Source of the DNA: Candidatus Spongiisociaceae bacterium
Lineage (GTDB): Bacteria; Actinomycetota; Acidimicrobiia; Spongiisociales; Spongiisociaceae
Length of the DNA stretch: 64,000 nucleotides
Assembly (NCBI GenBank): GCA_965202665.1
Contig: OZ241841.1
Location: 1,664,001-1,728,000 of the forward strand
Direction: 5' to 3'
A program made the position numbers and the translations under genes. This document shows positions 1 to 64,000 of the stretch, piece by piece (the first letter of the stretch is position 1; every line of letters starts with the position of its first letter). The notes below the pieces were generated by a model. That model was not told the origin of the DNA, searched no databases, and was given only the letters and a program-made list of their open reading frames with translations.

Positions 1-1
1 C

Positions 2-3000
2 AAAGGGACCAGCGAAGGAGCGGCGGACTACACCGCTTCCTCCGCTTCTTTCAACATCAGCATTCCCGCCAACAGTTCCTCCGGGTCGGCCAACTTCACT
101 TTGACGGCCGTCGACGACAATGTGGCCGGGGAGACGGACGCGATAGCGGTCAACGGCGGAACTTTGGCCGGTTACACCATCACCGGAACCACCGTGAAAC
201 TGATCGACAAAGACATCGCCCCCACCAACATCGCCCTCAAACTGGATGCGGACGCCGACTCCGAAGGGGCCCAAACCTCGCTGGGGGAAGGCACGTCGAA
301 CCGGACGGTGCGGGTGTGGGCGGAATGGGTGAACACTTCCCTGCAGTTGGAGAAGAAACTCACCATCCCGGTGACGGTGGCGGCCGGCACGGCGGAGACC
401 GGCGACTATTCGGTCACCGGCGGGTCTTTCAACGTAATCCTCCCCGGGGCTTCCCAGACGGCCTCCACCCACTCTTTTACGCTGACCGTCAACGACGACG
501 ACGTGGCCGGAGAGACGGACGCCCTGTCGGTGGGGGGAACCTTGGCCGGATATACCATCGCCGCCGCTTCCCTGACCCTCGGCGACTCCGATGCCAAACC
601 GACCGGCATTGCCTTGAGCATCGTCACCGACCACCAGACGGCCGACGACTCAGTGGATGAGGGAACCAGCGGCACGGTGACGGTCACCGCCTCCTTCCCC
701 TCCGACGGGTCGGTGCTGGAAACCGCCCTGGCCGTTCCGGTGGTCATCGCCGACGGAACCACCGACGGCTCCTCCGACTACGCCGCCTCACCCTCCTCTT
801 TCAACGTGTCCATCCCCGCCAACAGCCGCTCCGGGAACAAAAATTTCACTTTGAACGCCAAAGACGATGATGTGGCCGACGGGACGGAAGAAGTGACGGT
901 GAAAGGCGGGACTTTGGCCGGTTATCTCATTTCGTCCGACAAAGTGAAAATCCTGGACGGGGACACCGCCCCCTCCGTGATTAATTTGACCATCGACGCC
1001 GACTCCGGTACCGACGGCGCCCAGACCAGCATAGGGGAAGGGGTGTCGAACCGTTCGGTGTCGGTATGGGCTTCCTTCCCGGACGGGTCGGCGGTCCTGG
1101 AGTCGGATTTGACCGTGCCGGTGGTGGTAGCGGCAGGGACCGCCGAAAGCGCCGATTATTCGGTGGGCGACGATTCGTTCGATGTGACCATCGGGGCGGG
1201 AACCCGCCGGTCGGCCACCGCCGCCTCTTTCACGTTGACCACGGCGGACGACGACCTGTCCGGGGAGTCCGACGCCCTGTCCATCAAAGGCGGGACTTTA
1301 GCCGGTTACACTATCAACCCGGCCTCCCTCACCATCTCCGACGCCGACGCCGCCCCCACCGTCATCACCCTGACCATCGACGCCGACGCCAACACCAACG
1401 GAAATCAGACTTCTGTGGATGAGGGGGTGTCCGGACGCGGGGTGCGGGTGTGGGCCTCCTTCCCGGCCGGTTCCGTCCCCCGGGAGGCGGACGTGAAAGT
1501 GCCGATTACGGTGGCCGCCGGGACGGCCGAGAGCAGCGACTATTCGGTGGACGACGCCGCCCTGGAGGTGACCATCGGGGCGGGGACGCTCACTTCGGCT
1601 ACGCCGGACTCTTTCTCCTTGCAGGTGAGAAACGACAACGTGGCCGGGGAGTCGGACGCTTTGACGGTGAAAGGCGGGACTTTGGCCGGTTTCACCATCG
1701 GGACCGCCCAGTTGTCTTTGGGGGACGCCGACGCTTTGCCTTCGCAGATAGCGTTGTCCACTAATCCGACCAGCGTCGCGGAGGACGGTACGGCTCGTTC
1801 GGTGTCGGTATGGGCCGAGTTGCCCTCCACCGGGCCGGTGCTGGAATCTGCGTTGTCGGTGCCGGTGGTGGTGGCGGAGGGCACCGCCGAGGCGGGTGAT
1901 TATGCGGTGGATAACGCGACGTTTAATGTGACCATCGGGGCGGGGAGGCATAAGTCAGCCTCGGCCGGAACTTTCAACCTGACGGTAAACGATGACAATG
2001 TGGCGGGGGAGAAAGACAAGATCAAGGTGGGGGGCGGAACCCTGTCCGGCTATACCATCACCGCCGCCGAGGTGTCTTTAGGAGACGCCGACGCTCTACC
2101 TTCGCAGGTCATTTTGTCGGTAGACGCCGATCCGGGTACCGATGGCGCGCAGACCAGCGTGGGGGAGGGGGTGAGCGGTCGTTCGGTGTCGGTGTGGGCC
2201 GAGTTGCCGTCGGCGGGGCCGGTGTTGGAGTCGGCGTTGTCGGTGCCGGTGGCGGTGGCGGCGGGCACGGCCGAGGCGAGTGATTATTCCATTACGGGCA
2301 ACACCTTTAGCGTGACGATCGGGGCGGGAACCCGCAAGTCGACCACGGCCGGTACTTTCTCGTTGACGGTGAACGATGACGATGTGGCGGGCGAGTCGGA
2401 TGTTCTGTCGGTGGGGGGCGGTTCTTTGGCCGGTTATACGATTACCGCCGCCAACTTGACCCTGGGAGATTCCGATACCGCGCCCACTGCTATCACTTTG
2501 TCGGCTAGTCCGGGCAACGTGGCGGAAGGGACCGCTAATAGGTCGGTGTCGGTGACTGCCGCTTGGCAGGGTTCGTTGGTTCGGGAGTCGGCTGTGACGG
2601 TTCCGGTGACGGTGGCGGCGGGCACCGCAGAGGCCAGCGATTATTCCATTGTTGATAACACGTTTGATGTGACGATCAGCGCCGGGGCGGCGTCCGGTTC
2701 GGGTTCTTTCTCGCTGACCGTGAACGATGACGATGTGGCGGGCGAGTCGGACCGGTTGAGCGTGACCGGTTCCAAGGCGGGCTTCACCATCGCCTCCGCC
2801 GGGGTTACGTTGGGCGACTCCGACGCCAAGCCTTCGCAGGTTACTTTGTCGGTGGACGCCGATTCCGGTACCGACGGCGCGCAGACCAGCGTAGGGGAGG
2901 GGGTGAGCGGTCGTTCGGTGTCGGTGTGGGCCGAGTTGCCGTCGGGTGGGTCGGTGTTGGAGACGGCGTTGTCGGTGCCGGTAGTGGTGGCGGCGGGCAC

Positions 3001-6000
3001 GGCCGAGTCCAGTGATTACGCGATCGTGGACAACACCTTCAATGTGACGATCGGGGCGGGAACCCGTAAGTCGGCCTCGGCCGGTACTTTCTCGTTGACG
3101 GTGAACGATGACAATGTGGCGGTCGAGACAGATGTCTTATCAGTGGGGGGCGGGGTTTTAGCCGGTTACACCATTACCGCCGCCAACTTGACCCTGGGAG
3201 ATTCCGACACTGCGCCCACTGCTATCACTTTGTCGGCTAGTCCGGGCAATGTGGGGGAGGGGACCGCTAATAGGTCGGTGTCGGTGACTGCCGCTTGGCA
3301 GGGTTCGTTGGTTCGGGAGTCGGCTGTGACGGTTCCGGTGACGGTGGCGGCGGGCACCGCGGAGGCGAGCGATTATTCCATTGTTGATAACACGTTTGAT
3401 GTGACGATCAGCGGCGGGGCGGCGTCCGGTTCGAATTCTTTCTCGCTGACCGTGAATAACGACGATGTGGCGGGCGAGGCGGACCGGTTGAGCGTGACCG
3501 GTTCCAAGGCGGGTTTCACCATCGCCTCCGCCGGGGTTACGTTGGACGACTCCGACACCTTGCCTTCGCAGATCACCCTGTCGATAGACGCCGATCCGGA
3601 TACCGACGGCGCGCAGACCAGCGTGGAGGAGGGGGTGAGTGGTCGTTCCGTGTCGGTATGGGCCGAGTTGCCGTCGGGCGGGCCGGTGTTGGAGGCTTCG
3701 TTGTCGGTGCCGGTGGCGGTGGCGGCGGGCACCGCCGAGGCGAGTGATTATTCCATTGTGGACAACACCTTCAATGTCACGATCGGGGCGGGAACCCACA
3801 AGTCGGCCACGGCTGGGACTTTCTCGTTGACGGTGAACGATGATGATGTGTCCGGGGAGTCGGATGTTCTGTCGGTGGGAGGCGGTTCTTTGGCCGGTTA
3901 TACGATTACCGCCGCCGATTTGACCCTGGGCGATTCCGACACCCCCCTCACCGAGGTGACCCTGACCTTGGACGCCGACCCGGATACCGGCGGCGCCCAG
4001 ACCAGTGTGGGGGAGGGGGTGAGCGGCCGCTCCGTGTCGGTGTGGGCGGCTTTCCCGGCTGGTTCCACACCTCGGGAGGTGGACGTGAAAGTTCCCGTGG
4101 TGGTGGCGGCGGGCACGGCCGAAGCTGGTGATTATTCGATCGTCGATAACACTTTTGAGGTAACGATCGGGGCGGGAACTTTGCAGTCGGCCACGGCTGG
4201 GACTTTCTCGCTGACGGTGAATGATGACAATGTGGCGGGTGAGTCGGACAAGTTGTCGGTGGGGGGCGGTTCTTTGGCCGGTTATACGATTACCGCCGCC
4301 GATTTGACCCTGGGCGATTCCGACACCGCGCCTACTGCCATCACCTTGTCGGCCAATCCGGGCAATGTGGCGGAAGGGACGGCTAATCAGTCGGTGTCGG
4401 TGACTGCCGCTTGGCAGGGTTCGGTGGTTAGGGAGTCGGCTGTGACGGTTCCGGTGACGGTGGCGGCGGGCACCGCAGAGGCCGGCGATTATTCGATCGC
4501 GGATAACACGTTTGATGTGACGATCAGCGGCGGGGCGGCGTCCGGTTCGGGTTCTTTCTCGCTGACCGTGAACGATGACGATGTGGCGGGGGAGTCGGAC
4601 CGGTTGAGCGTGACCGGCGCCAAGGCGGGCTTTTCCATTACCTCCGCCGGGGTGACTTTGGGCGACGCTGACACCTTGCCTTCGCAGATCACCTTGTCGG
4701 TGGACGCCGACCCGGGTACCAGCGGCGTGCAGACCAGTGTGGGGGAGGGGGTGAGCGGTCGTTCGGTGTCGGTGTGGGCCGAGTTGCCGTCGGGTGGGCC
4801 GGTGTTGGAGTCTTCGTTGTCGGTGCCGGTGGTGGTGGCGGCGGGAACGGCGGAGGCCGGTGATTATTCCATTACGGACAACACCTTTGATGTGACGATC
4901 GGGGCGGGAACGCACAAGTCGGCCTCGGCCGGAACTTTCTCGTTGACGGTGAACAATGACAATGTGGCGGTTGAGTCGGATGTTTTATCGGTGGAGGGCG
5001 GTTCTTTGGCTGGTTATACGATTACCGCCGCCAGCTTGACCCTGGGCGATTCGGACACTGAGCCTACTGCTATCACTTTATCGGCCAGCCCGGGCAGTGT
5101 GGCGGAAGGGACGGCTAATCGGTCGGTGTCGGTGACTGCCGCTTGGCAGGGTTCGGTGGTTAGGGAGTCGGCTGTGACGGTTCCGGTGACGGTGGCGGCG
5201 GGCACCGCAGAGGCCGGCGATTATTCGATCGCGGATAACACTTTTGATGTGACGATCAGCGGCGGGGCGGCGTCCGGTTCGGGTTCTTTCTCGCTGACGG
5301 TGAATAACGACGATGTGGCGGGGGAGTCGGACCGGTTGAGCGTGACCGGCGCCAAGGCGGGCTTTTCCATTACCTCCGCCGGGGTGACTTTGGGCGATGC
5401 TGACACCATGCCTTCGCAGATCACCTTGTCGGTGGACGCCGACCCGGGTACCGACGGGACGCAGTCCAGTGTGGGGGAGGGGGTGAGTGGTCGTTCGGTG
5501 TCGGTGTGGGCGGAGTTGCCAGCAACGGGGCCGGTGTTGGAGTCGGCCTTGGCGGTGCCGGTGGCGGTGTCGGCGGGCACGGCTGAGGCGAGTGATTACG
5601 CAATCGTGGACAACACCTTTAATGTGACGATCGGGGCGGGAACGCATAAGTCGGCCTCTGCTGGGACTTTCAGCCTGACGGTGAATGATGACAATGTGGC
5701 GGGCGAGTCGGATGTTCTATCGGTGGGGGGCGGTTCTTTGGCTGGCTATACCATTACCGCCGCCGACTTGACCCTGGACGATTCAGACACTGCGCCCACT
5801 GCTATCACTTTGTCGGCCAGCCCGGGCAGTGTGGACGAAGGGACTGCTAATCAGTCAGTGTTGGTTTCCGCTGCTTGGCAGGGTTCGGTGGTTAGGGAGT
5901 CGGCTGTGACGGTTCCGGTGACGGTGGCGGCGGGTACGGCGGAATCGAGCGATTATTCCATTGCCGATAACACTTTTGATGTGACGATCGGGGGCGGGGC

Positions 6001-9000
6001 GGCGTCCGGTTCGGGTTCTTTCTCGCTGACGGTGAACAACGACGATGTGGCGGGGGAGGCGGACCGGTTGAGCGTGACCGGTTCTAAGCAAGGTTTCTCC
6101 ATCACCTCCACAGGAGTAACTTTGGGCGACGCTGACACCTTGCCTTCGCAGATCACTTTGTCGATAGACGCCGACCCGGATACCGGCGGCGCCCAGTCCA
6201 GTGTGGGGGAGGGGGTGAGCGGTCGTTCGGTGTCGGTGTGGGCCGAGTTGCCGTCGGCGGGGCCGGTGTTGGAGTCTTCGTTGTCGGTGCCGGTGGCGGT
6301 GGCGGCGGGCACGGCCGAGACGAGCGATTACGCAATCGTGGACAACACCTTCAATGTGACGATCGGGGCGGGAACCCATAAGTCGGCTACGGCCGGGACT
6401 TTCAGCCTGACGGTGAACGATGACAATGTGGCGGGCGAGACGGATGTTCTGTTGGTGGGGGGCGGAACTTTGGCCGGTTATTCTTTCACCGCCGCCGACT
6501 TAACCTTGGACGATTCCGACACCTTGCCTTCGCAGATCACCCTGACGATAGACGCCGATTCCGGTACCGACGGGGCGCAGTCCAGTGTGGGGGAGGGGGT
6601 GAGTGGTCGTTCGGTGTCGGTGTGGGCGGAGTTGCCAGCAACGGGGCCGGTGTTGGAGTCGGCCTTGGCGGTGCCGGTGGCGGTGTCGGCGGGCACGGCC
6701 GAGGCGAGCGATTACTCCATTGTGGATAACACTTTTAATGTCACGATCGGGGCGGGAACGCATAAGTCGGCGTCGGCTGGGACTTTCAGCCTTACGGTGA
6801 ATGATGACAATGTGGCGGGCGAGACGGATGTTCTGTCGGTGGGGGGCGGTACCTTGGCCGGTTATTCTTTCACCGCCGCCAGCTTGACCCTGGATGATTC
6901 CGACACTGCGCCCACTGCTATCACTTTGTCGGCCAATCCGGGCAGTGTGGACGAAGGGACTGCTAATCAGTCAGTGTCGGTGACCGCTGCTTGGCAGGGT
7001 TCGGTGGTTAGGGAGTCGGCTTTGACTGTTCCGGTGACGGTGGCGGCGGGCACCGCGGAGTCGAGCGATTATTCCATAGTCGACAACACTTTTGATGTAA
7101 CGATTAGCGGCGGGGCGGCGTCCGGTTCGGGTTCTTTCACGCTGACCGTGAATAACGACGATGTGGCGGGGGAGTCGGACCGGTTGAGCGTGTCCGGCGC
7201 CAAAGCGGGTTTCACCATCACCTCCGCCGGGGTGACTTTGGGCGACGCCGACGCCAAACCGACTTCCATCAAAATACTGGTGGACGCCGATCCGGATACC
7301 GACGGGGCCCAGACCAGCATTGGGGAGGGAGTGAGCGGTCGTTCCGTGTCGGTGTGGGCCGAGTTTCCGTCCACCGGGCCGGTGCTGGAATCGGATGTGA
7401 CGGTGGATGTGTCGGTGACGGCGGGCACGGCTCAAGCAGCCGACTATTCAACTTCCGGGACCTCCGGCTTGCAGGTGACCATCGGGGCGGGCGGCCGCCG
7501 GGCGACCGCCGCCTCCTTCACTTTGAACACCGTCGACGACTCTATTGCCGGGGAGTCCAACGAGGCGATAACGATTAGCGGCTCGGTGTCGGGCGACGCC
7601 TCCTATACGTTCACCGCCGCGGCCCTGAGCATCACCGACGGGGACAGCCCGCCCTCTCGAATAATTTTGACGGTGGATACCGACCCCGGAACCGCCGGTT
7701 CCCAAACCAATATTGCGGAGGGGATCAGCAACCGGACGGTGACGGTCACCGCCGCCTTCCCCGCCGGTTCCCCCACTTTGCTGACCGACTTGCGGACGCC
7801 GGTGGTGGTGGAGGCGGACACCGCCGAGGCCTCCGACTTTTCAGTTTCCGGAGGTTCTTTCACCATCACCATCGCCTCCGGCGCCTCGTCCGCCACCGGA
7901 ACCTTCACCCTCACCGCGGCCGACGACGACCTGTCCGGGGAGTCGGATGCCATCGCCGTCAAAGGCGGAGTTTTGGCCGGCTACACCATTGTTCCCGCCT
8001 CCATTTCCATCACCGACGCCGACGCCGCCCCCACCAAGATCACGGTGACGGTGGACGTCGACGGCTCAACCGACGGACTGCAGACCAAAATCACCGAGCA
8101 GGGCCCCCCGCAGACGGTTTCGGTGTGGGCCGAGTTCCCGGATGGTTCCACCCCTATGGAGTCGTCCGTGTCGGTGGCGGTGTCGGTGGAGGACGGAACC
8201 GCCGAAAGCGACGACTATGTAGTGACCGGCGGGTCTTTCAACGTGACCATCGGGGGCGGGACCCGTAAGTCCGCCACCGCGGGAACCTTCACTTTGGACG
8301 CCAATGAAGATACGGTGTTCGGCGAAAAAGACGCCGTGCTGGTGGATGGGACGTTGGCCGGTTTCACCGTTACCGACGCCGAAATAACCATCATCGATTC
8401 CGCTATCGCATTCCTGGACCGCCGCGTGAGCAATCCCGAGGAGGATCCCGAGGAGGATCCCCCTCCCACCACCCTCTATCCCACCGCCATCAAACTAACC
8501 GTTGATACCCACCCCGGCGAAAACGGGGCCCAGACCAGCGTGGGGGAGGGGGTTTCAGCCCGGTCGGTGTCGGTGTGGGCCGAGTTCACCAACGGAGGCG
8601 CCGGGTCGGTGTTTGAGAACGACCAGACGGTGGCGGTGACGGTGGCCGCCGGAACCGCCGAAGAATCCGATTATTCCATCACCGACAGCACCTTCAACGT
8701 GGTGATCGGGGCGGGAACCCGCAAGTCGGCTACCCCCGGCACATTCTTGCTGACGGTGGCCGACGACAATGTGGCCGGCGAAACCGACGCCCTGCTGGTG
8801 GGCGGCACGCTGGGCGCCTTTACCGTCGCCGGCGCCCAAGTTACTTTGGGGGATAGCGACACGAAGCCGTCTTCGGTCGCTTTGACCGTTTCCCCCACTT
8901 CCGCCGCTGAAGACGGAACCGCCCGCACCGTGTCGGTGTGGGCCGAGTTGCCTTCCACCGGGCCAGTGTTGGAGTCGGCTTTGACGGTGCCGGTGGTGGT

Positions 9001-12000
9001 GGCCAAAGGCACGGCTGAAACCTCCGACTATACGGTGGACGACGCCGATTTCAACGTGACCATAGGAGCGGCCAGGCACAAGTCGGCCGCCGCCGGTTCT
9101 TTCACCCTGACCGTTCGTAACGACGATGTGGGCGGAGAGGACGACAAACTCCAGATCAAAGGCGCCGCCTTGTCCGGTTTCACCATAACGCCCGCCGCGC
9201 TGACTTTGGGGGACGCCGACGCCGCCCCCACCGAGATTGTCCTGTCCGCCAACCCCTCCCGCGTGGAGGAAGGGGAAAACAACCGGTCGGTATCAGTTTC
9301 CGCCGCCTGGAAGGGCTCCATAACCCGGGAGTCGGCGCTGACCATCCCGGTGACCGTTTCCGCCGGCACCGCCGAAACCTCCGACTACGACATCGCCGAC
9401 GACACCTTTGACGCGACCATCAACGGCGGGGCGGCCAGCGGTTCCGGTTCTTTCACCATCACCGTTAACAACGACCAGGTGTCCGGCGAGTCGGACAAGT
9501 TGCGGATAACCGGCGCTAAGGCGGGCTTCACCGTGGCCGCTACCGGCCTGACCTTGGGCGATGCCGACACCGCGCCCGTCGCCATCGCCCTAGAGGTGGA
9601 CGCCGACCCCGATACCGACGGCCGGCAGTCCGATGTGCCGGAGGGAACAACGGGGCGGGCGGTGAAAGTGTGGGCCGCTTTCCCAGACGGCTCTGTTCCC
9701 CGCGAGCAGTCGGTAACGGTGAATGTGGCGATAGGGGACGGGACCACCGACGGGGCGGCCGATTATTCCACCACCGGAACCGCCGGCCTGCAGGTGACCA
9801 TAGGGGCCGGAACAAGAGAGTCGGCCGTCCCCGCCTTGTTTACCCTAACCACGGTGGACGACCAGATTTCCCAAGAAACCGGGGAGGCGATAACGGTAGG
9901 CGGTTCCGTGGCCGGCGACTCCCTCAATCTGGTTTTTTCGGTCGCCGCCGCCTCGTTGGGCATCACCGACGGGGACACTCCGCCGAACCGGATTCTTTTG
10001 ACGGTGGATGCGGACGGCGGCTCCGAAGGGAATCAGAATGCGGTGGAAGAAGGGGTCAGCAACCGGCAGGTGACCGTAACGGCCGCTTTCCCGGATGGCT
10101 CGCCCACTCTGCCCGCCAACTTGGATGTGCCGGTGGTGGTGGCGGATGGCACCGCCGAATCCTCCGATTACTCGGTGAACCCCGCCAATTTCACCATCCG
10201 CATCGCCGCCGGGGCCTCCTCCAACACCGGAAACTTCACCCTCACCGTCGCCGACGACAACGTGGCGGGCGAAACCGACGCCATCGAAGTCAAAGGCGGA
10301 ACGTTGGCCGGTTATACGATTGAGAAAGCATCCATTTCCCTCACCGATGCCGACGCCGTCCCGACCAAGATCAATTTGAGCCTGGATAACACCGAAGTTG
10401 ATGAGGGAGAGATGGAAAAGATCACCATCACGGCCGCTTTCCCGGTTGGTTCGGCGGTGTTGGAAACCAAGGTGCGAGTGACGGTGATGGTTACCCCCGA
10501 CGGTTCCATCGACCCATCTGACTACGAGGTCTCCCCGAGCAGTTTCAGCATCGACATCCCGGCCGGTTCGCTGTCCTCTCAGGGTTCGTTCAATTTGACG
10601 GCGAAGGATGATGATGTGGCCGGAGAGGAGAACGACAAGGTCAAAGTCACCGGGACGGCGGACGGCTTCACTTTCAACGATCCGGTGAAGGTGGAGATCG
10701 TGGATACGGACCCCGATCCCTCCCGTATTTTGCTGAGCGTGGACAAAAACAGCGTGGATGAGGGCGAAACTGAACAGGTGACGGTGACCGCCGCCTTCGA
10801 CGGTTCCAAGTGGGACGACAACACGATGGTGAAGATTGCAGTGGGGGAAGAAGACCCCCAGGATTACACGGTGGATGAGCACAGTTTTACGGTGACCATC
10901 AACCGGGCAACTCAGAATGTTTCCCGTACGTTCCGGCTGACCGCCAACGAAGACAACGACCAAGAAAATGAACAGATCTTCATCACCGGCACGGAAGAAT
11001 CGGTGAAGGAGTTCAAGGTGGTGCGAGCCGAGATAACCATCAACGACGACGATTCCAGCGCCAACCCGCCCCGGGTGGAGAATCCGACGGTTGACCCTCC
11101 GCCGCCCCCGCCGACTGACCCTCCGCCGCCCCCGCCCCCCCCGCCGCCCCCAACCGGGCCGCCCGTCCTCCCCGCCGCCCCGGCGCAGTCGCCGTCGTCG
11201 GATGCCTCGTTACGGAGTTTGCGGGTGTCGCCCGGCACGTTGAGCCCCGGGTTCGCCCCGGCGACGCTGGGATACACGGTGGCGGTGTCGGCCAACGTGT
11301 GGACCTTGCAAGTGGCGGCGGTTCCCAACCATGCCGCGGCCCGGGCCGCCATCGACGGGACAACGCTTTCCGGGGCGCACAGCGTTTTCCTCGGTTCGGA
11401 CCGCAAGACCATCGACGTGGTGGTGACCGCCGAAGACGGCTCCACCGTGCGGACCTACCGGCTGAATATCACCCGCGGCACCGGTCCCGGGTTCGCCGAT
11501 TCGCTGTCCGCCCTGACCGCCTGCACCGGGGCCGCCCTGCGCCCCTTCGGGTTTGAGGACGTGGCCGGATGGTTTTCCGAAAACGACATCAACTGCATCG
11601 GTTACTACGGAATAACTTTGGGGCGCTCCGCCACCCGGTTTGCGCCGTCGGAGGTGGTGTCTCGGTGGCAGATGGCCCTGTTCCTGTTCCGGGCGGCCGG
11701 GCCGGCCGGGGTGACGTTGCCGGCGGCGGAAGATCAGGGATTCACCGACATAGAAGGTCTGTCGGAGGAGGCGATGCGGGCCGCCAATATGATGGCCCAG
11801 CTGGGGGTGATGCCCGGCTCCGGCGGCAAGTTCAACCCGCAGGGCAAGATTTCCCGGGCGGCGATGGCTTTGATGTTGGACAGTTTCCTGGGGTTGGTCA
11901 CGGTGGGGGAGGGCGGGGTGGCCCGGGACAGCGTGCAACCCGACGAGGTGCTGTTCGCCGACATCGGCGCCCTGTCCGAAGCCAACCAGTTGGCGATCAG

Positions 12001-12484
12001 GCGCATTTTTGAATTGGGAGTGACCCGCGGAACCTCCACCACCGAGTTCCGCCCCGGCAATTCGGTGACCAGGGGGCAGATGGCCCAGTTCATCGCCCGC
12101 GCCCTGGCCCACACCATCGCCCGCCCGGTCGGGGTGAGCATCCAAACCGACCCGTCCACCCGGGAGGGCGGCCGGGTGGATGTGGTGGTTTCAGTGCGGG
12201 ACGAAGACTTCCGGCCGGTAACCGGGGCGCGGGTGGATATGTTCACCGCCCGCGACCGGAACTCCGCTTTCACCGACGACGGAGCCTGCATAGCGGCCCA
12301 GGTGGCCAAAGTGGGCGGCTCGCGGGCGTGCGCCATCGACGGTTCGGATCGGGCGACCGGTCCCACCGGCGACATCCGGGTGAAAACGGCCCGCACCGTC
12401 GGAACCACCATCTGGGCCTGGCGGGCCGCCGCCGGAGCCCAACTGAACGACTCCCGCCCCGCCGCCCAACTGACCTTCCGCTAA
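2..12484 (+). CDS. Giant repetitive cell-surface protein (adhesin/S-layer-like): ~30 Calx-beta-like beta-sandwich repeats, Pro-rich linker, cadherin-like beta-sandwich, C-terminal SLH-like domains; 5' end lies outside the window
   Basis: The frame is open from position 2 (KGTSEGAADY...). Repeats carry AGTAExxDY and LTVNDDxVAGE acidic motifs. Poly-Pro at ~11090-11180 is followed by SSDASLRSLRVSPGTLSPGF (cadherin-like beta-sandwich start) and FEDV/FTDI/FADI...GITLG/GVTRG...VTRGQMAQFIARAL SLH-like motifs. Confidence 0.85.
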   Translation, partial: KGTSEGAADYTASSASFNISIPANSSSGSANFTLTAVDDNVAGETDAIAVNGGTLAGYTITGTTVKLIDKDIAPTNIALKLDADADSEGAQTSLGEGTSNRTVRVWAEWVNTSLQLEKKLTIPVTVAAGTAETGDYSVTGGSFNVILPGASQTASTHSFTLTVNDDDVAGETDALSVGGTLAGYTIAAASLTLGDSDAKPTGIALSIVTDHQTADDSVDEGTSGTVTVTASFPSDGSVLETALAVPVVIADGTTDGSSDYAASPSSFNVSIPANSRSGNKNFTLNAKDDDVADGTEEVTVKGGTLAGYLISSDKVKILDGDTAPSVINLTIDADSGTDGAQTSIGEGVSNRSVSVWASFPDGSAVLESDLTVPVVVAAGTAESADYSVGDDSFDVTIGAGTRRSATAASFTLTTADDDLSGESDALSIKGGTLAGYTINPASLTISDADAAPTVITLTIDADANTNGNQTSVDEGVSGRGVRVWASFPAGSVPREADVKVPITVAAGTAESSDYSVDDAALEVTIGAGTLTSATPDSFSLQVRNDNVAGESDALTVKGGTLAGFTIGTAQLSLGDADALPSQIALSTNPTSVAEDGTARSVSVWAELPSTGPVLESALSVPVVVAEGTAEAGDYAVDNATFNVTIGAGRHKSASAGTFNLTVNDDNVAGEKDKIKVGGGTLSGYTITAAEVSLGDADALPSQVILSVDADPGTDGAQTSVGEGVSGRSVSVWAELPSAGPVLESALSVPVAVAAGTAEASDYSITGNTFSVTIGAGTRKSTTAGTFSLTVNDDDVAGESDVLSVGGGSLAGYTITAANLTLGDSDTAPTAITLSASPGNVAEGTANRSVSVTAAWQGSLVRESAVTVPVTVAAGTAEASDYSIVDNTFDVTISAGAASGSGSFSLTVNDDDVAGESDRLSVTGSKAGFTIASAGVTLGDSDAKPSQVTLSVDADSGTDGAQTSVGEGVSGRSVSVWAELPSGGSVLETALSVPVVVAAGTAESSDYAIVDNTFNVTIGAGTRKSASAGTFSLTVNDDNVAVETDVLSVGGGVLAGYTITAANLTLGDSDTAPTAITLSASPGNVGEGTANRSVSVTAAWQGSLVRESAVTVPVTVAAGTAEASDYSIVDNTFDVTISGGAASGSNSFSLTVNNDDVAGEADRLSVTGSKAGFTIASAGVTLDDSDTLPSQITLSIDADPDTDGAQTSVEEGVSGRSVSVWAELPSGGPVLEASLSVPVAVAAGTAEASDYSIVDNTFNVTIGAGTHKSATAGTFSLTVNDDDVSGESDVLSVGGGSLAGYTITAADLTLGDSDTPLTEVTLTLDADPDTGGAQTSVGEGVSGRSVSVWAAFPAGSTPREVDVKVPVVVAAGTAEAGDYSIVDNTFEVTIGAGTLQSATAGTFSLTVNDDNVAGESDKLSVGGGSLAGYTITAADLTLGDSDTAPTAITLSANPGNVAEGTANQSVSVTAAWQGSVVRESAVTVPVTVAAGTAEAGDYSIADNTFDVTISGGAASGSGSFSLTVNDDDVAGESDRLSVTGAKAGFSITSAGVTLGDADTLPSQITLSVDADPGTSGVQTSVGEGVSGRSVSVWAELPSGGPVLESSLSVPVVVAAGTAEAGDYSITDNTFDVTIGAGTHKSASAGTFSLTVNNDNVAVESDVLSVEGGSLAGYTITAASLTLGDSDTEPTAITLSASPGSVAEGTANRSVSVTAAWQGSVVRESAVTVPVTVAAGTAEAGDYSIADNTFDVTISGGAASGSGSFSLTVNNDDVAGESDRLSVTGAKAGFSITSAGVTLGDADTMPSQITLSVDADPGTDGTQSSVGEGVSGRSVSVWAELPATGPVLESALAVPVAVSAGTAEASDYAIVDNTFNVTIGAGTHKSASAGTFSLTVNDDNVAGESDVLSVGGGSLAGYTITAADLTLDDSDTAPTAITLSASPGSVDEGTANQSVLVSAAWQGSVVRESAVTVPVTVAAGTAESSDYSIADNTFDVTIGGGAASGSGSFSLTVNNDDVAGEADRLSVTGSKQGFSITSTGVTLGDADTLPSQITLSIDADPDTGGAQSSVGEGVSGRSVSVWAELPSAGPVLESSLSVPVAVAAGTAETSDYAIVDNTFNVTIGAGTHKSATAGTFSLTVNDDNVAGETDVLLVGGGTLAGYSFTAADLTLDDSDTLPSQITLTIDADSGTDGAQSSVGEGVSGRSVSVWAELPATGPVLESALAVPVAVSAGTAEASDYSIVDNTFNVTIGAGTHKSASAGTFSLTVNDDNVAGETDVLSVGGGTLAGYSFTAASLTLDDSDTAPTAITLSANPGSVDEGTANQSVSVTAAWQGSVVRESALTVPVTVAAGTAESSDYSIVDNTFDVTISGGAASGSGSFTLTVNNDDVAGESDRLSVSGAKAGFTITSAGVTLGDADAKPTSIKILVDADPDTDGAQTSIGEGVSGRSVSVWAEFPSTGPVLESDVTVDVSVTAGTAQAADYSTSGTSGLQVTIGAGGRRATAASFTLNTVDDSIAGESNEAITISGSVSGDASYTFTAAALSITDGDSPPSRIILTVDTDPGTAGSQTNIAEGISNRTVTVTAAFPAGSPTLLTDLRTPVVVEADTAEASDFSVSGGSFTITIASGASSATGTFTLTAADDDLSGESDAIAVKGGVLAGYTIVPASISITDADAAPTKITVTVDVDGSTDGLQTKITEQGPPQTVSVWAEFPDGSTPMESSVSVAVSVEDGTAESDDYVVTGGSFNVTIGGGTRKSATAGTFTLDANEDTVFGEKDAVLVDGTLAGFTVTDAEITIIDSAIAFLDRRVSNPEEDPEEDPPPTTLYPTAIKLTVDTHPGENGAQTSVGEGVSARSVSVWAEFTNGGAGSVFENDQTVAVTVAAGTAEESDYSITDSTFNVVIGAGTRKSATPGTFLLTVADDNVAGETDALLVGGTLGAFTVAGAQVTLGDSDTKPSSVALTVSPTSAAEDGTARTVSVWAELPSTGPVLESALTVPVVVAKGTAETSDYTVDDADFNVTIGAARHKSAAAGSFTLTVRNDDVGGEDDKLQIKGAALSGFTITPAALTLGDADAAPTEIVLSANPSRVEEGENNRSVSVSAAWKGSITRESALTIPVTVSAGTAETSDYDIADDTFDATINGGAASGSGSFTITVNNDQVSGESDKLRITGAKAGFTVAATGLTLGDADTAPVAIALEVDADPDTDGRQSDVPEGTTGRAVKVWAAFPDGSVPREQSVTVNVAIGDGTTDGAADYSTTGTAGLQVTIGAGTRESAVPALFTLTTVDDQISQETGEAITVGGSVAGDSLNLVFSVAAASLGITDGDTPPNRILLTVDADGGSEGNQNAVEEGVSNRQVTVTAAFPDGSPTLPANLDVPVVVADGTAESSDYSVNPANFTIRIAAGASSNTGNFTLTVADDNVAGETDAIEVKGGTLAGYTIEKASISLTDADAVPTKINLSLDNTEVDEGEMEKITITAAFPVGSAVLETKVRVTVMVTPDGSIDPSDYEVSPSSFSIDIPAGSLSSQGSFNLTAKDDDVAGEENDKVKVTGTADGFTFNDPVKVEIVDTDPDPSRILLSVDKNSVDEGETEQVTVTAAFDGSKWDDNTMVKIAVGEEDPQDYTVDEHSFTVTINRATQNVSRTFRLTANEDNDQENEQIFITGTEESVKEFKVVRAEITINDDDSSANPPRVENPTVDPPPPPPTDPPPPPPPPPPPTGPPVLPAAPAQSPSSDASLRSLRVSPGTLSPGFAPATLGYTVAVSANVWTLQVAAVPNHAAARAAIDGTTLSGAHSVFLGSDRKTIDVVVTAEDGSTVRTYRLNITRGTGPGFADSLSALTACTGAALRPFGFEDVAGWFSENDINCIGYYGITLGRSATRFAPSEVVSRWQMALFLFRAAGPAGVTLPAAEDQGFTDIEGLSEEAMRAANMMAQLGVMPGSGGKFNPQGKISRAAMALMLDSFLGLVTVGEGGVARDSVQPDEVLFADIGALSEANQLAIRRIFELGVTRGTSTTEFRPGNSVTRGQMAQFIARALAHTIARPVGVSIQTDPSTREGGRVDVVVSVRDEDFRPVTGARVDMFTARDRNSAFTDDGACIAAQVAKVGGSRACAIDGSDRATGPTGDIRVKTARTVGTTIWAWRAAAGAQLNDSRPAAQLTFR
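2090..7260 (+). repeat. Highly similar tandem coding repeats of two unit types (A ~384 bp, B ~348 bp) forming a 732-bp AB higher-order repeat
   Basis: Near-identical DNA recurs at a 732-bp offset (e.g. 2641 vs 3373; 5221 vs 5953). Unit A contains VDADPGTDGAQTSVGEGVSGRSVSVWAELP; unit B contains SASPGNVAEGTANRSVSVTAAWQGS. Confidence 0.9.
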
Positions 12485-12668
12485 CCGGGCTTCCGGCGCG
12501 ATTTCCCGGCCAAAACCATTTATGTCGCACGCCCGCGGCTAGTATGGGCGCATCGCCCGCCGGGGTTCGGCGCGCGATGTCGAACAATCTAAAATGACCG
12601 GGCAAACAGGTTGATGCGGTGGGTTGCGAACCACCTCGGAGCAGACGAAACAGGAGGAAGCGAAAGTG

Positions 12669-15227
12669 ATGAAAATTCGTTCCAAGATGACGGCCGTATG
12701 GGCCGTCCTAATGGTCTTGGCCTTGGTGGCCGCCGCTTGCGGAGGAGGCGACGCCGACGACGCGGAGTCCCCGACCACCACCGTCGCCGCCGCCACCGCG
12801 GAAACCGCACCCGAAACCACCGCTCCGCCGGCTACGTTGGCCGCGGGCGAGGAGTTTTCAGCCGGCCCGTTGGGGGCGGTGGAGGTAGCCCCGGGCGATG
12901 ACGTTCAGATTCGTTCGTTGGAGGCCATCACCGGCGATGTGGCCTTTTTGGGCATTCCCAACCAGCGGGGCGTGAAAATGGCGATCGAGGATTACGGTCC
13001 CATTAAGGGCCACAACGTGACTTTCGGGGTGGGGTTGGATGATTTGTGTTCGCCGGACGGGGGGCAGGCGGCGGCTCAGCAGATCGTGGCCGACCCGCAG
13101 GTGGTGGGGGTGATCGGCACTTCCTGTTCGGGGGCCGCCACCGCCGCTTCGCCGCTGATTTCGGACGCCGGGTTGGTGATGATTTCCGCTTCCAACACTT
13201 CCCCGGCTTTAACCTCCAACCTGGCGGGCGTCCCCGGCGACTCCTATCAAAAAGGTTATTACCGGGTGGCCCACAACGATTTGTTCCAGGGCCGGGCGGT
13301 GGCCGAGTTCGTCCGCAACTCCCTGGGCCTGAGCACCGCGGCGGCCATTCACGACGGCGATCCGTACACGGAGGGTTTGGCTTCCGCTTTCGCCGATGCT
13401 TTCGCCGAGGTGGGGGGTACGGTTACCACGGTGGCGGCGGTGAACAAGGGGGACACCGATATGACTCCGGTGCTGACGGAGGTGGCTACCGGTTCCCCGC
13501 AGGTGCTGTTTTTCCCGATTTTCCCGCCGGAGGGCGGTTACATCGCCCAGCAGGTGGGGAGCGTGTCCGGCATGGAGGGCGTGGTGTTGGTGGGGGCGGA
13601 CGGGTTGCTGGTGGACAACCATATGGAGTTGCCGGAGTCGGAGGGAATGTATTTCTCCGGCCCCGACCTGCGTTACGGTTCCAACCGCAACAGCGTCACC
13701 GGCAAGTCGGCGGACGAGTTCCTGGCCCAGTATGAAGAGGAGTACGGGGAGGCCCCGTCGGCTCCTTTCTGGGCCCACGCCTACGACGCCGCCATCATGC
13801 TGTTGTCCGCCATCGACCGGGCTTCGGTGGATCAGGAGGGAACCTTGTGGATCGACCGGCAGCAGGTGCGGGACGCTTTGGAATCCACCATGTTCGACGG
13901 AATCATCGGCTCCATTTCCTGCGACGCCTACGGGGACTGCGGGGCGGGGAAGATCACGGTGGTGCATCACGCCGACTCCTCCAACTTGGAGGCGGGCAAG
14001 CAGAACGTAGTGTTCAGCTACTCCCCGACGGCGGTCACCGGAGACGGGTTCGTTCCCGGTTCGCTGGGAGTGGTGGAGGTGGCCCCGGGCGATGACATTC
14101 AGCTTCGTTCGTTGCTGGCCATCAGCGGCGATGTGGCCTTTTTGGGCATCCCCGACCAGCGGGCCACCAAGATAGCGATGGAGGATTTCGGTCCCATCAA
14201 AGGGTTCAACGTGACCTTCGGGGTGGGGTTGGATGATCTGTGTTCGCCGGACGGGGGGCAGGCGGCGGCTCAGCAGATCGTGGCCGACCCGCAGGTGGTG
14301 GGGGTGATCGGCACTTCCTGTTCGGGGGCCGCCACCGCCGCTTCGCCGCTGATTTCGGACGCCGGGTTGGTGATGATCTCATCATCCAACACCTCCCCGG
14401 CTTTGACCTCCGATTTGGCGGGCACCCCGGGGCCGTCGTGGAACAAAGGTTATTACCGGGTGGCCCACAACGATTTGTTCCAGGGCCGGGCGGTGGCCGA
14501 GTTCATCAAAAACAATTTGGAACTGGACATAGCGGCCACCATCCACGACGGCGATCCGTACACGCAGGGTTTGGCTTCCGCTTTCGCCAACGCTTTCACT
14601 CAGTTGGGGGGTACGGTGACGACGGTGGCGGCGGTGAACAAGGGCGACACCGATATGACGCCGGTGTTGACGGAGGTAGCGGCCGGTTCCCCGCAGGTGC
14701 TGTTTTTCCCGATTTTCCCGCCGGAGGGCGGTTACATCGCCCAGCAGGTGGGGAGCGTGTCCGGCATGGAGGATGTGGTGTTGGTGGGGGCGGACGGGTT
14801 GCTGGTGGACAACCATATGGAGTTGCCGGAGTCGGAGGGAATGTATTTCTCCGGCCCCGACCTGCGTTACGGTTCCAACCGCAACAGCGTCACCGGCAAG
14901 TCGGCGGACGAGTTCCTGGCCCAGTATGAAGAGGAGTACGGGGAGCCCCCGTCGGCTCCTTTCTGGGCCCACTCCTACGACGCCACCGTCATGTTGCTGT
15001 CCGCCATTCAAGAAGCCTCCAACGAGGACGGCAGCGGGTCGTTGCTGATCGATCGGGCGGCCCTGCGGGCGGCGGTGGACGCCACCATGTTCGACGGAAT
15101 CATCGGCCCCATCTCCTGCGACGCCTTCGGGGACTGCGGGGCGGGGAAGATCACGGTGGTCTATCACACCGACTCCTCCGACTTGGCGGCGGGCAAGGAA
15201 AACGTAGTGTTCAGCTTCTCCCCCTGA
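12669..15227 (+). CDS. Branched-chain amino acid (LivJ/K-like) ABC substrate-binding lipoprotein with two tandem binding domains
   Basis: SD AGGAGG at ~12652, ATG at 12669, lipobox LVAAAC. Two copies of DDLCSPDGG...VVGVIGTSCSGAA...SNTSPALT...YYRVAHND...AHAYDA. Confidence 0.9.
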   Translation: MKIRSKMTAVWAVLMVLALVAAACGGGDADDAESPTTTVAAATAETAPETTAPPATLAAGEEFSAGPLGAVEVAPGDDVQIRSLEAITGDVAFLGIPNQRGVKMAIEDYGPIKGHNVTFGVGLDDLCSPDGGQAAAQQIVADPQVVGVIGTSCSGAATAASPLISDAGLVMISASNTSPALTSNLAGVPGDSYQKGYYRVAHNDLFQGRAVAEFVRNSLGLSTAAAIHDGDPYTEGLASAFADAFAEVGGTVTTVAAVNKGDTDMTPVLTEVATGSPQVLFFPIFPPEGGYIAQQVGSVSGMEGVVLVGADGLLVDNHMELPESEGMYFSGPDLRYGSNRNSVTGKSADEFLAQYEEEYGEAPSAPFWAHAYDAAIMLLSAIDRASVDQEGTLWIDRQQVRDALESTMFDGIIGSISCDAYGDCGAGKITVVHHADSSNLEAGKQNVVFSYSPTAVTGDGFVPGSLGVVEVAPGDDIQLRSLLAISGDVAFLGIPDQRATKIAMEDFGPIKGFNVTFGVGLDDLCSPDGGQAAAQQIVADPQVVGVIGTSCSGAATAASPLISDAGLVMISSSNTSPALTSDLAGTPGPSWNKGYYRVAHNDLFQGRAVAEFIKNNLELDIAATIHDGDPYTQGLASAFANAFTQLGGTVTTVAAVNKGDTDMTPVLTEVAAGSPQVLFFPIFPPEGGYIAQQVGSVSGMEDVVLVGADGLLVDNHMELPESEGMYFSGPDLRYGSNRNSVTGKSADEFLAQYEEEYGEPPSAPFWAHSYDATVMLLSAIQEASNEDGSGSLLIDRAALRAAVDATMFDGIIGPISCDAFGDCGAGKITVVYHTDSSDLAAGKENVVFSFSP
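12860..15220 (+). repeat. Intragenic tandem duplication (1194-bp offset) of the binding-domain coding region
   Basis: Long identical DNA stretches at an offset of 1194 (e.g. 13046 vs 14240). Confidence 0.9.
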
Positions 15228-15250
15228 TCCCCGACCGCAACTTTTCCGGG

Positions 15251-15284
15251 AAGCGGCGCCGCCCACGGACGGCGCCGCTTTCTC
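15251..15284 (+). terminator. GC-rich hairpin after the SBP gene (terminator or mRNA-stabilising stem)
   Basis: AAGCGGCGCCG-cccacgga-CGGCGCCGCTT perfect 11-bp stem followed by TCTC. Confidence 0.65.
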
Positions 15285-15351
15285 GTCGGGGAGCCCGAAT
15301 GCCGGGGCAAACCGCGCCGCGCCGGGCGGTCATCCGGTAAAGTAGTTTCCC

Positions 15352-16446
15352 GTGACTACCTCATCGGCTCTGCGGCGACGCTGGCGGGTTCCCAACTGGG
15401 TGGATTCGTTTCTCTGGTTTCTGCGCCTGGCCGCCATCCTGGTGCTCATCTGGGGCGTAACCGGAACCGTGGTGCGGGGGATAAACGGCGAAGGACCCAC
15501 CGGCGAGGCGTGGCGGGACCTGATTATCGCCGGCGTCGCCCAAGGGGCGATGTACGGATTGATCGCCCTGGGCTACTCCATGGTGTACGGCGTGCTGGGG
15601 TTCATCAACTTCGCCCACGGCGAAGTGTTCATGTCGGGGGCGATGGTGGGTTTTTTCGTGGCCAACTACCTGTTCGACGCCGGGATGTGGGAAGCCAACT
15701 TCATTTTGGCCCTGTTTTTGGTGTTGCTCACCTCCATCCTCACCTCCACCCTGGTGGCCGTCATCGTGGAACGGGTGGCCTACCGCCCGTTGCGCAACGC
15801 CCCCCGCCTCATCCCGCTCATCACCTCCATCGGCATCTCCTTTTTCCTGCAATACACTTTCGCCGGCCTGTTCGGGGTGGCGGTGAACAGCTACCCGCCT
15901 CCCCCCGACGGATTGCGGGAGCGCATCAACCTGCTGGGGCTGCAAATAGAAGGAGTGAAACTGCTGGTCATCGCGGTGGCGGTGGTTTCCATGGTGGGTT
16001 TGTACCTGTTCGTGGAGCGCACCCGCGCCGGACGGGCCATTCGGGCGGTGGCCGAAGACAAAGAAATCGCCGCCCTGATGGGAATCAACGTCAACCGCAC
16101 CATCGTGGCCACCTTCGCGGTGGGCGGGGCGATGGCCGGGGTGGCGGGAACCCTGTGGGCCCTCCTGTTCCGGGGGGTGTCGTTCATCACCGGTTTCCTG
16201 CCCGGGATTAAAGCTTTCACCGCCGCCGTGCTGGGGGGCATCGGCAACCTGGTGGGGGCGATGACCGGGGGGTTGCTGCTGGGGGTGTTCGAAGGGGTGA
16301 TGCCGCAGCTGGTGCTGGGCGGGCTGGGGATCCCCGGCGTGGCCCAGCTGAAAGACGTGGTGGCTTTCACCGCCCTGGTGCTGGTTTTGGTGTTCCGCCC
16401 CACCGGACTGCTGGGCGAGCGCCTGTCGGTGGAGGACCGGACATGA
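15352..16446 (+). CDS. livH: Branched-chain amino acid ABC transporter permease
   Basis: GAMYGLIALGYSMVYGVLGFINFAHGE, GRAIRAVAED and KAFTAAVLGGIG motifs. Confidence 0.92.
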   Translation: MTTSSALRRRWRVPNWVDSFLWFLRLAAILVLIWGVTGTVVRGINGEGPTGEAWRDLIIAGVAQGAMYGLIALGYSMVYGVLGFINFAHGEVFMSGAMVGFFVANYLFDAGMWEANFILALFLVLLTSILTSTLVAVIVERVAYRPLRNAPRLIPLITSIGISFFLQYTFAGLFGVAVNSYPPPPDGLRERINLLGLQIEGVKLLVIAVAVVSMVGLYLFVERTRAGRAIRAVAEDKEIAALMGINVNRTIVATFAVGGAMAGVAGTLWALLFRGVSFITGFLPGIKAFTAAVLGGIGNLVGAMTGGLLLGVFEGVMPQLVLGGLGIPGVAQLKDVVAFTALVLVLVFRPTGLLGERLSVEDRT

Positions 16447-18236
16447 TGGAACAAACCGCCCTGGCCGCCCACTGGCGCCAAACCTTGCGCTGGGGGCTGA
16501 TCGGCGGGTTGCTGATGGTGTTCGCGGCCGCGGTGGGGATGGTGCAACTGTTCGACGAGGCCCGCGTCGTCATCCACCCGGTGTTGAGCCTGGGCTACCT
16601 GTCCCTGTTCTGGTTCGTCCCGCTGGCCGGATACCTGGCCACCAAAGTAAAAGTCCTGGAAGGCATGGCCGCCCCCCCCGCCGGCCTGCGCAACGTAGCG
16701 GCCGGGGCCCTGTCCGGCCTGGTCGGCTGGGCGCTGCTGGCGGCTTTCACCCTGCTCATCAACGCCTTCAACCTGCGGGACGTGTTCGTAAAACTGTCCC
16801 CCAAACTGGTCCTGTTGCTCACCTTCGGCCGCGGTTTGGGGGCCGGCCTGGCTTTGCTGGCGTTGGCGGCGGTTCTGCTGGGGACGGCGGGCGGCGCGGC
16901 CCATGTGCTCCCCCGCCATTGGCGGCGGGCGGTGATCCTGGCCGTGGAATGGGTGTTGATCATCGCCATTCTGGAAACGGTGTTCACCCAGGTGCTGCGC
17001 GAGGTGGGTTTAATCCGGGTGGCGTCGGCCGTGTTCGACGAAGGCGGAATACAATGGTGGTCGGCCATCCTCATCGCCCTGCTGGCCGGGGTGCTGTCTT
17101 TGGCCTCCGCCCGCCGTGAAGGGAATCGCCCCAACCGGTTCAAAGCCTTCCTTTTCCCGTCCGAAGGCCGGCGCCGCACCCGCAATTCGTTGCTGACCGC
17201 GGCGGCGGTGCTGATTTTGCTCGTCATCCTGCCGCAAGTGATGGGGTCGCTCCTGTCCGACCTGCTGGCCAACGTGGGCCTGTTTCTGCTGATGGGCCTG
17301 GGGTTGAACATAGTGGTCGGGTTGGCGGGGATGCTGGACTTGGGATACGTGGCCTTCTTCGCAGTGGGCGCCTACACGGTGGGGGTGCTGACCTCCCCGG
17401 TCTCCCCCCGCTTCGACCTGGGATGGCCCTGGTGGGCGGCCCTGCCCGCCGCCCTGGTGGTGTCGGCCATCGCCGGCATCCTGGTGGGCACCCCGGTGAT
17501 TCGCATGCGGGGCGACTACCTGGCCATCGTCACCCTCGGCTTCGGGGAGATAGTGCGCATCCTGTTTTTGTCCGACTGGCTGGCCCCCACTTTCGGCGGC
17601 GCCCAGGGGGTGTTGAACATTCCCGGCATACCGCTCGGTTTCACCGAGGTGCGGGGCACCAACCCGCAGGGCATCCTCTACTTCGCGGCCGCCCTGGTGA
17701 TCATCGCCGCCTGGGTTTCCTGGGCCCTGCAGGAGTCCCGCATCGGCCGCGCCTGGACCGCTTTGCGGGAAGACGAAACGGTGGCTTCGGCGATGGGCAT
17801 CAACACGGTGCGGGCCAAACTGAACGCCTTCATCGTAGGGGCGATCCTGGCCGGAATGGGAGGGGCCCTGTTTTCGGCCAAAATCGGGTCGGTCTTCCCC
17901 AAATCCTTCGAGTTGCTGGTGTCGATGATCATCCTGGTGGTGGTGATCGTGGGCGGCATGGGGAACATCACCGGGGTGGCGGTGGGGGCGGTGGTCCTGA
18001 TCGGGGTGCTGGGCGGCCCCCGCCAGCCGGGACTGCTGCAGGAGTTCGGCGAGTTCAAACTGCTCATCTACGGGGCGCTGCTGGTGTTTATGATGCTCCG
18101 CCGGCCTGAGGGGCTGGTGCCCAGCGTCCGACGATCCCGCGAGTTGCACGCCGACGAGTTGACCCAGGACGCCTGGTTGGACAAAGACGGGACCTTCACC
18201 GACGCGGAGGCCCTGCCGGGCGGGGAGCGGTCCTGA
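16443..18236 (+). CDS. livM: Branched-chain amino acid ABC transporter permease with an extended N-terminal membrane region
   Basis: GLNIVVGLAGMLDLGYVAFFAVGAY, RMRGDYLAIVTLGFGEI and GRAWTALREDE motifs. Confidence 0.9.
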   Translation: MMEQTALAAHWRQTLRWGLIGGLLMVFAAAVGMVQLFDEARVVIHPVLSLGYLSLFWFVPLAGYLATKVKVLEGMAAPPAGLRNVAAGALSGLVGWALLAAFTLLINAFNLRDVFVKLSPKLVLLLTFGRGLGAGLALLALAAVLLGTAGGAAHVLPRHWRRAVILAVEWVLIIAILETVFTQVLREVGLIRVASAVFDEGGIQWWSAILIALLAGVLSLASARREGNRPNRFKAFLFPSEGRRRTRNSLLTAAAVLILLVILPQVMGSLLSDLLANVGLFLLMGLGLNIVVGLAGMLDLGYVAFFAVGAYTVGVLTSPVSPRFDLGWPWWAALPAALVVSAIAGILVGTPVIRMRGDYLAIVTLGFGEIVRILFLSDWLAPTFGGAQGVLNIPGIPLGFTEVRGTNPQGILYFAAALVIIAAWVSWALQESRIGRAWTALREDETVASAMGINTVRAKLNAFIVGAILAGMGGALFSAKIGSVFPKSFELLVSMIILVVVIVGGMGNITGVAVGAVVLIGVLGGPRQPGLLQEFGEFKLLIYGALLVFMMLRRPEGLVPSVRRSRELHADELTQDAWLDKDGTFTDAEALPGGERS

Positions 18237-19015
18237 TGCCCCTGTTGGAAATTCGCGGACTGCACAAGTCCTTCGGAGGGGTGGAGGCCCTGGCCGGGGT
18301 GGACTTCCATGTGGAACGGGACGAGATCGTGTCGGTGATCGGCCCCAACGGGGCGGGCAAAACCTCCTTTTTCAACGCGGTGACCGGCATCTATCCGCCC
18401 GACCGGGGCGAGTTGCTTTTCAAAGAACGCAACCTGGCCGGGTTGGAACCGAGCGACATCACCGCCTTGGGCATCGCCCGCACCTTCCAGACGGTGCGCC
18501 TCTTCCCCAACATGACCGTGTTGGAAAACGTGATGGTGGCCCAGCACTGCCGCACCAAAGCCGGGTCTTTCCAGGCCATTTTCCGCACTCCCGCCTTCCG
18601 CCGGGAAGAAGCCCTCATCGCCGAAAACGCCCGCAACATCCTGTCCTTTTTCGGTTCCCGGCTGGTCGGATACCGGTTCGACCAACCCGCTTTTTCCCTG
18701 TCCTACGCCAACCGGCGCCGGTTGGAAATCGCCCGGGCGATGGCCGCCGAACCGGACCTGTTGTTGTTGGACGAACCGGTGGCGGGCATGAACCCGCAGG
18801 AAACCGCCGAGTTGATCGGCCTCATCCGCCGCCTGCGCGACGAACGGGGTTTCACGGTGGTGGTAATCGAACACGACATGCGGGTGGTGCGGGAAGTGAG
18901 CGACCGGGTGGCGGTGCTCGATCACGGCGTGAAGATCGCCGAAGGCTCCTACGAACAGGTGTCCTCCGACGAAAACGTGATCGAAGCTTATTTGGGACGA
19001 CCGGCGGCGGGATGA
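18236..19015 (+). CDS. livG: ABC transporter ATP-binding protein
   Basis: GPNGAGKT, GIARTFQ, LSYANRRRLEIARA, LLLDEP; C-terminal VIEAYLG. Confidence 0.92.
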   Translation: MPLLEIRGLHKSFGGVEALAGVDFHVERDEIVSVIGPNGAGKTSFFNAVTGIYPPDRGELLFKERNLAGLEPSDITALGIARTFQTVRLFPNMTVLENVMVAQHCRTKAGSFQAIFRTPAFRREEALIAENARNILSFFGSRLVGYRFDQPAFSLSYANRRRLEIARAMAAEPDLLLLDEPVAGMNPQETAELIGLIRRLRDERGFTVVVIEHDMRVVREVSDRVAVLDHGVKIAEGSYEQVSSDENVIEAYLGRPAAG

Positions 19016-19764
19016 TATCCCCTTCCCTTTCCCCCGCGGTCCCCCCCGACCCCCGTCCCGCTTTGGAAATGCGGGGGGTGCACACCCACTACGGGCAGGT
19101 GCACATTCTCAAAGACGTCAACCTGGCCGTCCACCCCGGGCAGATCGCCTGCCTGCTGGGGGGCAACGCCTCCGGCAAGACCACCACCCTCAAAACCATT
19201 CTGGGGATGGTGCGTCCCACCGCGGGCGAAGTGCTGGTGGACGGGGAGGCGGTCACCGGCTGGCCCACCGCCCGCATCGTGGAACGGGGCGTGTCCATGG
19301 TCCCGGAAAACCGGCGCCTGTTCAAACGGATGACGGTGCGGGAAAACCTGGAGATAGGGGCCTATTTGCGCTCCGACGACCTTTCCGCCGACTACGACCG
19401 AATTTTCGCAATGTTCCCCCGCCTCAAAGAGCGGCTCGGCCAGAAGGCGGGCACCCTGTCCGGAGGCGAACAGCAGATGGTGGCGGTGAGCCGGGCGTTG
19501 ATGGCCCGCCCCAAGGTGCTGCTGATGGACGAGCCGTCCATGGGCCTGGCCCCGGTGCTGGTGGCGCAAAACTTTGAAATCATCCAGCGTATCAACCAAG
19601 CGGGGGCCACCGTGTTGGTGGTGGAGCAGAACGCCAACATGGCCCTGTCCATCGCCGACTACGGTTTCGTGTTGCAGACCGGCCAGGTGGTGCTGGCCGA
19701 CACCGCCGCTAGCCTGTTGGAAAACCCGGATATGCGCCGCGCCTACCTGGGACAGGCGGAATAG
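19012..19764 (+). CDS. livF: ABC transporter ATP-binding protein
   Basis: GGNASGKT, LSGGEQQM, LLMDEPSMGLAP, VEQNA, AYLG. Confidence 0.92.
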   Translation: MISPSLSPAVPPDPRPALEMRGVHTHYGQVHILKDVNLAVHPGQIACLLGGNASGKTTTLKTILGMVRPTAGEVLVDGEAVTGWPTARIVERGVSMVPENRRLFKRMTVRENLEIGAYLRSDDLSADYDRIFAMFPRLKERLGQKAGTLSGGEQQMVAVSRALMARPKVLLMDEPSMGLAPVLVAQNFEIIQRINQAGATVLVVEQNANMALSIADYGFVLQTGQVVLADTAASLLENPDMRRAYLGQAE

Positions 19765-19795
19765 GGCGCCCGCCTAAAGTGAAGGAGTCCCTGCG

Positions 19796-22345
19796 ATGAG
19801 ATTTTCTCCCCGGTTGCGCCGGGCGACGGGGACGGCCCTGTCCCTTATGTTGGCGGCCGCCGCTTGCGGGAGCGACCCCGCCCCGGTCGTCACCGAAGCG
19901 CCCGCCGCCCCTTCCACCACCGCCCCCGCCCCTTCTACCACCGCCGCGGTCGAGCCGTCCGAGCCGTCCGAGCCGGAGCCCGCCGCCGGTCCGCTGGGGA
20001 CGGTGGAGGTGGGGCCGGGCGAATCCATCCACATCCGTTCCTTGGAGGACCTGAGCGGGGTGGGGATGAGCCGGGGGGTTCAAAACCGCAACGGAGTCGC
20101 CTTGGCGGTAGCCCACTACGGGCCGATTATGGGACGGACGGTGCAGTTGGGGGAGCCGTTGGATGAAATGTGCACCCCGGAAGGGGGCCGGGCGGCCGCG
20201 CAACGGATCGCCGCCGACCGGCGGGTGGCGGGGGTGATCGGCACCACCTGCTCGGCGGCCGCCACCGGTGCTTCGCCGGTGCTTTCCGAAGCGGGAATGG
20301 CGATGATCTCGGCGGTCAACACCTCCCCCTATATGACATCGGATTTGGAGGGAACGCCGGGGGAGCACTGGCATGAAGGCTATTACCGGGTGTCGCACAA
20401 CGACCTGTATCAGAGTTTCGCGGCGGCCGACTTCATAATCGGCGCCTTGGGGTTGGAACGGGCGGCCGCCGTTCACGACGGCGACCCCTACACCGAAGGC
20501 CTGGCTTCCGCCTTCGTCGATTCGTTCATCGCCCGGGGAGGCGAGATAACCTCCTTCAGACACGCCAATCGGGGGGATGAGGATCTGGTTCCCCTTTTGA
20601 CCGCCGTCGCCGAAGGCTCCCCGGAGGTCCTGTTTATGGCCTTGTGGCCGCCGGAGGCCATGCACATCGCCCGTCAGATGGACCAGGTTCCCGGTTTGGA
20701 GAACACGGTGGTCGTCGGAAACTACGAACTCCGCCTCAACGACGACCTGTTGAGCATGCCCGAAACCGAAGGAATGTATTTCTCCGGCCCCGACCTGCGC
20801 CTGGGGGCCAACCGCAACAGCCTCACCGGCAAGTCGGTGGGGGAGTTGCTGGCCGACTACCAAGCGGAATTCGGCCCTTCCCCGGACCCGCCGACCTGGT
20901 TGTTCGCCTACGACGCCGCCGTCATGTTGCTGGCCGCCATCGAAGCGGCGGCGGAGGAACGGGACGGGACGTTGCGCATCGACCGGGCGGCGGTGCGGGA
21001 GGCTTTGGACGCCGCCCGCTTCAACGGGGCGGTGGGGGAAATCCACTGTGAAGAATTCGGGGACTGCGGAACCGAACTGTTCGACGTCATTCACCACACC
21101 GACTCCTCCGATTTGGCGGCCAGCCGGGAAAATGTGGTGTTCGCCTACGACCCGTTCCATGAGACCCCCGGCCGGATGGTTCCGGGATCGTACGGGACGG
21201 TGGAGGTTCCCGCGGACGGCCCCATCGAAATCAGGGCCATGATGTCCGTCAGCGGCGACCTGGCTTTTCTGGGGATCCCCAACTACCGGATCGCCCAACT
21301 GGCGGTGGAGGATTACGGGCCCATCCAGGGACACCGGGTCAACCTGGGGCAAGTTTTGGACAGCATGTGCGCCGCCGATCCGGCTGCGGTTGCGGCCGCG
21401 GAGGCGGCGTCCGACCCGCAGGTGGTGGGGATTTTGGGCACCTCCTGTTCGGTTGCGGCAAGGGCCGCCCTGCCCGCCCTTTCCGAAGCGGGCCTGGCGA
21501 TGGTTTCCTCCGGCAACACCTTCCCGGAACTCACCTCCGACCTGGCGGGCACGCCGGGGGCGGATTGGCGCCGCGGCTATTACCGGGTGGCGCACAACGA
21601 CCTGCATCAGGGTTTGGCGGTGGCCCAATTCGTCAGCCGCCAACTGGGTTTCAGCACCGCGGCGGCCATCCACGAAGGCGACGCCTATTCGCGGGGTTTG
21701 TCGGACGCCTTCGCCGAGGCTTTCACCGGATTCGGGGGGGAAATGACCGGGTTCGCTTTGGCCGAAGGGGACCCGGCCGAGGCTGGCCTGGTGCTGGAAG
21801 AGTTGGCCGCCGCCTCCCCGCAGGCCCTGTTTTTCCCGTTTTACCCGCCCCGGGGGGAGGCCTTCCTGCAACAGGCGGAGGGGATGGCCGGCCTGGAGGA
21901 AACCGTTTTCATAGGCTACGGCTCCGGGGTGGGGATAGTTTTCGACATACCGGAGGGGCGTACGCTGTACCTGTCCATCACCGAACAGCGTTTCGGGGAC
22001 AACCGCAACGCCATCACCGGCCGCTCGGCCGACGAAATTATGACCATCTACCTGAACATGTATGGCGAACACCCGGGCGACGCCTTCTGGGCGCACGCCT
22101 ACGACGCGGCGGTGATGCTCCTGCACGCCATAGACGCGGTGGCGGTCAAGCAGGGGGAGACCTTGTTTATAAACCGGGTGGGGTTGCGGGCCGCTTTGGA
22201 CGCCACAAATTTCCAGGGGATAACCGGACGGTTGTCCTGCGACGCCTACGGGGACTGCGCCGACCCCGGCATCATCCTGGTGGACGCCAAACTGTCCGCC
22301 TCCCCCGCCGTGTTTGAAAACATACTCTTTTCCTACCAACCCTGA
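19796..22345 (+). CDS. Second tandem-domain LivJ/K-like substrate-binding lipoprotein
   Basis: SD AAGGAG, lipobox LAAAAC. Two diverged domains, each with GTxCS, NTSP/NTFP and YYRVxHND motifs; paralog of 12669-15227. Confidence 0.88.
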   Translation: MRFSPRLRRATGTALSLMLAAAACGSDPAPVVTEAPAAPSTTAPAPSTTAAVEPSEPSEPEPAAGPLGTVEVGPGESIHIRSLEDLSGVGMSRGVQNRNGVALAVAHYGPIMGRTVQLGEPLDEMCTPEGGRAAAQRIAADRRVAGVIGTTCSAAATGASPVLSEAGMAMISAVNTSPYMTSDLEGTPGEHWHEGYYRVSHNDLYQSFAAADFIIGALGLERAAAVHDGDPYTEGLASAFVDSFIARGGEITSFRHANRGDEDLVPLLTAVAEGSPEVLFMALWPPEAMHIARQMDQVPGLENTVVVGNYELRLNDDLLSMPETEGMYFSGPDLRLGANRNSLTGKSVGELLADYQAEFGPSPDPPTWLFAYDAAVMLLAAIEAAAEERDGTLRIDRAAVREALDAARFNGAVGEIHCEEFGDCGTELFDVIHHTDSSDLAASRENVVFAYDPFHETPGRMVPGSYGTVEVPADGPIEIRAMMSVSGDLAFLGIPNYRIAQLAVEDYGPIQGHRVNLGQVLDSMCAADPAAVAAAEAASDPQVVGILGTSCSVAARAALPALSEAGLAMVSSGNTFPELTSDLAGTPGADWRRGYYRVAHNDLHQGLAVAQFVSRQLGFSTAAAIHEGDAYSRGLSDAFAEAFTGFGGEMTGFALAEGDPAEAGLVLEELAAASPQALFFPFYPPRGEAFLQQAEGMAGLEETVFIGYGSGVGIVFDIPEGRTLYLSITEQRFGDNRNAITGRSADEIMTIYLNMYGEHPGDAFWAHAYDAAVMLLHAIDAVAVKQGETLFINRVGLRAALDATNFQGITGRLSCDAYGDCADPGIILVDAKLSASPAVFENILFSYQP

Positions 22346-22432
22346 GCCCCCCGGCGCCCGGCCTCCCCGCCCGCCGCCCGCCGCCGAATTTTTTACATTC
22401 GACCCACAGCGGATAGCCTTCCGAGTCCCCGC

Positions 22433-23240
22433 TCAGTCGGCAAACTTGGCAGGGGTTTGGGGGTGGGGGGTGGGCATCAGGCGATGGCGGGGCGGTTCCG
22501 ATGTGGTTGTGCGCTCCGGCCGTTGTCGGGGGGCCGATGACGGCGGCTGGAATCGTCCGGGGTGGGCTGGTATCCGTCGGGCATCGTTCTGCTCTTGGTA
22601 GGTGCCTGACATTTGGCGGGGGAGCCAGCGGAGTGTCCGGGTTCGGATGTCGCCTTCTGTGGGCAGTTGGGCGAGGGCGGTGCGTAGTCGGGGCGGTGTC
22701 ATCCCGGCCCGTTCGCAGAGGGCTTGCGTGACGGTGCGTCCCGTTTTTCTTATGGCTTCGTAGTTGAGGTTGCCGTCGAAGTCGCTCCATGAGGCTGCGG
22801 CGTAGCAGACTGCGGTTATCCGGTATGGCTGGGGCTGGTTCGTCCAGGGCATCCAGGCTTTTCCGTGTTCGGCCAGCTGGGCGACGTCGGGCCGGTGGCG
22901 GAAGCGTATCGGACGGCCGGGTGATCTGCTGATTTGGAAGACTTCGTAGGTTTCGAGGTCGGCGACGGCCCGTTTGGCGGTGGCGACCGAGCAGGCCATT
23001 GCGGGGGCAAGGTCGGATAGGCGAATGATCGCATAGTGAGCGCAGGTCAGTCCGGTGGGATGGTTGCGCGGGGCGATGGTCGTGTAGGCGGCGGGCGACT
23101 TGGGCGGCGGCGGCTCGTGCGGCGGGTGACAGTCCGTGGGGTAGGAGGCGGTGCGGGAAAGGCCAGCGGAGTACCGTCTGCCTGCGAAGTTCGCCGTTGG
23201 GAGGGTGTCCGGCGGGAACGGACTTGGGGGTTGGGCGCAT
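22433..23240 (-). pseudogene. Probable frameshifted winged-HTH (replication-protein-like) gene remnant
   Basis: The frame from ATG 23240 gives GLSPAARAAAAQVARRL. A second frame continues IRLSDLAPAMACSVATAKRAVADLE (HTH-like) to the stop at 22433. The switch is near 23030. Confidence 0.4.
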
Positions 23241-23439
23241 GATTCTTTTTCGCCTGCCCGTTCAGGTCAAACCGCGGGCGGCCTCCTTTCAGCGTCGGAT
23301 GCGTCGCCGGTCGCTGCTCCGAAGTTCGAGGGGATGGTCAGATCTCGGTCGGCGGCCAGCCGTTGGGGGATGGGGTTTCTCCGGACGCGGTTGAGACTGG
23401 GGGGCGGTCGCCGCGGATACCGTAAAAGTGCCCTTTACC

Positions 23440-24854
23440 GGCTCTTCGCGTTTGAGGGGGGAGTTGGGGGTTAGGGGGGTTGCGCTGGTTTTGGGGTGGG
23501 GTCCTCCATAATCGGGGTTGTAAACATATTCCCGAGGGTTAGGAGGAACCCTGTGGTGGCTGATTGTAGGCGGGTGAGTAGGGTTTTGGCGGGGGTTGGT
23601 GGGTGTTGAGGTGGTGGGGGCGGAGGAGACGTCCGGGGGGCTGGTGGTGGGGGTGCGGTTGGTGGGGAGGCCGCGGTGCGGGTGGTGTGGGGGCGGGGTG
23701 TTGAGTAAGGGTTTGAGGAGGGCGCGGTTGGTGGATCAGGCCTGTTTCGGCCGGGCGGTGATTTTGGAGTGGTCCAAACGCCGGTGGCGGTGTCCTGATG
23801 CGGGGTGCGGGGTGGGGTCGTTTACGGAGCAGGACCCACGGGTAGCCCCGCCGCGGGCCCGGTTGACTTCTCGGGCGGGTCGGTGGGCGACGCAGCAGGT
23901 AGGCCGGGGGCGGACGGTGTCGGGGGTGGCGGAGGAGCTGGGTTGCTCGTGGCATACGGTGTCCAAGGAGGTGAACCGGTGGGGGGAGGCCCTGCTGGAA
24001 GCCGACCAGGATAGGGTGGGGATAGTGGAGGCTTTAGGGTTGGACGAGACCCTGTTTCTCCGTCAGGGCCCTTGGCGGCGGAGGATGTGGATAACCGCGG
24101 CGGTGGACATCCGCAACCGTCGGCTGATCGACGTTTTCTCAGGAATAAGACGCCAAAGGAGCCGTCCGCTGGCTGCTGGACCAGCCGGCCTGGTGGCGGG
24201 AGAAAATACGATGGGCCCTCCTCGATCTGTCCGGAGCTTACCGGGCCGCCTACCAGCGGGCGTTGCCCAACGCCGTTCAGATCGCCGACCCGTTCCACGT
24301 CGTCCGGCTGGCCAACCTGTGCCTGGACCGGGTGCGCCGCCGCGTGCAAGAAGAAACCCTGGGACACCGCGGACGGAAAGGCGACGACCTGTACCGGATA
24401 CGCAAACTCCTCACCCTCGCCCGCGAACGGCTCGACCCCCGCAGCGAGCAAAAACTGACCGGCCTCCTCCAAGCAGGCGACCCCCGCGGGGAAGTACGCG
24501 ACGCTTGGCACGCTAAAGAAACCGTACGGGGAATCTACCAAACCCACCATCCAGGCGAAGGCGACGAATACAACCGTCTGCTCGCCGCAGAACTCCAAGA
24601 CCAATCCTGCTCCCCCGAACTCAACCAACTCGGACGCACCCTCCACACCTGGCACTCCCAAATCGTGGCCTGGCATCACGCCCAAGTGAGCAACGGACCC
24701 ACCGAATCAGCCAACAACCTCATCAAACGCGTCAAACGCGTAGCCTTCGGATTCCGCAACTTCCGCAACTACCGAACCCGCATCCTCCTCTACGCAGGAA
24801 AACCCAACTGGAACCTACTCCCCAACCTCACTCCCCCCTAAAATCCGAAGAGCC
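23440..24854 (+). mobile_element. ISL3-family insertion sequence (1415 bp)
   Basis: Imperfect terminal IRs: GGCTCTTCGcgtttgAGGGGG (23440-) and GGCTCTTCGgattttAGGGGG (reverse complement ending 24854). Flanks CCTTTACC (23432-39) and ACTTTACC (24855-62) form a 7/8 target duplication. Encodes an ISL3 transposase. Confidence 0.92.
23553..24841 (+). pseudogene. ISL3 transposase with two apparent +1 frameshifts
   Basis: SD AGGAGG then GTG at 23553. Motifs CGWCG...KRRWRC (Zn finger), LGLDE, DLSGAY, ADPFHVV, SNGPTESANNLIKRVKRVAFGFRN. The frame breaks in a G run at ~23591-95 and again at ~24145. Confidence 0.85.
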
Positions 24855-24952
24855 ACTTTACCTGGGGGCGACGAGCGGAGGGCGGCCTCCGGGTTGAATT
24901 CCCCCGATGGTTTTTAGGTTGACGGGCGGGGAGCGTAGAATGGGGGAGTCAG

Positions 24953-25025
24953 GCCGGGTTAGCTCAGTCGGCAGAGCGCTTCTCTTGTAAAGAAGATGTC
25001 ATCGGTTCGATTCCGGTACCCGGCT
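24953..25025 (+). tRNA. tRNA-Thr (anticodon UGU)
   Basis: Acceptor stem GCCGGGT/ACCCGGC, D-arm TAGCTCAGTCGGCAGAGC, anticodon arm CTTCT-CTTGTAA-AGAAG, T-loop GGTTCGATTCC. Confidence 0.96.
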
Positions 25026-25075
25026 CCCGTTGCTTGCCGCCGTTTTCAGGGGTTGGCCGGTTAGCCTGACGGGAT

Positions 25076-25648
25076 ATGCCAGGCAGGCACGCCTCCGACG
25101 ACCGTTCCCGGTTCCGCCGCGACCTGTTTCGAATGTCGCTGCTGTTGCTGTTGGCGGTGGCGGTGATCGCCGGGGCCGCGGTGGGGGTGCAGTTCTTTTT
25201 AGGCGGCGACGACGCCCCGCCCCCCACTGAAGCCCCTTCCACCACCACGACCACCACCACCCTGCCCCCCACGACCACCACCACTTCCACGACCACCACC
25301 ACCATCGTCACCACTACGACCACCACCACCCTGCCCCCCACGACCACCACCACCCTCCCGCCGCTTCGGGAGCCGGCGGAGCTGACCGTTTTGGTGTTGA
25401 ACTCCACCGGCCGCACCGGGCTGGCGGGTCGCACCACGCAACGGATCGCCGACGAAGGGTATCAGACTTTGCCCGCCGACAACTTCTCGCCCACGTTGGA
25501 CACTTCCGTGATTCGCTACACGGCGGGACTGGAACGGGAAGCGGAGGTTCTGGCGGCGCAGATACCGGACGCCAACCTGGAACTTTCCGAAGAGGAAGAC
25601 CCGGCCGCCGACTTGGTGGTGGTGCTGGGGCTGAGTTTCGAAGAGTGA
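25076..25648 (+). CDS. Membrane-anchored LytR C-terminal domain protein with Thr-rich linker
   Basis: TM helix, poly-Thr linker, VLVLNSTGRTGLAGR and terminal DLVVVLG, typical of LytR_C. Confidence 0.85.
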   Translation: MPGRHASDDRSRFRRDLFRMSLLLLLAVAVIAGAAVGVQFFLGGDDAPPPTEAPSTTTTTTTLPPTTTTTSTTTTTIVTTTTTTTLPPTTTTTLPPLREPAELTVLVLNSTGRTGLAGRTTQRIADEGYQTLPADNFSPTLDTSVIRYTAGLEREAEVLAAQIPDANLELSEEEDPAADLVVVLGLSFEE

Positions 25649-25670
25649 CGGGCCGCCGGGCCGGTGGATA

Positions 25671-26606
25671 ATGTCCGACTGGACGGGTTCGCTGGACGAC
25701 GGCGGCGGTCGGATTTCGGCCCCGCTGGCCTTGTGGGCGGCGGCTGGCCTGGCGGCGGTGGTGCTGGCCGCCCTTGTGGTGCGCGACCTGCTGTTGGACG
25801 CTTTCCTGCTGGACGTGGTTTCGTGGTGGCCGGCGTGGGCGGCGGCGGGGGGCCTGTGGTGGATGGGACGGCGGCGGGCCTCCGGGTGGCCTTCCCGTGC
25901 GGTGACGGCCGCCCCTCTGCTGGTCCTGGCCGGCTTGGCCCTGGTCGCGGCCTTGCATCTGGCCGGATGGAGCGCCCTCCCTTCTTCGGCGGCGGACGTG
26001 GCCGGCCCCTCCCCGGAGCCGTTCGGGGCCCCGGTCGGCCGGGCGGTGATCAGCGCGGTCGCCTCGGGCGAGTTGCGGCTCGGCTCGGGAACGGACGGGT
26101 TTTACCGGGCCCGTCTTCTGCGTCGGGGCGGTTCGGTCGGCCCCCCCGCCGTGTCTTCTTCAACGGCGGACGGGGTGATCCGGCTGGAAGTGAGGGAACG
26201 GGACGACCCCGGATGGTTCCGCTCCTCCGGCTGGGAGGTGGCCGTTTCCCCCGACACGGCCTGGGGGGTGGAGGCGGCGGCGGAGGTGGTGGAAGGCGAC
26301 CTGTCCGGGGTGAGGCTGTCCGCCCTTTCCCTGTCGGGGAACGGACGGTTGCGGGTGGGGGAGCCGGTCGGGCGGGTGCCGGTGCGGGTGGACGGGGAGA
26401 TGGTTCTGGAGGTGCCTTTCCGGGCCTCGGTGGAAGTGATCGGGCGGGCGGAGGTGGGACCCGGATGGGAGTTCACCGCCGACGGGCGCCGTTTCCTGGG
26501 GGACGGCCCCGGCTCTTATGTCATAGTGGCGGGCGACAATGCCCGTCTAATGGTGCGACAATGGGAACCGGAGCCGGCATCGGATACGGCTGCGGAGACG
26601 AGGTGA
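25671..26606 (+). CDS. Hypothetical membrane protein (N-terminal TM helices, beta-rich extracellular domain)
   Basis: Three hydrophobic segments followed by beta-strand-rich sequence; co-oriented and closely spaced in an operon. Confidence 0.65.
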   Translation: MSDWTGSLDDGGGRISAPLALWAAAGLAAVVLAALVVRDLLLDAFLLDVVSWWPAWAAAGGLWWMGRRRASGWPSRAVTAAPLLVLAGLALVAALHLAGWSALPSSAADVAGPSPEPFGAPVGRAVISAVASGELRLGSGTDGFYRARLLRRGGSVGPPAVSSSTADGVIRLEVRERDDPGWFRSSGWEVAVSPDTAWGVEAAAEVVEGDLSGVRLSALSLSGNGRLRVGEPVGRVPVRVDGEMVLEVPFRASVEVIGRAEVGPGWEFTADGRRFLGDGPGSYVIVAGDNARLMVRQWEPEPASDTAAETR

Positions 26607-26609
26607 ACA

Positions 26610-27899
26610 ATGCCGCCTGAAGACAACACGGAAAGCGCCCTCTACGAGCGGTTGCGCCGCATGGGGGTGGGGTCGTGGAGCATCATCGGCCTGCTGGGGC
26701 TGGTGGCCATTTTGGTGTGGGCCGCCATCCGGTTGCGCATCATCTGGCCGCCCCTCATCTTCGCCGTCATCATCATCTACCTGCTGAAGCCGCTGGTGGA
26801 CTTGCTGGGCCGCATCAAAATCCCCCGCGTGGTGGGGGCCTTCATCGCCTACCTGGTGTTCGGGGGGTTGGCCCTGTTCCTAGTCGGTTTGGCGGTGCCC
26901 CTCATCGGCGACCAGTGGGCCGACCTGGTGGACCGCCTGCCGGAGGCGGTGGACAGCATCAACAACTACATCACCAACGCGCTGTCCTTTTTCAACATCA
27001 ACGTCAACTTCCAGGGGCTGGATTCGCTGGTGGACCGGGCCCGGGAGTGGCTTTCCGACCCGGCCAACCGGGATGTGATCCTGAACAGCCTGGGCTGGGT
27101 GTGGAATTTCGCCCGGGGGGTGATCCACGTGGTGGCGGTGGCGGTGCTGGCCCCGGTGCTGGCTTTTTACATTCTGGTGGACGCCCCCAACCTGCGCCGG
27201 GCCTCCCACCGCATGCTCCCCGCCGCCCACCGGGAGGAAATGCTTTACCTGTTCGGGCAGATCGGACGCACCGTGGGGGGGTTCATCCGGGGGCAGTTGT
27301 TCGTGGCCCTCATCGTGGGGGTGTTTTCCAGCATCACCCTGTGGGCGCTGAACCTTCCTTTCTGGCTGATTGTGGGGATGATGGCCGGGCTGTTGAACAT
27401 CATTCCTTTCATCGGGCCGTGGGTGGGCGGGGTGCTGGGGGTGTCCACCGCGCTGATAGTGGGGGAGCCGGTGAAAGCCCTGTGGGTGGGGCTGGCCTTC
27501 GTGCTCATTCAGCAGGTGGACAACCATCTGATCAGCCCGCTGGTGCTGCGGGTGGCGGTGCATTTGAGTCCGGCCACCATCGTGCTGTCGCTGCTGGCCG
27601 GGGGGTCGCTGGGCGGGGTGTTCGGGGTGCTGATAGCGGTTCCTTTCACCGGGGTGCTGAAAGTGCTGGCCGGCCATCTGTGGCGCACCCGGGGGTTGGG
27701 GGAGCCGTGGGACAGGGCGTTGGCGGGGATAGTGGTGGAACGGGAACCGGAGCCGATCAAACAAAAAGTGCGCCGGGTGTCGGACCGCCTGTCCGGGGAC
27801 GGCTCTTCCAGGGACGGCTCCAGCCCGGTTTCCGATGCGGCGGAAGACGGGGGCGCGGACGACGGCCCGGCGGCGGAGGAACCCAAATCCGAGAGGTAG
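26610..27899 (+). CDS. AI-2E family transporter
   Basis: YLLKPLV, GGFIRGQ, NIIPFIGP, IQQVDNHLISP and GVLIAVP motifs. Confidence 0.9.
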   Translation: MPPEDNTESALYERLRRMGVGSWSIIGLLGLVAILVWAAIRLRIIWPPLIFAVIIIYLLKPLVDLLGRIKIPRVVGAFIAYLVFGGLALFLVGLAVPLIGDQWADLVDRLPEAVDSINNYITNALSFFNINVNFQGLDSLVDRAREWLSDPANRDVILNSLGWVWNFARGVIHVVAVAVLAPVLAFYILVDAPNLRRASHRMLPAAHREEMLYLFGQIGRTVGGFIRGQLFVALIVGVFSSITLWALNLPFWLIVGMMAGLLNIIPFIGPWVGGVLGVSTALIVGEPVKALWVGLAFVLIQQVDNHLISPLVLRVAVHLSPATIVLSLLAGGSLGGVFGVLIAVPFTGVLKVLAGHLWRTRGLGEPWDRALAGIVVEREPEPIKQKVRRVSDRLSGDGSSRDGSSPVSDAAEDGGADDGPAAEEPKSER

Positions 27900-27914
27900 C
27901 GGGGCGCATCGGCC

Positions 27915-28880
27915 GTGATCGTTGATTTGGCTTTGGCCGGTTTGGGGGCGCTGGCCTTGTATCGGGGCTACCGCCGGGGTTTTCTGCGGGGGGCGGCGGT
28001 TTTGGTGGCGGCGGTAGCGGGGGCGTTTCTGGCGTTCCGCATCAGCGGCCCCGGAGGGGAGTTGGTTCGTTCTTGGACCAACGTCAGCCCGTTGGCGGCC
28101 TCGGCCGCGGCGGGTATAGCGGTTTTCGCGGCGGCGTTGGCGGCGGGGGCTTTCCTGTCGGCCTGGTTGGTGAAGTTCCTGGGGCCGTTGCGTTTGTTGG
28201 ACCGGGTGGCGGGGATGGCGGTGGCCCTGGTTTTGTTTTTGGTGATGTCGGCGTTGTTTCTGCTGTCGGCCACCGCCCTGTCGGTTAATCCGACTTTGGA
28301 CCGCATGCTGGCCGATTCTTCCGCCGCCCGGTTGGTGACCGAGCAGGGGGCGCGGGTCAAATCGTGGGTGAGCGGGCTGGCGGGCGACCGGGTTTTGGAG
28401 TCGCTGGTGAACCTGCGGCGGTTGCTGGGAACGGAGTCGGTGGTGTTGGAAGGGTCGGCGGTGCGGGAGCTCCCGGCGGCGGCGGAGGACGATTTGGCGG
28501 CGGACGCGGAGGCGGCCCGGGAGTTGTTCGACTTGGCCAACCTGGCCCGGGTGGAGGCGGGGGCGAGCCCTCTGGCCTGGTCGCCCGTCTTGGCGGAGGC
28601 GGCCTCCGCCCACGGGCGGGAAATGTACCGGGAAGGGTTTTTTTCCCACGTCTCGCCGCAGTCGGGTTCGGCGGCGGAGCGGGTGGCCGGAGCGGGGATT
28701 CCGTTCGTGGTGGTGGGGGAAAATCTGGCTTTGGCCCCCACCGTGGCGGTGGTTCACCAGGGCTTGCTGGAGTCGCCGTCCCATCGGGAGACGATGCTGG
28801 ACGCCCGGTTCGTGCGGGCGGGGGTGGCGGTTTGGGAGGGCCCGCTGGGCCTGATGACCGTACAAGTTTTCACCGGATGA
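27915..28880 (+). CDS. CvpA (colicin V production) family membrane domain fused to a CAP/SCP domain
   Basis: N-terminal D...GYRRGF and LDRVAG; C-terminal LANLAR...AHGREM...FFSH...GENLA...SPSHRETML. Confidence 0.85.
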   Translation: MIVDLALAGLGALALYRGYRRGFLRGAAVLVAAVAGAFLAFRISGPGGELVRSWTNVSPLAASAAAGIAVFAAALAAGAFLSAWLVKFLGPLRLLDRVAGMAVALVLFLVMSALFLLSATALSVNPTLDRMLADSSAARLVTEQGARVKSWVSGLAGDRVLESLVNLRRLLGTESVVLEGSAVRELPAAAEDDLAADAEAARELFDLANLARVEAGASPLAWSPVLAEAASAHGREMYREGFFSHVSPQSGSAAERVAGAGIPFVVVGENLALAPTVAVVHQGLLESPSHRETMLDARFVRAGVAVWEGPLGLMTVQVFTG

Positions 28881-29037
28881 TCCGTTTCCCCAAACCCCGC
28901 TCCGGCCCGGCGTTTTCCCCGCCGCCGCCCCACCGCCCCCGCAACGGCATTAGCGTAAAGGCGGAGGCCAGGTCGTCCGCTAGAGCAGGATCTGTTTGCA
29001 GGGGCTTGGCCGGGCCGGGTTTGCCGGAGGTGTGAGG

Positions 29038-29823
29038 ATGGGCGACGAGACCGGGATGCGGGCGGCTTTCGTAGCCGCCTACGAGCCGTATGTCCGGGCG
29101 GCGGCGGAGGCGCGGCTGGCCGAGGCGGGCTTGACGGTCGATTCTCCGGAGGCGGAGGCGGTTTTCGCCCGGGAGAGTTTGGCGGAGTCGATCGGACGGG
29201 GCCGGTCGTGGCTGGCGGAGCGGTTGGGGGAGTTGCTGTCGGAGCCGTTCGCCGGGCAAAGGCGGGGCCCGTTGGAGCTGGTTCAGGAGGCGATGAAGTT
29301 CCCCACCGGGGCGTTGGCGGCCGCCGGGGTTCCGCCCGCGGAGCGGGACGAGGCGGCGGTGAACGCTTTGCCGGGCGACCTCTACGATTTGGCCCCCGCT
29401 TCTTCCAGCGTTTTGGGGGAGGAGGCGTGGGCGGCGCATCTGGCTTGGGGGGCGGCCAAAGCCCGGGCGTTGCGTCCCCCGACGGTGGGCGTGCTGTCCC
29501 GAAATCTGATGGACAAGTCAAAGTTGGAGGGGGCGTTGCGGGCGGAGGGCATGCGGACGGCCCCGATGGACGGAGGCGAGTTGGCGGAGGGGCTGTCGGC
29601 GGTGTTGGTGGATTTGGAGCACCCCGCCGCGCAGGAGGCGGTGGAGCGGGCGGTAGCGGCGGGAGTGCCCTGCGCCGCTTTCGGCCCGCATGTCAATAGG
29701 GAGGCGCTGGCGGCGGCCGAGGAGCGGGGGGCGCAACAGTCGGTTCCCCGTTCGGCGGTCTTCCGGGATCCCGCCGCCCTGATCCGCCGGACGCTGGCCG
29801 GGGTAGCATCGCCCGATGACTGA
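29038..29823 (+). CDS. Hypothetical protein with a C-terminal receiver-like domain
   Basis: ATG at 29038. C-terminal VLSRNLMDKSKL...VLVDL...AFGPHV resembles degenerate receiver domains. Overlaps the next gene. Confidence 0.6.
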   Translation: MGDETGMRAAFVAAYEPYVRAAAEARLAEAGLTVDSPEAEAVFARESLAESIGRGRSWLAERLGELLSEPFAGQRRGPLELVQEAMKFPTGALAAAGVPPAERDEAAVNALPGDLYDLAPASSSVLGEEAWAAHLAWGAAKARALRPPTVGVLSRNLMDKSKLEGALRAEGMRTAPMDGGELAEGLSAVLVDLEHPAAQEAVERAVAAGVPCAAFGPHVNREALAAAEERGAQQSVPRSAVFRDPAALIRRTLAGVASPDD

Positions 29824-30397
29824 ACCGCCGGACGGCCGCCTTTTGAACATCCCGGTGTTGCTGGGCACCGTCCGCCAAGATCGCCGCAGCGAACGGGCCG
29901 CCCGATGGATCAGCGGGTTGCTGGAGGAGAGGGAGGGGGTGGAAACCCATCTGATCGACTTGCGCGACCTGAACCTGTCGATAAACGACGCCGGCCGGGG
30001 CGAGGGGGCGGCCGATGAGGGTTTCCGGTCGGCGGTCGACGCCTGCCACGGCCTGGTGCTGGTGGTCCCCGAATACAATTCGGGCTTTCCCGGTTTGTTG
30101 AAACACGCCCTGGATATGTTGCTGGAAGAGTACCGCCGCAAAGCGGTGGGCGTGGCATCGGTCAGCGTAGGCGGCTTAGGCGGGGTGAGAATGATCCCCA
30201 CCCTGCTGCCCGTGTTGCGGGACATGGGCCTGATAGTTTCCCTCCGCGACCTGCCCATCTCCAACATAGGAAAGTCCCTGACCCCGGACGGCGTCCCCGT
30301 AGACGACCGCCTGCCCGCCCGCGCCGCCGCCTTCTTAGACGACCTGCTATGGCTAACCCAAGCCCTAACCGCCGCCCGAGAATCCCCCACACCCTAA
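29816..30397 (+). CDS. NADPH-dependent FMN reductase
   Basis: LGTVRQDRRS, VVPEYNSGFPGLLKHALD and GGLGGVR motifs. Confidence 0.9.
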   Translation: MTEPPDGRLLNIPVLLGTVRQDRRSERAARWISGLLEEREGVETHLIDLRDLNLSINDAGRGEGAADEGFRSAVDACHGLVLVVPEYNSGFPGLLKHALDMLLEEYRRKAVGVASVSVGGLGGVRMIPTLLPVLRDMGLIVSLRDLPISNIGKSLTPDGVPVDDRLPARAAAFLDDLLWLTQALTAARESPTP

Positions 30398-30402
30398 AAC
30401 GG

Positions 30403-30475
30403 CGCCCGCGGCAGGATTCGAACCTGCGACCTACCGCTTAGGAGGCGGTTGCTCTATCCCCTGAGCTACGCGGGC
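30403..30475 (-). tRNA. tRNA-Arg (anticodon CCU)
   Basis: Reverse complement: GCCCGCG-TAGCTCAGGGGATAGAGC-A-ACCGC-CTCCTAA-GCGGT-AGGTC-GCAGGTTCGAATCCTGC-CGCGGGC-G. Confidence 0.96.
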
Positions 30476-30558
30476 CCCACCCCAAAGGCTACCACCCCCA
30501 CCCCCGGCTGGCATGTCAAGACCTCGATTGCCGCCGAACCCGGACGGAATAGCCGGAT

Positions 30559-30587
30559 TTGACACCCCGGCTGCTCTGCTGTATGCT
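30559..30587 (+). promoter_or_regulatory. Sigma70-type promoter of the three-gene operon
   Basis: TTGACA (30559-64), 17-bp spacer, TATGCT (30582-87). Confidence 0.7.
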
Positions 30588-30638
30588 CAGCTTGTGCTCA
30601 AGTTGCTAATAAACCTGCGCTCAAGTTACGCGCAAATT
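30585..30638 (+). repeat. Helically phased 9-bp direct repeats (putative operator array)
   Basis: GCTCAGCTT at 30585, GCTCAAGTT at 30596, GCTCAAGTT at 30619, GCGCAAATT at 30630; spacings 11/23/11. Confidence 0.6.
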
Positions 30639-30688
30639 CATCGTAGCTCGGTAACAGAACCGATGCAGATTTGCAAAGGAGGAACGTA

Positions 30689-31471
30689 ATGGCAGAGCCC
30701 TTGTCTCTACCCGAGCCCTTTCAGGAGAAACTCCCACGATCGCCATTGCGCCTCGTGGTGTGCCAAGTGCGCCACGAGCGGATCCTCGCTGTCGCCGACG
30801 TGAGCCGGGCGTTGGAGGTGCATAAAGCAGTTCGGGACACCTTCCCCAGTATGGAAGAGTTTACCGAAGAAAAGGTTGATATGGTCGTGGGTGTAGGTAG
30901 CAGTGAGGTGAAGCGGGCGGAACCGCAACCAGGATGGAGATTTCAGTCCGAGGACAAAAAATGGACTGCGGTTATCAGTCAATCATCGTTCAGTGTGGAG
31001 ACATTAGACTATGATAGATGGGCAGAGTTTGAGGAGAGTCTTGTTAGGCTAGCCCGCGTATTTGAACGTACGTTCTCACCAAAACTTGAAAATCGATTAG
31101 GCCTACGAATGGTTGACCATATTGAATACCCTTATCCAAGTACGCCGGAAGGGTTCCGCGGTCTGATTGTCGACGAGATACTTGGCCCTATTGTCAACAG
31201 GGATTTTTCGGATTCGATTAGAGTAACCCAGAGCCTTGTTGAACTGGAGGGGCCTGGTGGTGCCACAGTAAATCTGCAACACGGTTGCCAGCGTTTTGAT
31301 GAAACCTATAGCTATGTTCTTGATCATGACTGTTTTCGTCAAATTGGTAGACCATTCAACGTGGACGAAATTTTGGAAACGGCAAATATATTCCATGACT
31401 TAGCCAAGCAAGTCTTCAGGGCTGCAATAACTGATGATTTATATAACAATTTCAGAAAGGATGAAAAATGA
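30689..31471 (+). CDS. TIGR04255-like family protein
   Basis: SD AGGAGG, ATG at 30689. LPRSPLRLVVCQVRH, GWRFQS, YDRWAEF, RLGLRMVDHI, YVLDHDCF and FRAAITD match the pattern of this family. Confidence 0.75.
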   Translation: MAEPLSLPEPFQEKLPRSPLRLVVCQVRHERILAVADVSRALEVHKAVRDTFPSMEEFTEEKVDMVVGVGSSEVKRAEPQPGWRFQSEDKKWTAVISQSSFSVETLDYDRWAEFEESLVRLARVFERTFSPKLENRLGLRMVDHIEYPYPSTPEGFRGLIVDEILGPIVNRDFSDSIRVTQSLVELEGPGGATVNLQHGCQRFDETYSYVLDHDCFRQIGRPFNVDEILETANIFHDLAKQVFRAAITDDLYNNFRKDEK

Positions 31472-32187
31472 CTATCACATTTTCGGCTTCTAGAATAGTG
31501 TCTGATACCAATTATCTTTTTGGTATACCCTATACTATACTATCGGAAGGCCTGTGGGAAGATACTGGTTCTGATTTTGCAAAGACAGAGTATATTTCCC
31601 AAGCCATAACTGTTTCAGTTACTGTTTCGTTTGAGGTATCCAAGTATCATCGTTGGACGAAGAGTTGGCGAGACGAACTCAGCTTAGATGCTAAGAATAA
31701 ACTAAACGAAGAGGCCTTAAAAGCAGTTGAAGAGTTAAAATTACTATTAAAAATCTCAGAAAAAAATTTGGCAAAGTTAGTGGATATTTCGCGTAATAGT
31801 TTTCGCAATTGGCGTAATGGACAAGGCGCATATCCAAGTACTACTAGTAAATTATTTCAAATATTGCATTTGATTTCCGCTCTAAAGCTTGTTATGAGTC
31901 AAAGACAGATGCTTGCCTGGTTGAACGAGCCAGATAATAAGAATCCTTCTTTCACCAGGTTGGATATACTATCTCAGCCAGATGGGCCTGCTTTAGTTTC
32001 ACAACAGGCATCTCACATCCTGTTTTCACCTCCGCCAGGCTCTTTGCCATCACCAGATGAACTTCGTAAGGAACTGGAACGTCTTGATTTGGAAGAGCAG
32101 GGATGGGTGGAGGAATACGGGGAGGTTCCCCGCCGGTATTCTGCTCGTCCGAGACGGCAACGCCCTGATGGGAATGCGAGCAAATGA
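31468..32187 (+). CDS. Xre-type HTH protein resembling Xre/MbcA/ParS antitoxins, with N- and C-terminal extensions
   Basis: ISEKNLAKLVDISRNSFRNWRNG (HTH), then MLAWLNEP...TRLDIL (MbcA/ParS C-terminal-like). ATGA overlaps with both neighbours. Confidence 0.6.
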   Translation: MTITFSASRIVSDTNYLFGIPYTILSEGLWEDTGSDFAKTEYISQAITVSVTVSFEVSKYHRWTKSWRDELSLDAKNKLNEEALKAVEELKLLLKISEKNLAKLVDISRNSFRNWRNGQGAYPSTTSKLFQILHLISALKLVMSQRQMLAWLNEPDNKNPSFTRLDILSQPDGPALVSQQASHILFSPPPGSLPSPDELRKELERLDLEEQGWVEEYGEVPRRYSARPRRQRPDGNASK

Positions 32188-33119
32188 TTTTCGCAGGCAT
32201 CCCGCGTACGAGAGGTGAATGGCCTGAAGGTGTGTTGGAGCACCTAGGTTCCTTCCGGCAGGGTGATGTTGTTGAAGGTTTTCCTATGTCTTATCTTGGG
32301 AACCCGGATGTTCCCGTCCATGCGCAAACAGCGGCATATCTCGGCAAAGGTCCGGGAACGATCGAATTTGAGGAGGAGTTTCCGTATGGGATGATAACGA
32401 CGCAGACTTGTGATATTATAGAGGAGGATAGTAAACAACCATCCCGGCCGTGGGTGCAAATGGTACCTGTTTACGATGGAGAGCATAAACACGAACCAAC
32501 CACAGGTTCGACAAAACGACCTTCCTATATTCCTAGCAATTACCGAAGGTCTATAACGGAAGGCGGAGGCCCTCAGTATTTACTACGTTTGCAAGATTTT
32601 CCCCGGGAAGGGTTTTGGGTTGCTGATCTGCGTTTGAGCATTTCCGTAGATAAGGGATGGTTGCTGGGACGCGATCCTATCAGGGTTTTTGGATCTGAGG
32701 AAAGTCGCAGGATAGTCGGTAGCAGATTAGCGATGCTCGTAGACCGCCCAGCATTCGACGGAAAGTTTGAGCGGGCGGTAAGGAGACCATTAGCAAAAGA
32801 ACTAGCTTCTCTAGAGAACACTCTACTTGGACAAGATATTTATCAGCAAGTGGCAGAATTTAGGATAAGGGCTGATGACAATATTAATATGGAGAGAGTT
32901 GAGATATGGGTTTTTTCTGATTCGCCTTTGTCTGAAAATGTGCGAAGGTGGTTCGATGAACAGGCGGACCAGTGGAGGAGAAGGGCAGGTGAGGAGGATC
33001 TTGTTCTTCTCCCAACACAATATAGTCAGCTTGACGAAGTTAGTGCCAAAGAGTATCGTTCGCTAACCATGATGTCTTTACTTGATTTAACGCCCAATCC
33101 GCCCTGGTACCAAAACTGA
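32184..33119 (+). CDS. Hypothetical protein with QGD...TQTCD motif (putative PemK/MazF-like toxin)
   Basis: FRQGDVV...GMITTQTCDI...VQMVPV resembles the RGD...VVS..N...VVP layout of PemK-fold proteins. The assignment is tentative. Confidence 0.5.
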   Translation: MIFAGIPRTRGEWPEGVLEHLGSFRQGDVVEGFPMSYLGNPDVPVHAQTAAYLGKGPGTIEFEEEFPYGMITTQTCDIIEEDSKQPSRPWVQMVPVYDGEHKHEPTTGSTKRPSYIPSNYRRSITEGGGPQYLLRLQDFPREGFWVADLRLSISVDKGWLLGRDPIRVFGSEESRRIVGSRLAMLVDRPAFDGKFERAVRRPLAKELASLENTLLGQDIYQQVAEFRIRADDNINMERVEIWVFSDSPLSENVRRWFDEQADQWRRRAGEEDLVLLPTQYSQLDEVSAKEYRSLTMMSLLDLTPNPPWYQN

Positions 33120-33134
33120 TAGTAAGGTAGCGAT

Positions 33135-33344
33135 ATGGTGAATTTTCCTGAAGCTAGGTCTGGTGCTCCGGTCGAGACGACGGTGCCATCCTATGACGAG
33201 GCGGCTGTTGATAGGCAGATTGACCGGATGGTGGAAGAGATTGCGGCCTGCCTCCCGGAGGGGTACGGGTTTGATTGGGAGAGTGGTGCGGTGGTTCGCC
33301 TTGACCCGTCCCTGCCTTGGCACCCATGGTGCGCCCACGACTGA
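33135..33344 (+). CDS. Small hypothetical protein
   Basis: ATG 16 bp after the previous stop, with a purine-rich SD-like sequence; 69 aa. Confidence 0.45.
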   Translation: MVNFPEARSGAPVETTVPSYDEAAVDRQIDRMVEEIAACLPEGYGFDWESGAVVRLDPSLPWHPWCAHD

Positions 33345-33421
33345 ACCAGAGGCGGCTTGGCGATTGAGATGAGTATACTTGGATTTGTTCTGACCAGACG
33401 GAAGGCCGGAGAGGAGGATGC

Positions 33422-34111
33422 GTGATGGAGCAAAACCGAGATGAGCGGGAGAGTGCCGCGGCTGGGATCAGTTCGCGTATCAGCTCCGAGGATGAGAGGC
33501 GTCGGTTGGATGCGATCATAAAGGATTACGACCGACGCAAGGCGACGGTTCGTCGGGTGCTAGAGGATGTGCTGGCTACGGAATGCGCAAGTCAGGACGG
33601 GCCGCTAACGGAGATGCTGTCGGAGGGGTACAGGGAGCAGACCGGCAAGACGGTGGAGATTGCAATGGTGTCCGACTTTCTGTCCGAAATTTCCGACCAG
33701 TTGTCCCTTCCCAAGAACCCAAAGAAGAAGCCCCCGCCCCCAAAGAAGCCCAAGAAGCCCAGGAAGCAGAGCCCGCGGCCTAAAGTGGTGGTCGGACCAG
33801 ACGGTGAAGAACGGGCGGTGCCCTACGGTTGGGCGGGGGCGTTTCGCGCCATTGCCCAAGAGATCGCCACCGACTATCCCGGTCAGGAGGATATTTGGGG
33901 GAGCCTGCCTTTCATCATGCCCAAACATCTTCTACCAGACTATGTGAAAGATATCGCTGCCAATGTCGAAGTCGTTCCGGGGCTGTGGTTGAACACCCAC
34001 GGCAGCGCCGAGGCGGTGCTACGCAATATGCATATGATGCTGGAGGCCTTTGGTTACCCGCCCCATCAATGGCGGTTGCGACTCAACGACGGCACTTGGC
34101 TGAAACTCTAA
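33422..34111 (+). CDS. Hypothetical protein with Lys/Pro linker and SeqA-C-like DNA-binding domain
   Basis: SD GAGGAGG. PKKKPPPPKKPKK linker. C-terminal GLWLNTHGSAEAVLRNMHMMLEAFG is reminiscent of SeqA-type (W-x-x-T-N/H) domains. Confidence 0.55.
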   Translation: MMEQNRDERESAAAGISSRISSEDERRRLDAIIKDYDRRKATVRRVLEDVLATECASQDGPLTEMLSEGYREQTGKTVEIAMVSDFLSEISDQLSLPKNPKKKPPPPKKPKKPRKQSPRPKVVVGPDGEERAVPYGWAGAFRAIAQEIATDYPGQEDIWGSLPFIMPKHLLPDYVKDIAANVEVVPGLWLNTHGSAEAVLRNMHMMLEAFGYPPHQWRLRLNDGTWLKL

Positions 34112-34122
34112 GAGGGAATGGT

Positions 34123-34440
34123 TTAGGCGACCGCCCAGCGGAGTTTCTGCCACCAGTCGGTGCCCTGCGGACCCGCCCCGATGCTCACCACCGCCCCGTC
34201 GGAGCACAGCACTTCGGCCACCGCCGCATCCCCCTGGGCGGACAGGGACAGCATCTCGCACCCCACGAACCGTTCCAGCCCGTAGGAGTGCAGGTTCTGC
34301 CCGATGTCCTCCAGCCAAGCCTGCAACACCACGGCTGCCCCCACGCTTTTCGCATCCCGCGCCTCCCCCAGCGGGTGATACCACAACGGCTCAAAGGCAT
34401 CCTCATCAAAGATAACCTGCCCAATCGTAAGGTATTGCAC
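34123..34440 (-). CDS. Hypothetical protein
   Basis: GTG start with SD GAGGGAGGG; 105 aa; no recognised motif. Confidence 0.5.
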   Translation of the reverse strand: MQYLTIGQVIFDEDAFEPLWYHPLGEARDAKSVGAAVVLQAWLEDIGQNLHSYGLERFVGCEMLSLSAQGDAAVAEVLCSDGAVVSIGAGPQGTDWWQKLRWAVA

Positions 34441-34608
34441 GATGTTGTCCCTCCCTCTGGCTGAACTTGCGCGTCCTGTCGGGTGATACTATAGTAGCAG
34501 GTATAACGGAGCAGGGAAAGAAAGGATTAGACGAGGGTGGGTCCCTCAGGGTGCGTGAAACATTATTTATACTGTGACGCGGACCCTATATGCTAAAAAG
34601 GAGAAATA

Positions 34609-35169
34609 ATGGAACAAAAGTCTAGGTGGCATGTTTGGTTGGGTGTTATTGTTATGATAGTACTGTTGGGTATCGTAACGTTATTCATCATTATTGTCAC
34701 CAAAAATTTTCAACTAGAAACCCTACTTGTTTTTTTTGCGGGTTCGTTTCCTTCTCTGATATACTGGTCAGCTCAAAGACGTAAGGAAAAACAAGAAAGA
34801 GAAAATTGGATTTTACGAGATAAGAAAGCTTATCTTATAGAATTAGTAAGTATATTTGATTCGTTTATCCAAGATAAAGGTAGTGATGAAGCAAAACAGA
34901 GAAAATTATTAAAAAGATTCAAGTCTTTTCGACCTGCTCTTTTGATATGGGGGTCGCCTCCGGTGATCAAAGTGTGGAATGAACAAAAAGATATTTCTGG
35001 TGATTCTATGGAGGGTATCCGGCAGGCAGAAAAATTATTTAGAGCAATTCGGAAAGAATTAGATCACGATGATTCTCAATTACCACCTGGCGCGATTGTA
35101 GCAACACTTGTAAAACCTGAGGAAAAGAAAAAAGTTTACGAAGCTTGTAAAGATGAAAAAAATCATTAG
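34609..35169 (+). CDS. AT-rich hypothetical membrane protein (two N-terminal TM helices)
   Basis: SD AAGGAG, hydrophobic N-terminus and charged helical C-terminus; strongly AT-rich. Confidence 0.75.
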   Translation: MEQKSRWHVWLGVIVMIVLLGIVTLFIIIVTKNFQLETLLVFFAGSFPSLIYWSAQRRKEKQERENWILRDKKAYLIELVSIFDSFIQDKGSDEAKQRKLLKRFKSFRPALLIWGSPPVIKVWNEQKDISGDSMEGIRQAEKLFRAIRKELDHDDSQLPPGAIVATLVKPEEKKKVYEACKDEKNH

Positions 35170-35180
35170 ATATTGATTTT

Positions 35181-35573
35181 TCAAATGTTTGGTGTGGTGG
35201 CTTTGGATAGTTTTTTGTCTAGGGTGGCTAGTTGGGCTTGGCGGCGGTGGGCGGTTTCCAGGTAGGCGGCGTCGTAGCCGCTTAGGTTGTGTTGGCGGGC
35301 CAAGGCTACTGTGTTGGCGTCATCTTGATCGTGGTCGGTGATTAGGGGGAGGGAGCGGAGGCGGTTGAGGTAGGCCTCGGCGGAACCTGCCTCGATGCGG
35401 CCTTTCCGTTCGGCTCCCACAAGCACGTTGCGTATCTCGTGCCAGAACAGGTCTGGGACTATGGCGGGTTCGCTATATATTCGGGCTATCACCTCGTCTG
35501 CTTCGGCGGTGCCCGGTCGGTCGCGGAAGCACCAGGTGGCTGCTATTGACGCATCAGCAACTATGGTCGTCAG
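35181..35573 (-). CDS. vapC: VapC-family PIN domain toxin
   Basis: Extending the listed ORF upstream gives (L)TTIVADASIAATWCF...WHEIRNVL...LSGYDAAYL...LATLDKKL, with all four PIN acidic residues. The likely start is CTG at 35573, overlapping the res stop (CTGA). Confidence 0.88.
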   Translation of the reverse strand: MTTIVADASIAATWCFRDRPGTAEADEVIARIYSEPAIVPDLFWHEIRNVLVGAERKGRIEAGSAEAYLNRLRSLPLITDHDQDDANTVALARQHNLSGYDAAYLETAHRRQAQLATLDKKLSKATTPNI

Positions 35574-38413
35574 GCACGTCCCTCGTCTCGTGCTTCAAGA
35601 ATTTCTTCTAAAGACATTGTGGTTTCCCGGTTATCGCGTTCGGTGAACATTTCATTTTTGATTATGTCCAAAATCAAAGACCGGAGCGTACCTAACTCGG
35701 GGTGGAACTGGTTTTGGTTTACTCTTATGTATTTCCAGGGCGTATCGGTGGCGGTGCTCACCTTACGGCACCAGTCTTGCATCGCGGCGTCTTTTTGTTC
35801 TGTTCCCTCCCAGACTCGCCCTTTGGTTTCGATAATCCAGTTCAACTCGCCTGCTTCCGTATCTTGGACGACCACCCAATCCGGATGGTAGAAGCCGATG
35901 GCTCCGCTCGGTTTCAGATAATTTACCCGGAAGGCGGTTCCAGACCCGCCCTGCTCTGTTGTCCCAAGTGCGGCGAAGCGCAGAACATCCTCTGCCTGGT
36001 CAAGAAACTCCGCAAACCTACGCTCAAAAGGGTTGTAGGTGGCTACAAAATTGAATATTGTTTTTCTCGCTTCTAAAAGAGGTAGATCTCGTCTCCAGCT
36101 GAAAGATGGGGTGTCGGAGAGGTGATTATCTAGATTCTCGAATTCAATGCGACGACGCTCTACGGTCAGCGTGCCTATTTGAGAAGCCAAATATTTCGAT
36201 ATAGCTTCTTGTAATTCTGACCTGGACAAGTGGGAACTAGTGTTTTGATCGTTCAGATCGATCGTTCTGCCAAAGCAACGTTCTCTAACATAATCCTGTA
36301 CTGTTGGATATAATTCGTGGAACTGACCGCTCAAACCCGTTTGTTTAGCAACCTTTTGTGTAATACTTGATAGAAGTTCTTTTACAGAAACGGTGGATTC
36401 CACGGCTATATTTGCTTGGTGAACCTCGGTTTCAGTGGTGGCAAACTCCATTCGCAATCTTATTCGGTAGCGTTCGTCCAAATCTTCCTGTTGAAAGATG
36501 GGATCGAGTAAAGTTAGATCCAGGTTGGAAAGGTCTCGTAGATTATGATACATATCCGGTTTAGTTATAGGAATGTTTATATCATATTCCATCTTCTCTT
36601 GTAATGGTGCTATTTTCACTGGAAGGGGCGGGGGTTTTTTAGTAACGGTTACGCTCACTCCCTCGGTCTCTAGTTGTTCGCGTAAGAATCTGAGCAAATT
36701 TGGCGTACCTAAAACTTCTAATGTTTGCGTGCGATCGGGGCCTATCTGGGGCATCAACCGGAGGCCCCGACCTATCACCTGCTCTGGTAATATTTCAGCT
36801 TTGGCTGTGAAAGGTCGCAGACCGAGAACCACGGACACATTTCTTACATCCCATCCTTCGCGTAACATCATAACGCTTACGATAACCTTTATTTTGTTTG
36901 TGTCCTTATCAATATCGCGAGCCGCCTGACGGGCCTTATCAACATCTCCTTTACGTACCTCTCCAGTGTTATCAGTGTGGATAATCAACACTTCTGACTC
37001 TTTGAATCCATATTCAGGGCTAGAATACAGTGCTTGGCCTATTGCATCTGCGTAGGCGTTTTTCTCGGCCATGATGAACAAAACTGGTCTTACATTCAAG
37101 GCATTGTATGACTGGTAATGTTCTTTCCAGCGTTCAGTAGCACTTCTCAGCCAGTGGCCGTATTTTTCTACAACATCTTCTTTTGTTACTCTAGTGGGTT
37201 CGTGGGCGGGTTTTTCAGGACTGTCCTGATCCACTATTATCGGGGCTTTTACTATTCTGTCCTCCACGGCTTGGGCGAGAGGGTAGTCACAGACGGTCCA
37301 AGGAAAGAACATACCGTTTTGGTCTTTGGGCGTGGCGGAAAAATCCAGCCAAAGACTAACACCGTTTGGTAGTGCTTGGTTAATGGAAAGAAGAGATCTG
37401 CTCCAAGCCAAGTCTTCGTCATGAACATGATGGGCTTCATCGTTGATAATAACAAGGTCATTTAGCAACTTTATTCGTTCCATCATAGAACGTTGGCCGG
37501 AGGTAGCGATACCCGATGCGGGCTTGCCAAGTAATGCTTCTACGGCGTTGCTTGGAGTCCACTCCTGGTCACGCGACTCATAGAGTTGATGAATGTTGGT
37601 CAGGAAGAGATTACCGGAAGGATCGGGTTCGGTGGACTCTCCACGTAGAATGACCCTTTGTGAGAATACCCTTTTTAGTTCCGGTGGTATCAAAGGTAAC
37701 TCGTGAAATATTTGGTTGTTGGCAAAATCTTTTTCCAGTCTTTGATACACGATGACATTTGGGGCTACTATTAGAAAGTTAGTGGAAAGATTGGAGTCGG
37801 GCACCAGACGGCTGTGGAGATGAGACCAAACTATAGTCATAGCCATCACCCAAGTTTTTCCCGAACCCGTCGCCATTTTGAAAGCAAAACGACGTAAGTC
37901 TTTAGGTGGTAAATCTTGTGCCCCAAAATCGCTGCGTTCTGGTATGTAGCGGCGGACTTGTCGTTTCCCATCCGTAGTAGTTTGGAAAGATAAATTGCTT
38001 TCAGTGAGAGTATCCATATAAAAGGTGTGGTATTTTTGTATCAGATTCTTTGCATCGCGTTGGTTTGCTATTTCCACGAGCCAGGCTAAAGTGTCGATAG
38101 CCTCGCGTTGGCAAAAGTGATAGCGGAAAGGAACTTCAAAATTTTGCACTTCGTGGTCTTCCTCGAACCAATATTCAAACAGACGTTTGGTTACATCGGA
38201 GGCTCCCTGGTAGCCGCTACTGCGCCAAGCATCCACCGCCTCACGGATTTTGGGAACTAAAAAGATAGGGCTAGGTCGACGCCCGGAGGTTTCCTCGCGC
38301 CAACCTGTTGACGCTGTTTCGTCTTTGACCAGGTAGGAAACAGGCTCAACCCAAGGAAGACGACCTTGGATCCCCGGCAGTTGCTTGTCGTAGGGAATTA
38401 CTGGTTCAGACAT
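35570..38413 (-). CDS. res: Type III restriction endonuclease subunit (SF2 helicase + PD-(D/E)XK) with a C-terminal antitoxin-like tail
   Basis: KMATGSGKT, INDEAHH, DFSATP, MLREGWD, EQVIGRGLR, YHPDW...IIETKG; tail SLEEILEARDEGRA. Confidence 0.9.
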   Translation of the reverse strand: MSEPVIPYDKQLPGIQGRLPWVEPVSYLVKDETASTGWREETSGRRPSPIFLVPKIREAVDAWRSSGYQGASDVTKRLFEYWFEEDHEVQNFEVPFRYHFCQREAIDTLAWLVEIANQRDAKNLIQKYHTFYMDTLTESNLSFQTTTDGKRQVRRYIPERSDFGAQDLPPKDLRRFAFKMATGSGKTWVMAMTIVWSHLHSRLVPDSNLSTNFLIVAPNVIVYQRLEKDFANNQIFHELPLIPPELKRVFSQRVILRGESTEPDPSGNLFLTNIHQLYESRDQEWTPSNAVEALLGKPASGIATSGQRSMMERIKLLNDLVIINDEAHHVHDEDLAWSRSLLSINQALPNGVSLWLDFSATPKDQNGMFFPWTVCDYPLAQAVEDRIVKAPIIVDQDSPEKPAHEPTRVTKEDVVEKYGHWLRSATERWKEHYQSYNALNVRPVLFIMAEKNAYADAIGQALYSSPEYGFKESEVLIIHTDNTGEVRKGDVDKARQAARDIDKDTNKIKVIVSVMMLREGWDVRNVSVVLGLRPFTAKAEILPEQVIGRGLRLMPQIGPDRTQTLEVLGTPNLLRFLREQLETEGVSVTVTKKPPPLPVKIAPLQEKMEYDINIPITKPDMYHNLRDLSNLDLTLLDPIFQQEDLDERYRIRLRMEFATTETEVHQANIAVESTVSVKELLSSITQKVAKQTGLSGQFHELYPTVQDYVRERCFGRTIDLNDQNTSSHLSRSELQEAISKYLASQIGTLTVERRRIEFENLDNHLSDTPSFSWRRDLPLLEARKTIFNFVATYNPFERRFAEFLDQAEDVLRFAALGTTEQGGSGTAFRVNYLKPSGAIGFYHPDWVVVQDTEAGELNWIIETKGRVWEGTEQKDAAMQDWCRKVSTATDTPWKYIRVNQNQFHPELGTLRSLILDIIKNEMFTERDNRETTMSLEEILEARDEGRA

Positions 38414-40292
38414 TAACCGACCTCAATGTCAAAACCCTGAGTAGTATCGTTACCAAAAACATCTATCACTTTGACCAGAATACGATATACACCAGGGGTC
38501 TCGTATGTGTGGGTGTCTGTTTCGAGGCGGAGGGTTCGGTCCTTACGGGTCCGGTAATCCACCCATCCTTGTATAAAGGTGTCATTTTGGAAGTTCCAAT
38601 CGACAGACCAGTAGTCAATGTAATCTGACCATTCCTTTATTTTACCCCGTATATCATCAGGGATGAGCTCCGAATTTGGGATGACGAAATCCTTCAAGAT
38701 TATCTTTATAGAAAGAACATCGGATTTTTGGATATCGGTTTCAAGATATGCTAATTCAAAGAATTGTATATCGTCTTTGTCAACGGCTTGTTGTTCCATA
38801 ATCTCACGCGGTATCTGGAATAGTAATAATTTGATTCCTTTTTCTTTAGCCACACTGTGCATGAGTCCCCCCCCCGTATATTGTTATTAGGTCCGGCCAG
38901 TCCCATTTCCCACTCCCATCCCAAAACATGAAGCTCTTGTTGGTTTAAGTGAGCACATTCATTGAGTGCTTGATCTATTTCGGTTATAGTGATGGGAGCA
39001 TCAACTGACCCAATGTAAACTAATGCTTTATCTTTCTTGCCATGTAGGCACTCTAAGCCAGGAACAGGTTGCGCTCCATACAATTTCATCACAAACGAAT
39101 AGTATTCGTATATACGATGTTCAATAACTATCGGATTCCTTGACTCATAAAAGGCAGAATCTTGCCAGTATTGTCGTTCGTATTTGCCGAGATTAAGTAT
39201 TTCAAAGGGTTTACATTCTTCAATACCTAGTAACCGCTTTCGGGTAATATGAATACTCCAGCGTCCAAGATCGCAACCAATCCATCTTCTGTTTAGTTTT
39301 TCCGATACCGCGAGTGTGGTGCCTGCGCCGCAAAAAAAATCAGCAATAAGATCATCAGGATTTGATGACGCTTTTATTATCCGTGCTAACACACTTTCGT
39401 TCTTTTGAGTTTGGTAGCCTGTTTTTTCTTGGGAAAAACTCTTGATCTGAATAGAGTCTAGTGATTGATTTCCTTTTAAGGCGAATTCATGAGAATTGGC
39501 ATTCCAAACATCCTCAATAGGGTATCCGTTGCCTTTGGTTTGATCGTTTCCTCTACGTTGGTAATCATCAGAGTAAGGTATGTATTCTTTGTTGAATTTA
39601 AAGTAACCAGGTGTCTTTACATAAAAGAGAATTGTATCGTGATTACGAATCCAGTTTTTGGCTCTAGATTTATAACCAGATATCCAACCTATCCTCCATA
39701 TTATTTCCCTTTGAAAACTGCGCATTCCAAATATTTCATCCATCATAACCTTTACATAGTGACCTACGTTGGCATCAAGATGAACATATATTGCCCCACT
39801 ATCTTTTAGTAGTTCTCGCATTATAGATAGCCGTGATCTCACCATATCAAGATAGCTCTCTATACCCTCCTTCCAAGTATCTCTATAAGCTTTTTCCTCG
39901 ATAATAGAAGGTTCTTTTGTTGTTTGTATATCCGTATCGCCCAGTTCTGCTTTAAAAGAAAAATCCAAGCCTGTGGCGAATGGAGGATCGATATATATGA
40001 GATCAATTTTGCCAGCAAATCTTTCCAGTAGCGAGCTCATTACTAGCAGGTTGTCGCCCCAGATTAGTTTGTTTTTCCAGCCTTCTTCGAAGGTGTCGCC
40101 TTCGTTGCCTTGGTAGACATCGAATAGGGACATCCCTTTGGTTTGCTGTGTTTCGCGGGTGGCGCGGCTTTCGTTGACGGTCTCTATGACCTGGAAGGGC
40201 AGGCTGACGCGGGGCACCTCTTTCAGGGTGCCGTCTTCGTTGTATTTACCGGGCCAGACCAGCTCGGTTTTGGCGATTTCTATTTTGGTCAT
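38413..40292 (-). pseudogene. mod: Type III DNA methyltransferase, out of frame at a G9 tract (phase-OFF allele, mutation or sequencing error)
   Basis: ATG at 40292 overlaps the helicase stop. Motifs NKLIWGDN, IYIDPPF, YQTQKNE, DFFCGAGTT, GWEWEMG. Continues in another frame (MHSVAKEKGIKLLLFQIPRE...YIDYWSVDW...KVIDVFGND) across C9 at 38867-75. Confidence 0.88.
38867..38875 (-). repeat. Poly-G (G9) tract at the mod frameshift
   Basis: The coding strand reads ATA C-GGGGGGGGG-ACTC ATG. G7 or G10 would restore the frame. Confidence 0.85.
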
Positions 40293-43150
40293 CCTGTTTC
40301 TCCGATGATGCCGTCCGTACGGCACAGCCTCCGCAGGTCGCATTCTTGGCAGATATCCGCTTCGGGCGGGGCGGACACTGCGAACTCGCCCGCCTGGATG
40401 CGCCGCACGGTGGCGTCGAAATGGCGGCCGGCCTCCTCTACCCGCTCCGGTCTGTATGGTAGCGCCATCAGCGCATCCTGCTTGCGTTGCTCCGAAGTCC
40501 AGTAGAGCAACAGTCGATCCACCCGCTTGCCCCGCCGTTGCTCCAAGATGTGGGCGTAGGTGCAGAGTTGCCGTTCGTAGGCCTCTATCAGATTCGGGTT
40601 GTCTTTGGGGCGGGGCGAAGTCTTGAAATCCAGCAGCTCCAATTTGCCGTCCCCGCCCATCAACAGGTCCACCTTGCCGGACAGGATGTAGTCGTCCTTC
40701 TCCAAAGACACATCCACCTCGGTTTCGATGATGCGGCCCATCTCGTCTTGGTTTTGCCGGAAATAGTTCATCACCTGTCGGAACGCGGCCTCTTTGACCA
40801 CCCCGCTGATGGGCCGCCGGTCGGACAGGCTCAGGACTCGGAAGTTGTCTTCGAACAGGTCGCTGATGCGGTTCTCGTCGAGGGAGTCCAGTTGGCCGTC
40901 CATGGCGAAGCGGTGGATGCCCTCGATGGACTGGTGGACGAGCTGGCCGAAAAAGAAGACCGCCGACCGGGACGGGGTGAAGTCGTATTCCCGGAAGAAC
41001 TGATACTGGCGCGGGCAGGTTTCGTAGACTTTGAGGTCGCCGGTGAAACTGTAGGTTTTTTTGACGGGCGTCCGTTCATGCGAGGCAAAACGCTGGGCGG
41101 CCAGCTTATCCTTCTCCGCGTACGGCCACTGGGGGAGGCCCTCCCAGATGGCGGCGAAGTGTTTCTTGGGCGTTTTGTGGGCGGTTAGGACCAGCACATT
41201 CTGCGCTCTGGAAAAGGCCACGTAGTGTTGGCGCATCCGGTCAAAATTGGTTATGCGGTCTTCGGGTTCAAAAGGCGGACGGTGATAGAACGGGGCCAAG
41301 TTGCGGTCAATTTGCTTGCCGGTGGGAATCTGCGCCGACAGGGAGCCGACCGCCACCACCGGAAACTCCAAGCCCTTGGACTGATGGATGGTCATCACTT
41401 GCACGTAACCTTTCGGGAACGGCTGATCCGGGTCCTCGTATTCGTTGATGCCTCCCGAATGAAGCAGGCGCAGGAAACTGTTGAAAAAACTGCGGGGCAG
41501 AGACTCCCGGTTGTCGTAGGTGATAACCGGGTAGCCGTAGAAAACCTGAAAAGCGTTGAGAAGCTGGGAGAAGATGGCCAGGTTGCAGGCCGTGTTTTCA
41601 TCTTTGGCCGCGCTCCGGAACGGTTCCAAGGCGAGCAGGCGGTAGAAGTAGTCGGTAGGACGCAGGTCGAGGGTCTGCCTTTTCTCCAGGGCGGCGATTT
41701 CGTCCGTCCACCGGCGGAGGGCCCGGGCGAGCGGGCTGGACTTTTCGAACTGCTGACAGAGTTGAAGGATGGCCTCATCCGCATATCGGGCCAGTTTTTT
41801 GAGCGCCCATCCCGAAACCGGATCCCGTTGGTCGCCGTACCAGCCGAGCAGGATTGCGTAACAGGCCACCAGGTTGCGGATGGCGGGAATATCAAAGAAG
41901 CCCCGGGCGCGGGGGCAGAAAGCGGGGATGCCCCTGGCTTGCAAGGCTTCCAGATAGTGACCGCTGTGCTTCTCGCGGACGCTGTGCAACAGGAGGGCCA
42001 CCTGGCTGTAATCCTCAATCACCTGATTTTTTTTCAGAAACTCCACCAGATCGGCGAATCGTTCAGCCTCGTCCTGGACGCCGGTTCCCCATATGCTGAT
42101 GACGGCCGGGTAGTTGGAGCGGTCTCCGTTCGGGTTGGCGACGATGGTTTTGTCGTAACGGAAGGAGTGGCCGGCCGAGTTGGACCAGTCCGCCGAGGAC
42201 ATCCAATCGTCGTAGCGTTCCACTATGGCGGGATGCGAGCGGTAGTTGGAAGTCAACTTGATGACCCGGCAGTCGGACACCCGCTGGGGGAACTCCAAGA
42301 TGTTGCGCACCGTGGCCCCCCGGAAGCGGTATATGCTCTGGTCCTCGTCACCCACCACGCACAGGTTCTGGTCGGGCCCCGCCAGTTTGAGGAGCAACTG
42401 TTCCTGGATGAAGTTGGTGTCCTGGTATTCGTCCACTAGCAGGTAGCGGAGATGGGGGGAAACCGAGTCGGCGGCGGCTGGGTCGTTCAGCAGGTCGTAG
42501 AAATGTCGTTGCAGGTGGGCGAAATCGACGCGGTTTTTGTTCAACAGGGCCTTTTGATAACTGAGGTAGGCGGAGCCGATGGCCCTGATGAAAGAGTCGT
42601 CCGAGTTCGTCATCAGGTTCGGATCGACCAGTTCTTCGGTTATTTTGTCAAAATACCCTCTCGCCCTTTCGATGGCCGTCCAGCGGGTTGTCCAACGGGT
42701 CAGATAGCGGCCGTCCTCATCTTTTTCTCCGATGATGTCGTCGAAATGTTCGAAGATGAACAACAGTTGGGTCAGCTCGTCCAAGGTTTGGTAGCCGTGC
42801 CCGAGGTTCGTCCGGTGGCGGTGACGGGTCAGGGCCCGGTTGCAAAATCCGTGGATGGTGGAGATGGTCAGGTCGGACAGGTCCTCCTTGTAACCCAGCT
42901 GGCTGGCGTAGGCGGCCAGACGGTCCCGCATTTCGTAGGCGGCTTTCTCGGTGAAAGTGCACAACGCCATCTCTTTCGGTTCCGCCTTCTTCAACAGCAA
43001 CAGGTTCAAGGCCCGCAGGACGATGCTGTAGGTTTTGCCGGAGCCGGGGCCGGCTATCACCAGGAGCGGGCCGTCCAGATGGCCGATGACCTCCTGCTGG
43101 CTGGGGTTTAGTTGCAGGTTGTGCTCCACAATTGCGGGAGCGATGGTCAT
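40289..43150 (-). CDS. UvrD/REP-family helicase fused to a C-terminal PD-(D/E)XK nuclease with an Fe-S-type Cys cluster
   Basis: IAGPGSGKT, LVDEYQD, VGDEDQSIYRFRGA, NYRS, MTIHQSKGLEF, YVAFSRA; C-terminal CPRQY...GKVDL...LDFKT...QLCTY...CQECDLRRLC. Confidence 0.92.
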   Translation of the reverse strand: MTIAPAIVEHNLQLNPSQQEVIGHLDGPLLVIAGPGSGKTYSIVLRALNLLLLKKAEPKEMALCTFTEKAAYEMRDRLAAYASQLGYKEDLSDLTISTIHGFCNRALTRHRHRTNLGHGYQTLDELTQLLFIFEHFDDIIGEKDEDGRYLTRWTTRWTAIERARGYFDKITEELVDPNLMTNSDDSFIRAIGSAYLSYQKALLNKNRVDFAHLQRHFYDLLNDPAAADSVSPHLRYLLVDEYQDTNFIQEQLLLKLAGPDQNLCVVGDEDQSIYRFRGATVRNILEFPQRVSDCRVIKLTSNYRSHPAIVERYDDWMSSADWSNSAGHSFRYDKTIVANPNGDRSNYPAVISIWGTGVQDEAERFADLVEFLKKNQVIEDYSQVALLLHSVREKHSGHYLEALQARGIPAFCPRARGFFDIPAIRNLVACYAILLGWYGDQRDPVSGWALKKLARYADEAILQLCQQFEKSSPLARALRRWTDEIAALEKRQTLDLRPTDYFYRLLALEPFRSAAKDENTACNLAIFSQLLNAFQVFYGYPVITYDNRESLPRSFFNSFLRLLHSGGINEYEDPDQPFPKGYVQVMTIHQSKGLEFPVVAVGSLSAQIPTGKQIDRNLAPFYHRPPFEPEDRITNFDRMRQHYVAFSRAQNVLVLTAHKTPKKHFAAIWEGLPQWPYAEKDKLAAQRFASHERTPVKKTYSFTGDLKVYETCPRQYQFFREYDFTPSRSAVFFFGQLVHQSIEGIHRFAMDGQLDSLDENRISDLFEDNFRVLSLSDRRPISGVVKEAAFRQVMNYFRQNQDEMGRIIETEVDVSLEKDDYILSGKVDLLMGGDGKLELLDFKTSPRPKDNPNLIEAYERQLCTYAHILEQRRGKRVDRLLLYWTSEQRKQDALMALPYRPERVEEAGRHFDATVRRIQAGEFAVSAPPEADICQECDLRRLCRTDGIIGETG

Positions 43151-43872
43151 AGCAGTCCTGCTTTTCTGAAGCTGAAAGTTTCCCGGTGGGACACCACGAG
43201 GTGATCCGCCACCCGCAGGCTAATGGTTTCGGCGGCCAGCACGATGGCGCGGGTGATTACTTTGTCATGTTCGGTCGGCTCCGTTTGGCCGTTCGGATGG
43301 TTGTGGGCGAGAAGCAGGGCCGCCGCCTGGTTGCGAACGGCGGCTTCCACGACCCGCCGGGGATACACGGCTACCCGGTCGATGGCCCCCTCCTGCAGGA
43401 TTTCCACGCCATCGGGGAGGAGGCGGTATCCGGAATCCAAATAGGCAACCGCGAACACTTCGTGTCTGAGGCCGCCGATTCGCATCCGCCAAAAGCTGCT
43501 GATTTTCTCCGGTTCGAGCAGGATGTCGGTGCCTTCCGCCGTGTGTTGCAGGTACAGGTTGGCCGTCTCCCGGATGATTTTCACGGCGACTGCGGCCGGT
43601 TCGCTCAGACCGGCTGACTGCAGTTCGGCGGGGGAGGCGTCCAGAACGTTGCGCAGGCAGCCGAAGCGCCGGAGCAGATCGCGGGCGGACGCCCCGTTGT
43701 CGGCGACGGGGGAGGCCAGGTTCAGCAGCAATTCGATCACCTCGTGGTCGGCGAGCCCCGCCAAGCCGGTTTTGCGAAACCGCCGGCGGAGCGGGTGGCC
43801 TTTGTCGAGAGGACGCGGCGGATCCGCCCGTAGGAGGGCTTCGTTCTGCGGACGCAGTGCGGGCGCGGTCAT
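43147..43872 (-). CDS. radC: RadC-family (JAB/MPN) protein
   Basis: LADHEVIELLL, E-x-F...VYPRRVV...AHNHPNG...PTEHD...VADHLVV; ends SFRKAGLL. Confidence 0.9.
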   Translation of the reverse strand: MTAPALRPQNEALLRADPPRPLDKGHPLRRRFRKTGLAGLADHEVIELLLNLASPVADNGASARDLLRRFGCLRNVLDASPAELQSAGLSEPAAVAVKIIRETANLYLQHTAEGTDILLEPEKISSFWRMRIGGLRHEVFAVAYLDSGYRLLPDGVEILQEGAIDRVAVYPRRVVEAAVRNQAAALLLAHNHPNGQTEPTEHDKVITRAIVLAAETISLRVADHLVVSHRETFSFRKAGLL

Positions 43873-44057
43873 GGTCTTTGGCGAGTCGCCTCCAGCGTGC
43901 TGATGCTTTCCACTTCCAATATGCACAATTTTTCGCCGTGCGACAAGGGGTATGTTTTTCCCATCTCCGCAACCGTCGAGATCCCATAGAAGCGCGGGAG
44001 GCGAAACCCCCAGGTCTTCGATTGTTTCGGATGGGCGGTGGTCGCTCCAGCTGAAAG

Positions 44058-45550
44058 TTATTCCCGTGTTTGCTGAAGGTAATCCTGGCCTTTTGTCGTT
44101 AGGCGGTAGCGTTGCTTGCTGCTTTGCGGTTTTTCCGGGATGGTCATTTCGATCAGGCCGGATTTCAAGGCGGGCAGCAGGTAGGAAGTCCGAAAATGGC
44201 CTTTATGCTTGAGGTTCAGGATTTTTCGCAGTTGCTCGCTGGTTGCTTCTTCGGCTATAGCGGCCAGTAACTCGGCGACTTGGACGGTGACTTGGTCGGT
44301 GACTTGTACGGTTTGGAGACTTACTTGGTCGGTGACTTGGTCGGTGGGGGGTTGGACTTGGTCGGTTTTGAGGGTGACTTGGTCGGTTTCTTGGTCGGTT
44401 TGGGGTTCGACTTGGTCGGTGACTTGTACGGTTTGGGGACTTACTTGGTCGGTTTCTTGGTCGGTGGGGGGTTGGACTTGGTCGGTTTTGAGGGTGACTT
44501 GGTCGGTGACTTGGTCGGTTTGGGGACTTACTTGGTCGGTGACTTGGTCGGTTTGGGGAGCCTCTTGGTCGGTAACTTGGTCGGTTTTCGGACTTACTTG
44601 GTCGGTGGGGGCTTCGACTTGGTCGGTGGGGGCATTTGTCCGGACTTCCGGGTTGGGGTGGAAGGTGATGGTTATGAAGTGGTCGGCTTCGAATTCGGGT
44701 TCCGGGCAGTCCATCTCTTTGGCCTCCTCCCGGATGCGGCGGATGCCGGTGCCGGCCTTCTCGATGAAGTCGATGCGGTGGAGCAGGTCGGCGATCAGGG
44801 GATTCCGCCGCCTGCTGGTGCGGCCGATGTTGGTGAGGGTGACGCCCGGGGGCAGTTTGCCGGGGCTGATCACCTCGATCCGGTCGACGTACACTTCCAC
44901 GAAGACGTTCGACCCGGTGAAATACCAGTCCCGGTGCATGACCGCGTTGGTGACGGCCTCGCGCAGCGCCTTCATGGGGTATTCCTTGATGTTTTCCCGT
45001 TGCAGGCCCTCAATCCGGTATTTGGTGCGGGTGTTGCGGTCGATGAAAGCCATGGCGTTTTCGATGTCGGCCACCACGCCCCCCTCCAGGTCGCTCCGAT
45101 CCAGGATGTGCACCTTGTCCGTACCCTGCCCCATCAGGCAGGTGATGTACGCATCGGGGAAGAATTGGCGCACGTTTTTGGCGAAGAACAGCACGCCCGC
45201 GTTGCGGAGCCGCAACTGGCCGCCCGTCCGCTCCGCCACCCCGATGTTGACCAGCATTTCCTCGGTGGAGGCGAGGTCGGTGATGCGGGAGCGCCGGAAC
45301 CAGTCGTCGAATTTGGCCTGGTCGAAGTCCTCCGGGTATTTGAATCGGGGGCAAAAAGAGCGGTCGAATTCCAGGGCCCCCTCCGTTTGGAAGAATCCGA
45401 GAATTTCGCTCCGGCTGAGTTTTTGCGTCATCGCTCCCTGCCTGGCGAAGAACCCGTTCCGGCATTGCACCGGTTTGACCTCGCCTTCGTTTACATGGAC
45501 TGCCAACACTTTACCCACCGACTCCTCCCACACCTGCACCGGCGGGTTTC
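44058..45550 (-). pseudogene. N-terminally truncated Schlafen/AlbA_2 + HATPase_c_4 (RecG-C-like) + wHTH protein with TDQV repeat insert
   Basis: YPMKALREAVTNAVMHRD, DRIEVISPG, RNPLIADLL, IEKAGTGI; C-terminal YLLPALKSGLIEMTIPEKPQSSKQRYRLT. The AlbA EFK/AFAN-GG motifs are missing, and the frame runs into the antisense of the next gene. Confidence 0.75.
44270..44640 (-). repeat. Coding tandem repeat of ~21 T(D/V)Q(V/E) units (12- and 21-nt units, 120-bp higher-order copy)
   Basis: ACTTGGTCGGT recurs on the plus strand; 44281-44400 is near-identical to 44401-44520. Confidence 0.9.
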
Positions 45551-45585
45551 CCGCGCCGGGGGGAGGGGCGTGGTTAAATAGGGTT

Positions 45586-46167
45586 ATGGACAGGGCGCAG
45601 TTGGCTGATTTGCTCACTTTTTCCCGGTTGCTGGCCGGGCCGGTTCTGGTGGCTTTGCTGGCCGGACGGCGGTTGGAGGCGGCGGCCCTGTTTCTCACTT
45701 TGGCCTGGTTCACCGATTTCTTCGACGGGCGGATGGCCCGCTCCTCCGACCGGCCCACCCGGCTCAACGGATGGGATCTGCGGGCGGACGCCTGGCTGGC
45801 CGCCGGGCTGGGAATCGGCTTGGGACTGGGCGGCTACCTCACCTGGTGGCTGGCCGGCCCGCTGTCCCTGTTCGTGTTCGCCGGGGCCGTCCTGCTCGCC
45901 AACCCCGCCCCGGTGATGGTCGGTATCGGGGCCCTCACCGGACTCACGTTGCTCACTTTCGTGACGGAGGACAGCTGGTGGTGGGTTCCGGCGGGGGCCC
46001 TCCTCATCCTGTTGGTTCCCTCCCGCAAACGGTTCCTGCACACGATCCTCCCCGCCCTGTGGGCCGGAGTGGTCAGCCTCACCACCGGCGAAGATCCGGA
46101 GGCCGAAACCCGCGGGCGCAGGCTCACCGTCGACGAATGGGCCCCCGGGCCGGAACCCGACCTCTGA
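45586..46167 (+). CDS. CDP-alcohol phosphatidyltransferase family protein
   Basis: ADLLTFSRL...TDFFDGRMAR...G-WDLRAD signature; hydrophobic. Confidence 0.85.
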   Translation: MDRAQLADLLTFSRLLAGPVLVALLAGRRLEAAALFLTLAWFTDFFDGRMARSSDRPTRLNGWDLRADAWLAAGLGIGLGLGGYLTWWLAGPLSLFVFAGAVLLANPAPVMVGIGALTGLTLLTFVTEDSWWWVPAGALLILLVPSRKRFLHTILPALWAGVVSLTTGEDPEAETRGRRLTVDEWAPGPEPDL

Positions 46168-46212
46168 TTCCCGGCCGACCGGCCAAGCCCCTCCCGCGCC
46201 GGGAGAAGCAAA

Positions 46213-47013
46213 CTATTCGGCGCTGCGGCGGTAGGCGCGCACCGAAATGGGGATGAACAGGGCCAGGATGATCGCCGCCCACAGCAGGCCCAGCAACAGG
46301 GGGCGGAGGGTGGGGCCGCCCAGCGACAAAGCCCGCAACCCGTCCACGAACCGGGTTATGGGCTGGTTTTCGGCGAACAGCCGCAGCCAGCCGGGCATCG
46401 ACCCCACCGGCACGTAAGCCGAAGAGGCGAAAATGAAGGGGAACACCACGATGATGGAAGCCGCCTGCGCCACCTCCGGGGTGCGGGTTTTCAAACCCAC
46501 CCAAGCCGACATCCACGAAAAACACAGCCCGAACAGCAAGGCCGTAACCACCATGGCCGCCGCCGCCAAAGCCCCGGCCTGGAAACGGAACCCGATGACG
46601 TGCCCCACCGCCAGCATCAGCAGAATGGCGATGGAATTGCGCACCGCATCCGCCAGGGTGCGCCCGGCCAGCACCGCCGAACGGGCCATCGGCAACGACC
46701 GGAACCGGTCCACGATCCCCGCCTGCAGGTCTTCGGTCAGCCCCACCGAAGTGTTGGTGGAACCGAAGGCGGAAGTCTGAATGATCACCCCCGGCAGCAG
46801 GTAGTCGATGTAGTTGATGTCCGGCAGGGGAATCGCCCCCCCGAACACGAACGTGAACAGCAACACCAGCATTATCGGCTGGATGGTGGAAAACAGCAAC
46901 AGTTGCGGGGTGCGGAAAATGCGGATCACGTTCCGTTTGGTGAGAACCGCCGTGTGGCGCAAGGTCAGCCCGGGGCCGATGCGGTTCACGGGGGCGGAAC
47001 GGACGGCGCTCAT
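46213..47013 (-). CDS. ABC-2 type exporter permease (DrrB-like)
   Basis: FSTIQPIMLVLLFTFVFGG, DRFRSLPMARSAVLAGR and SSAYVP...MPGWL...NQP motifs. Confidence 0.9.
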   Translation of the reverse strand: MSAVRSAPVNRIGPGLTLRHTAVLTKRNVIRIFRTPQLLLFSTIQPIMLVLLFTFVFGGAIPLPDINYIDYLLPGVIIQTSAFGSTNTSVGLTEDLQAGIVDRFRSLPMARSAVLAGRTLADAVRNSIAILLMLAVGHVIGFRFQAGALAAAAMVVTALLFGLCFSWMSAWVGLKTRTPEVAQAASIIVVFPFIFASSAYVPVGSMPGWLRLFAENQPITRFVDGLRALSLGGPTLRPLLLGLLWAAIILALFIPISVRAYRRSAE

Positions 47014-48029
47014 CGGCCCCTCCCCCCGTTCCGGTTGCGGCGCCCCCCCAGCAGTCCCGCCAGCGCGCCCCGCCGCCGCCCGGGGCCGGGACGGGCGTCG
47101 TCCGCTTCGGCGGGGCGTCCGGTCAGGGCCAGGAAAACATCGTCCAGGCTGGGATGGCGCAACTGCAGGTCGGCGATGCCCACCCCGCTTTCGTCGATGG
47201 CCCGCAGGGCGGACAGGGCCTCCGACGTCCCCGCCACCGTCGCCCGCACCCGGCCGGTGGCGGGGTCCGCTTCCAGCGACTTCCCGTGCCGTCCCAGAAT
47301 CTCCTCCGCTTTCCCCAATTCCCCGTCGGCGATGGTCATTTCCAGCACGTCCCCGTGCATGCGGGACTTCAACTCGTCGGGGGTGCCTTCGCTGATCAGC
47401 CGGCCCGAATCGATTACCGCAATCCGGGAGGCCAAGCGGTCCGCTTCCTCCAAATACTGGGTGGTGAGCAGCAGGGTGGCCCCCCCGGACACCATCTCTT
47501 CCATAATCTTCCACAATTCGATGCGGCTGCGGGGGTCCAGGCCGGTGGTCGGTTCGTCCATCACCAGCACCTCCGGCCGCCCCACCAGCCCGGCCGCCAA
47601 ATCCAAGCGCCGTTGCATGCCCCCCGAATAGGTGCGCACCGGACGATGCGCCGCTTCCGCCAAGTCGATCCGCTCCAACAGGTCCTCCGCCCTCCGCCGG
47701 GCTTCGGCCGCCCCCAGGTTGTAGAGCCGCCCCACCATTTCCAGGTTTTCATATCCGGTCAGGGTCTGATCCACCGCCGCGTACTGGCCGGCCAGCCCGA
47801 TGCGGGAACGCAACGCCACCGCATCCCGCACCGTGTCGCACCCCAGCACCGTGGCCCGCCCCCGATCCGGTTTGAGCAGGGTGGTCAGCACCCGCACCAG
47901 GGTGGTTTTGCCCGCGCCGTTCGGCCCCAGCAGTCCGAACACGGTGCCTTCTTCGATGGCGAGGCTCACCCCGTCCAAGGCCCGAATGCCCCCGTAGGCT
48001 TTATGGACCGATTCGACCACGATGGCCAT
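47010..48029 (-). CDS. ABC exporter ATP-binding protein (DrrA-like)
   Basis: GPNGAGKT, GQYAAVD, YSGGMQRRLDLA, DEPTTGLDP, TTQYLEEAD, PSLDDVFL. Confidence 0.92.
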   Translation of the reverse strand: MAIVVESVHKAYGGIRALDGVSLAIEEGTVFGLLGPNGAGKTTLVRVLTTLLKPDRGRATVLGCDTVRDAVALRSRIGLAGQYAAVDQTLTGYENLEMVGRLYNLGAAEARRRAEDLLERIDLAEAAHRPVRTYSGGMQRRLDLAAGLVGRPEVLVMDEPTTGLDPRSRIELWKIMEEMVSGGATLLLTTQYLEEADRLASRIAVIDSGRLISEGTPDELKSRMHGDVLEMTIADGELGKAEEILGRHGKSLEADPATGRVRATVAGTSEALSALRAIDESGVGIADLQLRHPSLDDVFLALTGRPAEADDARPGPGRRRGALAGLLGGRRNRNGGRGR

Positions 48030-48243
48030 GGAATCCAATTGGGCCCCCTCCTCTGTTCGTTGCGGACGACTGGCGCGGAACGCGGCCGGCAACGCCCGCG
48101 CCCATCCCATATTTACAGGAACCCGGCCCTATTTCACATCGGGGCCCGCTCCGGGCGCCGCCGCCGTCCCGTCGGGCGGGAAGAAAGCCGGGGTTGGGTA
48201 TTATGAACCGACCGGAGGCCAAGGCGAAACAAGGAGGTTCCCC

Positions 48244-48744
48244 ATGGATGAGGATACCCGGCCGGCGGACAACGGCGGACCCGGTTTGGCGGTGGTTGAA
48301 AAAATGACCCCGGCGGCGGAGGCGGAACGGGGGGAGATGATCGGGGAGCCGGCCAAGCTGCTGCGCATAGCCACCATGACCCGCTCCATGCTGTCCGAAG
48401 CCCGCACCGCCACTTTGGACGAAGAGGGCCGGGCCCGCCTCAGCGACGTGTACCGGGCCACCCTGAAACAGTTGCGCAGCGTGCTCACCGACGACCTGAC
48501 CGAAGAGTTCGAAGAATATTTCCAGCCGCTGGCCGTCTCCGACCAGGTGCCCACCCAGGCGGAAATCCGGTTGGCGCAGGCGCAGCTGGTCGGATGGCTG
48601 GAAGGCCTGTTCAGCGGCATTCAGGCGGCGATCGTCAGCCAGCAGATGGCCGCCCGCGCCCAACTGCAGCAGATCCGGGCCGGAGGGGCCGAACCGGATC
48701 ACCCGGCGGATGAGCCGCCCCAGTCGGGCGGCCTCTATCTCTGA
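48244..48744 (+). CDS. bpa: Bacterial proteasome activator Bpa/PafE (DUF2587)
   Basis: PAKLLRIATM, EIRLAQAQLVGWLEGLFSGIQA; C-terminal GLYL (HbYX) motif; SD AGGAGG. Confidence 0.9.
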   Translation: MDEDTRPADNGGPGLAVVEKMTPAAEAERGEMIGEPAKLLRIATMTRSMLSEARTATLDEEGRARLSDVYRATLKQLRSVLTDDLTEEFEEYFQPLAVSDQVPTQAEIRLAQAQLVGWLEGLFSGIQAAIVSQQMAARAQLQQIRAGGAEPDHPADEPPQSGGLYL

Positions 48745-48765
48745 GGGCCGCTCCGCCGCCCGGGG

Positions 48766-49278
48766 ATGAGCAGGCGCGGCCCGCCCCGCACCAACGCGCA
48801 ACGGCTTTTGGAGGCGGCCGGGGTCGCCTGCCGCAACCTCGCCTACGACCTGGCCGGGGAGGAGTTTTCCGCCGAGGCGGTGGCCGACCGGCTGGGACTC
48901 CCCCGGGGGCAGGTGTTCAAAACTTTGCTTGTCATCGGCCCCGTCCATGGCCCGGCGTTCGCCCTCATTCCCGCCGGGACCGTCCTGTCTTTGAAAAACC
49001 TGGCCCGCCGGCTGGGGGAGCGGCGCATGGAAATGGCCCCTTTGGCGGAGGTGCAACGCATGACCGGATACCGGCGGGGGGCGGTGACCGTGCCCGGAGC
49101 CAAACGGCCCTACCCGGCGGCGGTGGACGAAACAGCCTTGGAATGGGAGCGGATGGCCGTCTCCGGAGGGGCGCCGGGGGCGCAACTGCTGGTGGAAACC
49201 GCCGCCTTCTTGGAGTTCATTTCCGCCCGCATCGCCCCGCTGGCCGTCGCGGAGTCCGGCGGCGGGAATTCGGAATAG
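48766..49278 (+). CDS. ybaK: YbaK/EbsC family aminoacyl-tRNA deacylase
   Basis: TNAQRLL, QVFKTL, TGYRRGAVT and VSGG motifs. Confidence 0.88.
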   Translation: MSRRGPPRTNAQRLLEAAGVACRNLAYDLAGEEFSAEAVADRLGLPRGQVFKTLLVIGPVHGPAFALIPAGTVLSLKNLARRLGERRMEMAPLAEVQRMTGYRRGAVTVPGAKRPYPAAVDETALEWERMAVSGGAPGAQLLVETAAFLEFISARIAPLAVAESGGGNSE

Positions 49279-49326
49279 CCGCCCCCGCCGGGTATCGTCA
49301 AGGCCGGAACCGAAAGGCGGTATTTC

Positions 49327-50070
49327 ACGGACAACATTCTGCTGATCTTCCTGTTGCTGTTCGCGGGCGGGTTCGGGGCCGGTTTCATCAACTCCATGGC
49401 GGGGGGCGGGTCGGTGCTGACCGTCCCGGTCCTCAACGAAGCGGTGGGGGCCACCATCGCCAACGGCACCAACCGGGTGGCGATCCTGCTGGCCAACCTG
49501 GCCGGAACTTTCGCCTACCACAAGGGGGGCAAAGTCCCCTGGCGGCGGGTGGGGCGTTTCCTGCCCGGGACCCTGGCGGGGGCGGTAGCGGGGTCGTGGC
49601 TGGCCACCCGGGTGCCCACCGACTGGATGCGGGAAATATTCGCGGTGGTGATTTTCCTGGTGGCGGCCACCGTGGTCATCCGCCCCCGGCGGTGGTTGGA
49701 GGAGGGCCCTCCCCGCCTGTCCCCTTTCTGGTTGACGGTCGTTTTTTTCCTCATCGGGGCCTATGGGGGGTTCGTGCAAGTGGGGGTCGGGTTTCTTCTG
49801 TTGGCGGGCCTGGTGCTGGGCGGCGGTTTGGAACTGATAAAAGCCAACGGGGTGAAAGTGGTGATCATCGCCGCTTACACGGCGGTGGCCCTTCCCGTTT
49901 TCCTGCTCGCCGGACAGGTGGATCTGCTGCTGGGGCTGGTGATGGCGGCGGGCAACGTGAGCGGGGCCTACACCGGGGCCCGCCTGGCGGTGGAGAAAGG
50001 GGCGGGCTGGGCGCGCTGGGTGCTGGTGACGGCGGCGGTGGGAGCGGCCATCCGCATGGCCTTCTTCTAA
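49327..50070 (+). CDS. TauE/SafE sulfite exporter family protein (start uncertain: ACG 49327 or TTG 49354)
   Basis: AGFINSMAGGGS, ANGTNR, GAYGGF, ANGVK and GAYTGARLA motifs. Confidence 0.88.
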   Translation, partial: TDNILLIFLLLFAGGFGAGFINSMAGGGSVLTVPVLNEAVGATIANGTNRVAILLANLAGTFAYHKGGKVPWRRVGRFLPGTLAGAVAGSWLATRVPTDWMREIFAVVIFLVAATVVIRPRRWLEEGPPRLSPFWLTVVFFLIGAYGGFVQVGVGFLLLAGLVLGGGLELIKANGVKVVIIAAYTAVALPVFLLAGQVDLLLGLVMAAGNVSGAYTGARLAVEKGAGWARWVLVTAAVGAAIRMAFF

Positions 50071-50143
50071 CTTACGACCAGGTCCTCCGGTCCGCACGGG
50101 CCCGCGGGCGTCCGCCGTCTGGTAGCCCGGCCCGGAAGGAGCA

Positions 50144-50468
50144 TCCAACTATCACCAACCTATAGACCCCCATGTCGCCCTGGAGCGGGAGATGGCGGAA
50201 GTCGCCGCCTACGTAGAAGGCGTTGTGAAGGTAGCCCGCCGGCTCGCCCGTGAGGCGGGTATAACTTCCGACCTGGCGCTCCGACCGGTTCGAGCAGGGT
50301 TTCATGGCCTGGGAACCGAATTCGACCGCCCCGCAGGGCGACCCGCTGATGATGGCCGGCTGGTTTTACCACCGGGGGCTCAGCATGGGATACGCGGTCG
50401 GTTTTGGCTGCCAACCAGGCGCCGAAGGAGACGCTCATTTCGCCTCTGACGGGGCAGGACGCCGGTGA
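50144..50468 (+). pseudogene. Possible frameshifted small gene between the tauE paralogs
   Basis: IDPHVALEREMAEVAAYVEGVVKVARRLAREAG continues in another frame near 50282 as DRFEQGFMAWEP...WFYHRGLSMGYAVGF; SD AAGGAG at ~50136. Confidence 0.3.
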
Positions 50469-50682
50469 CTGGTTGACCGACCAGATAGAACCCGGAGAAG
50501 ACGAACACGCATAAGAACCCGCCCCGCGGAAGGGGAAGGGGGGACTCCCGGAGGATGATCTGAAGGCGGCGGGAGACGCTCCTGCGGACGGGGAAGCCCT
50601 GTAACCAACTTGCCGACCGGGCCCGCCGGGCGCTCGGGCGCGGCTTAATTCCGGTTTTCCGGGCGGGGGTGGGTATTGTCAT

Positions 50683-51444
50683 ATGAAACAAAGGCGGTGC
50701 GCCACGGATGACAACTTAATATTGCTGTGGCTGTTCCTGGCCGGAGGCGGCCTGGGGTTCATTAATGCCATGGCGGGCGGCGGGTCGGTGCTGACCATCC
50801 CCATCCTCACCGAAGCGGTGGGGGCGGCGGTGGCCAACGGAACCAACCGCATCGCCATCCTGTCCGCCAACGTGAGCGGGACCTACGCCTACCACAGAAG
50901 CGGCAAAGTCCCCTGGCGGCGGGTGGCCCGGCATATCCCGGTGACTTTGGCCGGGGCGGTGCTGGGGGCCTGGCTGGCCGTTCTCACCCCCTCCGAAGGG
51001 TTGCGGCCGGTGTTCGCGACGGTGATGTTCATGTTGGCGGCCGTCATCCTCATCAAACCGCAACGGTGGATGGAGGAGGGGCCTCCCCGCCTTTCCCCCA
51101 GGTGGATGGGGGCCATCATGTTCCTGATCGGGGTGCACGGCGGATACATCCAAATCGGGGCGGCCATAATGTTGCTGGCGGTGCTGACGGCGGGCGGCGG
51201 CATGGGGCTGGTCAAAGCCAACGCCGCCAAAGTGATGATCGTCGGCGCCTACACCATCCCCACTTTGGCCGTGTTCCTGTACGCCGGGCAGGTGGATTTC
51301 CGGCTGGGGGCGGCCTTGGCGGTCGGCAACATCATCGGGGCCTACATCGGGGCCCGCGTGGCCATCCGAAAAGGCGAAGGCTTCATAAGGTGGGTGCTGG
51401 CCGTTGCGGCGGTGGCGGCGGCGGTGCGCATGGCCTTCTTCTGA
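50683..51444 (+). CDS. TauE/SafE sulfite exporter family protein (paralog)
   Basis: Same motifs as 49327-50070; both end AxRMAFF. Confidence 0.88.
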   Translation: MKQRRCATDDNLILLWLFLAGGGLGFINAMAGGGSVLTIPILTEAVGAAVANGTNRIAILSANVSGTYAYHRSGKVPWRRVARHIPVTLAGAVLGAWLAVLTPSEGLRPVFATVMFMLAAVILIKPQRWMEEGPPRLSPRWMGAIMFLIGVHGGYIQIGAAIMLLAVLTAGGGMGLVKANAAKVMIVGAYTIPTLAVFLYAGQVDFRLGAALAVGNIIGAYIGARVAIRKGEGFIRWVLAVAAVAAAVRMAFF

Positions 51445-51447
51445 GTC

Positions 51448-51669
51448 TCACTTGTAGCGCCACACGATGCGCCCACGGCTGGGGTCGTAGGTGGACAGCT
51501 CCAAATCCACCCGGTCGCCGGGCAGGATGCGGATGAAACGGCCCCGGCGCATTTTGCCGGAGGCGCGGGCCAAAACTTCCATGCCGCCGTCGATTTCCAC
51601 TCGGAACATGGCGTTGGGCAACGTTTCGATCACGTTGCCCTGCACCCGCAGTACGTCGTCTTTGGGCAA
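51448..51669 (-). CDS. infA: Translation initiation factor IF-1
   Basis: TTG start with SD AAGGAG; [24 protein letters not shown]...SGKMR...IRILPGDRV...YD...GRIVWRYK. Confidence 0.95.
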
Positions 51670-51786
51670 GAAAACACTCCTTTGCTCGGTTGGGTGAACG
51701 CTCAGGCCGCCGCCGGGCGGTCCCGCCTCAAACGCCAAGGGTAGCGGGGCGCAGCGACATAAAAGGTAAACCGGGCGGCGGGCGGG

Positions 51787-53244
51787 TCAGGCGGGCTCTG
51801 CGGGGGGCGGGTCGGGCGGGGGGGTGAGGGAGTCCCGGGCCCGTTGGGCGAGGATGGCCCGCAAAGCCCTCATATCCCGGGGGCAGGTTTTGGCGGCCCG
51901 CCAGTAGCAGAAGCCGGTGGGGATGAAAAATATTTGGAAGACGGTCAAACCCACCGCATATCCGGTCAACGGCCCCAGCCGGGACTGCAAGGCGGCCGCG
52001 GCCAGCGCGGTCAGCCAGGCGCCCGTCGCCCGGGATACTCCGTTGGACAGGTTGCCCAACCCGTACAGGGTGCCCCGATGTTCGGGCGGGTTCACTTCCG
52101 AAATGAGGGCGAACCAGTTGGGGGAGTCGGCGGAGGTGAACATCAAAGCCATAAAGGACAGCCCGAAGGCCGCCGCCGCGTAAGGGTTGGTGAACACCGA
52201 ACCCAGGGCGGCCCAGGCGACGGCCGCCGTGCCCTGGCCGACGGGGATGTCCAGGCCGGTCAGCGGCAGGTTGAAGAAGGCGATGAAGAAGGGAATCGCC
52301 CCCAGGATGCCGGCCATGGCCACCAGGGCCCGGGCGTCGGGGCGGCGCGCCTGCAGCCGATCCCCCAGATGGCCGGCCGCAATGGAAGTGACCGCCCCCA
52401 GTTGGAACACCCCCCCGAACACGGCGCCGACCGCCACCGCGGTGGGCAGGTCGTAGCCTTCCGCCAGCACCTTCCCCTGATAGAGGAGCGGCACCCAAAT
52501 CAGCGAGCCGTAGGCGATTTGGGCGGTCAGTCCCTGCAGGATCAGCCAGATGTTGGTGCGGACGGCCAGCATTTTGGGCAGGTCGGCGAACTCAATTCGG
52601 TAGTCGTAGACGGCCCCCGCTTTCAACGCCCGGGCGATTTCCGGTTCGGATCCGCCCCGCAGGACGTCGGGGGTGGTGACCAGGTAGGCCGTTCCGGTGA
52701 TGATCGCCGCCGCCGCCGTCCACAGGAACGGGATGCGCCAGTTGCCCGCTCCCAGCAACCCCCCCGCCACCAGGCCGACGAACCCGCCCGCTCCCTGCGA
52801 CAGGCCCCAGAAACTCATCGCCAGCCCCCGGCGGCGGGGGGAAATCAGGTCGGAGACGATGGAAAACCCCACCGAGGCGATGGAACCCAGCCCGACGCCC
52901 AAAGCGATGGTCCATAAGGCCAGTTCGGCGGCGGTGGCGGAGCGCCCGGCCATCAAAAGGGCCCCCGCCCAAAGCAGGGTTCCCCAAAACATCAGCGGCC
53001 GGCGGTTGGAGCGGTCCCCCAGATAGCCCCAGCCGACCGCGGCGAGGGCTATGGCCAGGATGAGGAGGGCGGTGAGGCCGCCCATCCAGGCTTCGGACAC
53101 CCCCAAATCGGCGGCCATCGGTTTGGCCAGGGCGGGGTAGAGGGCCCCGGCGGCGTTGTCCAGCGAAGCCAGCAGGATGAAAAGCGCCAGGGAGTAGAGC
53201 GCACCGGCCCGCCCGCCCCGCCGGGAGCGGGTGAAAAATCTCAT
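51787..53244 (-). CDS. MFS transporter
   Basis: GYLGDRSNRR and GHLGDRL loop motifs; about 12 TM segments. Confidence 0.88.
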   Translation of the reverse strand: MRFFTRSRRGGRAGALYSLALFILLASLDNAAGALYPALAKPMAADLGVSEAWMGGLTALLILAIALAAVGWGYLGDRSNRRPLMFWGTLLWAGALLMAGRSATAAELALWTIALGVGLGSIASVGFSIVSDLISPRRRGLAMSFWGLSQGAGGFVGLVAGGLLGAGNWRIPFLWTAAAAIITGTAYLVTTPDVLRGGSEPEIARALKAGAVYDYRIEFADLPKMLAVRTNIWLILQGLTAQIAYGSLIWVPLLYQGKVLAEGYDLPTAVAVGAVFGGVFQLGAVTSIAAGHLGDRLQARRPDARALVAMAGILGAIPFFIAFFNLPLTGLDIPVGQGTAAVAWAALGSVFTNPYAAAAFGLSFMALMFTSADSPNWFALISEVNPPEHRGTLYGLGNLSNGVSRATGAWLTALAAAALQSRLGPLTGYAVGLTVFQIFFIPTGFCYWRAAKTCPRDMRALRAILAQRARDSLTPPPDPPPAEPA

Positions 53245-53308
53245 CCCCCCAGCCTACTTTGCCCTCCGCCGGTTCCGGGGGGCGGCGGGCGGGGCTAGCA
53301 TGCCGCCC

Positions 53309-53848
53309 ATGTCCGACCTTTTACCCCCCGGCCTGTTTTCCATCGGCCATTCCAACATGGAGATGGAAGAGTTCGTCGAATTGCTGGGTTCGCATCAAAT
53401 CGCGGTCCTGGCCGATGTACGCTCCGCCCCCTATTCCAGTTACAGCCCCTGGTTCGGCAAGCGGGATTTGAAAGGCCGGTTGACGAAGGCGGGCATCCGG
53501 TACGTGTTTATGGGAAAAGAGTTGGGCGGCCGCCCGGTGGGGGAGGAATACTATTACCAGCACCGCTCGGAGATGCGCGTCCATTACGACAAGGTGGCGG
53601 AGACGCAGCTGTTTCAGGACGGGCTGGAGGAGTTGTGGAAAATGGCCGAGTCGGCGCGGACGGCGATGATGTGCAGCGAAGAAGAACCGGGTGAATGCCA
53701 CCGCTATAAGTTGATAACCTGGCAGCTTTACGAGCAAAGCAGGCGGGTCACGCATATTTTGCGCGACGGCTCCCTGTTGAGAACGGCGGAGGTGAAAACT
53801 TTTGAAAAAGTGAAGGACTACTGGTTGAAGATGCCGCTTTTCAGCTAG
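53309..53848 (+). CDS. DUF488 family protein (probably leaderless)
   Basis: FSIGHSN, LADVRSAPYS, ELGGRP, MCSEEEPGECHR, VTHI. TAGCAT at 53296-301 lies 7 bp before the ATG. Confidence 0.88.
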   Translation: MSDLLPPGLFSIGHSNMEMEEFVELLGSHQIAVLADVRSAPYSSYSPWFGKRDLKGRLTKAGIRYVFMGKELGGRPVGEEYYYQHRSEMRVHYDKVAETQLFQDGLEELWKMAESARTAMMCSEEEPGECHRYKLITWQLYEQSRRVTHILRDGSLLRTAEVKTFEKVKDYWLKMPLFS

Positions 53849-53860
53849 GGAGGGCCGGTT

Positions 53861-54298
53861 GTGAAAATCTTTACCATCGGTTTTGCGGGAAAGTCCGCCT
53901 CCGGCTTTTTTGAGCAGATGCGGGAACACGGGATCGAACTGTTGGTGGATGTCCGGATCAACAACAAATCGCAGTTGGCCGGGTTCGCCAAACAGGCCGA
54001 CTTGGAGTTTTTCCTGCGGGAGTTGGCGGGAGCCCGCTACCAGCATGAGGAGCGGCTGGCCCCGACGCGGGAGATGCTCAAAGCGTACCGGGGCAAAGAT
54101 ATGACCTGGGAGGAATACGAGCGGCTGTTTCTGGACCTGATGGCCGAACGCAAAGTGGAGGAGGATATTCCCCGGGAGTGGTTCGAGGAGCCGACGGTCC
54201 TGCTGTGCAGCGAATCCTCACCGGAGCGGTGCCACCGGCGGCTGGTGGTAGAATACCTGAGTGAGGCTTGGGGAGACATACAAGCCGTCCACCTCTAA
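53861..54298 (+). CDS. DUF488 family protein (second subtype)
   Basis: IFTIGF, LVDVRINNKSQLAGFAK, LAPT and LLCSESSPERCHRRLVVEYL motifs. Confidence 0.88.
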   Translation: MKIFTIGFAGKSASGFFEQMREHGIELLVDVRINNKSQLAGFAKQADLEFFLRELAGARYQHEERLAPTREMLKAYRGKDMTWEEYERLFLDLMAERKVEEDIPREWFEEPTVLLCSESSPERCHRRLVVEYLSEAWGDIQAVHL

Positions 54299-54307
54299 GG
54301 AGGAGTT

Positions 54308-55021
54308 ATGCAAATATTGGTAACCCATTTGACCAGAATGAAGTCTCCGTACATCTGCGTGGCCGGGATAGATAAGAGATGGAGGCATCGGCGGCCGGTT
54401 TTGGCCGATTCCGAAGGGGGGCATAGGCAGTTGGAACGCAACCTGTCGCGCAACGAAGGCGGCCATTTTGGGTTGGGGGAGGTGGTTGACTTAGGGAGTA
54501 TCAAGGCCCGGCCCGCTCCGCCGGAAATGGAGGACGTAGTTTTTGAGCCAGCGGGGATGACCGCCGTCAAAACTCTTGACCCGGAGGATTTCCTGCGCAA
54601 CCTCCACCGGGTGGCCGGCAATTCGCTCAGGACGATTTTCGGGCTGGAGTTGGAGGGGCTGAGCCGAACGGCGGCGGCCGTTCCAGAAGGTAGCGGCAGT
54701 TCTTCGTTGGGGGTGCTCGGGCTGAGCGGAGCCAGCTTGCAGGTTAAATCAGAATATGAGAAGCAGGCTTTGCGCTTCGATTTTGAAGACCCCGATTTAG
54801 GCGAACTTAGCTTAAAGGTGACCGACCTTCGTTTGTGGGAGAGCGACCATGAAACCCCGGCGGCGGATGCGGTTGACCGTATCAAAAATCACTTAGACGA
54901 ATGCTTCATTGCGGTTGGGTTGGGCCGGGCATATGATGCGCCGGCTTATCCAGGCCCCAAGCATTACCTGCAGGTCAACAACATTTTCCCGCGGGGCGAC
55001 CCCCTGTGGGAGCGTGAATAA
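54308..55021 (+). CDS. Dual OB-fold-like domain protein, copy 1
   Basis: LTRM...ICVAGID...RPV...P.MED...SLG...VTD...VGLGR...LQVNNI pattern of DUF488-associated dual-OB proteins; SD AAGGAGG. Confidence 0.7.
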   Translation: MQILVTHLTRMKSPYICVAGIDKRWRHRRPVLADSEGGHRQLERNLSRNEGGHFGLGEVVDLGSIKARPAPPEMEDVVFEPAGMTAVKTLDPEDFLRNLHRVAGNSLRTIFGLELEGLSRTAAAVPEGSGSSSLGVLGLSGASLQVKSEYEKQALRFDFEDPDLGELSLKVTDLRLWESDHETPAADAVDRIKNHLDECFIAVGLGRAYDAPAYPGPKHYLQVNNIFPRGDPLWERE

Positions 55022-55071
55022 AGGGTAGGCTTGGCGAGACACACAAGCTGTCCATCTTTAAGGAGGAGTTT

Positions 55072-55788
55072 ATGAAAATAGTCGTCACCCACTTGACCAG
55101 AATGGGGGATCCGCACATTTGCTTGGCCGGGATAGATAAGAGATGGAAGCATTGGCGTCCGGTTTTGGCATCAAGGAAATCCGGAGACGGCTGGAAGCCC
55201 CACCGTAGATGGTTGCGCAGTGTAGGCGGCCCTTTTCATCTGGGTTCGAAAGTCGATCTGGGAGATGTCCGGCATGAGCCCGTTCCGCCCGATGTGGAGG
55301 ACGCAGTAGTCGATGTCAAACAAGTAAAGTTCATAGAGGATATTGACCGGGAGCATTTTTTGAAAATTCTTGACCGGTTAGCCCAGGACTCGATTAGGTC
55401 AATATTTGGGACAGAGTTGGAAAGCCGGGGTCCAACATCTGCGTCCATGCCGGTAGGTGCGGGTGAAAGGTCGTTAGGAATCCTGAGGTTGAGCGGAGCC
55501 GAACTCAAAGAACGCTTTGAGCCAAGGAAACAAAAACAAGAGATACGGCTGGTGTTCGAGGATCCGGATTTCGACAAACTGGGGCTCAATGTCACCGATT
55601 TACGTTTGTGGGAGGACTATAATAACCCAAAGACGGATCGAGTTAAGCGCATACAAGGTAAGCTGGATGACTGCCTGGTCGCCATCGGTCTTACCGGGGC
55701 TTGGGGACCTGATGGTGAGGAAAAAAGACATTGGTTGCAGATAAACAACATCTATCCGCGGAGCGACCCCCTGTGGGAGCGTGAGTAA
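55072..55788 (+). CDS. Dual OB-fold-like domain protein, copy 2
   Basis: Paralog of 54308-55021 with the same motifs and an identical DPLWERE end. Confidence 0.7.
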   Translation: MKIVVTHLTRMGDPHICLAGIDKRWKHWRPVLASRKSGDGWKPHRRWLRSVGGPFHLGSKVDLGDVRHEPVPPDVEDAVVDVKQVKFIEDIDREHFLKILDRLAQDSIRSIFGTELESRGPTSASMPVGAGERSLGILRLSGAELKERFEPRKQKQEIRLVFEDPDFDKLGLNVTDLRLWEDYNNPKTDRVKRIQGKLDDCLVAIGLTGAWGPDGEEKRHWLQINNIYPRSDPLWERE

Positions 55789-55988
55789 GAGGGCTCGTCG
55801 TTTGCCGCGCTGGGCCGCCTTGCCCTCTCCGGACCCCTGTTCGCATCGGGGCCCCATGGGGTCGAACTGAGATTTGTCATACATCCCCCCTAAAATCCGT
55901 AAAACAAGGTAAAAACCGCAGGATAGGCGGGGTTTCTGCCACAATGGCGGAGCTTGCGCACCGGCTGGGCAGACGGGAGGAAAACAGA

Positions 55989-56285
55989 ATGGCGGAGGTT
56001 CCGCTCAGCGAAGAAGAGGTGATCAACGCGGAGGAGGCGGCCCGGTTGCTGGGCTTGGATGTCCTGCAGGTGCGCCGTTTGGCGCAGAAGGGGAGCCTCC
56101 CCGCCTACCGGTTGCCCGGCGGCCGCAAATACAAGTTTTTCCTCAGCGAAGTGCAGGCCTTCGCGGCATCCCGCCCTGCGGAGCCGGACGCCGAGGAGCC
56201 TCCCGCCGAGGTTGCGGCGGAAACTGAGGCGGTCCCCTCCGGGGCGCCCGCCGCCGACTCGGCGGTGGGCGAAACGGCAGGTTAA
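55989..56285 (+). CDS. Xis/BldC-like (HTH_17) DNA-binding protein with acidic tail
   Basis: INAEEAARLLGLDVLQVRRLAQKGSLPAYRLPGGRKYKFF; SD GGGAGG. Confidence 0.85.
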   Translation: MAEVPLSEEEVINAEEAARLLGLDVLQVRRLAQKGSLPAYRLPGGRKYKFFLSEVQAFAASRPAEPDAEEPPAEVAAETEAVPSGAPAADSAVGETAG

Positions 56286-56337
56286 CCGCGCTTTTTGCCA
56301 CACGGGGGCGCGTAGGCCGGGGCCGTCCTGGAGATAC

Positions 56338-56366
56338 TTGAAAATAAATGTGGAATAATGTAAACT
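56338..56366 (+). promoter_or_regulatory. Sigma70-type promoter in an AT-rich spacer
   Basis: TTGAAA (56338-43), 17-bp spacer, TAAACT (56361-66). Confidence 0.6.
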
Positions 56367-56416
56367 ATTCTAAGGTTGTATGCTGATACAGTACGCACAC
56401 TGACAGGAGGTATAAG

Positions 56417-56647
56417 ATGGCGACTGTTACTTCGTTTGGCGACGACGAGGTCCTCGGCGCGCAGGATGTGGCCGATTTGCTGGACATGAACGTCCAGATG
56501 GTGCGCAAGTACGCCCGGGAGGGGCGTCTTCCCGCCTACCGGCTGCCCGGCGGCCGCAACTACAAGTTCTTCCGCAGGGAGTTGATCCGGTACCTGCGCC
56601 AGCACCCGGTGGACGACCGGGGCATCGTAAGCGAAGCCGGCGTCTGA
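56417..56647 (+). CDS. Xis/BldC-like (HTH_17) DNA-binding protein, paralog
   Basis: LGAQDVADLLDMNVQMVRKYAREGRLPAYRLPGGRNYKFF; SD AGGAGGT. Confidence 0.88.
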   Translation: MATVTSFGDDEVLGAQDVADLLDMNVQMVRKYAREGRLPAYRLPGGRNYKFFRRELIRYLRQHPVDDRGIVSEAGV

Positions 56648-56699
56648 CGAGAGACGCCGCCGGGACGCCCCCGGTTTGCGGGAGCGGGAGCCGTTTCAG

Positions 56700-57410
56700 T
56701 CAGTAGGTGGCGCGTCCGCCGGTGATGTCGTAGGTGTGTCCGGTGGAGAAACTGCATTCGTCGGAGGCCAGCCACGACACCAGGGCCGCCACTTCCTCCG
56801 GCTGGCCGACCCGTCCCATCGGTATGCGGGACACCATGTATTCGATGGTTTCCGGTTCGGTGACCGCGTTCATCGGGGTGGCGATCACGGCCGGGGCCAC
56901 CGCGTTGACGATAACCCCGTCCCGGGCCGCTTCTTTGCCCACCGATTTGGTGAGGCCGATCACCGCCGCCTTGCTCGCCGAGTAGGCGGCCAGGTTGGGG
57001 TTGCCTTCTTTGCCGGCGATGCTGGCGATGTTCACTATCCGCCCCCAGCCCCGCTCCCGCATGGCGGGCAGGACCGCCCGGATGGCGTTGAAAGTCCCGG
57101 TGAGGTTGGTGTCGACGGCTTCCGCCCAGTCCCGGTCGGACACTTCCCACACCGGCATGTTGGGCCCCAGAATCCCGGCGCTGTTGACCAGCACGTCGAT
57201 CGGTCCGCGGGCCCGCACCGCCGCGTTGACCGCCGCCGAGTCGGTGATGTCCAGGCGCTCCGTCCCGGCGAATTCGCCCCCGATTTCCCCCAGGGCGGCG
57301 GCGGAAATGTCGGCCGCCACCACTTCTAAGCCGTCGGCGGTCAGCCTCCGGGCGCAGGCCAAGCCGATTCCGCTGGCCCCGCCCGTAACCAACGCCCGCC
57401 GCGGGCTCAT
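56700..57410 (-). CDS. Short-chain dehydrogenase/reductase
   Basis: TGGASGIG, VNSAG, NIAS, YSASK and VNAVAPA motifs. Confidence 0.92.
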   Translation of the reverse strand: MSPRRALVTGGASGIGLACARRLTADGLEVVAADISAAALGEIGGEFAGTERLDITDSAAVNAAVRARGPIDVLVNSAGILGPNMPVWEVSDRDWAEAVDTNLTGTFNAIRAVLPAMRERGWGRIVNIASIAGKEGNPNLAAYSASKAAVIGLTKSVGKEAARDGVIVNAVAPAVIATPMNAVTEPETIEYMVSRIPMGRVGQPEEVAALVSWLASDECSFSTGHTYDITGGRATY

Positions 57411-57474
57411 CGGCCTTTAGCCGGGGTAAGGGTTTCCGTCATCCCCCCAAGTATAGGCGCCGGGGCGGGGCGGT

Positions 57475-58479
57475 TCATGGGACGAGGACGGCCCTTCCGG
57501 CGATTCGGCCTTGGGCCAAATGGAGGAGGGCCCGGTCGGCTTCCCGCAACGGGTAGGAGGCGATGCGGGGGATGACCCGGCCTGCCAAAGCCAGGGCGGT
57601 TACTTCCAGCAACTCCGGATAGGTGCCCACGTACACCCCTTCGATCCGGTATTCGGAGGTGACCAGGTCGGCGGCGGACAGGGTCAGCCCCCCGCCCACC
57701 CCCACCGCCAGGAAATGGCCTCCGGGGCGCAGGGCGGCCAGCCCGGAGGCGATGGAATCATCGGATCCCACGAAGTCCAAGGCGGCCGCCGCCGGTTCCG
57801 GCAGGGCCCCGGCCAATTCCCCGGGGGCGACCGCCGCCTCCGCCCCGCATTGCAAAGCCAGTTCCCGGGCTTCCGGGCGGGGGTCCACCGCCACCACCCG
57901 GGCCGGGCCGATCGCCCGCAGAATCTGGACGGCCAGATGTCCCAGGCCGCCCGCTCCGATAACCACCGCCGCGTCTCCCGGGGCCAGGCGGGCGCGGGCG
58001 CAGGCCCGGTAGGCGGCCAGCCCGGCGTCGGTCAGCGGCGCGTAGGCGGCCGGGTCGGTTCCGGCGGGCAGCGGAACCAGGGAACGTTCCCGGCACAGCA
58101 GGTATTCGGCGTATCCGCCGGGGGCGTCCAAGCCGGGGGTCAGCCGATGCGGGGCGCGGGAGTCGATTCCCCGCCGTTCCGCTTGGCTGAGGCCGTCCGA
58201 CTGGAAGGGGTAGCAAACCACCGGGTCGCCTTCCCGCACGGCGGTCACCCCGGGGCCCGTCCGGTGGACGTAACCGGCGTTTTCATGGCCGAGGATGTGG
58301 GGGAGCGGCACTTCCATTTCCCCGGTCAGCAGGTGCAGGTCGGTGCGGCACACCCCGGCCCCGGCTATCCGCACCACCACATGATCCGTTTCGGTTATCA
58401 CCGGGTCGGGTATTTCTTCCATTTGCAGGAGCGGGCCGGCCAGGTCGGGCGACAGGCCGCGCATCACCGCCGCTTTCAT
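57475..58479 (-). CDS. Zinc-binding (MDR) alcohol dehydrogenase lacking the structural-zinc cysteines
   Basis: GVCRTDLH, LGHENAG, LTDAG, GAGGLG; the lobe loop reads CYPFQSDGLSQAERRG. Confidence 0.88.
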   Translation of the reverse strand: MKAAVMRGLSPDLAGPLLQMEEIPDPVITETDHVVVRIAGAGVCRTDLHLLTGEMEVPLPHILGHENAGYVHRTGPGVTAVREGDPVVCYPFQSDGLSQAERRGIDSRAPHRLTPGLDAPGGYAEYLLCRERSLVPLPAGTDPAAYAPLTDAGLAAYRACARARLAPGDAAVVIGAGGLGHLAVQILRAIGPARVVAVDPRPEARELALQCGAEAAVAPGELAGALPEPAAAALDFVGSDDSIASGLAALRPGGHFLAVGVGGGLTLSAADLVTSEYRIEGVYVGTYPELLEVTALALAGRVIPRIASYPLREADRALLHLAQGRIAGRAVLVP

Positions 58480-58614
58480 AGGGCGCCCTCCCGGGTGCGG
58501 GTTTTGCCGTCGGGGAACATCTTGGCGATTTTACCGCCCGCCGGGGGCGGCGGCCGGGGAGGCCCCGGTCTATAATTCCCCTGGTTCGTTATTCGACAAG
58601 GGAGGGCGCGGCGA

Positions 58615-59424
58615 ATGTGCACCATCGGCGCTTTGCGGCTGGGGGAGGACGACTACGTCCTGTTCAAAAACAAGGATTTCGGGCGTCCCCATTTTGACGA
58701 CCGCATCGTGGCGGAGCGGGACGTTTTCGGGGTGGAGGGCATCACCACCTGGGCGGATTCCGACCCCGACCGGGACCGGTTTTCCGGGTTTTCCATAGGG
58801 GCCAACGCCGCCGGGTTGCTGGCCTGCGATTCCAACGTGCGCACCTTGCCCGACCACGCCAACTACGACGATTTGGTGGAGTTCGCTTTGCGGGAAGGGA
58901 CGGATGCGGAGTCGGGGGCGGCGGCGGTGCAAGCGGCGGCGGCGGAGCGTCCCTACCTGTGGGGAAACGTGCTGCTGAGCGACGGGGAAAACCAGGTGGT
59001 GTTGGAGGTACGCGGGCAACGGGCGTCGAAGATGCCCCTGCCCGGGCCGGCCGCCCGCACCAACCACCATCCCCGCTGGGGGGTTCATCCCGAGCAGGAC
59101 GACACGACTACCAGCCAGACCCGTTGGGATTCCGCCCAATACCGGGTGGAGCGGGCCGAGTCGGTGGGGGACGTGTTCGCCCTGCTGGGCAGCCACGACG
59201 ACGGCGCCACCGGGGTGTGCAACCACGCCCTGTACCGGACGGTGTACAGCTACGTGTTGCGCCGCCGGGCCGGGGAGACCACCCTGTTCGTGCGGCAGGG
59301 CGCCCCGTGCGCGGAAGGGGAGGTGCGGGAGTTGCCGTTGCCGTTGGGGGAGCGGTGGTCGCCGGCGGCGGAGGAGGCCTTCCGGGCCGCCTATCCGTCC
59401 GCCCGCGCCCAAGCCGCCGCTTAA
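58615..59424 (+). CDS. Ntn-hydrolase with N-terminal Cys nucleophile (C45/acyltransferase-like)
   Basis: Starts MCT...FKNKD; also GANAAGL, GNVLLSD, RTNH and TVYS motifs. Confidence 0.75.
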   Translation: MCTIGALRLGEDDYVLFKNKDFGRPHFDDRIVAERDVFGVEGITTWADSDPDRDRFSGFSIGANAAGLLACDSNVRTLPDHANYDDLVEFALREGTDAESGAAAVQAAAAERPYLWGNVLLSDGENQVVLEVRGQRASKMPLPGPAARTNHHPRWGVHPEQDDTTTSQTRWDSAQYRVERAESVGDVFALLGSHDDGATGVCNHALYRTVYSYVLRRRAGETTLFVRQGAPCAEGEVRELPLPLGERWSPAAEEAFRAAYPSARAQAAA

Positions 59425-59434
59425 GCCCGGGGGG

Positions 59435-60400
59435 TTACCGGGGCGGTTGGAGCAGGCCGGCGTCCAGCATCCGCCGGAAGTCCCCCATCGCGTCGGCGAT
59501 GCCTTCTTCCATCGTGCGATGCCGGACGCCGAGCAGGCCGTCCAAAGCGGTTCCGTCTATCGCCTGCGGCAGGGGGAGCGGCTGGTCGTCGAAGGTGACG
59601 CCGACTCCGGGGGCGGCGGCGGAGACGGCGGCGGCGATGTCGGCGATGGCCGCGGTGGGCCCGCCCATGTTGTGGATAAGGGCGGAGTCGGTTTCCAGCC
59701 GGGCCGCGGCCAGGAAACAGTCGGCCGCGTCTTGGGCGTGCTGGAAGGTGGATGAGCCGCCGAAGCCGATGTGGGAGGAGGAGCCGGCGGCGGCGGCCAG
59801 CATGGATTTGGTCGGGTCGGAGGTGAGTCCCTGGTCGCGTCCGGGGCCGTAGACGATGCACGGGCGCAGTCCCACCGACCCCACCCCCCAGTCGTCGGCG
59901 TAGACGCGGGCGGTCCCTTCGTTGGCCTGCTTGTAGACGCCGTACAGGGTGCGGGGGGCCAGCGGGGAGCGGTCGCCCGCCGTCCCCCCCTCGTACATTT
60001 CCGCCGGGCCGAACACCGCCACCGAACTGGCGTAAGCCGTTCCCCGCACCCGTCCTTCCGACCGCCGTACCGCTTCCAGGATGTTGACGGTCCCCGCCAC
60101 GTTGACTTGGGACCCCATAATCGGATCGGCCGCGCAGAACGGAATCTGCAAGGCGGCCAAATGGACGATGTGGGTGATGTTTTCTTCCCGGACCAGCGAT
60201 TCCACGGCGGCGAAGTCCCGCAGGTCGCCCCGCCGAAAGGCCACGTCGCCCATCCGGTCTTCGTCCAGCAACAACCGCAACCGCCGGTAATCCTCCGACA
60301 AGTCGAAGGCGACCACCGCCGTCCCCTCGTCGACCAGCTGACGGACAACCCAAGACCCCAGGCACCCCCCCGCCCCGGTAACCAACACCCGATCCAACAT
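59435..60400 (-). CDS. NAD-dependent epimerase/dehydratase (extended SDR)
   Basis: VTGAGGCLG, VHLAA, ASS, YGVYK and RPCIVYGPG motifs; SD GGGAGG before ATG 60400. Confidence 0.9.
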   Translation of the reverse strand: MLDRVLVTGAGGCLGSWVVRQLVDEGTAVVAFDLSEDYRRLRLLLDEDRMGDVAFRRGDLRDFAAVESLVREENITHIVHLAALQIPFCAADPIMGSQVNVAGTVNILEAVRRSEGRVRGTAYASSVAVFGPAEMYEGGTAGDRSPLAPRTLYGVYKQANEGTARVYADDWGVGSVGLRPCIVYGPGRDQGLTSDPTKSMLAAAAGSSSHIGFGGSSTFQHAQDAADCFLAAARLETDSALIHNMGGPTAAIADIAAAVSAAAPGVGVTFDDQPLPLPQAIDGTALDGLLGVRHRTMEEGIADAMGDFRRMLDAGLLQPPR

Positions 60401-60593
60401 CCCGCCTCCCTTCGCCTCTTGCGCAACCCCCATAGTACCAACCCGCCCCAACCCCCGCCGCGTTCTCCAGGCCGGGGGAAGCGCGGCCTGCTAAACGCAA
60501 CAGGTCTTTACGGAAAACGGCTGTGTATGATTTGGCGGGGTTGGAGGGATGGTGATATGATACGCGGCCTATGAGTCGAAAGGGGCGGTAAAC

Positions 60594-60800
60594 GTGAAAG
60601 CCAATAATTTGGACAGGGCGGTGGGCTTGCTGGTATCGGAGTGCATAGCATCTTTCGAGTACAGCCTTGGTTGGGACTGCACTATGTTCGACGAAGGCCT
60701 TCGTGTTGCCATATCAGACACTTTGACGAACTGTGAGCATAAAGGAGAGTTTGTCAAAACCGTTTTGGAACGGTTGGGCGAATACGAGACTATTAGTTAG
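60594..60800 (+). CDS. Small hypothetical protein
   Basis: 68-aa ORF with SD-like AAGGGG, 35 bp upstream of the GHKL gene. Confidence 0.4.
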   Translation: MKANNLDRAVGLLVSECIASFEYSLGWDCTMFDEGLRVAISDTLTNCEHKGEFVKTVLERLGEYETIS

Positions 60801-60835
60801 TTAACAATACTTTAGATAAAGAGGGAACCAAAATA

Positions 60836-63211
60836 ATGGATAATAAGAACCTGGCCACCAGATTGATGAGAGCTGATTCAGCGGATGTGGTAGTGAACAT
60901 TCTTGAAGAGGCGGGCTATTGGCACGAGGACCGCTATTGGCGGTATCTCGGTGATATGCCAACTAACTTTTCCTCTATTGGCAATCAGCAAAGTGATCCG
61001 GTAGCCTCTTTGGTCGAGAAGATAATCAACGGAGTTGACGCTCGGCTGATGAATGCCTGCTTAGAACAAAACATTGACCCTGAGTCCAAAGAGGCTCCCA
61101 ACACTATGCAAGAGGCAGTGTCTCGTTTCTTTGAGGGAGGATCGGATGCTCGGGTGGATGGTAAGATTAGACACTGGAGTGCCGATCAGCTTCGCCAAGA
61201 GAGCTCTTTTTTGACTGTCGCTGCAACCGGTCATCGACCAGGCAAAGGTGACCCATGTATTACTATTGCGGACCAAGGAGAGGGGCAAACACCCGACGAG
61301 TTTCCAAATACGTTTTTGTCATTACAAAAAGGCAATAAAAACAAAATTCAATTTGTTCAAGGTAAATACAATATGGGCGGTACAGGAGCATTGAACTTTT
61401 GTGCTGGCCCGCATCGTTTGCAACTAATCATCTCGCGGCGAAACCCTGCTCTTCTAAAGGATAGTTTTTCTGAACGAGACAGCCAGTGGGGTTTTACGGT
61501 GGTGAGACGTGAAAAGCCTGTAGGTAATGAAAAGAATTCTACTTTCACATACCTTGCTCCTATTGGCTCTTCGTATCGTAAAGGGGAAGTTCTTACCTTT
61601 GTATCGGATGCTTGGCCATTATTTCCTGATGGTGAGGATGCGTATTGTATTCCTAGCAAGTTTGGAACACTCGTAAAACTATATGAGTATGACTTACCAA
61701 ACAAAAGTAATATAGTATCATCAGAGACGGGGCTGTTTCGTAGGCTTGACTTGGGAATGCCTGAGATAGTTCTTCCAGTAAAAGTTTTTGAATGTCGGCC
61801 AGGTTATGGAGGTACAGCAGAAGGTGTAATAGATGGACTAATTGCAAGATTAGAAGAAGATAGATCTAAAACTCTTGAACCAGGCTTTCCTCAGGTTAGC
61901 GAGATTAGCGATAACCAGAAACTCCCGATACGCATATATGCTTTCAAACATGGTCAAGGAAAACATTATCGTACATCAGATACGGGTATTGTTTTTACGC
62001 TAAATGGCCAAACGCATGCTTCACTACCGCGTAGCTTTTATAGTCGCAAATCAGTCGGTATGAGCTATTTGGCTGATTCGCTACTACTGATAGCTGATTG
62101 TTCTGAACTACAACGTGATAAGCAAGAAGAATTATTCATGGCTAGTAGGGATAGGATGAGGAAGTCCGCTTTTTCTAAACAATTGGAAGATGATTTGGTA
62201 TCGCTTTTGAATGATAATCCTGCTTTGAAAGAATTGAGAAATCGACGTAGAAAAGAGCAAATTGGGGAACAATTGAGTGATGATAAACCCTTACAAGAAA
62301 TATTGAGCAATTTAGTTAGCAAAGATCCGAATTTGGCGAAATTGCTGATGACAGGGAATAGAATAAGTGCTCCGTTTGTTCCTGGGCCAATCCCGAACGG
62401 TGATTCGGAGTTTGAGGGGAGAAAATTTCCTACCTTTTTCAAATTTAAAAAAATCGATTACGGAGAAATATTTATAAGAGAAGGTTCTTTAGGAAGTAAG
62501 ATTCGGTTTGATTTTATTACCGATGCTGTTAACGATTATTTTGGGCGAGATATAGACCCAGGTCAGTTAACTGTGACGATCGATGATTTTGAACCTAAGT
62601 ATTTAAGATTACCTCTAAGGGATGGTAGTTGCAGTGTCAATCTTGTGATACCTGAAAGATATGTAGAGGGTGATATATTTGAGGTTCAGGTACAGGTTAC
62701 AGATCAATCCCGCATTGAACCTTTTATTAATATTGCTAGAGTGACGCTAAGAAAGGGTCGTAAATCACCACCGGGTCCTCGACCAAATCCCCCTAAGTTC
62801 GCTGATAAACTTTCGTTGCCGAAAATAATAAAGGTGAAGGAAGATAAATGGGCGAATCATGATTTCAATGCAGAGTCTGGTTTGGTTGTAAAAAGTACCA
62901 AATCGGAGAGTCGCGAATCTCGCCTGAGTTACGATTTTTATGTAAATGTGGATAATATATATTTAAAATCAGAGCAGAAATCTTCTAAAATTGATTCGAG
63001 CTTGCTCGAAGCAAGATTTGTATATGGGCTTGTTCTTTTTGCTATGGCTATTTTAAGAGATCCTAAAGATTTCAAATCTCTCTATCAGGGTGAAGAACCT
63101 GATGATTTGGAGGGGATAGTTAAGCATGTGAGCAAGAGTTTGGCGCGAATAATACTTCCGGTATTTAATTTGATTTTTGATCTTTCTGACTCTGATTATT
63201 TTGATGAGTAA
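60836..63211 (+). CDS. AT-rich GHKL (HSP90/MORC-like) ATPase domain protein
   Basis: N-box SLVEKIINGVDA, G1 IADQGEG, G2 QGKYNMGGTG, GTLVKLYEY; composition far more AT-rich than the flanks. Confidence 0.8.
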   Translation: MDNKNLATRLMRADSADVVVNILEEAGYWHEDRYWRYLGDMPTNFSSIGNQQSDPVASLVEKIINGVDARLMNACLEQNIDPESKEAPNTMQEAVSRFFEGGSDARVDGKIRHWSADQLRQESSFLTVAATGHRPGKGDPCITIADQGEGQTPDEFPNTFLSLQKGNKNKIQFVQGKYNMGGTGALNFCAGPHRLQLIISRRNPALLKDSFSERDSQWGFTVVRREKPVGNEKNSTFTYLAPIGSSYRKGEVLTFVSDAWPLFPDGEDAYCIPSKFGTLVKLYEYDLPNKSNIVSSETGLFRRLDLGMPEIVLPVKVFECRPGYGGTAEGVIDGLIARLEEDRSKTLEPGFPQVSEISDNQKLPIRIYAFKHGQGKHYRTSDTGIVFTLNGQTHASLPRSFYSRKSVGMSYLADSLLLIADCSELQRDKQEELFMASRDRMRKSAFSKQLEDDLVSLLNDNPALKELRNRRRKEQIGEQLSDDKPLQEILSNLVSKDPNLAKLLMTGNRISAPFVPGPIPNGDSEFEGRKFPTFFKFKKIDYGEIFIREGSLGSKIRFDFITDAVNDYFGRDIDPGQLTVTIDDFEPKYLRLPLRDGSCSVNLVIPERYVEGDIFEVQVQVTDQSRIEPFINIARVTLRKGRKSPPGPRPNPPKFADKLSLPKIIKVKEDKWANHDFNAESGLVVKSTKSESRESRLSYDFYVNVDNIYLKSEQKSSKIDSSLLEARFVYGLVLFAMAILRDPKDFKSLYQGEEPDDLEGIVKHVSKSLARIILPVFNLIFDLSDSDYFDE

Positions 63212-63268
63212 TATAGTATTGGTTTAGGAGGGTATCTCCAGGTGAGAGATGGTTTGCCGGGCTCTGGG

Positions 63269-63592
63269 TTAGTCGGTGGGGGGCCAGGTGGTTATTAGGG
63301 GGTGGTCTTGGTTTAGGGGTTTTACTCGGTTGGCGCCGCCGGGGGAGTTTAGGCCGGTGTGGCTGAAAAACTCAGCGTTGGCGGCTATGAAAGGTTCGAA
63401 GTCGGGGGGGGCGAATTCGTCCGGGTAGATGGCCTCCACCGGGCACACCGGTTCGCACGCCCCGCAGTCTATGCATTCGTCGGGGTGGATGTAGAGCATC
63501 CGCCCGCCCACGTAGATGCAGTCCACCGGGCATTCGGCTACGCAGGCCGCATCTTTCACATCGATGCAGGGGGGGCCGATTATGTATGCGAT
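63269..63592 (-). CDS. fdxA: 7Fe (FdxA-type) ferredoxin, apparent ATC start
   Basis: (I)AYIIGPPCIDVKDAACVAECPVDCIY...LYIHPDECIDCGACEPVCPVEAIY. Confidence 0.9.
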   Translation of the reverse strand: MAYIIGPPCIDVKDAACVAECPVDCIYVGGRMLYIHPDECIDCGACEPVCPVEAIYPDEFAPPDFEPFIAANAEFFSHTGLNSPGGANRVKPLNQDHPLITTWPPTD

Positions 63593-63608
63593 GACTTCCC
63601 CGTTCGTT

Positions 63609-64000
63609 TCAGCGCCGGAAGCCGGGGTGCCGCTCGTACACCCGTTCCAGCATCCCGTTTTCCACGTATTCGGGGACGGCGGCCAGCGACAGCGGGCTGG
63701 CCTCCTGGCCGGGATAGCCGATTATTTCCCGCACCTGCGGGTTCAAAAAATACGCCCCGGTAACGGCGGTGGACAGCACCGCGAAATCTTCCGGCCGGTC
63801 GGCGTCCAACTCCCGCACGAACCGGCGCGGGTCGCATCCCGCCGCTTCGTCCAAGATGGCCAGCAACGGCTCCTTCCAGGCGGGAACCACCGCCAGAGCG
63901 CGGTCCAGCAACTCCCCGGACACCCCCGCCTCCGAAGCGGACGGCTTGCCCGCCCCGGCCGCGATCAGCACATCCGCCAACCCGTCCAAAGTGCGGCGCT
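63609..64000 (-). CDS. Partial protein resembling gluconate 2-dehydrogenase subunit 3-like helical proteins (5' end outside the window)
   Basis: LADVLI...PSASEAGV...GAYFLNPQVREIIGYPGQ; the frame is open to the window edge. Confidence 0.55.
   Translation of the reverse strand, partial: RRTLDGLADVLIAAGAGKPSASEAGVSGELLDRALAVVPAWKEPLLAILDEAAGCDPRRFVRELDADRPEDFAVLSTAVTGAYFLNPQVREIIGYPGQEASPLSLAAVPEYVENGMLERVYERHPGFRR

What the first reader, a model, noticed from the sequence alone, without database searches (positions are those of the whole stretch)
35181..35690. Type III restriction subunit carries a fused antitoxin-like tail and is coupled to an orphan VapC toxin (candidate R-M 'guard' system)
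Seen: Res continues ~35 aa past its nuclease domain and ends MFTERDNRETTMSLEEILEARDEGRA*. Its stop overlaps (CTGA) the start of an intact PIN toxin with all four acidic residues, and no separate antitoxin gene lies between them. Knowledge: a '(S/T)xEEILxARxEGR' ending resembles the C-terminal neutralising helix of Phd/VapB antitoxins that precede VapCs of the DAS..AW..D type. PrrC/EcoprrI is the precedent for a toxin held in check by an R-M enzyme, but that is a type I system with an anticodon nuclease. Inference: Res itself may neutralise VapC, so phage anti-restriction proteins or loss of Res would release an RNase. That would give abortive infection and addiction built into a type III R-M enzyme.
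Basis: partly seen in the sequence, partly recalled or inferred. Interest (0 to 1): 0.85.

Follow-up and report, generated by a model that had tools for sequence, protein, structure and literature searches.

The report
Restriction enzyme carrying an antitoxin tail
A DNA-cutting restriction subunit ends in a short peptide that matches the toxin-binding end of an antitoxin and is followed at once by a VapC toxin gene, here and in 35 other bacterial genomes examined, so the restriction enzyme itself likely holds the toxin in check; in this genome the toxin gene has lost its start codon.

Summary
On the minus strand a type III-like Res (35570-38413, 947 aa) ends ...TTMSLEEILEARDEGRA*. A complete PIN/VapC frame follows at once (35181-35570), with no antitoxin gene between. 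The proposed CTG is not the ancestral start. Relatives have TGATG at the junction; this window has TGACG, so ATG has become ACG.

The tail is not a one-off. Of 80 Res relatives fetched, 35 carry it. 32 of those 35 have a PIN gene directly downstream and the other 3 have vapC remnants. None of the 45 tail-less Res has one. The carriers span seven phyla, mostly sponge-symbiont MAGs. More distant VapC relatives are paired with free 79-88 aa Phd/YefM antitoxins, most ending ...MSxEEILAARHEGHRF*. The tail aligns to that end (hhalign E 1.1e-5).

Best reading: Res has replaced the antitoxin's DNA-binding domain and likely neutralises VapC through the tail.

The local copy looks switched off or decaying. 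vapC lacks its start codon, sister strains carry an 18-nt deletion that removes the first catalytic Asp, and mod is out of frame at a hypervariable poly-G tract.

I found no description of this in print or in this scan's earlier notes.

The parts
35181..35570 (-). vapC (PIN-domain toxin gene). The frame and catalytic residues are intact, but the ancestral start codon ATG is ACG here (35568-35570).
   Evidence: Pfam PF01850 E 5.5e-12. Junction alignment against three relatives. Invariant acidic residues in alignment A4. Other strains read ATG but carry an 18-nt deletion at 35543-35560 that removes VADASI.
35573..35623 (-). Antitoxin-like tail of Res (TTMSLEEILEARDEGRA). It is likely the VapC-binding, neutralising element.
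   Evidence: hhalign of 36 tails against 24 free Phd/YefM antitoxins: probability 81.7%, E 1.1e-5, 19 columns at both C-termini. Low non-synonymous change with saturated synonymous change at E41, E48, G49 and R50 of A3. Predicted as a short terminal helix.
35624..35707 (-). Extra helix and linker (about 28 aa, ...TLRSLILDIIKNEMFTERDNRE) between the nuclease fold and the tail. Most tail-less Res lack it.
   Evidence: C-termini of the 80 loci. AlphaFold model: helix at residues 293-311 and a loop at 312-317 of the 330-aa C-terminal piece.
35570..38413 (-). res, the type III-like restriction subunit (SF2 helicase plus C-terminal PD-(D/E)xK-type nuclease), 947 aa, open.
   Evidence: Pfam ResIII and RE_endonuc. 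PADLOC REase_III 1.2e-17. NCBIfam NF046055 scores 280 bits, below its cut-off of 800.
38413..40343 (-). mod, a type III methyltransferase, split into two frames (38751-40343 and 38413-38862). Its stop overlaps the res start as TAATG.
   Evidence: Pfam N6_N4_Mtase 4e-44. PADLOC MTase_III 1e-101. Sequence at the mod-res junction.
38867..38875 (-). Poly-G tract (G9) inside mod. G10 would restore the frame. The tract length differs between strains and relatives.
   Evidence: Sequence. Alignment with relatives: G13 in G004, G12 at another site in G001, and an interrupted in-frame tract in G021. The X6 contig has 8 extra bases here, and the X3 and X5 contigs break here.
40289..43150 (-). UvrD-type helicase with a PD-(D/E)xK/Cas4-like nuclease domain, directly upstream. 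By ORF coordinates its stop overlaps the likely mod start.
   Evidence: Pfam UvrD-helicase 7.7e-65 and PDDEXK_1 2.2e-25. Same synteny in G001, G021 and G004.
43147..43926 (-). RadC-like JAB-domain gene, first gene of the conserved five-gene string.
   Evidence: Pfam RadC 1.8e-30. Synteny in relatives.

Best explanation
The Res subunit of this type III-like restriction-modification operon carries, fused to its C-terminus, the toxin-binding end of a Phd/YefM-type antitoxin, and it likely serves as the antitoxin of the VapC RNase encoded directly downstream.

Shown here:
- The tail exists and is homologous to the antitoxin end.
- It co-occurs strictly with vapC.
- The stop and start codons overlap (TGATG).
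- The arrangement has spread across phyla.

Inferred:
- An ancestral phd-vapC pair sat downstream of res, and the Phd DNA-binding domain was lost, so that Res became the carrier of the linear neutralising peptide.
- The tail would lie in the VapC active-site groove, as VapB C-termini do, and keep VapC bound to Res and inactive.
- Anything that removes or degrades Res or its tail would free VapC. That would make the cassette addictive, and it could link failure of restriction to growth arrest.

In this window the module is probably silent. The vapC start is ACG and mod is frame-shifted at a poly-G tract.
For: 1. Conserved architecture. Three relatives from the same family (G001, G021 and G004; VapC 78, 64 and 61% identical) have Res with the same tail, followed by vapC with an overlapping ATG.

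2. Survey of 80 Res relatives, the best 80 of 210 found. 35 carry the tail. 32 of those 35 have a PIN hit starting at the Res stop. The other 3 (L038, L050, L062) have vapC remnants: a few codons, or a gene cut by an IS element. 0 of 45 tail-less Res have a PIN within 1.5 kb downstream, and 39 of those 45 have at least 450 nt to look in.

3. Antitoxin homology.
- VapC relatives at 42-43% identity (L005, L015) have free 85-aa antitoxins. These match Pfam PhdYeFM_antitox at 1e-10 to 5e-12 over residues 1-65 and end ...MTKEEILAARHEGHRF*.
- 208 homologues exist, and the 24 aligned share that end.
- Profile-profile alignment of tails against antitoxins gives E 1.1e-5.
- Three further free antitoxins end ...AMIAEGRR...MLDARHEGHRF and ...SLVEEGRVG.

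4. Selection on the protein. pN is 0.30 in the tail, 0.45 in the linker and 0.36 in the Res C-terminal end, with synonymous sites saturated.

5. Res is kept whole. The frame is open for at least 932 aa in 34 of 34 assessable tail-bearing loci, whereas vapC is damaged in 8 of 36.

6. Co-loss. Where vapC is gone, the tail is degenerate (L038) or lost (L072, L073), and these sit with the tail-bearing rows in the Res tree.

7. No matching free antitoxin in this genome. The only two Phd-like genes match the N-domain only, have other C-termini, and sit beside another PIN gene.

8. Deletion derivatives keep the tail on unrelated N-termini: P0128 (Mod N-terminus plus tail, 93 aa), P0136 (RadC N-terminus plus tail) and P0138 (half a nucleotidyltransferase plus tail).

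9. Precedent. A Phd-C linear element moved onto another scaffold (SUMO) still neutralises its toxin (PMC10440598, passages read).
Against: - No binding, toxicity or neutralisation was tested, and the complex prediction could not be run.
- The homology rests on about 19 residues, at hhalign probability 81.7%.
- The most conserved tail codons (GAR GGN for E-G) also form a Shine-Dalgarno-like GAGG/AAGG about 10 nt before the vapC start. RNA-level and protein-level constraint are therefore confounded at those two positions.
- Co-occurrence is largely one evolutionary event plus inheritance. In the tree the tail label needs only 2-3 changes, so the 32/35 against 0/45 split is not 80 independent trials.
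- vapC is damaged in 8 of 36 loci. Within this species two or three different lesions occur, so the toxin is often dispensable or selected against.
- The DNA around P0128, P0136 and P0138 could not be fetched, so it is unknown whether a vapC follows them.
Confidence: 0.7

Rival explanations
1. Hitch-hiking only. A vapC gene lodged behind res, and the 'tail' is kept because it holds the ribosome-binding site and the coupling signals for vapC translation. In this reading the tail is not a neutralising peptide, and VapC is harmless, weakly expressed or controlled some other way.
For: The conserved E-G codons spell a Shine-Dalgarno-like GAGG/AAGG about 10 nt upstream of the vapC ATG. vapC is damaged in 8 of 36 loci. 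No binding test was possible.
Against: Residues well upstream of any ribosome-binding site (M/L-S/T-x-x-E-hydrophobic, about 30-45 nt before the ATG) are conserved as amino acids while their codons vary. They match the ends of free antitoxins. No matching free antitoxin exists in this genome. The tail decays where vapC is lost.
Confidence: 0.12
2. Docked effector. The tail recruits VapC as an extra, active nuclease subunit of the restriction complex, for example to cut phage RNA or DNA at the site of restriction. It does not inhibit VapC.
For: Tight coupling and strict co-occurrence. VapC-like PIN effectors paired with proteins that are not antitoxins are known in defence, such as HEC-03 (bioRxiv 10.1101/2024.01.29.577857, passages read).
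Against: The tail is homologous to the part of the antitoxin that, in solved VapBC complexes, blocks the active site (this point is recalled, not tested here). Deletion derivatives keep the tail without Res. That fits a need for neutralisation better than a need for recruitment.
Confidence: 0.1
3. One-off deletion, assembly chimera or mis-join at the Res/vapC junction in this genome.
For: GC content changes across the junction: about 60% in vapC against about 45% in res.
Against: The same junction is found in 35 other genomes from seven phyla and in the best 120 proteins listed, out of 325 matches. Contigs from three other studies' runs span the junction.
Confidence: 0.01

Closest known systems
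Phd/YefM-VapC type II toxin-antitoxin pairs (free 79-88 aa antitoxin, most ending ...MSxEEILAARHEGHRF, directly upstream of a PIN toxin)
   Same: The toxin clade is the same: VapC identity is 42-43%. The C-terminal antitoxin motif is the same. The stop and start overlap in the same way.
   Different: The Phd/YefM DNA-binding and dimerisation domain is absent. In its place stands a 900-aa helicase-nuclease restriction subunit. The promoter autoregulation expected of a Phd-type antitoxin therefore cannot work the same way.
PrrC-EcoprrI (anticodon nuclease kept latent by a type Ic restriction-modification enzyme; PMC3506569, passages read)
   Same: A toxic RNase is encoded inside a restriction-modification operon, has no antitoxin gene of its own, and is proposed to be held by the restriction enzyme.
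   Different: PrrC is a HEPN/ABC-ATPase anticodon nuclease with a type I enzyme, and no antitoxin-derived peptide is involved. Here a PIN toxin sits with a type III-like Res, and the link is visible in the sequence as a fused antitoxin end. Activation by phage is shown for PrrC and untested here.
Modular antitoxins with linear neutralising elements on unrelated scaffolds (PanA carrying Phd-C; the SUMO-Phd-C fusion neutralises Doc; PMC10440598, passages read)
   Same: A short C-terminal neutralising element of the Phd type is attached to a globular domain that does not itself neutralise.
   Different: The scaffold there is the small Panacea domain and the toxin is Doc. Here the scaffold is a restriction endonuclease subunit and the toxin is VapC.
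PIN genes coupled to type I restriction-modification operons with 'antitoxin elements missing' (PMC5499597, section 17 read)
   Same: PIN toxins sit in restriction-modification operons without a separate antitoxin gene.
   Different: Those cases are type I, are said not to be conserved between close species, and no fused antitoxin part was reported. That paper states that direct TA-RM interaction 'has not been shown yet'.
Phase-variable type III mod genes ('phasevarions' of Haemophilus, Neisseria and Helicobacter; recalled, no paper read here)
   Same: A homopolymeric tract inside a type III mod gene differs in length between strains and puts the gene out of frame.
   Different: The hosts here are uncultured sponge symbionts. 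Length variation was seen only in assemblies and contigs, so homopolymer sequencing error is not excluded.

Membership tests
VapC / PIN-domain type II toxin | PIN domain above the Pfam threshold | tested here: met
   PF01850 E 5.5e-12, 46.8 bits against a cut-off of 23.6
VapC / PIN-domain type II toxin | Conserved acidic active-site residues | tested here: met
   D7, E46, D80, D101 and D119 are invariant in 29 aligned homologues, the window's copy included
VapC / PIN-domain type II toxin | Translatable gene with a start codon | tested here: not met
   The window has ACG where relatives and sister strains have ATG. 28 of 36 loci do have an intact gene with a canonical start.
VapC / PIN-domain type II toxin | Separate cognate antitoxin gene directly upstream | tested here: not met
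   Res abuts vapC with no ORF between them
VapC / PIN-domain type II toxin | Toxicity and RNase activity | not testable with these tools
   Needs expression and an assay
Phd/YefM antitoxin | N-terminal Phd/YefM fold (PF02604) | tested here: not met
   The last 60 aa of Res give no Phd hit. The full-length Res Pfam scan lists ResIII, DEAD, SWI2_SNF2 and RE_endonuc only, with no Phd/YefM hit.
Phd/YefM antitoxin | C-terminal toxin-binding segment matching that of the cognate clade | tested here: met
   hhalign E 1.1e-5, probability 81.7%, 19 columns. Motif M[ST]xEE[IV]xxAR[DH]EG[RH] is seen in both sets.
Phd/YefM antitoxin | Binds and neutralises the toxin | not testable with these tools
Type III restriction-modification (Res + Mod) | Res with an SF2 helicase (ResIII) domain | tested here: met
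   PF04851 63 bits against a cut-off of 22.5. PADLOC REase_III 1.2e-17.
Type III restriction-modification (Res + Mod) | C-terminal endonuclease domain in Res | tested here: inconclusive
   PF19778 scores 20.0 bits, below its cut-off of 23.4. PD...ETK residues are visible and invariant in A5.
Type III restriction-modification (Res + Mod) | Adjacent type III Mod methyltransferase | tested here: met
   PADLOC MTase_III 1e-101 and Pfam N6_N4_Mtase 4e-44. The gene is out of frame at G9 in this window.
BPTD_3080 family restriction endonuclease (NCBIfam NF046055) | Score above the equivalog cut-off | tested here: not met
   280 bits against a cut-off of 800
PrrC/EcoprrI-type restriction-guarded toxin | Toxin gene inside the restriction-modification operon without its own antitoxin gene | tested here: met
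   mod-res-vapC are joined by TAATG and TGA(T/C)G overlaps
PrrC/EcoprrI-type restriction-guarded toxin | HEPN anticodon nuclease with an ABC ATPase domain, and a type I enzyme | tested here: not met
   The toxin is a PIN domain and the enzyme is type III-like
PrrC/EcoprrI-type restriction-guarded toxin | Latent complex released by a phage anti-restriction factor | not testable with these tools
   Needs phage challenge and biochemistry

The most novel reading that the evidence does not exclude
Res is a sensor-antitoxin. While the restriction complex is intact and idle, its tail plugs VapC. When a phage disables, titrates or degrades Res, or when Res is lost with its mobile cassette, VapC is freed and arrests the cell. 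That would be the physical coupling of immunity and suicide predicted in 2012 (PMC3506569), written directly into the sequence of a restriction enzyme and spread by horizontal transfer among sponge symbionts of seven phyla.
Probability: 0.3. Interest if true: 0.85.

Novelty: new variant of a known kind. Interest (0 to 1): 0.75.

Why it matters
It has long been proposed that immunity genes themselves restrain the toxins embedded in their operons (PMC3506569). The PIN-superfamily survey states that direct interaction between TA and R-M systems 'has not been shown yet' (PMC5499597).

Here the proposed contact is readable in the sequence. A recognisable antitoxin end is fused to a restriction subunit, always with the matching toxin downstream, in at least 120 protein clusters. 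That gives a small, well-defined pair for direct testing: about 20-45 aa of tail and a 130-aa toxin.

If the tail neutralises VapC, several things follow:
- Restriction enzymes can act as antitoxins.
- Such cassettes would resist deletion.
- There would be a route by which failure of restriction could trigger growth arrest.

It also shows that antitoxin 'linear motifs' can migrate onto very large, unrelated enzymes. Annotation pipelines miss this: the sources name these proteins only 'type III restriction enzyme' or 'hypothetical protein'.

Tried and rejected
- **Complex prediction (tail alignment A3 plus VapC alignment A4).** Searches came too early. At the queue was still full and the tool said not to try again. 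No complex was folded, so there is no verdict either way.
- **The search for related loci on metagenome contigs.** Alignments A3 and A6 were not conserved enough. A 30-aa query was too short. The 50-aa L021 tail matched 597 patterns, but none was confirmed by tblastn.
- **The DNA search.** A degenerate pattern for the window-type tail found nothing in metagenome contigs.
- **Read laying.** The first try gave no usable answer and the repeat worked.
- **RNA.** No RNA holder is listed for this stretch.
- **Tail against family libraries.** Pfam and NCBIfam on the last 60 aa of Res gave nothing relevant. That is expected, because the Phd/YefM models stop before the toxin-binding end.
- **Promoter scan.** No internal promoter was found for vapC, and the counts were at the level expected from shuffles.
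- **Rejected: CTG as the vapC start.** The register of the relatives puts the start one codon later.
- **Rejected: assembly chimera**.
- **Literature.** Searches found no paper describing an antitoxin element fused to a restriction subunit. Only listings were seen, except for the four papers named in this report, where passages or one section were read. Supplementary Figure S7 of PMC5499597 (PIN genes in type I R-M operons) was not looked at.
Full report
**What is there.** All features lie on the minus strand.
- A 947-aa Res (35570-38413) has a ResIII helicase domain (63 bits) and a weak C-terminal endonuclease match. PADLOC calls it REase_III.
- It ends ...NEMFTERDNRETTMSLEEILEARDEGRA*.
- A PIN frame follows at once and runs to 35181. 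Pfam PIN scores E 5.5e-12, and the domain begins at the fourth residue after the junction. All conserved acidic residues are present.
- No ORF lies between Res and the PIN frame.
- Upstream, mod (PADLOC type III MTase, 1e-101) ends in TAATG, overlapping the res start.
- Before mod come a UvrD-type helicase-nuclease and a RadC-like gene.
- The genome flanking this stretch is 65-75% GC. The res-mod stretch is about 36-57% GC and vapC about 60%.

**The start codon.** In G001, G021 and G004 the Res stop overlaps the vapC ATG by one base (TGATG or TAATG). The window has TGACG in the same register. The ancestral ATG is therefore ACG here, and the next canonical start (GTG at 35492) lies beyond the first catalytic Asp. 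Contigs of other sponge-metagenome runs (X3, X6 and part of X5) read T at that position, which restores ATG. The run identical to the window (X1, probably its source) reads C.

**It is not a one-off.** A search of one genome per species, with the last 330 aa of four Res proteins as query, found 210 relatives, of which the best 80 were kept.
- 35 of the 80 end in the tail and 45 do not.
- I built a PIN profile from six VapCs. It hits a frame starting at the Res stop in 32 of the 35 tail-bearing loci.
- The other three have remnants. L038 keeps nine codons (MALVIRRYG) before a stop, L050 keeps only a short piece (MATVLDRSKQ...), and L062 has a vapC cut short beside a transposase gene.
- None of the 45 tail-less Res has a PIN hit within 1.5 kb. 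39 of those 45 have at least 450 nt of downstream sequence.
- At 28 junctions an intact vapC starts with ATG, GTG or TTG. At 26 of them the start overlaps the Res stop; at two (L032, L036) it begins a few bases after it.
- By record titles the carriers belong to Actinomycetota (Candidatus Spongiisociaceae, the family named for the window's closest relatives, and another Acidimicrobiia MAG), Pseudomonadota, Candidatus Binatota, Acidobacteriota, Gemmatimonadota, Candidatus Latescibacterota and Chloroflexota. Many are chromosome-level MAGs.
- In the large protein collection, 325 proteins match the last 90 aa of Res. All of the best 120 listed carry the tail: 113 by a strict pattern and 7 variants by eye. 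Where a source gives a name at all, it is 'type III restriction enzyme' or 'hypothetical protein'.

**The tail comes from an antitoxin.**
- VapC relatives at 42-43% identity in G013 and G004 sit behind free 85-aa proteins. These are Phd/YefM antitoxins over residues 1-65 (Pfam 1e-10 to 5e-12) and end ...MTKEEILAARHEGHRF*.
- 208 homologues were found. The 24 I aligned share the ending MSxEEILAARHEGHRF.
- Profile-profile comparison of 36 tails with these 24 antitoxins aligns the two C-termini over 19 columns (probability 81.7%, E 1.1e-5).
- I also searched 401 genomes of the same class. Four more had a VapC at E <= 1e-20. Three of these have free Phd-like antitoxins ending ...AMIAEGRR...MLDARHEGHRF and ...SLVEEGRVG. 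For the fourth (L104) my filter showed no antitoxin ORF, and I did not look further.
- The Pfam and NCBIfam Phd models stop before this segment, which explains why the tail itself matches no family.

**Selection and co-loss.**
- Across the 36 tails, synonymous sites are saturated (pS about 0.72). Non-synonymous change is lower in the tail (0.30) than in the linker (0.45) or in the end of the nuclease domain (0.36). E41, E48, G49 and R50 of the alignment are nearly fixed.
- Two of those codons (E-G) also spell a Shine-Dalgarno-like GAGG/AAGG before vapC. At those positions RNA and protein constraint cannot be separated.
- Res frames are open for at least 932 aa in 34 of 34 assessable tail-bearing loci.
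- vapC is damaged in 8 of 36 loci:
  - start codon lost in the window and L034;
  - frameshift in L026, L044 and L093;
  - truncation in L038, L050 and L062.
- Where vapC is gone for longer, the tail is degenerate (L038 ends ARCQDRT) or lost. L072 and L073 group with the tail-bearing rows, and L073 keeps a tail-like ...LTLREQVQWRAAGH....
- In the tree of the Res C-terminal region, 43 tail-less proteins form one well-supported clade (SH-aLRT 99). The 36 tail-bearing ones plus L072 and L073 lie outside it. The label needs 3 changes, or at least 2. One fusion event followed by horizontal spread and a few losses is the simplest reading. For the same reason the co-occurrence counts are not independent trials.

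**Natural deletion derivatives.** A profile of the last 50 aa, run over 1.84 billion representatives, found 20 proteins at E <= 0.001. Most look like C-terminal pieces of Res. Three are small proteins in which the tail hangs on something else:
- P0128 (93 aa): Mod N-terminus (59% identity to the window's Mod, E 3e-20) joined to the last 45 aa of a Res almost identical to the window's.
- P0136 (149 aa): RadC N-terminus (E 2e-13) plus the tail.
- P0138 (80 aa): half of an NTP_transf_2 nucleotidyltransferase (2.9e-10) plus the tail.

They lie on contigs of 2.4-18 kb. This is what one expects if the cassette can only be lost when the tail is kept. However, I could not fetch their DNA to see whether vapC follows, and a protein search can only see in-frame cases.

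**The local copy.** Within this species the toxin is being disabled repeatedly.
- The window's strain has ACG for ATG.
- The strains in X3 and X6 have ATG but lack 18 nt (35543-35560, between two ATAG repeats). That deletion removes VADASI, including the first catalytic Asp.
- One X5 contig appears to skip 35270-35566. This is weak evidence, with only 32 letters on the shorter side of the joint.
- mod carries a G9 tract (38867-38875), and G10 would restore the frame. X6 has eight more bases there, and the X3 and X5 contigs break there. G004 has G13 at the same place and G001 has G12 at another site, both out of frame. G021 has an interrupted, in-frame tract and a 626-aa Mod. This looks like phase variation of a type III mod, but assemblies and contigs cannot exclude homopolymer error.
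- This genome has no free antitoxin with the matching end. Its two Phd-like genes match only the N-domain, end differently and serve another PIN.

**How it most likely works.**
- Shown: the fusion, its homology to the antitoxin end, its strict linkage to vapC and its spread.
- Inferred: the tail binds VapC as the free antitoxin's end would. Res is then the antitoxin and VapC travels bound to it. The AlphaFold model of the Res C-terminal 330 aa (mean pLDDT 73.8) places a long helix, a loop and a short terminal helix (SLEEILEARD) after the nuclease fold. That fits an appended peptide but says nothing about binding.
- Speculative: what frees VapC. Candidates are proteolysis of the tail, loss of the cassette (addiction), or inhibition of Res by phage (guard).

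A published experiment shows that a Phd-C element fused to SUMO still neutralises its toxin (PMC10440598, passages read). A foreign scaffold is therefore no obstacle.

**Comparison with what is known.**
- It works like a Phd-VapC pair and like the modular PanA antitoxins.
- It resembles PrrC-EcoprrI in logic but not in parts (PMC3506569, passages read).
- The PIN survey reports PIN genes without antitoxins in type I operons and says direct TA-RM interaction had not been shown (PMC5499597, section 17 read).
- HEC-03 pairs a VapC-like PIN with an ABC ATPase that 'bears no relation to VapB' (bioRxiv 10.1101/2024.01.29.577857, passages read).
- Six literature searches found no description of an antitoxin element on a restriction subunit.
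- Earlier notes of this scan report other add-ons (LexA-like S24 domains) on type III Res C-termini in other genomes, but not this one.

**Verdict.** The antitoxin-tail reading is well supported by comparative evidence but is untested biochemically. The guard mechanism remains open. I class it as a new variant of known kinds: a modular antitoxin, and a toxin coupled to a restriction-modification system.

Noticed in passing
window 38867-38875 (minus strand), inside mod: A G9 homopolymer puts the type III mod out of frame, and G10 would restore it. Tract length differs in sister strains (8 extra bases in X6, contig breaks in X3 and X5) and in relatives (G13 in G004, G12 at another site in G001). 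This is either a possible phase-variable mod in sponge symbionts or homopolymer sequencing error.
   Followed up: partly
proteins P0128/P0141, P0136, P0138, P0139 (from; no DNA held): Small proteins in which the antitoxin-like tail is joined to the N-terminus of Mod, of RadC or of a nucleotidyltransferase, or to an internally deleted Res. These are apparent deletion derivatives of the cassette that keep the tail.
   Followed up: partly
window 35543-35560 and 35569: Sister strains in other sponge samples have the vapC ATG but lack 18 nt between two ATAG repeats. That removes VADASI, including the first catalytic Asp. It is a second, independent way of disabling the same toxin.
   Followed up: yes
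window 34400-35187: Contigs of other strains diverge from the window just past the vapC stop, with loose ends at 35187. The low-GC stretch holding a 186-aa membrane-like ORF (34609-35169, no family hit) is therefore specific to this strain.
   Followed up: no
window 30671-33119 (plus strand): Three overlapping ORFs of 266, 239 and 311 aa lie at the low-GC island's edge and have no Pfam or PADLOC hit. They may be an unknown three-gene module beside the restriction operon.
   Followed up: partly
window 44058-45767 (minus strand): A 569-aa protein has a long run of TDQV-type short repeats. PADLOC matches models of pAgo-associated proteins (PDLC02394, 1.3e-23). It sits just upstream of the RadC-helicase-mod-res-vapC string.
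   Followed up: no
window 40289-43926; L016, L017, L018: A RadC-like gene and a UvrD/PD-(D/E)xK helicase-nuclease precede mod-res-vapC in all four Spongiisociaceae genomes looked at. They have the higher GC of the host, whereas the restriction genes are low-GC. By ORF coordinates, gene ends overlap along the whole string in the window.
   Followed up: partly
L073 about 3830-5930: A Rhodothermales Res has a degenerate tail-like end (...LTLREQVQWRAAGHNLKLDVDE) and no vapC. A 594-aa protein with a P-loop-like N-terminus follows it instead.
   Followed up: no
L104 (G362) 1477-1935: A VapC of the same clade has no antitoxin ORF that my filter showed upstream. The neighbouring gene is a 464-aa enzyme-like ORF.
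   Followed up: no
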